A stretch of DNA of 64,000 bases from Psilocybe cubensis (lineage: Eukaryota). The stretch covers positions 3,534,001-3,598,000 of the forward strand of contig CM039002.1 of assembly GCA_017499595.2 (NCBI GenBank), in the 5' to 3' direction. The position numbers and the translations under genes were made by a program. Of this stretch, positions 1-64,000 are shown one piece after another (position 1 is the stretch's first letter; each line of letters starts with the position of its first letter). Under the pieces are notes generated by a model. It was given only the letters and a program-made list of their open reading frames with translations, was not told the origin of the DNA and did not search any database.

Positions 1-746
1 CACTCCTTTGAACGGAAAACCCTGCATTCCAACCCGAAAACATCACTTCTCCTAAATCTTGAAAAACAGGGACCTACATGTCTACTAAATCTACAATAAA
101 TCTATGCGTTTCTGCTGCTGCTTCGTCTTTCCGACACCCTATTCTCCACATTAACATTGTTCCTGAGGTGATTTTCTTGCATACTATGCACTCTCGGAGG
201 CTGGAGCCTCTTCGACGTGTGCTCTAGTCCGGTTTTGCAATCTTTTGACTTTTTCAGGATGTTTGGAGGAGTTGTATGGTGTAACTTGAGGCTCTGTCGT
301 TGCTCTTTCAGATCTCCTTTTCCGGTGTTCCAATACTTCCCCTATCCTGTGCCATGGGGTCCCCATCTTCAATACTCTGCTTGTTCCATATGACCCACCC
401 AAATCCGCTTCCTCATTGCTCGACATCGATTAAACTACGCGGCCCGGAGGTGTTATATCGTCACGATCGAAGCCCATATCACATTCTTGGTCCCCCTCGG
501 CGTTGAGGAGCAGTTAATTGCATGCTCCGGTGAGCTCTTCTGGTGCTTCATCCTTCTATACATATAACTCCAACGACTTCCAAACAGTCTATGCACATTC
601 AAGTAGGGTGGTTATGAACCGCCATTCTGAACCGTAGTTGAAAGCCACCGGCACCGGGAAAGCTTATTGTATGATTTTTATTTTTTTGCGCTTTACTACA
701 ATTTACAATTTGCACTGGATAGATAAGAATACATGATATATCTGAA

Positions 747-1108
747 TTAGGAAGAGGCAACGGGAGTTGGGTAGACGAGGTTGGTCGCGGTTTGCCTGGA
801 GTAGATGATGTTTGTCAGAATTCACCGAGATTTTAGACGACGTTACGCAGACTCACGTCCAGAGGAATGTTTCTGTCTCCGTCAACCAGTATGGTGAATA
901 TGTGACAATCGTGTTATACACTTTGGTGCCCGTGAACGTGAAGGTTTGTGTCGTGAGTGTTGGCTTCAAAGCGTCATTCTTTTCTGGGATCTGATTGCGG
1001 TACGTCAGACGAATCACACTATCCCGGGAGCTGCTGACATACAGGGGATGCATGCACTGAAAGCGAGACGAGGGCGAGGAGAGTGAATGGTTTGAACGTA
1101 AAATGCAT
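747..1108 (-). CDS. Small secreted Thr-rich protein (~80 aa, 2 introns), unknown function
   Basis: Manual splicing of two GT-AG introns gives MHFTFKPFTLLALVSLSVHASP|IPEKNDALKPTLTTQTFTFTGTKVYNTIVTYSPYWLTETETFLWT|QTATNLVYPTPVASS*. The N-terminus looks like a signal peptide. Confidence 0.75.
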
Positions 1109-2807
1109 AATAGATGGAAGAGGAAAGGTAAGCTTTACTGCCTACGATCAAAGGAAGAGAAAAGGGTATGTTTGTCTGAGATTGTGTCTGAGTGCGTCTT
1201 GGGGTTCGCGAAATTCGGTCCTTCTTATATCAACGATCGATGTGAATATGGTGGATGAATGGCTTGCAGCCTTACCTAGTTCTAACGCTCGGCGATCCGG
1301 TCTTGCAGGGCAACATTGGGGCCGCGGATCCGTACCACGCAATTACTCTTGGTCTAATTGGAGTGCTCACGCGACATTTCTATATTCAAGAGTCGGTGAA
1401 TAGCGATGGGACTATAATGACGCATGGTGTTTTCTCGGAATTTGTTGGTACTCGTTACTGAGAATGACACCATTTGGTGTTGTCGCGATTGTGCTGTGAA
1501 ACACTGCAGCGGAAAAATAAGTGCTTGATCAGGGGGTTTTATTTATGTCGAAAGTCCACTCACGAGGTATGACACGTAGAATCGTTATACCGAATGTTTT
1601 CTGACTTCACGGCGTTGACTGTGCTGCTGGCCGTTAGGCGTCACCGACCAGTTGAATTGGGGCTAAAATAGTCTTGGGCTGGAGAAAGAGGCTAGACGAG
1701 AAGCAAACTTGGCTCGGTTTTATTAGAGTTAATGTGTTCTATTCTCCAAAGCGTCTAATTTTACTCACAGTCCCAAGAACTTCAGAAGAGGATACTCAGC
1801 AATCCTCGTAAAATCACCTATGTAATTGATTTCTTGCCTTTCAAACTCCAGTAATAATCTATGATGATTCATAAGCATTCCTAGCGAAGCCTCGCATTAC
1901 ACCTGAAGCTGCCCTTAAGAAGCCCACTTAACCATGCAAACCGCGTAAAATATCTATCGAATATTCTTGGCCAGTCCTGCCCAGATTGTATAATGTATGT
2001 AAATATGGTGGGGCGTGGGATGTTATGGCCGAATAGAATATCTCAACAACCTAGCATAAATGCCGCACAACGAGTTCGGTCGGATTATCATATGACACGA
2101 CCGCGTGGGTCCCGGTCCACTTCACTCTACAACTCAAGTTCTGGTGTAAAGACTTGCGCCGGATTCAGATCAACAGTATCATAGACATATTACATCCATT
2201 AGCGAAGCAACCTAATGACCAGAGTATCTGAATCATAGTATAATCGAAGTGTTGAGTATTCCCTCGCATTTCGAGTTGGTTGCACCATCCAAATCTGCGA
2301 GTGACAGTGTCTTGCACAGCGTGTCCACACGCGCACAGATTTTGGTGGTGTTCCGCACCCAAACCCTGATATCATTGACATCAGGTTACTAGCCATATAC
2401 CATCATTACTTACTCACTCTCCTTGGCATATCTACACGTAACGCAAGATCCTCTTGCTCCTCATCTCTGTTCACCAGCTAAAGACACATAGTATTATTTT
2501 ATCTCCATTTCAATTCAAGGTCTCGGTCAGACCCTACATTTGCACCTGAATTCTCATTCCTTTGACGCAGCTGTGGACATCAGATCGCTTATTCTCTCCG
2601 AGGTAATGCTGAAGAAAAAAATCAGGGATAAACATAAACAAAGGCATAAATTGCATATCTGAGTGAGCATGTACAGCTCATACATATGGCCTAACTCTAT
2701 GTCCTTTCTATTTTCTGTTCATATAGCTCTATGCAATTGCCTGTAATTTATTAATCAGGATATCGTAGTTTGTTGAGGGAGTATCCTCACATTGTCATGG
2801 CAAATAT

Positions 2808-3002
2808 TTAATTTGCGTCAGATCCAGATCCGGGGCATGGATCGACGATACAAACAATATGACTTTCCTCTACAAAGAGCATGAGCATCAACACTGAGAA
2901 GAAGGAGAAATCTAGCAAACCAGCAGGGGTAGGAGCCGCCAAAGTGAGTTGTGCGAACATCACGAGTCCTGCAAGAATGAGTGCTTTGAGAGTGAATTTC
3001 AT
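2808..3002 (-). CDS. Tiny secreted peptide precursor (47 aa), HIxCxxxPCP family copy 1
   Basis: ATG 3002 and a 51-nt phase-1 intron (2870-2920, GTTTGC...TTTGTAG) give MKFTLKALILAGLVMFAQLTLAAPTPAEESHIVCIVDPCPGSGSDAN*. TATAAA lies ~60 nt upstream; a paralog is at 39060-39323. Confidence 0.75.
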   Translation of the reverse strand: MKFTLKALILAGLVMFAQLTLAAPTPAGLLDFSFFSVLMLMLFVEESHIVCIVDPCPGSGSDAN

Positions 3003-3119
3003 ACTGCAATGGGTGATGATAGAAATTTTCAACGTGTATTCTTATTTTTTGGGAGTTCCGACTTTATATCGTTCTCTTGGGCCTAAAAATACAATTTGCG
3101 AGCTTCCGCGAGCTTACCT

Positions 3120-3185
3120 GGGACCGCGCAGTCTGTCATTCTCTCCTGTCATCGCGTGAACACACTGTCTGTTGACACTGGCTTT
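3120..3185. promoter_or_regulatory. Upstream motifs shared by the two HIxCxxxPCP peptide genes
   Basis: GGGACCGCGCA(gt)CTGTCAT at 3120 and TGACACTGGCTTT at 3173 recur upstream of the paralog (39464, 39492) in otherwise dissimilar DNA. Confidence 0.5.
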
Positions 3186-5484
3186 TGTTCAAACTATTCT
3201 AAACTGGGAAGTTTACTAATAAATTAGTAGCATACATATCACGCTGGAATGAATGGTGTTGATTAGCTTGTTCTTCAATGGTATCGTATGTATATGATCT
3301 GAAGCTCTTCAGGTCGATTTCAGGACAAAGAGCCCAACATGTCAGGGCACGTCAAAACATGCCTTTGACAGCGAACTGTCATATGATCAATACTGAAGTA
3401 AAGCCAGTGGGCGGTTTGTCGGTGTTTAAATTCTACCACTGATAGCGTCGTTCAGAATAAACCAATACATCGCTAATATATCCATGGAGATTAGATTGAG
3501 GCAATCCCTCATGGAGAATGCTAGAAATTCATTGAACTGCATTTGAACTGCATGGTAGTCAAAAGCTTCCAGCGCACACCTGATGATAAAGTCATCTCAA
3601 ACTTCTAACAGTCTGAGAGAGCCGACTTTTCCCATTCATATTTATGGATACATTTATCTCTGTCCGAGTAGAAATAAGACGAATTATAACTTGGTGATGG
3701 CACTAAGACTGAGTGCCAACAACAAACTTGAACCCCACAGTTTGCCCACAGTCACGATATACCGTGGAAATGTTGCGACATGCTGTGACAAATTTGGCTC
3801 GTGGCTGTGCAGCTTCTTCTTCCTCTCTCTGCGATCACCAGGACCATCCAACGTTCGGCTTTGCAACTATAAGGTGTTGTTAACATCGCCAAACTGCTAA
3901 AACAAGTCTGTTAATCCCACCTTAACAAAATTTTCCCTCAAGGTAGTCAGAATGATGCCGTTCGCAAGTATAACACACCCTTTCTTGCTGCACAGAGCCT
4001 AGAACATCGAGGCGCGATGGGTTGATGGAATCGTTCGTGATGAAGTTAATGCGCTATTGAAGGATATTAGTAACTATACAGTGAGTACTGTACCTCAGTT
4101 CCTCTTCGTTTCTCACAGATGAGAGTTGTACCCCTGAGTAGGACATCGTACACTCATGAGCTGCCTCAACTGCGAAGAAACAACGCGACTTGTAACCACA
4201 CTGCTTCGCCGACTTGGGCAAACAGCCGTACGATATATCGATACCGCCGAACCCGAAAAGGAATGACAGCTGGGAGCCCTATTGAGCATACCTCACCCAA
4301 ACAGTTCCTTCCTGAAACAAAGCCTTTATTCCCAACGGCCAGTGGAATTATAGACCCATTCAGTGCGTGCCAAAATCAGTTGAAATTTTCTGGAGGATGT
4401 GAATTAAAGATTTAGGTTGACAGTATGTCGGTGCCATGGTCCTCCCCGACGCAACAGATTAGCAACTGATCTTTGCAACAGAGTCGCGAAATGGGGTTCC
4501 CTCCATTGTATCCCTTACTCGTGACCGTAAGACTCATTGAATCTGATTTTCTCCCCAAAATGACCTGATAGTTATACACCATTTTTGGCAGATCTAATTG
4601 GAATTTCTTAGCATTTTGCGTTTCAGAATCGCATATATATGCAAGATGGCTGCTTGCATCAACCAGAGTCACGAGTCTCCTACGAATCCAACGTTATCTT
4701 CTGTACATGAACGTACAATGCCTATTACAAGGGTTCCTTGAATGGTGTATTACCTGAAGAAGTTGAGAATCCAGCTTTCTTCGTCCACTTTCTCGAATTC
4801 ACTGTTCCTGTCAAATGCGAGTTCCCAGATTACTTGCATCTGGTACAACGCCCCGAAGATGGTGTATATCTTACAAATGCCGCCTTGGAGTCCCTCATTA
4901 ATTTGAAATTAACACGATGCACTTGCGACGATCATGAGCGGGGTTACTTCAGGCGAGGATACTTATGGGTTTGTAGATGGTAACTGCATATTTAGTGTCC
5001 TTGCATTCCCGCATCTGGACTCTGGATGCTCGAGATCACAGCTGTTGAGCGGAAATTTTTGTCTTCATCGACATATATTTTAGACGTTTCCTTTGGAAGA
5101 TGGACAACTATATGATAAAGACAAGTACGTAAGCATTTGTCGAAGTAAACATCACTTTTCTGACCTATTTTTCTACCAGATCACACTCCTGTCAACAATT
5201 GTATCCCCGTTCAATTTAACTGCTCCATGATTGCAATGATCCCATGTCTATCTTAAGGCCTGGATAGTCTAACCCATTCTGTCTAGTGTTTCAAAAACGG
5301 GCTGCTTCGTGTTCGCAAGCCATTCGCATCACCGATTTGTGGCTCCAGTCCTTGACCTTAGGTTTATGGACTTTTCTCATATCATTCAAGGCAGTATGAT
5401 GATCAGAAGAACTGCCTTTGTTGCTAGGTTCCAGTTAACGGTTAAATACACGGCCTATAATATTTAGAAAGCCCTTCCAATATC

Positions 5485-8400
5485 ATGCCAAATCATATCG
5501 GTACGTGGATATAGTGTCCAGCGCATTACTCTCTTCTGACTCTATTTAGAGGTTTCTGCGTTTGTCGTCTGTCTGTTTTGGGTACGATGGGCATTTGCCT
5601 GTACGTCATTGGCACACATTTACAGAAATTCTCGAAGTAATATTTATTATAGCACCTACACTATCTGCTTTAACGGTCGAAAACCGGGTTGAACCACTAG
5701 GAGTCGATGTAAATCCTAGGTTCTCATGGATTATATCCTCGGCGATGAATAATGATGTCCAAAAGTCATATCGCTTGCGAGTTTCAGCTGTAACAACGCC
5801 AGTGGAAAGTCCACTCTGGGATACAGGAATCATTTCTTCGAAAAGGTCTTACCTGATTGAATACGGTGGGGCCGCTCTGGTGTCCGATACCCAGTACACA
5901 TGGACCGTCGAAGTCACGACCGCTTCAGGAAGCGCCTCTGCATCATCTTCGTTTTCCACGGGCCTACTGACTAATAATGACTGGGGATCCAGCTTATGGA
6001 TTGGTAAACCAACAGTTGGAAATAACGACAGCACACCCCCGGACTTGGTTTCATCGTTTCAAAACTCGTCATGGATATGGACTTCTGAGACTAATCCACC
6101 AAATGCACCCGCTGGCGACAGAGTTTTCCGACGTACCTATGTTCCTCCACCTGGACGACGTGTTATGTCTGCCGATATCTTAATAACGGCAGATGACCAG
6201 TTTACAATGTATGCTGATGGCACATTCGTTGGATCCTCTTCTACGATTGCAGATGTCTGGAAGGACGCACGGTTTTTCTCTATCCCCTTGTCATCTGATA
6301 CTCCCTCGTTTGCGGTACATGCCACCAACCTTCCTGATGTGGGCACAGGTGGAGACAGTCCTGCAGGGCTGCTAACGTCAATTAAAATTCATCTCGACAA
6401 CGGTAATTCGGAATTTGTGACCACTGATTCCAGCTGGTTATCAAACAAATTAGTTCCAAGTGATTGGAACGCGGCGAATGCATCGACCACAGGATGGTCC
6501 TCTTCTAATGTTCTAGCGCCATATGGACAAGGACCATGGACAAATCAAGTTGCAATTCCCACTTCGGTATCTGTACTTGCACTATCGTTCGCTCAGTCAA
6601 ATTGGATATGGTCATCCGAAAGTGATCCCCTCCTGGCTCCACCTGGATCACGAGCATTTCGCAAAACGTTTACAGCACCTAGCGGTAAGACACTACAATC
6701 CGCGACAATCCTGATATCAGTGGACAACGAATTTAAATTGTATGTGAATGGCGGCCTCGTTGGAGTATCACCGAATGGCACAGATTGGACATTAGCGCAA
6801 AAGTTTATTGTTGACCTCACCGGCGCTTCGGCTGTTTTTGCAGTCCTAGCAAACAATCTGCCGGACCAAACCACTGGGGGTGCTAATCCAGCCGGCCTCC
6901 TAAGCACCATTCAGATTGAGCTTACTGATGGCTCGACACAGACCTTGGTATCTGATAGTACATGGCGAGTTGATTCAACAATTCCCGATGGATTCGAGCT
7001 TCCTTCCACAGATGATTCATCTTGGCCATCTGCAAACTCAATTGGATTATATGGAATCCAACCATGGGGTACTCAAGTTACGATATCAGAGTCTCTCACT
7101 GAACATCCCGCGCCACTTTTACGCAAAGAATTCACACTCTCCAAGCCCATTTCTATTGCGCGGCTGTATTACGCTGCTGGGGGTTATGCAAGCATTACAA
7201 TCAACGGCGCCCCAGCCTCCGATCATGTCTTAACTCCAGGATTCACCAAGTATGATACCGAACTTCAATATGTGTCTCTCGACGTCACTTCCCTTCTCAA
7301 CTCCGGCACAAATGCGATTGGAACAGAGCTCGGCAGGAGTCACTATGGTGTAACCCAGGAAAACCTTTGGAATTGGAATTTTGCGCCATGGCACGGCGAA
7401 CCACGGGTTCGCATGGTGCTTTCCATTAGCTTCACGGATGGGACATCGTTCAAGGTTGTAACAGATGATACGTGGCAGGTCATTGAAGGTCCCACGCGCC
7501 TGGATGATATATTTGGAGGGGAAAATTTTGATGGTGAGTTTTTCATCTGACTACCCGTGTTGGTATCGCTCTAATAGCCCATATTTTGCCAGCAAGCTAT
7601 ATACAGAATGGATTTGACTCACCTGGATTCAACGCGTCTGCATGGGGTAGAGCATCGATAATGCCGGATCCGTTAGGGGTCCTAGTTAGCCAAAACCAAC
7701 CCCCCACGCGCCTGATACAGAGTTTGAATCCCACGGATATCACACAACCACAGCCAGGGATCTTCGTGGCCCATTATGAGCGTGTGGTATCGGGGTGGGT
7801 TAAATTGACAGCGTCTGGGTCTGCAAAAACGCTTATCACGATCCATTTTGGAGAGAAATTAAATGTGAGTTGCACGATTGTGTTTAGGTGGCCGAACTTA
7901 AACACCCTGACTTACCCATGAACTTAGTCAGATGGGACTGTCAATTTCCAGGATACACAACACAACTTTGCAAACAACTTCCAAACAGGTGCGTACTGCT
8001 GCTGGTTACCACACTAAAGCGCCTCATTCACCCTCCGAAGATCGATTTTGGCTCGCAGGCACGGGTTCCCCAGAAACATTTGAACCGAAATTTAGTTACA
8101 AAGGATACCAGTACGTCCAAATCGAAGGATGGCCTATGAATTCCCCTCCACCGACACCCGCGGACATTATTGGACGTGTTGTCCACGATGACCTCACACT
8201 TCGGGGCGGGTTCCAATCCTCCAACGACCTTTTGAATAAAATGCACACAGCGGCTGTATTTACTCTTCTCAACAATGTCCACAGCATCCCCACCAATTGT
8301 CCTACTTTTGAAAAGAATGGTGGCACGGGTGATGCAATGCTCGGCACGGTAATTGCCATCTTCACTACTACTCATTATTCAATGGCTCATAAAGGACCAA

Positions 8401-9455
8401 CATTTGTGTGTCATTAGGAAATGTTTCTACTTAATCTTGAATCACAAGATCTTCTTGAAAAATATCTCAGAGATGTCGATGAAAGTCGCCCAAACGGATC
8501 GGGTCCTCCTGCAGTTATTGCTCCGGATAGCGGATGGGGAGCGAACAATCAAGCTCCGACATGGCAGTCTGTGTAATCAACATTCAGATGTAATATTATA
8601 CTTACCTTTACCATTTTAAGCTCTGTCTTAATCTTTATTCCGTGGTGGATATACCAGTATCGGGGCGACGAGAGAATTCTCTTGAATCATTACGACAGCA
8701 TGAAGAACTACGCCGATTTTGAACTTGGGCGTTCTATAAACAACATTGCTCAGACCTCATTTGGTGACTGGAATGCACCGGAGACAAGCCCCTTGGGAGG
8801 TAATCCACCGGAGGATTCTCGAGTATCCGCAACAGCCTTCTTGTACGTGTCCTTTTTCTCTGTGTCACAAGGCTATCACCAACAAATCACCTAGATATCA
8901 GATGCTAACCGTCATGGGTGAAATCGCTACAGTACTCAACAAGTCATCAGACGCGTCAACATTTTCGACTCAGGCACAGAATGTTAAGAGTGCATTCAAC
9001 AACGCTTTCTTAAACCCTACCACTGGATACTACACCGGCGTTGGAGATTCGGGATACCGTCAAACACATAACATTCTTGCCCTTGCATTTGGTCTTGCCC
9101 CTAATGCGAGTATTCAGAAAATCGCAGATAGTATATCTCAAAATATCTCCTCCATTGGAACACACCTCAATACAGGAGCACTTGGGACAAAATTCTTACT
9201 CCCCGTGCTAACTGACTTTGGCCACGGAGATACCGCGTTTGCTGTATCGCAACAAACAACATTTCCTAGTTGGGGATATTGGATTGAAAATGGCGCAACC
9301 ACTATGGTATGTTGTAAATTACTACATTTATGTTTCTGCTTACGCGATCGCAGTGGGAGCATTGGTTATTGACCGCTCGCTCTCATGATCATGTACGTTA
9401 TTGTACTTTCTCCTTCTTTGTATGGCACTTATTTGAATTTGATAACCCAGCTATT
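5485..9455 (+). CDS. GH78 alpha-L-rhamnosidase, 5' part (signal peptide, two CBM67-like repeats, catalytic barrel); interrupted by a LINE
   Basis: Motifs EPLGVDVNPRFSW, APLLRKEF, LTPGFTKYD, FEPKFSYKGYQYVQI, HSIPTNCPTFEKNGGTGDA, FGDWNAP, PSWGYWIENGATTM|WEHW, SHDH. Two tandem WIW..FR..PAGLL..YG.PW domains. Start modelled at ATG 5485 via two short introns, downstream of TATAA. Confidence 0.9.
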
Positions 9456-9635
9456 ACCGCTCCTTGATCCGCAACTACCACCTTCAGCACACTTCCCACG
9501 CACCTAGAGCGCAAGGGATTGGACTGGCAGGAGTATTAGCAGTCGAGTAGAGTAAAAACACACAAAAAACGTACCTAAAGTACCCCCCACTGATACCCAA
9601 AACCCAAAAACACCCACGCACATTAAAACTGTCAT

Positions 9636-11210
9636 ATGAACGTCAATACCGGCACCGCGCGTGTCAAAAAGACGGGCATGGGAAACTCAGCTACCCCGAG
9701 TCAAAGCGATCCTTCCACTGCCGACAGAAGCTCGAGGAGTAAAGGCACGGTGATCAACGAAGAACTCCAACAAGTCCAGGACGCGAAAGGAGGGAGAGCG
9801 ATGCTCGAGGACCACCAGCTACTCGTGCCAGCTGGCGCAGGACTGACGGCACATCGGGCCGCCGCCTGTCTATTTCAAATCTCGCAGATGTCAGCAAAAA
9901 TCCCACCGATAGTGATTCAAGCCATGCGAGGCCTGGCTTTTATGTTGGAAGAAATGGAGATACCCTTGGCGACCCAAACCTATCACGACGGCTTCGGAGA
10001 GGAGCTCGCGACCTTCACAAACGAAATAAAAGCCCTCGTCCAACATGCGCAGGACCAGGTCGATCAAAAACTCGAAGAAATAAACAAGGCCACCGCCGAT
10101 CTTATCAAATCGGCCGCGGGTAATCCGGGGCATCAAGCACCAAACGCAGGTACGTCCTACAGTCAGGCTCTATCAAAAGGGCTCTCTACGGTCAACCAAA
10201 TCCTAGTCCAGTCGAACGTCGCCACCAACCCTAGGGTACTCGCACGCCATGGCATCCGAGCAAGGCAGACAATGCTCGAGGGGATCGACAAGGAGGCCAA
10301 TATCAGCACGATGGGCGACAAGGAAGCGAAGGACTTGATTAACAAAATCCTACTGAAACTCGAGCCGGAAGGGTCAATACGCATCCGATCCGCAATCAAG
10401 CAGAGAAATGGCGGCCTGTTGATCGAGTTTGACGCTGACTACGGAGCGGCTTGGATGAGAGTGGAGGAGAACCGTCGAAATCTTTGCAAGGAAATTGGCA
10501 ACGACGTCACAACCAAAAAACGCACGTACGAGCTTATAGCGATGGGTGTTCGTCTCACCGCCGAACCCGACGATGACGACTTCTTGAGGGAAGTGGAGGA
10601 AACCAACAGGGTTGAGGAGGGAACAATAGTGGCCATGCGATGGGCCAAGAAGATCTCGAGGCGAACCGAAGGCCAGCAGAGTGCTCACATCATCCTTACG
10701 GTAAACGACGCAAGCGAGGCTAACAGACTAATTGCAATTGGAATGTACATAGCGAACAAACGGGTAAGAGTACAGAAGTGCCGAAACGACCCTATCAGGT
10801 GCCTCAAGTGCCAGGGATACAACCACTTCGCGAAGGAATGTACATCCAAGCAAGACATCTGCGGCCACTGCGGGAAGAAAGGTCATCGTACTCCGAACTG
10901 CGAGGAAACCAAAACGCACTGCGTATCCTGCGACGCTGACGACCACCCCAGCTACGACAGGAACTGCCCGGTATTCCTGAAGAAAGTACTCGAGAAGAAC
11001 GAACGAACCCCAGAAAACAGGCTCCCATTCATCCCTACGGACGAACCATGGACCTGGAGCGTTGACACCAACTCGGCACCTTCAACCTTCAAAGGCAAAG
11101 CGTTTGCACGAGGGCAGTCTCCCAGGTGGACGGTGGAACCCCCGACCAACGCGAAGCGTACGCCGCTCCAGACGCCCGAGCAGAGCCCGGAACCCGAACC
11201 CACTAAATGA
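9636..11210 (+). CDS. LINE ORF1 (gag-like nucleic-acid-binding protein)
   Basis: Intronless 524 aa with three zinc knuckles: CLKCQGYNHFAKEC, CGHCGKKGHRTPNC, CVSCDADDHPSYDRNC. Confidence 0.92.
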   Translation: MNVNTGTARVKKTGMGNSATPSQSDPSTADRSSRSKGTVINEELQQVQDAKGGRAMLEDHQLLVPAGAGLTAHRAAACLFQISQMSAKIPPIVIQAMRGLAFMLEEMEIPLATQTYHDGFGEELATFTNEIKALVQHAQDQVDQKLEEINKATADLIKSAAGNPGHQAPNAGTSYSQALSKGLSTVNQILVQSNVATNPRVLARHGIRARQTMLEGIDKEANISTMGDKEAKDLINKILLKLEPEGSIRIRSAIKQRNGGLLIEFDADYGAAWMRVEENRRNLCKEIGNDVTTKKRTYELIAMGVRLTAEPDDDDFLREVEETNRVEEGTIVAMRWAKKISRRTEGQQSAHIILTVNDASEANRLIAIGMYIANKRVRVQKCRNDPIRCLKCQGYNHFAKECTSKQDICGHCGKKGHRTPNCEETKTHCVSCDADDHPSYDRNCPVFLKKVLEKNERTPENRLPFIPTDEPWTWSVDTNSAPSTFKGKAFARGQSPRWTVEPPTNAKRTPLQTPEQSPEPEPTK

Positions 11211-11267
11211 ACGAGTAACGACGAGAGAGAGAAGACGCCGACGGCGCAAAGGAAAGACAACTAAGAG

Positions 11268-23543: not shown

Positions 23544-25237
23544 TGACGTCGTATGTCCTGTCTGTGAGGAATTACATTCGATGACATATAGAATGGAGAA
23601 AGACATACATTTAGATTGGAATTATACTTATAATATAGTTTTTTTAATTGCAAAAATATTATTTGGATATCTGAGCCCGAGAAACAAGTTCAAATTGAAG
23701 TATTAATAAAATGTCCTTACGCCAGTACACTTTACAAGTCCTCCTTTAGTAGGAGGATTCATTTATATCGCCAAAATTCTGGCCGTGAAACGCTTAATGG
23801 AACGGCGACCAATCGGCACATATTATCGGAGATTGAAATTGGCGATTTTGCCAGTTCATTGGGCAAGGAACCAACTGGCTATGAAATCTCGGCTCTTGAT
23901 GTTCGGCAGAGTTTCGGTGGAGAACGAAATCGGATGAGTACTTGTAATCTGCCGTGCATATCAACGGCCTACCTTACAAGTCACCTTCTTTCCTCCATAT
24001 TCCCTCACATCTCAACTCAGAAAAATATACATCATTCAATACCTAACCGCTCCAACGCGTGAGAAATAATTAACACCTGTCCCCAACCTGCCCCTAAAAA
24101 TAAAAATAGCTTGTTTGTCACCGGTGTTTTCAAGTTGCGGTGATGGAAGTACATTCCAGTAATTACACTCTGATAAGCGTATGATTAACTTGACAATGCT
24201 GCGTTATTTATCTTCTGGAATGCAAGAAGGCGTATCGACATTGGATTTCTCTCTCATTCCTTGATTGACCAATATTTTACCCTAGTTTTCATGTTCATCA
24301 CTCCCATTCCTCACATGTACATTCACCAAACTTTTGAATGGCAGATACTTAGAGAGTTTTGGAGGTCAAACAATGCATAATATCATTATCTACAACTGGT
24401 CAATTGTCAAATTCCGTGGCCGAGTGCACGCTTTGTTCAATTAACCCACATCAGGATCTTCCCGAGATCAAACTAAAAGTAACCCTAGCATTTCAGAAAA
24501 CGCCGGGTACAAACTACGCGGACGTTTGAATACACTGCTAGCTGCGATGTCAAGATCACAATGTTATGGAAAGAGAAATTACGCACCATCTTAGCCTGTT
24601 GAAAACATATACGGCCTGAATTATCACGTAAAATGCAATTTAGAAAACGGCCTACTGAGCAGAAACGAGACACACTTCATGTTAATCCTCATTGGAATGA
24701 AAATCTGGTCATTATTATTTAGATCTTTACATTCCCTTACACCACTAGAACACATTATAAATTCAGTGATACCGGCAATGGAAGATACCTGAGCCAAATA
24801 TTTACATTCTCAGAGTAACAGTAGCAATTGACACAACTGTGATGCCAAGTATCATCTGAGCGCCTCATTGCACAGGCAGTTCCAGAATTTGTGGGTGTGC
24901 CACCAATAGACAGTGAAATGCAAAGAAATACGATTACAAAAATAGTATACCGTCTGTCTTGTCGCATAGCTTTTACTCCACAATGCTACACCTCTTGTGA
25001 AAAGAAGACGGTACGTGCCTGCCAATGTCATTTTTGGGACTCATTTCACGAATTATTTTAAGATTTCGCACGTCAATTGGCGTACATCACATCTACTTAC
25101 CATGGTCAGAATTAACTATAGGCATGAACATATATACCTCCACAGTAGACGAAAAAAGTATTAAAGGTAATGGTTTGCGGCTCGAATAAGCATCCTCGTT
25201 GCTCAATCTATACTGAATACGCGCCAAATCTTGCAAG

Positions 25238-25978
25238 ATGAAACTTTCACTCCTCCTTGCTGTCACTTCTTCCATTTATGCAGCCTCAGCGGCTGCCTTG
25301 TTCACACCAGCGGTGACTGTGAAGCTAGTCATTGACGATCTGGTCAAGTTCAGCACTCAGTTCACCAAAATCACGGCGGATGTCAACAATTTCCCCCAAA
25401 CGGGAGCTCAAGGAGCAAGCGTATGTTCTGTTGCGTTTCTACTGATCATCAGCCCTAATATGATCATTTTCCTATCAATGATATTCAGGCGAACGAGGTC
25501 GCATTCCACGCTAACACGATGGTTAACAACAACGATGCAGCTAGGGAAGGACTCGTTCTCGCACATGATTACGCCCCAGGCCCCGGCCCTTGCCACCCGT
25601 TCCCAGGCGCCGTTGCAGAGGATTGCCTCTCGCTCATTAGCGAGAACCTCAACAACGATACCGTGGTGCCCTGCATCAACGGCCTCGCCACATTAACCCA
25701 AGGCGAATGCTCAATTGTCACCACCTGCAATAGCGCGATTGCAGGCAAGGCAAATGCCCCAAAGAACGGTATTATGCGGTATCTTGCCGTCCGCCGCGCT
25801 TTGACTACTATTGGTTCTTGCGCGTTGTCGGACTATGGTTCCATTTCGGGGTACTATGTCGCTGACAAAGGTGTGAAGACTTGTTACCTCTATCCTGGAA
25901 GGTGAGTGCTTGGTACCTAGACTGAGCGGCGAGCATAATTTACAAGTTTCTGTTGCCAGTGAAAGCTCTTGCAAGTGA
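25238..25978 (+). CDS. Secreted Cys-rich protein (~205 aa, 2 introns) with an HsbA-like N-terminal segment
   Basis: Signal MKLSLLLAVTSSIYAASAAA; VIDDLVKFSTQFTKITADVNNFPQTG; C-terminal domain with 8 Cys (PCHPF..EDCLSL..VPC..ECSIVTTC..IGSC..KTCYLYPG|SESSCK*). Confidence 0.75.
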
Positions 25979-28271
25979 TTGGTCTGTTCGCGACATAGTG
26001 GTCCTGGAAATCAACTTTGAGTCATGACTAATAGGCAGGGTTCTTCTGAAACTTATACAAATGTTTCAACCTGTCCGTGAGATTGGCAAAGTATTACCTA
26101 CATAATAACGCGTATTCCTGCGCCGAATAAATGTTGAAGTAGAATCCATCTGTTGAAGAATAATTGAGAGAAACGCCTCAGATGTCGAAGTAGACGCAAA
26201 GGATGAGGTCGAACGTTTCTATATCTGCTGTTGGAATACGCGTCTTCGAAAGCCGTGGTTCCTGGTCATGTTGTAATCTTTCACCTCGCGCTTTCTCTTG
26301 CCTTGTTTGCGGTGTCGTTGGCCCATGATCTTATAGCAGCAGCGCCACTACTTCTAGCCATAAGCGTTGAATCGACGGCGGTGGTGGCAGCGGAATCAGA
26401 GTTGGGCGGTCCGGTGTGTCCTGTGAACTGGGAGATGTAGCAAGAGAATTCCATCGTTCAGTGGCGTGAAGATGCGGTGCGAAGGTGGAGGGGTTAACTG
26501 GTAATAAATGCCAAAAGGGTAAGAAATTGCAGAAGGAAATCTGTAAATCCCTCACCATTCTTTGGTGATGTGACTGACATCCTACGCTGAAGAAGGCCAA
26601 TGTGTTTCATTTCGCATTACCAACACACACGCGCGTCAGCCAGCCCATCAAAGCACACCTCCGTCGACTCCGACAACGTCCGCCCAGGTCCACTGCATAT
26701 CAACTCCCCTCTAGCATGCATGTTTCCACGCTTGCGCAACCTTACTAAAGCTCATCAACATATCCTCTCGACGTTGAATATCCTAAAACCGATGTCCTTG
26801 GACTGTGAAGAGAAACAGAGGAGCGAGTGATGGCAGGGGTCTCTAAGGGAAGACAAAAGGCTGGGTCTATGTCGAGGTAAAGAGGTACAGAAAGAGGTGT
26901 AAGGAAAACCAGGACAAGCCGCACACGGCAACTACTTTCCGCTACACAACAAGCACAAATACGAGACACCAGCACATCCTCCGGAGGTTTGTCCATCACC
27001 ATCACCAACCCCACTTCCAATTCCTCCCGGACAATTTGACGCACAAAGGAAAGCAAAACGAATGATAACAGGTGGGACAACACTGTACGATTGTGTTGTT
27101 TGAAGGGCATGGCAAGGAGCCAACGTCATGCCCGGTATGACTGGCAACATATATGGCAAGGCGTCGCCGTCACCGACTGGATACCGAACGCCTTGACATC
27201 GATAACTTGCGCTTTCTAACCCCACACAACGACGACACCGTTTCTACTGACGTTAGGCTCCAACAAGCAAATACGATCGCGCGCATGGCGCCGGAGTATA
27301 AAAGGATCTCGCCCGGACTTTTCACCCCAGACTGTCGGCCTCCACACCCCAAGCTCTTCACTTGGAATAGATTGGCACTGCGGTCAGCGTGATCCATGCA
27401 ATTTGTTTCTTGCTACTTTCATCCCCTCTTTCAACGCCGGAGCTGATGTATACGATGGCTCTCTGCAATCAGACCTGCCCGGTCTTGCTTCCCTACATGT
27501 CACGTATGCCCTTGTTTGTACCCTTTCTCACCCATCCGTCCAATTCGCAAGTGGGTTGCAGGTGTGGGAGTCAGCAAGAGGTGGTGAGGTGCGGTGATAA
27601 ATTTTGTAGGCGCGTCGTGTGATTACCTACTTGCTGTCGTTTGCGTGCGCAGAGGAGAGGGGTGGATGTGATTGGGGTGTAATTTTAACCAGTCGCATCA
27701 ATGCTTCCGTGGCCCCAGTTAGTGCGTTGGAAACACTGGTTACTCAAGCTCACTGTTGAGGCAGAAAGTGCTCGCTATGCGTTGATCTACCCACCAGGAT
27801 GGAGTCATACGCCTAAGATTTGGGCGTGGCTCCATTGCTCTTGGTTTTCTGGAGAGGTGCTCGCGATTGCTCACTCTCATTCTCTTTTCCATCCAATGTG
27901 CGCAATGTGCGTTCATATGGAGTTGACGTCCATGTCGAAGCACATCTAACTTCACAAGCGTCACATTGGGATAAGCCCATGCACGTTCGTTCCATGGCTG
28001 TGTTACACTGACTGCGCAGCATTTCGACGATGGAGGACGTCATTGTACCTCCGCTTCCTTTCGTTTCTTGGGCCGAATCTCACTTCGAGCCACTTCAGAC
28101 TCGCTTTGGATTGACTTGAGGTTCTCTTTTTGCCGTCTGCGGATGCTTTCCAGATTTTATCGAGGGTGGCCTGTAAACTATCAAAGTTCATTGACAATGA
28201 AAATAGGCACCGTGAACCATATAATGAACAATAACACAATGAATAGATTCATTTCCTTCAACTAGTGACTA

Positions 28272-29113
28272 CTAAAGAGCTGAGCACTTGAAATCTGCCC
28301 TGTCTGCCTTATCAATAGCCGTGTTCCCAGTGTGATCGCAAGTATCACCCGCAAGACCCCCCTCTGGAACATTTACCCCAGCGTGGTAGCACGTTCCGGT
28401 ACCACCGTTATTCTCCCCTGATATGTATTTGACGCAGATATGATGTCCTGCATCCGTTTTAACCACATGAGCCTTGTTTGTGGGGTTCTTTGTATGGTTT
28501 AGGATGGCGTCTGTGCAGTGGTTCTCGATTTGCTGGAGAGTGTGTTTGCCTGGACGATCGTCCCAAAGTGATTTGTTGGCCTGTAATCACGAGTATCGGG
28601 TCAATTGAAACTTAACATACACTATATAAATTGATAACTTACGTCTGGAACATGACACAGGTTAGTCTTGGTATTGCACTGTCCAGTCGCTTTGGGGTTG
28701 GCTTTGCAATACGCAGTAAGCGCGTGACGGCCTTTGTCCGGAGCCTCGTCTTTTCCCTTTGCATCCTTTCCGTGTAGAACGTGACTCTTCATCTCTTGGA
28801 ACTTGTCGTTAGCGGCTTTGCGCTTCTCCTCGGCCGTTGGCTGATTGTGTGATTGTGGTTAGTGGATTTTGATAGAGGTAGATGGTGTTGGGGGATATAT
28901 TACCACGACTGGACGAACGGTTGGGCCTTTGCCGTCTTTACCTCGGCGGATAATTTCATCACGGCGATCCCTTCAAAGTAAGAGTGTTAGCGTGCAAATC
29001 GAGAGATGGGAAGCAGTAAAATATTACATTGACGCATCTGCACCAGCGGGGATGTACAAGGCGTTCGCAGACGCCGCAATAAGAAGGATCGAAAAAACGA
29101 TTGAAGACTTCAT
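28272..29113 (-). CDS. Secreted EndoU-like 8-Cys protein, copy 2
   Basis: Same three intron positions as copy 1; MKSSIVFSILLIAASANALYIP..DRRDEIIRRG..KSHVLHG..DKGRH..ANKSLWDD..GTCYHAG..FKCSAL*. Confidence 0.8.
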
Positions 29114-30722
29114 GGTAAGAGTTTATCGACCAGCGAAAAATGGGTTGTTTGAGAAGTTGAGTGGTATCGAACCTGCGATGAAGATTTCCACCGAATTTCT
29201 TCTCCCTTATAAGGTATCTGTAGGTCCGAGAGTATCGCGACATATAACAAATTGTTCTCACCGTCGGACGTAACGGAACATTGCAAAAATACACCTCCGA
29301 GTCCGAGTCGTAAAATTTGACATGTTACGTCACTGTCAGATAGTTAAGCGCGTAGGAACGCTGTTAATACATGCGCTCCGCTGATGAGTATGCTGTACAC
29401 ACCGGAGTCGAATTGACAGGTAGTGGTAGTGACGTTATTTGTCAGTTCCAGCTTCCATATTCTCACTCTCACTGGAACGAGACCACGTTCGATTGGACAT
29501 ATCCATGCATATATCTACATGAGGTATCAGTTGCACAAATGGATAAAAACGTGAAAAAGAGACTGAACTTGAACGTTTCAAGGGCCCGCAAAGTCGCCTG
29601 TTGAGAAAATCCGCATACGGTCCTGTCAGACACAAAACACCGGAACAGAATTTCATTGAACGGCCGTCATTAGCGCTTCATGAAGCACGAGAAAATCAAC
29701 CACAACGCCCCCAAACCCCAACGCCAATACACAAGATATCCTCTCTGGATGCGTATAACCCTTCAACTAGAGCGCGGCTGTTCCTCTTTGCCCCTCAAAC
29801 CGGTACTCGTCGACTTTGAGGCCGAGGCGTAAACCGCGTATAAGCCATTGGCGTTGAGATACGGAGTCATATTTCCTATGCAGTGCGCTCGGCTGCCCGC
29901 TTGTGCAGCGTACTGGTGTTCGTCTTGTAGTTCGCAGCATATGAGGAAGGGGGGGTGGAAGGGAGTGTGGTTTTCGGCAGAATGTATGGGGGGGAGTTGG
30001 GGGGAGTCGAAACATAACGCCAGATGAGGAAGGGTAGTGTGGTTGTCGGTAAAATGTATGGGGAGTTGGGGGGAGTCGAGACATTATGCGATGAGCATTG
30101 ATGTCACTGAAAAGAAGGGATGTGCTCACCAGAAAAGATGAAAGAGAGAAGTCTCGGCCTTGGGATGTCGTGGTTCCATCCGAATGTCCACCAACTTCAT
30201 CCGTCTGCCAACGCCGGGGACGTCCCATTCGGCGAATTGTAGAAGGGTGCTCCAACAAACCAGCTAATCAAACGCGTTGTGCATCGTACAGTCGAGCCTT
30301 TTGTAGAGCACCGTAATGGTCTAGGTTGCGAACGGGAGGCATTGGAGAGATTGCGGGTGTGTTGGAGGTCGGGGATGGTGGTGCTAGGCATGAAGAGGTA
30401 AGTCTTTTGATTGGGTGATTGTTGTACATGCTGTGGCAGGAGTCATGGATTGAGTGCGAATAGCCGGGAAGGGTTGAGTGCGGCTGGACGGGAGGGATTG
30501 AGTACGAATTGGAGTGAGAAAGGTTCTGGTGAGGGGACAGGACGTGACGACACACCATTGTATCTAGGCACAAAAGCACTCCACTTCCATGCATGCATCT
30601 ATTAGGCGGGGGAGGTGGACGAATAAGATGATATGGGGATGACAAGCTGAGGGTGGTTTTGTGGAAGTGGAGGTGGATACGAGGAAGTCGGGGAGAGCTA
30701 CGTCACGGTGTGGTATGTGTGT

Positions 30723-31483
30723 TGGACGAAAGGCTGATAGGTATCATGGAGTTAGCATGGATGCTGAGAGCACTATGAATTACAGCGCCCAAGGACAACG
30801 CCGCTGTCGACTTTGTTGTGCAAAGTTCACCGTGTGAGCCAAGACGTTCAATCTCCGCCTGAAATATCTGATCTCCAGGCTTGTCCAAACCTTTTTCTCA
30901 CAGTGTATTACAATTCATGTCCCCCACTTCTCGTCCCGTCGAGCCATCGCGTATTGCTACTCAGGACGGACTCGGTGGACGAAAGGCTGATAGGTATCAT
31001 GGAGTTAGCATGGATGCTGAGAGCACTATGAATTACAGCGCCCAAGGACAACGCCGCTGTCGACTTTGTTGTGCAAAGTTCACCGTGTGAGCCAAGACGT
31101 TCAATCTCCGCCTGAAATATCTGATCTCCAGGCTTGTCCAAACCTTTTTCTCACAGTGTATTACAATTCATGTCCCCCACTTCTCGTCCCGTCGAGCCAT
31201 CGCGTATTGCTACTCAGGACGGACTCGGTGGACGAAAGGCTGATAGGTATCATGGAGTTAGCATGGATGCTGAGAGCACTATGAATTACAGCGCCCAAGG
31301 ACAACGCCGCTGTCGACTTTGTTGTGCAAAGTTCACCGTGTGAGCCAAGACGTTCAATCTCCGCCTGAAATATCTGATCTCCAGGCTTGTCCAAACCTTT
31401 TTCTCACAGTGTATTACAATTCATGTCCCCCACTTCTCGTCCCGTCGAGCCATCGCGTATTGCTACTCAGGACGGACTCGGTG
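30723..31483. repeat. Perfect tandem repeat, 253-bp unit x3
   Basis: Unit TGGACGAAAGGCTGATAGG... starts at 30723, 30976 and 31229; identical ORFs recur at 253-bp spacing. Confidence 0.95.
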
Positions 31484-32102
31484 TTCGGGGATTGGTACAC
31501 TGCACTCTCGTGGCTTGCGGCTCGCGGGCTGATGTACGGGGTGAATTGGGTACTTGATGCTTGGAGCGCGGGATTTGGTTTAGTGTCGTGTCATGTTTCC
31601 TCTCCCCCTCTCTTCTCACTTTATTGCTCTGCATTTTCTTATCTTCCGTCGTTGCATCTCCTTTTTTATTTTTGCCGTTCTTTCTTGTTCTTCCTTTTCC
31701 TAATTTATTGGCTGTTGATGATTTAAAGATGATTCTCTTCTTCTCTCATTCTCTTCCCTCCTTACATATTTCCCTTACCACAGGGCATTCGGCACATACC
31801 CTCGCACACAAAACAAGAAATGAGATATCCTATTCTATCCTATTTCGACTTTGTCATGTTGCAATCATATGGACTTCGAGCATGACAGTGGTAGTCGCCT
31901 GTATTTGCACTTGTTGGGATGTGACGTACCCTGCCTGTCCTGGTTAATTAACACGGACTTCAAAGACTCAAATAAAAGCAAAAGAACAAGCGACATTGTA
32001 TATGTAATTAGAACAATATACTATTGAAAAAAGACAAAAATTCGCCAATCTTGAGCAAATGTTTAACGACGTCCCCGTAATCGTCGAGATCACATATTTC
32101 TA

Positions 32103-33240
32103 TCAGGATGAGACGGGAACGATCTTGATTTCTCCCGTTCCCTCGTCGACAATGACATTCCACTCGGTGTGGGCAGCAAGACCGATCAGGTTTTGGTAAA
32201 ACAATAGCGGGCTCTCAACGTCGCCTGTGATTAACTGCGAAGCTACAATTTTTACGCAGTTAACAGTCAAGTGCAACACAACATTATAACAACAACCTAC
32301 TTTTATAATCCGTAGTTGCATATATCTTAAGCCTTGGTGTAAGCTGGACGGAAAGAGTGGCGTTCTTACTGTATATGGTGTTAGTTGGACGACAAATTCG
32401 ACACAAAAAGGACTCAGATTACATACGCAACATTCTGCCACAAAATAGCAGGCTCCATCTTATTCCCAGCCTTGTTGAAGAATCCCTGAGATATACAGAT
32501 GAGTGCTGTTCAAACAGACGGAAATAAAGCGTCATACGATTCCTATGTTCGCAGGTTGTGGGGTGACATTGGTGCATTGCATAACACCTGCAGTTCCAGT
32601 TTTTGCATCGGTGATATGATTCATCAGCCCGTTGCTGTTAGGCGCAAGGGTACACCGCTGCCCAGTCTTCAATGCTGGAATATTAGTGGATGTGCCAAAG
32701 TTAATAGCCATTTAGAATACATGCCTCACAAGGCTGAGAGTTTGATGCAGCTACAAAATTGCCTTGTTTTAACTAATGCTCATATGGTCAGATTTATCTA
32801 GAAAATGTGGCTAAAGGGAACAAACCTGGGGTGCAAAGAATCCAGTTGCAGCTGTATAAGTGACTGTGGCAGAGTTAATTCCAGTTCCACTGAACGTAAT
32901 AACCTCTATGTATCACTCAGTAATACGACCATAACACTTGACATAGGGTGTATGACTTACTCCAAGCAGTGGGGAATAAGTCTGAGTAAAGTTTTCCAGC
33001 GGCTGGGGGTTCAAACATAAGGAGAAGGGTGATATCGACTTTGGTGTTGGCTGCATAGAAATCCATTGTCCTGGTGTTTCCCGCTACAGCCTCAGGTTTA
33101 GCAAATTGATTAAGAAGTCTGAAATGCATGATATCAATATCCTTGTAGCTGAACTGTACAAGATAATGTGAATCTCACGCTGGCGCTGCAGATTCTGCCG
33201 CTACAGATTCTGGCGTTACAGATTTTTCAATGTTTGACAT
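32103..33240 (-). CDS. Hypothetical beta-rich protein (7 introns, one GC-AG), complete left-arm copy
   Basis: ATG 33240 lies in the spacer with TATATAA ~33331. MSNIEKSVTPESVAAESAAPA|LLNQF..TRTMDFY..LMFEPP..LFPTAW|KVITFSG..FAPQ|LKQGNFV..CE|TGQRC..NIGI|GFFNKAGNKMEP..|..LTPRLKIYATTDYK|TSQLITGDVESPLLF..TGEIKIVPVSS*. Confidence 0.8.
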
Positions 33241-33342
33241 TTTGCAAAACGCTGGTGAATGTGATTGAGATGTAAGAAGGAAGTTTGCGATGATGATGGT
33301 TTTTTGGGCATCCTGTGGAGGAGCTTATATACATTTTCTGAC

Positions 33343-34439
33343 CAGAATCTGCAGCGCCAGCGTGAGATTCACATTATCTTGTACAGTTCAGCTACAAGGA
33401 TATTGATATCATGCATTTCAGACTTCTTAATCAATTTGCTAAACCTGAGGCTGTAGCGGGAAACACCAGGACAATGGATTTCTATGCAGCCAACACCAAA
33501 GTCGATATCACCCTTCTCCTTATGTTTGAACCCCCAGCCGCTGGAAAACTTTACTCAGACTTATTCCCCACTGCTTGGAGTAAGTCATACACCCTATGTC
33601 AAGTGTTATGGTCGTATTACTGAGTGATACATAGAGGTTATTACGTTCAGTGGAACTGGAATTAACTCTGCCACAGTCACTTATACAGCTGCAACTGGAT
33701 TCTTTGCACCCCAGGTTTGTTCCCTTTAGCCACATTTTCTAGATAAATCTCTGACCATATGAGCATTAGTTAAAACAAGGCAATTTTGTAGCTGCATCAA
33801 ACTCTCAGCCTTGTGAGGCATGTATTCTAAATGGCTGTTAGCTTTCGCACACCCACTAATATTCCAACATTGAAGACTGGGCAGCGGTGTACCCTTGCGC
33901 CTAACAGCAACGGGCAGATGAATCATATCACCGATGCAAAAACTGGAACTGCAGGTGTTATGCAATGCACCAATGTCACCCCACAACCTGCGAACATAGG
34001 AATCGTACGACGCTTTATTTCCGTCTGTTTGAACAGCACTCATCTGTATATCTCAGGGATTCTTCAACAAGGCTGGGAATAAGATGGAGCCTGCTATTTT
34101 GTGGCAGAATGTTGCGTATGTAATCTGATTCCTTTTTGTGTCGAATTTGTCGTCCAACTAACACCATACACAGTAAGAACGCCACTCTTTCCGTCCAGCT
34201 TACACCAAGGCTTAAGATATATGCAACTACGGATTATAAAAGTAGGTTGTTGTTATAATGTTGCGTTGCACTTGACTGTTAACTGCGTGGAAATTGTAGC
34301 TTCGCAGTTAATCACAGGCGACGTTGAGAGCCCGCTATTGTTTTACCAAAACCTCATCGGTCTTGCTGCCCACACCGAGTGGAATGTCATTGTCGACGAG
34401 GGAACGGGAGAAATCAAGATCGTTCCCGTCTCATCCTGA
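33343..34439 (+). pseudogene. 5'-truncated right-arm copy of the 32103-33240 gene
   Basis: All downstream exons are intact, but the copy starts inside exon 1 (..GAA TCT GCA GCG CCA), preceded by an in-frame TGA, and lacks the ATG. Confidence 0.7.
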
Positions 34440-34699
34440 TAGACATATGTGATCCCGACGATTATGGGGACGTCGTTAAACATTTGCTCAAGATTAGCCT
34501 CAATTTTGTCTTTTTTCAATAGTATATTGTTCTGATTAAATATACAATGTCGCTGGTTCTTTTGCTTTTATATTAGTCTTTGAAGACCGTGTTAATTAAT
34601 CAGGACAGGAGCGGTAGGTCGTATCCCAACAAGTGCAAATACAGGCGACTACCACTGGTATGCTCAGAGTATAGATGATTGCAACATGACAAATTTAAC

Positions 34700-35185
34700 A
34701 CAGGATAGGATAGGATAGATGAATTACGCCCTCTAACACAAACACGACACACCGCACACCGCAAAAGACACAATGCGTCTGACGAAAATTTAACTAACAC
34801 TCAACACTCAACACACCGCCAGAGACAGTCCGTACATAACTCCAATTACCACAATCCCACATTAACGCGATTTGCTGTGCGGTGCTGACGTACACCTCCC
34901 AAGTTCAGATTTTCTACGACTACGACTTTTAAAGTACAGCCACGCTCAACTCGAACTCTCACACACCAACCTGCCCACGCAACACCATTGCCCACCGCGC
35001 CTTCGCCTCCGCCCCAACGAACCCTAAGATTCAGAAATCCACCCGTCTACCCATGAGTGCAGTTGCGTCCGTGTGGGGGCCCAAAGCGGCTGTGTGGTGG
35101 ATATTTCATTGCTTGTTTTATGTGCAGAAAAGAAAAGAAAAGAACGAGTGACCCACCTCCAAACATGGACGCAACCTTGAACGGC
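34700..35185 (-). pseudogene. Degenerate remnant of the PHO88/SND3 3' region
   Basis: 35160-35185 matches the reverse complement of GGCCTTTCAAGGTTGCGTCTATGTTTGGAGGTGGGT (~47210). 35055-35110 matches the last exon, and 34700-34900 matches the 3' flank at 48780-49000. Confidence 0.65.
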
Positions 35186-35791
35186 CAAAATTGCAGATTA
35201 TTGGGACGTTTTCCAGGGTCAAAGAATATTTTTACATACTAAATTTAGTTTAAATGGAGAGAAGATCATACAAAATTCATCAAATATGCCCAAATGTTAT
35301 ACTTTTTGCCATAATTTTATCGTGTTGACTGATAGGGGAGAAAAAATTCCATATTTGGAAGTACCCCTGAGGAGGTCTGTCCGGATTTGAGGCCCAAAAT
35401 CTCGCGGATTTGAGAGCTAAAATCAGCAAAATTGCGGACAAGCCCTTAGGAGAGCTTTCCGTGGCCTAAAAATGAGTTTATACAGTAGCTATGCTTCTGG
35501 TAATTATCAAGCTGCACCTGGGCACAGGAGGGACTGACGGTTCTCATCCATGCCTCCATTCACTTGTCACTTATTCATACAATCTATTTTCAACATTCTC
35601 AAGATACAAAATTTGTGGTGAAGTGTCAAAACCAAGCTTTCTAGTAGGAAGCCAACAAATACGCGATTGGTTTATATTCGTGGGCCAATCCGACGATATT
35701 TTGTTCTATGTATATCACTTTCCAGATCATTATGCGCATCTTGGAGCATTGACCTTGACCGTGTAATACGACTAATACTTTCTACTTGAAC

Positions 35792-36740
35792 CTAATGAAT
35801 ATCCGAGCACCTGAAGTCCGCCCTATGTTCTTTGTTGGTAGCTGTATTCCCAGTATGATCGCAAGTGTCGCCTGGGAGGCCACCTTGGACAACATTTACC
35901 CCGGCATGGTAGCATGTTCCGGTACCGCCATTATTCTCCCCAGACGTATACTTTATGCATATATGGTGGCCAGCCGCTGTCTGAACCACGTGGCCTCTGT
36001 TGTTCGACGGATTCTTGGAGTGGTTGAGAATGGCGTCTGTACAGTGGTTCTCGATGTCCGCATGAGTATGTTTTCCAGCGCGATCGTCCCAGAGTGATTT
36101 ATTCGCCTGATATCATTTTGTTTACCTTGTCAATGACGATCTCATGCAGGTACATTTTTATGAATTGAATGCTTACAGAGGGAACATGGCACAGGTGAGT
36201 CTCGGTACTGCACTGCCCTGTTGCTCCAGGGTTGGCTTTGCAATACGCGGTGATGGTGTGACGTCCTTTGTCGGCTGGCTCATCCTTGTTGTTTGCGTCT
36301 TTTCCGTGCAGAACATGGTTCTTCATAGCTTGAAACTTGTCATTGGCGGCTTTACGCCTCTCGGCTGGAGTGGGCTAAGCAGGTCGTCAATGAAGATTAT
36401 TAAAGAAATTTGGGAAGCTTATTACCACAACAGGACGTTTAGAAGGACCCGGCTTTGGACCTTTCACTCGACGGAAAAGGTTGTTACATTGATTCGTCTG
36501 GGCTACAGAGATTAACAAGTATCAGTGTTGTCTCATTGACAGAGAAATATTCAATTGTACCGCATAATTGAGCCTCACGACGCTCCCTTTTAACGGCAAA
36601 TATTAGCCATCAATTGAAACAGTGAAGAGATATAGGCTACTATGAAGTTCTTACATGGAAGCATCTGCAGATGCTGGGATGTACAAGGCATTCGTAATCG
36701 ATGCAACTAGAAAGAGCGTAATAACGATTGACGATTTCAT
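35792..36740 (-). CDS. Secreted EndoU-like 8-Cys protein, copy 3 (most diverged, extra intron in pro-region)
   Basis: MKSSIVITLFLVASITNALYIP..ERREAQLC|AQTNQCNNLFRRVKG..|..KNHVLHG..DKGRH..|ANKSLWDD..GTCYHAG..FRCSDIH*. Confidence 0.8.
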
Positions 36741-49059: not shown

Positions 49060-51300
49060 CTATGATGGTGAGGGTTACGGGTTACGGGTTACGGGTTACG
49101 GTGACAGTGTTGGTGTCGATGTTGATATTGGTGTTGATGTTGGTGTTGGTGTTGGAGAAGAAGGAGGGAGGAAGGTACAAAGGAGGTCAAGTCAGCGGCA
49201 GCGGCAGATGGAGAGTTGAAGCGGCGTAAGGCGGTCTGCTGGCGCAGGGTACTTGAATCCTTCCTTCAACTTCTTTACTTTTCATACCTTTCATACTTTT
49301 CATACTTTCCGTACTCGAGTGTTGAAAACGTTGAAAGTTGACCGAGACCGAGGTTGATCCAAATCCAACCCGATGGAGATGAATCTGATTCCGAGTCAGC
49401 TGAACCTGAGCGCTGAGCTGCTGGTGGAAACCGTACCCTGGCTCGCATACATTGCGGTAAATATATATATCATCCAGTTGAGTGTGACAGGACCCACGCA
49501 TCGTCACTGTTAACCTCAGCGATGGTGTTTTTCTGCGGTTTTTCTGCGGTGAAGTCAATATTCTCACGGTACTGTAACAATCACTCATCAAATGCCTGGG
49601 ATTGCTCACTGGGTACGTACCCATGCCTTTTTAGGTAGCGGGTACAGTACCCACTGGGTACTGGGTACGTACCCATACCTTTTTAGGTAGCGGGTACAGT
49701 ACCCACTGGGTACTGGGTACTGGGTACTGGGTGCGTACCTGGTACCCACTGGACGTACCCGCACAACACTGGTTGAAAACTAAGTACTAAGTACTAAGTA
49801 CTAACATCTTTGCTTGCTAGTTTGATGTACCCGCCGCTACCGCCTATTCGCATGCTGGAGCACGTTCACGCTCATCAGCGTGCTGCAGTGTAGATAATGC
49901 CAATGCCAATGTAAGACAGAACGCCCGCGAGCTTCGCAGCCCGCGTCGCGCCCCATCTCTCAAAACACCGCCGCTTCTGAATCGCGCCCGTCTCTGAAGC
50001 TTACTCCCAACCACCACCACAGTCCCAGCCACTATCAGAACCAAACACACATCGCGCAGTATCCGACCGAGTTCGAACTTCGGGATAGGTATCATGGGCA
50101 TGGGCATGGGCATGGGATGGTTCGCAGTAATGAACCCCATCCCCACCGTCCCCGCGCCCACATCCACATCCACATCTACATCCAAACCGGCCTCAGCGTC
50201 AAAACCAACTAAACTCCCCGCGCGGCGCGTCGTCTCGACTGACTCCAGCGCTCTCACCGGCACAGGCACAAGCAAAGACGCGCGCGCACCCGCACCGAGT
50301 CGGCATCGATCTCCTCCTCCGCCTCAACGTGGGTCTTTTGGGCCTGACGAGGAGAATGAAGATGAGGGGGAGGGGGGTGGTGAGACGCACTCCCACACGC
50401 ACTCGGAAGAAGACAGGGACGACGAAGAGGGTGAGGGAGAGGAGGACCCGGAGAAAGCGAAGCTGCGTGAAGAGCCAGACCATTCGACTGCTAGCGAGGG
50501 TGCAGGCGCGGGTGGAACGGTTTTGAGTGCCGGCGCGGGGAGAGAGCCGCTTAGGGGTACGGGGACGGGGCCTGTGGGCGCTGATGTCTCTGCTGGCGGT
50601 GCTGGTGCTGGTGCTGCTTCCGGAGGAGGGGGGAAGAAGAAGAAGAAGAGTAAGAAGGGGAAGGGCGGGAAAGGTGCTTCTGCTTCTGCTTCTGCTCCTG
50701 CTCCTACTGCATCTGCGGCGGACCAGGCGCCTGCGTCTGTAGCTACGCCGTCACCCGCACCCGAGTCCAAAGAGAAGGATAAAGAGAAGGAGAAAAAGGG
50801 TAGTGGTGGTGGAGGAGGAGGCGGGGTGGGATGGATGGGCGGGATCGCGCAGAGCGTTGGGAACGCTATCAAAGGTACCACTGGGACCGGTGGAAGTGGT
50901 GCAAAGACACCGCAGGGCAAGGTCGCTGCGTAAATTGTAATTTATCCCGAGGTGAGCTGAGCTTTCGTTTTCATGAGCAAATGGTGATGTGGACGTACGC
51001 GTGCTGATGCGGATACCGTGTAGTATCTTGTCAATGGTTCTGGTTCCAGATTGTATTCATATCGTTTAATCGACTTTTCATTCTCGATCCGTCTTAATCT
51101 GTCTCTGGAGTCTGGAGTCTGGATGTACGCTTTCTCATCTTCGGACTTGTTTGTGGTTTACTTTACTCAACGGACCGTGTTGGACCGTTCATTAACTTTA
51201 TTCATTACCTTATCTCGTCTCGCTGTATGCTCGCCTGGACGATTAATTTGTTGTATTTGTATGTATATTCTTAGTGTGTTTTTTGTACCGTTTTGTGTGT
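49060..51300 (+). pseudogene. Inverted partial duplicate of the SLM1-like 3' exons and 3' UTR
   Basis: ORF 50094-50933 is a near copy of 40107-41138. Upstream parts carry stops (49216, ~49995), and no BAR/PH exons are present. Confidence 0.85.
49605..49771 (-). mobile_element. Probable single end of a DNA transposon (hAT-like) with GGGTAC subterminal repeats
   Basis: On the minus strand it begins CAGTGTTGTGCGGGTACG..., followed by dense GGGTACT/GTACCC motifs and a ~53-bp duplication; no matching second end seen. Confidence 0.4.
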
Positions 51301-52906
51301 GTATCTATCTGATAATTTATTGTTGTTTGAATGTTCGATGGGAAGGTACAATAGGCAGTGCTCCACCTCGATTGAATTGGTGCTTTGGTGCTGTCAGAAG
51401 GGTGAAAGGTTTCGACAAGCCCGAGGCCTTGATCTCTGAATCCATCAAAGATTTCAAGCGGAGATTGAATGACTTCTGTCCTCCACAGTGAACTATGCTA
51501 CTTTGTATGTACTTAGGCGTTGCAATAGATGTCACTCTCAACAGGCGTACCAGATCCATTCATCTAGAATCAGACACATATGAGCTGGCTTCTAACACAC
51601 ATACCACACCACGTAGCTTACACTGACTCCCTCGCATCCACCTCCACTTCCACAAAAACTACCCTTCAGCTTGAGATTCCCACATCATTTTATTTGTCCG
51701 CCTCATGTCTCCATACCCATGCGCTTGTAGATGCTGCTATTGTGCACGTACGTGTGTAGACCAAACTTCTATAAGAATCTGTAGGAACTCTGTGTTTACG
51801 TGCCTAAAAGAACTCATCAGAAGAATGTTCCATAATCTAACCGGCCAATTTGTTTCTCTTGCCTGTCGTCGAGCTCAGAGGACAAGATCGTTACGTTGAC
51901 TGGCAACTTCACGGAAAGCTCCGACCGTAGCGCCTTTCTAGGTCTGACAGACCTGAGCAATGACAGTGGGAATTGACGGTATCGTAAGTGTTTAGGCATT
52001 GTATTCTCCGGTAATATTGAGTTACGCGATCCCGATAAAGGTAAATCGACATCGAGGCTCGATTAAACCTCCATACAGCAACTGAATTAGTTATCTTGGT
52101 GTTTCCCTGTATTTCCATTGAGTACGTATGTGAGAATGCAAGTACTGAGAACGAGTAGGAGTTTCAATTCCGCAGCTTGCGTTGACAGAAGCTAACATAG
52201 CCGAGTAAAAGTCGACACTTGACATTTTTTTGGACCGCGATAGGTAGTATATGAAATCGATGGCGGTCCGAATAATATGGACAAGGCATTTTATGACATG
52301 GGGATTAAATTTGATTGCGGTAGATGATTAGATCCGCCAGCCAGATTCCTTGGGAAAATTCCGCCTGCCAGATAATTGCATGGTATATTATCAATTATTA
52401 TCAAATTAGACTAACTAACGTGGTGCTTTAAATCACCGTAGGTCATTGTGACAATTACCAGGCACAGCACAAGATAATATACCGGCCTTCTCTAGGATTA
52501 TTAAAGTTTAAAGATGATCTATTACGTCACATGTGAGGTCCAGATTGACAACTAGCTCCGGTGAGAGACAACTATGTAGATGTTATTGGGACTAGGCTGA
52601 ATGGTTAGGGGAACGCAGGATGAATTGCTTGGATATCTCAACGGTTTTTTGTTATATGTCCAGAAAATGCCAGTAAGATAATTGTTTTGTCACAAATAGG
52701 ACGATTGGTGCGATATAAAAAGAATTTTTTATGGAATTTTGTAAGTATGACAATTTGACGCAGTGGTTTAACGTGCACCATGGGCACACGACAGAAAAAA
52801 CTGTATTGGTCTAAGTCAAGTAATGAGCCAATAGCAATGACACATTGTTGGTGACGTCTTACCTCTGAACCCAGTGGTAGAGCTATGTATATCTATCCCA
52901 AGATAC

Positions 52907-53531
52907 TCAGACAAATCTGAAGGTAACCAATGTATCAGGAATCGAATTTAAACAACCAGTCCAGGTAAAATATACGTACGGGAGTGGGACAATCCGGACA
53001 TCTTTCTTGGTGTAGTGCTTTCCTAGGATATTAACATCAATATCAATGGCAAGCCATTTCTTCCCGTTATATGGTATCAGGTGAAGCGTAAGTAATCCGG
53101 AGATTAATTTGCTGGAACCAATCTTCAGGGTAATTCCGTCGTTTAGGTTCCCTTTGATGCTTCCCAATTTTACCTCTGGGAAAATTGGAACTTTGATGGA
53201 GACTGTAAAATCGCAGGTGCCATTTTGAAAATTGATGGTGCCGCGTAACTTTGAAGCAGAGAAACAGTGTGTAATTGCATACCTTGAGGATAGCGGGTCC
53301 AATCGGTATATCAGTATTGAGCTCCCACAGTTCCACGTTCTGTGGATCTAATGCGGGGGGGCCAAAGAGGGAGAATGCATGATATTCGTCAGTGACAGCA
53401 AGGTGGCTATCAATCCACTTGTGAATTGGATGATCGTCTAGAGAAAATAATATCCAGATATGTATCAGATGCATGGATAGAAACGCGAAAGACACCATAA
53501 GATGTTGCTACATACCGGGGATGGAAGACAT
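52907..53531 (-). pseudogene. Left-arm copy of a ~150-aa hypothetical beta-rich protein gene; intron 2 shrunk to 34 nt
   Basis: Same exons as 56124-57881, but a 29-bp deletion between TGCT microhomologies removes the GCTGAT branch-site candidate of intron 2. Confidence 0.6.
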
Positions 53532-54496
53532 GATTTACTCAGGAGACACGGTCTGAATTGGTGAAACAGGTATGTTTCTTGGGGTGTAATCTAGAAATTT
53601 CACCACTATTTATCCAAAATTTGGGCTCTGCAATTGACATGATGTCCACTCGTATACAGGGGAGCGATGGATGAGTGCTGACAGGAGCCAAACAGTAACT
53701 CATGTCGATAAAGCTGTTATTGCCACGATCCAGGACATTGTTTGTAACCGGGGAGTTTTCATTTGCGTAATGGATGGAACCTCTCTGGGAAGTCATGTAT
53801 TGTTTAGCGTATATTTCCGCTTCCCATGTCAGACAACTCACTGCTTTCCTGGAAGCCTTGTTTATCATTCAAATACAGGTGTTTGTAGCCGGAGATTTTT
53901 CTTGCATCTTGCATGTAACTTCTAAAAACTCATGTCAATAAAGCTGTTATTGCCACGATTCAGGAAATTGTTTGTAACCGGGGAGTTTTCATTTGCGTTT
54001 CGCAGAGATGCAAAAGAGAAATCCCCGGTTACAAACACCTATATTCCACCAGACAACGTTTTTTTCACATCGACACGAGCACTGACAAAGTTTGAAATAC
54101 TAACCGCTTGTGAAAGCCATATTGTAAGCTAAATACAGCATTAATGCGTGTCTTGTCCGAGACAAGAGCTATGCTAGTAGCAGGTGTGTTAAGATTATAT
54201 ATGTCTGAAGTTGAGGTTATAGGTAGTCAATCCATTCTGTGTCAGATATACGCACAGGAAGGGTGTTTCATTGTCAATCTTTAATCTTTAATGTATATGA
54301 TAAGCTTAAACATTCGCTAAGCTGCTTCACGAGTAGTTACCCACCCCAAAACGGGGGACAAACAGCGGACGGCTAGCCATACGAATTCCCGGTTACAAAC
54401 ACTTGTATTCGAGGGATTCAAACAAATCTCTGAGGAAAGCTATGAATTGTCTGACAAACTTTGTCAGTGCTCGTGTCGATGTGAAAAAAACGTTAG

Positions 54497-55607
54497 TATG
54501 GCTGTCCGTTTGCACATTTAATACCAATATATAAACTTCTTGTCCCATACATATAAGTCATAATTGAATATAATTCCAAATACATACTTTGGTGTCCCGG
54601 TTATAGACAGATGGTTTGCAAACATAGAGGAAACCATCCTGGTTATTATTTTTGCATGCCCTCCAGTTTGAATGGAAGGTACACACATAGAAGTATGTAA
54701 ACCGTACATCAAAAACTTAGCACCACACTCTGTGACCCTCTCCGCATAATACCGCAACTTTTGTCCGAAGATATAGAGTTGTCAAGATGACTATCATGCG
54801 TGCCGTCCTTGCCGTACAAGCGTGGGAACTCAGCTTTCGTCCGGCTTTGCAGTGGAATTGCTACTTGTGAAGGATGTAGGACGGCCGTTGCAAGGTCAAA
54901 AAACTCTTTAGGAGTATTAATTTACACTCTTTACCAGTTTAAATGTGTGTATAGGCTATAAAGGCAAATTTATTGCAGAGTTATACCTGCAATCTTAACT
55001 TCAGGCCTTTTTAAGCCTTAGCACGGCGACTACGGGTGGCCAAAACACTCGTCAAAAGCTATAGAGACATGATATCTTTGTAATTAGGGTTAATACATGC
55101 AGATACCCACTTCTATTAGATATGTGAATCTTTTTCATTGCTCAATTAGTGTGTGTCGACAGGAACAGGCATGTACTGTTATTTGTCTCCTCATTTGCCG
55201 AGATTTGCCGAAGTCTCACGATGTCCAGGCAAGCACGGCATAGACACATGCCGAAAAACAACTATATATCTTCGGGAGGAAGAAAGGCAAAAGAAAGGTC
55301 AAATCACCCATACGGGGAACCTGCAGACATATGCAAGGAAGCAAAAATATGTATTAAAGGGCATGTTTGAACTCTCTAAAAGATTGTGCTTTGTATATGT
55401 GGGCACCAAAACTATATGTATGGTACTCAAAGTTGTATCTGAGGATGCAACCTGTAAATGTATGGACTCTGGATCTATATGTTCGGAAACCTCTTCTCTA
55501 TCTGCGGAAATAAGAGAAAATACTTATGGGAGCCTTACTTCTAAGATTTCTATGTATGGAACAAAAAGTTTATATATTGGTATTAAATGTGCAAACGGAC
55601 AGCCATA
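54497..55607. mobile_element. Non-autonomous TIR element (1111 bp), copy A
   Basis: Ends TATGGCTGTCCGTTTGCACATTTAATACCAAT / ATTGGTATTAAATGTGCAAACGGACAGCCATA with long imperfect inverted ends; absent from the mirror arm; no clean TSD. Confidence 0.88.
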
Positions 55608-56123
55608 GGAATATAGGTGTTTGTAACCGGGGATTTCTCTTTTGCATCTCTGCGAAACGCAAATGAAAACTCCCCGGTTACAAACAATTTCCTGAATCGT
55701 GGCAATAACAGCTTTATTGACATGAGTTTTTAGAAGTTACATGCAAGATGCAAGAAAAATCTCCGGCTACAAACACCTGTATTTGAATGATAAACAAGGC
55801 TTCCAGGAAAGCAGTGAGTTGTCTGACATGGGAAGCGGAAATATACGCTAAACAATACATGACTTCCCAGAGAGGTTCCATCCATTACGCAAATGAAAAC
55901 TCCCCGGTTACAAACAATGTCCTGGATCGTGGCAATAACAGCTTTATCGACATGAGTTACTGTTTGGCTCCTGTCAGCACTCATCCATCGCTCCCCTGTA
56001 TACGAGTGGACATCATGTCAATTGCAGAGCCCAAATTTTGGATAAATAGTGGTGAAATTTCTAGATTACACCCCAAGAAACATACCTGTTTCACCAATTC
56101 AGACCGTGTCTCCTGAGTAAATC

Positions 56124-57881
56124 ATGTCTTCCATCCCCGGTATGTAGCAACATCTTATGGTGTCTTTCGCGTTTCTATCCATGCATCTGATACATATCTG
56201 GATATTATTTTCTCTAGACGATCATCCAATTCACAAGTGGATTGATAGCCACCTTGCTGTCACTGACGAATATCATGCATTCTCCCTCTTTGGCCCCCCC
56301 GCATTAGATCCACAGAACGTGGAACTGTGGGAGCTCAATACTGATATACCGATTGGACCCGCTATCCTCAAGGTATGCAATTACACACTGTTTCTCTGCT
56401 CTCTCCGCTGATTGTGTTTGTGAAATGCTTCAAAGTTACGCGGCACCATCAATTTTCAAAATGGCACCTGCGATTTTACAGTCTCCATCAAAGTTCCAAT
56501 TTTCCCAGAGGTAAAATTGGGAAGCATCAAAGGGAACCTAAACGATGGAATTACCCTGAAGATTGGTTCCAGCAAATTAATCTCCGGATTACTTACGCTT
56601 CACCTGATACCATATAACGGGAAGAAATGGCTTGCCATTGATATTGATGTTAATATCCTAGGAAAGCACTACACCAAGAAAGATGTCCGGATTGTCCCAC
56701 TCCCGTACGTATATTTTACCTGGACTGGTTTATGGCTGTCCGTTTGCACATTTAATACCAATCATTAATCTTTTTGTCCCATACATATAAAGGACATTTT
56801 TACACAATGCCGATTATATATATTGGTGTCCCAATCACAGAGAACTAGCTTCCGAAGATAGAGGAAATCATCCCAATCATTGTATTTACAGGACCTTCAG
56901 CTTTAATGAAAGGTACGGACATATATGCATCTATCCCCTACATAGGAAATCTTATACCATACTTTGAAACCACCTCCCCATATATCTAACATTTTTTCCG
57001 AAGATATACAGTAGTTGAGATGACCATCGTGCGTGCCGTCACTGCCGAATCCGTGTGGGAATTATGTTGGTACCCCGCTTTGGGGTGGATAGCTACTCGT
57101 GGAGCAGCTAGGCGAGTGTTTTAAGTTCACAATATGGATTCAAAATTTCACGATTGACAAAAAAAACACCAAACCTGTGCGTATAGCTGACACTGAATAG
57201 GTTGACTACCTATAACCTCATTTTCAGGTGTATTTAACCTTAACCAAGCTTAACACATCCGCTACTAGCTGTCATCACAGCGCTTGGCTCAGAAAAGACA
57301 CGAAATAATGCTGTATTCAGCTTACATTGTAGCATTCACAATCGGTTAGTATTTGAAACTTTGTCAGTGCTTACTCTGCCAGTGTCAAGGTGAAAAAACA
57401 GCAATGTGCTGTGATTCGTCTGGCTGATTGCCGATATTTGCCGAATTCGCACGAAGGCAAGCTTGCCTCGGCATAAAAAAATGCCGAAAATCGCCTGTAT
57501 ATCTTCGGGACGACGACAGGTAAAATCTAAGATTGCCGGAACCAGTAGATATATGTGGGGGAGCAAAAAATGTATGAAAGGGCATGAGTTTTCTATGTAA
57601 GGGATTCTAATATATATATGTGGGCTCCAAAACTATATGTATGGTACTCAAAGTTGTACCTAAGGTTACAATATACAAATGTGTGGATATGGGATCTTTA
57701 TGATTGGAAGCCATTTTTCTATCTTCGGACACCATAAGATATACTTATCGGAAGACTTAGTCCAAGACTTCTAAGTATGGGACAAAAAGATTAATGATTG
57801 GTATTAAATGTGCAAACGGACAGCCATACTGGTTGTTTAAATTCGATTCCTGATACATTGGTTACCTTCAGATTTGTCTGA
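56124..57881 (+). CDS. Hypothetical ~150-aa beta-rich cytoplasmic protein; intron 3 carries a TIR element
   Basis: MSSIP|DDHPIHKWIDSHL..GPAILK|LRGTINF..KLGSIKGNLNDGITLKIG..RIVPLP|FV* with canonical splice sites. Confidence 0.75.
56731..57828. mobile_element. Non-autonomous TIR element (1098 bp), copy B
   Basis: Perfect TIR of ~54 bp; CTGGTT duplicated on both sides (56725-56730, 57829-57834); empty site visible in the left arm at ~52950-52965. Confidence 0.92.
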
Positions 57882-59532
57882 GTATCTTGGGATAGATATA
57901 CATAGCTCTACCACTGGGTTCAGAGGTAAGACGTCACCAACAATGTGTCATTGCTATTGGCTCATTACTTGACTTAGACCAATACAGTTTTTTCTGTCGT
58001 GTGCCCATGGTGCACGTTAAACCACTGCGTCAAATTGTCATACTTGCAAAATTCAATAAAAAATTCTTTTTATATCGCACCAATCGTCTTATTTGTGACA
58101 AAACAATTATCTTACTGGCATTTTCTGAACATATAACAAGAAACCGTTGAGATATCCAAGCACCTCGGACTTTCAATACATCCTGCGTTCCCCTAACCAT
58201 TCAGCCTAGTCCCAATAAAATCTACATAGTTGTCTCTCACCGGTGCTAGTTGTTAATCTGAAGACCTTACATGCGACGTAATAGATCATCTTTAAACTTT
58301 AATAATACTAGAGAAGGTTAGTATATTATCTTGTGCTGTGCCACGGTAATTTAAAGCACCATGTTCGTTAGTTAATTGGTACCGCTCACAAGAACTAATT
58401 TAATAATAATTGATAACATACCGTGCAATTATCAGGCGCAATTTTCCCAAGGAGTCTGGCTGGCGGGTGTACCGCAGTTAAATTTAATCCCCATGTCATA
58501 AAATGCCTTGCTTATTTTTGTCCATATTATTCGGACCGCCATCGATTTCATATACTACCTATCGCGGTCCAAAAAATGTCAAGTATCGACTTATATTCGC
58601 CTGTGTTAACTTTTGTCAACGCAAGCTGCGGAATTGAAACTCCTACTCGTTCTCAGTACTTGCATTCTCACATACGTACCCAATGAGAATACGGAGAAAC
58701 ACCAAGATAACTAATTCAGTTGCTGTATGGAGGTTTAATCGAGCCTCGATGTTGATTTACCTTTGTCGGGGCCGCGTAACTCAATATTCCCGGAGAATAC
58801 AATGCCTAAACACTTACGATACCGTCAATTCCCACTGACATTTCTCAGGTCTGTCAGACCTAGAAAGGCGCTACGGTCGGAGCTTTCCGTGAAGTTGCCA
58901 CTCAACGTAACAATCTTGTCCTCAGGCCTCGACGACAGGCAAGAGAAACAAATTGGCTGGCTAGATTATAGAACATTCTTCTGATGAGTTCTTCGAGGCG
59001 GACAAATAAGATGATGTGGGAGTCACAAGCTGAAGGGTAGTTTTTGTGGAAGTAGAGGTGGATGCGAGGGAGTCAGTGTGAGCTACGTGGTGTGGTATGC
59101 GTGTTAGAAGCCAACTCTGACTCAGACCAATACAGTTTTTTCTGTCGTGTGCCCATGGTGCACGTTAAACCACTGCGTCAAATTGTCATACTTGCAAAAT
59201 TCAATAAAAAATTCATTTTATATCGCACCAATCGTCCTATTTTGTGACAAAACAATTATCTTACCGGCATTTTCTGAACATAAAGCAACAAACCCTTGAG
59301 ATATCCAAGCACCTCGGACTTTCAATTCACCCTGCTTTTCCCTAACCATTCAGCCTAGTCCCAGTAATATCTACATAGTTTTCTCTCACCACCGCTGGTT
59401 GTCAATTTGAAGTCCTTGCATACTGCGTAATAGATCATCTTTGAACAATAATAGTCCTAGAGGAGGCCAGTATATTGTCTTGTTCTGTGCCTGGTGATTG
59501 TCACAATGGTGTCTTGGTACCGTCGTTCACAT

Positions 59533-61198
59533 GGGCATAGGAAAAAATAAGTGCAGCGCAAGTGCGCAAGTGCAAAACGTGCAAATGCAAGTGCACGGTG
59601 GCTGTGCTGCAGTGCAGTGCAAGTGCATTGCGAGTGCATGCGAGTGCACGGTGGCTGTGCTCAAGTGCAGTGCAGTGCGCGCGCAAGTGCAAACATAAAA
59701 AAAACGCAAATGCACAGTCCGTTATAGTACACAGTGTCATATACTTGATATACATGATATTTACATAGCTAATCAATGTTGTACCTAGGAGATTGAATAT
59801 TATTTCTTTGTTTTTGACTTCACTGCCTTCGCTGCAGTCCTATTTTCAGGGATAGGCCGTGGCCTAAGGTTTCTCTTCTCTCCTACTAGGCTCGGTGGGT
59901 CTTATAATTTTGACAGAGTTTGGGTTGGTAGGAATGATAGAAAAGCCATGTATCGTCTTAATAAGTAGAGTGAGACCTCCGTGAAGGGCCACCCTTTTCC
60001 ACTTTATAATAAAGTTGTCTGCCAGTGTTACATGAATGAATATCATCAGTCAACTGCCGTGAAAAATATCAAATAATAGTATATACTTACCTTTGATAGT
60101 ATATCTGCTGTAAAAATTATGGATAAAGTATTCCCAATCCAACTCTTCCGTTCTCAGACAGCTATCAATTGACGAAGGGATTGAACTAAGTCATTGTCAC
60201 GGTCTCTGATTCTAGACATGTCAAGCGTCAACCCCCAAAAAGCCTTCCATAGGCACGGTGACACTCGAGTACTATGAAGTAAACATAAGTGCATTCAAGT
60301 GCAATGTAAGTGTGTGCAAGTGCAGTGCAAGTGCACGCAAGTGCAATGCAAGTGCAATGCAAGTGCAATGCGAGTGCATGCAAGTGCAGTGCGAGTGCAT
60401 GAAAGTGCGCGCAAGTGCACGTGAGTGCACGCGAGTGCAGTGCAAGTGCACGCAAGTGCAGTGCAGTGCAAGTGCAGTGTAAAGCAAGTGCATGTGACGT
60501 AAATGTGACATAAATTAGAAGGTTATCGGAGACGAGTCAATTATTGTATAATTGCGAGCAGAATCCCCAGCTATAAGCATAATTTTTAATGTTACCCGAT
60601 TTCTTAATCCGAATAGCGGAAGTTTTAGCAGGCAGACATTGTTTTGCTTGATGTAGTACCTCATCATTGTAGAGAGAATATTCAAACTTATTTTTGATTT
60701 ATTTCGCCCCAAGGTGCCTAGAGAGAGTAAAAAACACTATTCGGGAGAATGGGTATACCACACAGACCGAAATATATAAGTTTTATGTTTTATTTTCCCA
60801 TACTCCAAGGCAGAAGGTGTATTTACAACGAGTTCATTGGTTCTTGTGACGACAGATCACAAGTCCGTGACAACACATCCCTGGCAGTGAAATGTGCCAG
60901 AAAATGGCGCACAAACTGTCTGAAGCAAATTTTAGAATAAATAGTCTAACAGAGGTAGTATTCAAAACTCATGCTAGAAGCCAAAATTGTTTATTTGCCT
61001 CAGACCTCAGTTGTACGAGCAAAACATGGCATGTTCTCCTCACTCGGCATGCACCGGCACCTTTGTCCCGAGGAAATAATTGTGACATATTCACACACTG
61101 TCACGCGCGATGCAAGTGCAGAGTTGCACTTGCATTGCACTTGCATGCACTTGCATGCACTTGCATGCACTTGCGTGCACTTATTTTTCTATTTGCCC
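59533..61198. mobile_element. Non-autonomous Mutator-like TIR element with TGCA-rich subterminal and internal arrays
   Basis: 9-bp TSD CGTTCACAT (59524-59532, 61199-61207); imperfect TIRs GGGCATAGGAAAAAATAAGTGCA / TGCACTTATTTTTCTATTTGCCC. Confidence 0.82.
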
Positions 61199-61207
61199 CG
61201 TTCACAT

Positions 61208-61870
61208 GCATCTCCCCCCCCTTCCACTTCCTCTTCATTGTCCTTGCCAGCCCCAAAAGAACCAGATTGAGGAGGAGGAGGTGAGAGGTGTCTACTCGGT
61301 GCACACGCATCTTTGCTCGTGGGAGAGCGGGCACGGTGGGGATGGTGTTCATAGTTGCGAGCCATCACATTCCCATGATACCTATTCACAAACTCGGTCG
61401 GCTACTGCTCGATGGTGGTTTGGATTGCGGTTCTGATCGTGGCTGGGACTGTGGTGGTGGTTGGGAGAAAGCTTGAGGGACGGGGCGCGATTACGCGCGT
61501 GACGCGGCATGTTCAGAGACAGGTCTCGACGAAGCGCGCGACACGGGCGTTCTGCTGCCGTTGCATTGACTTTGACATTATCCACAGGACGCTCATGAGC
61601 GTGAACGTGCTCCGGTATGAGAATAGGCGGGGGAGACGTCTACATTATAATCAAGCAAATATGTTGGTTTTAACACTCACAGTATGAAAAGTAAAGTAGA
61701 AGGAAGGAAGGACTCACCGCTTCACCCGCGCCACCAGACACCCGACGCCGCTTCAATTCTCCATCTGCCGCTGACAACCTCCGCTGTACTTTGCGCCCTC
61801 CTTCTTCTCCATCTCCATCTCCATCTCCATCTCCACCTACATCACCGTGATCCTCGTCCTCACCGTGTAT
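61208..61870 (-). pseudogene. Third, heavily degenerate fragment of the SLM1-like 3' exons
   Basis: Collinear similarity to 40640-41450 (e.g. CTCACCGCTTCACCCGC, GTGCTCCGG..AATAGGCGG) with indels and stops. Confidence 0.75.

Positions 61871-64000: not shown

Follow-up and report, generated by a model that had tools for sequence, protein, structure and literature searches.

Two predicted small secreted peptide genes of Psilocybe cubensis share a cysteine loop that resembles the loop of the metalloprotease inhibitor SMPI

SFTI-1, a Bowman-Birk peptide of 14 residues with a single disulfide, illustrates that a peptide of this size can be a potent standard-mechanism inhibitor; unlike the fungal pair described here, it has a nine-residue ring, is backbone-cyclic and is directed at serine proteases. 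In the inhibitor SMPI (PDB 1bhu), residues 62-69 read V-T-C-V-R-F-P-C, with Cys at positions 64 and 69, which we take to be joined by a disulfide, and the scissile bond is presumably Cys64-Val65. SMPI is reported to inhibit thermolysin, pseudolysin and griselysin, and its mechanism is called unknown in an excerpt of PMC9002140, while a title in the reference list of PMC4229192 assigns it a beta-gamma-crystallin fold. A further described system, IMPI (MEROPS I8), is characterised in excerpts of PMC9002140 and PMC9299988 as acting on thermolysin-type enzymes by the standard mechanism, its P1' Ile lying in a disulfide-anchored loop, a feature that it would have in common with the peptide proposed for gene 1 below; it differs from the fungal pair in its 68 aa, five disulfides, reactive loop C52-C59 and Asn at P1. 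The KEPs and STE13-trimmed agaric peptides treated in part of PMC9769878 are similar to the fungal pair in another respect, since they are made as signal-peptide precursors with X-Pro dipeptides before the core.

The locus was analysed in a window of 64,000 nt (G000:C5:3534001-3598000) from a 46.6-Mb, 21-contig assembly of P. cubensis, and the genes that it contains are in keeping with an agaric. A preliminary description of this DNA had proposed a family of micro-peptides with two secreted precursors that share H-I-x-C-x3-P-C-P and carry a phase-1 intron within a Glu codon, the introns of 51 and 84 nt being in frame and free of stops. Both minus-strand gene models were recovered with predicted signal peptides, and the splitting of the Glu codon by the introns (2920-2870 and 39205-39122) was borne out, as were the open read-through frames. 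The features of the two genes are as follows.

2921..3002, minus strand: gene 1 exon 1, coding, ATG at 3002, with a short X-Pro pro-stretch after the predicted signal peptide
2937-3002, minus strand: gene 1 predicted signal peptide, 22 aa, cleavage site inferred
2870..2920, minus strand: gene 1 predicted intron, 51 nt, phase 1, in frame, stop-free, weak donor GTTTGC, ends TAG
2808..2869, minus strand: gene 1 exon 2, coding for an acidic spacer, the loop and a polar tail, stop at 2808-2810
2832-2861, minus strand: gene 1 loop, H-I-V-C-I-V-D-P-C-P
2747..2752, minus strand: gene 1 candidate poly(A) signal AATAAA, about 55 nt past the stop
39206..39323, minus strand: gene 2 exon 1, coding, ATG at 39323, with an X-Pro-rich pro-stretch after the predicted signal peptide
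39240-39323, minus strand: gene 2 predicted signal peptide, 28 aa
39122..39205, minus strand: gene 2 predicted intron, 84 nt, phase 1, in frame, stop-free, donor GTATGT, ends TAG
39060..39121, minus strand: gene 2 exon 2, coding for an acidic spacer, the loop and a tail, stop at 39060-39062
39084-39113, minus strand: gene 2 loop, H-I-I-C-K-M-A-P-C-P
38988..38993, minus strand: gene 2 candidate poly(A) signal AATAAA, about 67 nt past the stop

The predicted products have 47 aa (gene 1) and 59 aa (gene 2) if spliced, and 64 and 87 aa if read through. Signal peptides were called from hydropathy and a rule, the signal region of gene 1 reaching a hydropathy peak of 2.7 over 11 residues, and their removal would leave 25 aa in gene 1 and 31 aa in gene 2, the mature part being acidic in the former and near neutral in the latter. 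The predicted cleavage sites are followed by the X-Pro dipeptides A-P,T-P in gene 1 and A-P,G-P,S-P in gene 2. The intron of gene 2 also contains a branch-like GCTGAT and a T-rich tract.

Both models are very probably real genes. When 241 kb were scanned blind for small models with two exons and a signal peptide, 18 models were returned, which included both genes with these same introns, and the second exons of the two genes headed the 153 possible pairs with a BLOSUM score of 49 (runner-up 27). A rough and noisy splice model was self-trained, with no annotation used, on about 0.5 Mb from the same genome; under it the splice score of gene 1 exceeded 96.5% and that of gene 2 exceeded 99.8% of 5000 random GT-YAG pairs. 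Between the two genes, five of the six loop codons (H, I, C, P, C, P) differ synonymously at the third base, and 9 of the 15 differences within the first 12 codons of exon 2 lie at third positions. The synonymous changes in the loop point to an old duplication with selection on the loop residues, and the reading of the genes as old paralogues under selection is supported by this comparison of codons.

The gene 2 locus was compared with a single strain run, X9, in which one contig spans the gene. Exon 1 is shorter there by 15 nt, which is five whole codons, so that its predicted signal peptide comes down to 23 aa (gene 1 has 22 aa), and the locus carries a further 6 nt in the intron and 6 nt in the 5' leader. 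By contrast, among the nearby indels listed outside coding frames, which number seven, none is a multiple of three. Two runs guessed to be RNA gave contigs over the neighbouring gene (37451-38831), none over gene 2 and no splice joints, and no RNA record was listed over gene 1, a result that is neutral for expression. Both genes are absent from the protein collections searched; genes this small with in-frame introns escape annotation or are mistranslated.

Upstream of the coding regions the two genes have six blocks in common.

3062..3208, minus strand: gene 1 promoter, with the six common blocks at 3208-3202, 3185-3173, 3153-3146, 3130-3120, 3094-3087 and the TATA box 3068-3062
39416..39553, minus strand: gene 2 promoter, with the same six blocks at 39553-39547, 39504-39492, 39482-39475, 39474-39464, 39450-39443 and the TATA box 39422-39416

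These blocks are colinear, and their ungapped chain scored 21, a value reached by 0 of 2000 dinucleotide shuffles (maximum 20) under a statistic that was picked after the fact. A gapped local alignment of the two promoters was weak, with 18 of 1000 shuffles equalling it and several unrelated tiles scoring higher. The preliminary description had named upstream words common to both genes, and GGGACCGCGCA and TGACAYTGGCTTT do each occur twice exactly within the window, the former at 3120 and 39464 with a one-mismatch match at 50841 (three in the window; chance mean 0.67), the latter solely at 3173 and 39492 (chance mean 0.22). The words are given on the plus strand and the genes lie on the minus strand, and the words are thus antisense to the genes. 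As a genome-wide marker they failed, since neither the words (7 matches, control 6) nor a composite of them (5 matches, control 5) rose above control, and no enrichment of the shared words was seen at protease loci. The word AAAGCCARTGTCA gave 10 matches against 1 in the control; among the seven of its eight other matches that were inspected, none lies ahead of a small secreted gene, and a single repeat accounts for two of them. The proposed common regulation therefore stands only in so far as the six colinear blocks point to a shared promoter ancestry, which is its sole basis, and does not extend to a wider regulon. Each promoter also holds three TGACA/TGTCA words in 200 nt (window mean 0.56), which we take to resemble TALE-homeodomain sites; a literature search on this reading of the words found no paper.

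The two genes form a pair of homologous members, and to that extent the proposed family stands, but no third member was found. Genome-wide, the strict motif gave 3 matches (control 1), the third having neither signal peptide nor intron; a looser motif gave 24 (control 23), with signal-peptide models at merely 2 of the 24; and an acceptor-anchored motif gave 112 (control 100), with no enrichment among the 30 loci fetched. Protein searches of the genome returned self-matches only. Searches by blastn and nhmmer over 241 kb plus the fetched loci found no third copy, a scope in which diverged members elsewhere could be missed. The protein collections held no homologue, the spliced product of gene 1 likewise giving no candidate, and two matches from them were set aside as repetitive proteins without the layout of signal peptide plus loop. 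Neither atlas and plasmid searches nor a metagenome search, in which 0 of 44 matches gave a fungal-type model, returned a homologue. The peptides had no match in Pfam, and in the PDB no match to 1bhu; one PDB match at E 2.5 was regarded as chance. Most queries were either the second exon by itself or a read-through frame left unspliced, and the sensitivity of these searches was reduced as a result. Further homologues, which the preliminary description had made a condition for its proposal, were thus found neither in this genome nor in the protein collections, and the absence refers to the sets searched only. It does not refute the genes, because related fungal genomes lie outside these sets and unannotated genes of 50 aa are missing from protein sets. 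The pair is unannotated; searches of the open literature, with subscription journals and supplements outside their scope, found no paper on these peptides.

The loop was then set beside that of SMPI, in a comparison that was made once the motif was known and is therefore post hoc. Gene 1 reads I-V-C-I-V-D-P-C, gene 2 I-I-C-K-M-A-P-C and SMPI V-T-C-V-R-F-P-C, all of them conforming to [VI]-x-C-x3-P-C. In each case the protein is of secreted type (predicted for the fungal peptides) with two loop Cys five positions apart, and the residue after the first loop Cys is hydrophobic in SMPI (Val) and in gene 1 (Ile). The differences are that SMPI has 102 aa with a second Cys pair, whereas the fungal peptides have 25-31 aa and no scaffold, and that SMPI is basic just upstream of the loop (R-K) where the fungal peptides are acidic. 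In six-frame translation the 241-kb region has 482,264 residues, among which the pattern matched 3 times, once in each of genes 1 and 2 and once elsewhere, and it occurred in 0.18% and 0.32% of 200,000 shuffles of the exon-2 peptides; with a post hoc comparison and four constrained positions, these shuffle figures overstate the weight of the match and are to be read as upper bounds. No statistical homology to SMPI was detected, either in Pfam or against 1bhu. Membership of the SMPI family (MEROPS I36) was rejected, since the precursors of 47 and 59 aa contain no beta-gamma-crystallin-type domain (PF03995) of about 100 aa. The proposal of a protease-inhibitor loop, made in the preliminary description, has thus gained a precedent in the SMPI loop pattern and no detectable homology.

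Among Streptomyces genomes, an SMPI orthologue (L411:437-832, minus strand, in genome G335; best PDB match 1bhu, E 8.9e-49) has a loop that reads A-I-C-V-R-F-P-C, and it was the only one in 401 genomes searched by pattern. PF03995 was matched in 141 of 151, and the other members inspected had no Cys loop, so that inhibitor activity may not follow from the Pfam name. Pattern scans of 301 Streptomyces genomes gave matches in 70, and the 36 loci inspected were chance or unrelated. The unpublished genome G135 underlies none of the conclusions drawn here.

Prokaryote genomes, scanned for [IV]-x-C-x-x-A-P-C-P, yielded at least 118 stretches, mostly chance, from which about ten loops in plausible genes were chosen by eye. 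When 11 bacterial proteins were scanned, DUF6748 (PF20533) was found in 7, 4 of them above the cut-off, in a set that had been selected by the loop pattern itself; since the DUF6748 proteins belong to a single family, they do not count as independent cases. In 8 of the 10 printed loops the third residue ahead of Ile/Val, which the search pattern did not cover, is acidic, as it is in both fungal peptides. Of the known systems compared, DUF6748 shows the longest motif agreement with these peptides, [DE]-x-x-[IV]-x-C-x-x-x-P-C-P. Kazal inhibitor domains are fused to DUF6748 in 2 of the scanned proteins, which offers a lead to DUF6748 in protease-inhibitor architectures; both are myxobacterial (L231:1057-2088 and L246:1009-2148, both minus strand). 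In one model of a DUF6748 domain (pLDDT 88) the loop appears as an irregular segment between strands, and a fold search with it matched OB folds of a generic kind, of which the best had Z 4.4 and none reached Z 5; rows for TIMP-1 and potempin C, tied with unrelated rows, were set aside. The loop would thus sit in an OB-like beta domain in DUF6748 and be free in the fungal peptides, which gave no match to the 196-position PF20533 profile (E up to 1 and 10) and were not assigned to it. A literature search on DUF6748 found no paper. What this bacterial echo shows is that the loop recurs, and not what it does.

The reading that we tentatively put forward, by analogy and at rather less than even confidence, is that the genes encode scaffold-free secreted metalloprotease inhibitors. 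The precursors would be secreted and cleaved before A-P, and probably trimmed of X-Pro dipeptides by an STE13-type dipeptidyl aminopeptidase, after which the two Cys would close a six-residue disulfide ring. This ring may inhibit secreted zinc metalloproteases as a substrate-like loop of the standard mechanism, much as in SMPI but with no scaffold around it. The peptide bond that follows the first Cys would enter the active site, and the disulfide would hold the cut ends to each other and make cleavage slow. The residue after the first Cys would then set the target. If SMPI is cut after its first loop Cys, the P1' residue would be Ile for gene 1 and Lys for gene 2. Thermolysin and fungalysin prefer a hydrophobic P1', and gene 1 might on this basis act on fungalysin (M36) or on bacterial thermolysin-like (M4) enzymes, and gene 2 on Lys-N (M35); under SMPI-like cleavage the two P1' residues would match these specificities, hydrophobic or Lys being a loose criterion. 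Lys-N is described in part of PMC11985622 as cutting before Lys at P1' and as occurring in mushroom fruiting bodies, and STE13-type trimming has been reported in agarics (PMC9769878, in part). Two Lys-N-type loci with HExxH and GTxD motifs were found in the genome, together with about 7 M36 genes, in 6 inspected loci of which HExxH was seen. One M36 gene (L153 / L174, G000:C5:3456201-3457674, plus strand) shares the contig with gene 1 at a distance of 79 kb, a proximity too weak to count as evidence. The free ring may be merely a substrate.

In its most specific form, the inhibitor reading holds that the two genes encode free-standing metalloprotease inhibitors of about 20-30 aa with a single disulfide, whose P1' has diverged to Ile and Lys, and that [IV]-x-C-x3-P-C is a portable inhibitory module used in SMPI, DUF6748 and fungi; we consider this form, drawn from analogy, doubtful. 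If true, gene 2 would supply a natural Lys-N inhibitor, none of which was found in literature searches, and the pair would be a metalloprotease counterpart of SFTI-1. From the inhibitor reading in general it would follow that zinc endopeptidases can be blocked by no more than a disulfide ring of six residues, a scaffold that a swap at P1' could tune. DUF6748 would gain a testable function, and the peptides would offer a handle on the mushroom's control of endogenous fungalysins and Lys-N or of M4 proteases from bacteria. Should the inhibitor reading fail, the genes would still be a well-supported though lineage-restricted pair, coding for small secreted peptides of limited interest.

Other functions could be envisaged for the same layout, among them signalling and metal binding, which the preliminary description had also offered and which the results neither support nor refute. 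The ring C-x4-C-P has the size of that in oxytocin-type hormones, and the peptides might be signals in which the ring is a receptor ligand and the two paralogues are two specificities, possibly in development- or mating-related control. The TGACA/TGTCA words in both promoters, as mentioned above, and a prepro layout with X-Pro dipeptides like that of STE13-trimmed fungal peptides (PMC9769878, in part) are in keeping with such a role, yet the spliced precursors have neither KEX2 sites nor repeats, no receptor gene was identified beside either gene and only two members were found, so that we regard signalling as unlikely. We judge as similarly improbable that the products are direct antimicrobial, surface or other non-protease defence peptides, or that the genes are now silent. 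Their position within about 140 kb of the contig end (102 kb past gene 2), amid small secreted-protein models and a LINE, is of a kind typical of lineage-restricted secreted genes; the acidic or near-neutral mature parts are, however, unlike cationic antimicrobial peptides, and the intact frames, in-frame allele and conserved promoters argue against decay.

An N-terminal X-X-His is the ATCUN copper/nickel site, and trimming could expose such an end (E-S-H in gene 1, D-V-H in gene 2), with the Cys pair adding metal or redox capacity. The His is kept through synonymous change, and the 6 and 12 residues from the predicted signal cleavage to X-X-His, both even, would suit dipeptide trimming; this agreement in parity is a 1-in-2 event for a paralogue pair, however, and the trimming would require removal of dipeptides other than X-Pro or X-Ala. 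Metal binding leaves the conserved I-x-C and P-C-P unexplained, no paper was found on fungal secreted ATCUN peptides, and we hold this function to be quite improbable. Least probable of all, and very unlikely in our view, is that the introns are often retained and that the resulting proteins of 64 and 87 aa, which would have one more hydrophobic stretch, are membrane microproteins or a membrane-anchored isoform. That both introns are multiples of three and stop-free has a chance of about 1.8% (1/9 x 0.70 x 0.23), the insertion in the X9 intron is also of 6 nt, and the read-through stretch of gene 1 has a mean hydropathy of 2.0 over 19 residues. Against this, genes with open read-through are the more readily noticed, so that the coincidence looks stronger than it is, a T-rich intron will yield hydrophobic residues in any case, and the splice signals score well; the intron-coded stretches are unequal (17 and 28 codons) and align poorly, and that of gene 2 reaches only 1.5 in hydropathy and contains K and R.

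Two described classes of fungal peptide were also considered and rejected. Basidiomycete lipopeptide pheromones are defined by a C-terminal CaaX, and this identity was dismissed, as the C-termini here have no Cys at -4 and signal peptides are predicted; the pheromones are made in the cytoplasm without a signal peptide, according to an excerpt of PMC9769878. The pair was not placed with the KEPs or dikaritins either, for it has a signal peptide and XP/XA dipeptides, as predicted, but one core, no repeats, two Cys and no KEX2 dibasic site in the spliced forms; in the main text of PMC9769878 'cysteine' and 'disulfide' have 0 occurrences. By its predicted signal peptides, length below about 250 aa and lack of a known domain, the pair appears to fall among the fungal small secreted proteins in the broad sense.

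Several other features of the window may be recorded. A third small secreted gene model (747-1108, minus strand) lies 1.7 kb downstream of gene 1 and is unrelated in sequence to the pair; it has three exons (introns 1042-991 and 856-796) and would encode 82 aa with 18 Thr and no Cys. A multi-exon gene like GH78 alpha-L-rhamnosidases (5550-9372, plus strand; PF08531, PF25788) is directly followed by a LINE, an apparently intact non-LTR retrotransposon (9627-15224, plus strand) with a gag-like zinc-knuckle ORF and a long pol frame, which is interrupted by one in-frame stop at 13182-13184 and in which endonuclease, RT and RNase H-like motifs were recognised by eye. Paralogous single-exon ORFs of about 460 aa are found at 20185-21672 and 37295-38797 (plus strand) in duplicated blocks, with a decayed copy near 29700; the ORF at 20185-21672 had no Pfam match, and the runs guessed to be RNA gave contigs over the copy at 37-38 kb and a paralogue. 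Large nested inverted repeats at 31826-34717 and 51582-59508, with arms of up to 793 nt and 98-100% complementarity, could be recent foldback duplications or elements, or assembly artefacts. Exact tandem copies at 30723-31483 (253 nt, three copies) and 44159-44676 (259 nt, two copies), 100% identical, are likewise possible assembly artefacts. A multi-exon, Cys-containing secreted protein with no Pfam match is encoded at 25217-25905 (plus strand). Upstream of the window lie three more models of small Cys-containing secreted proteins, L159, L158 and L157 (G000:C5 near 3,518,500, 3,519,300 and 3,497,500), which indicates that the region is rich in such genes.
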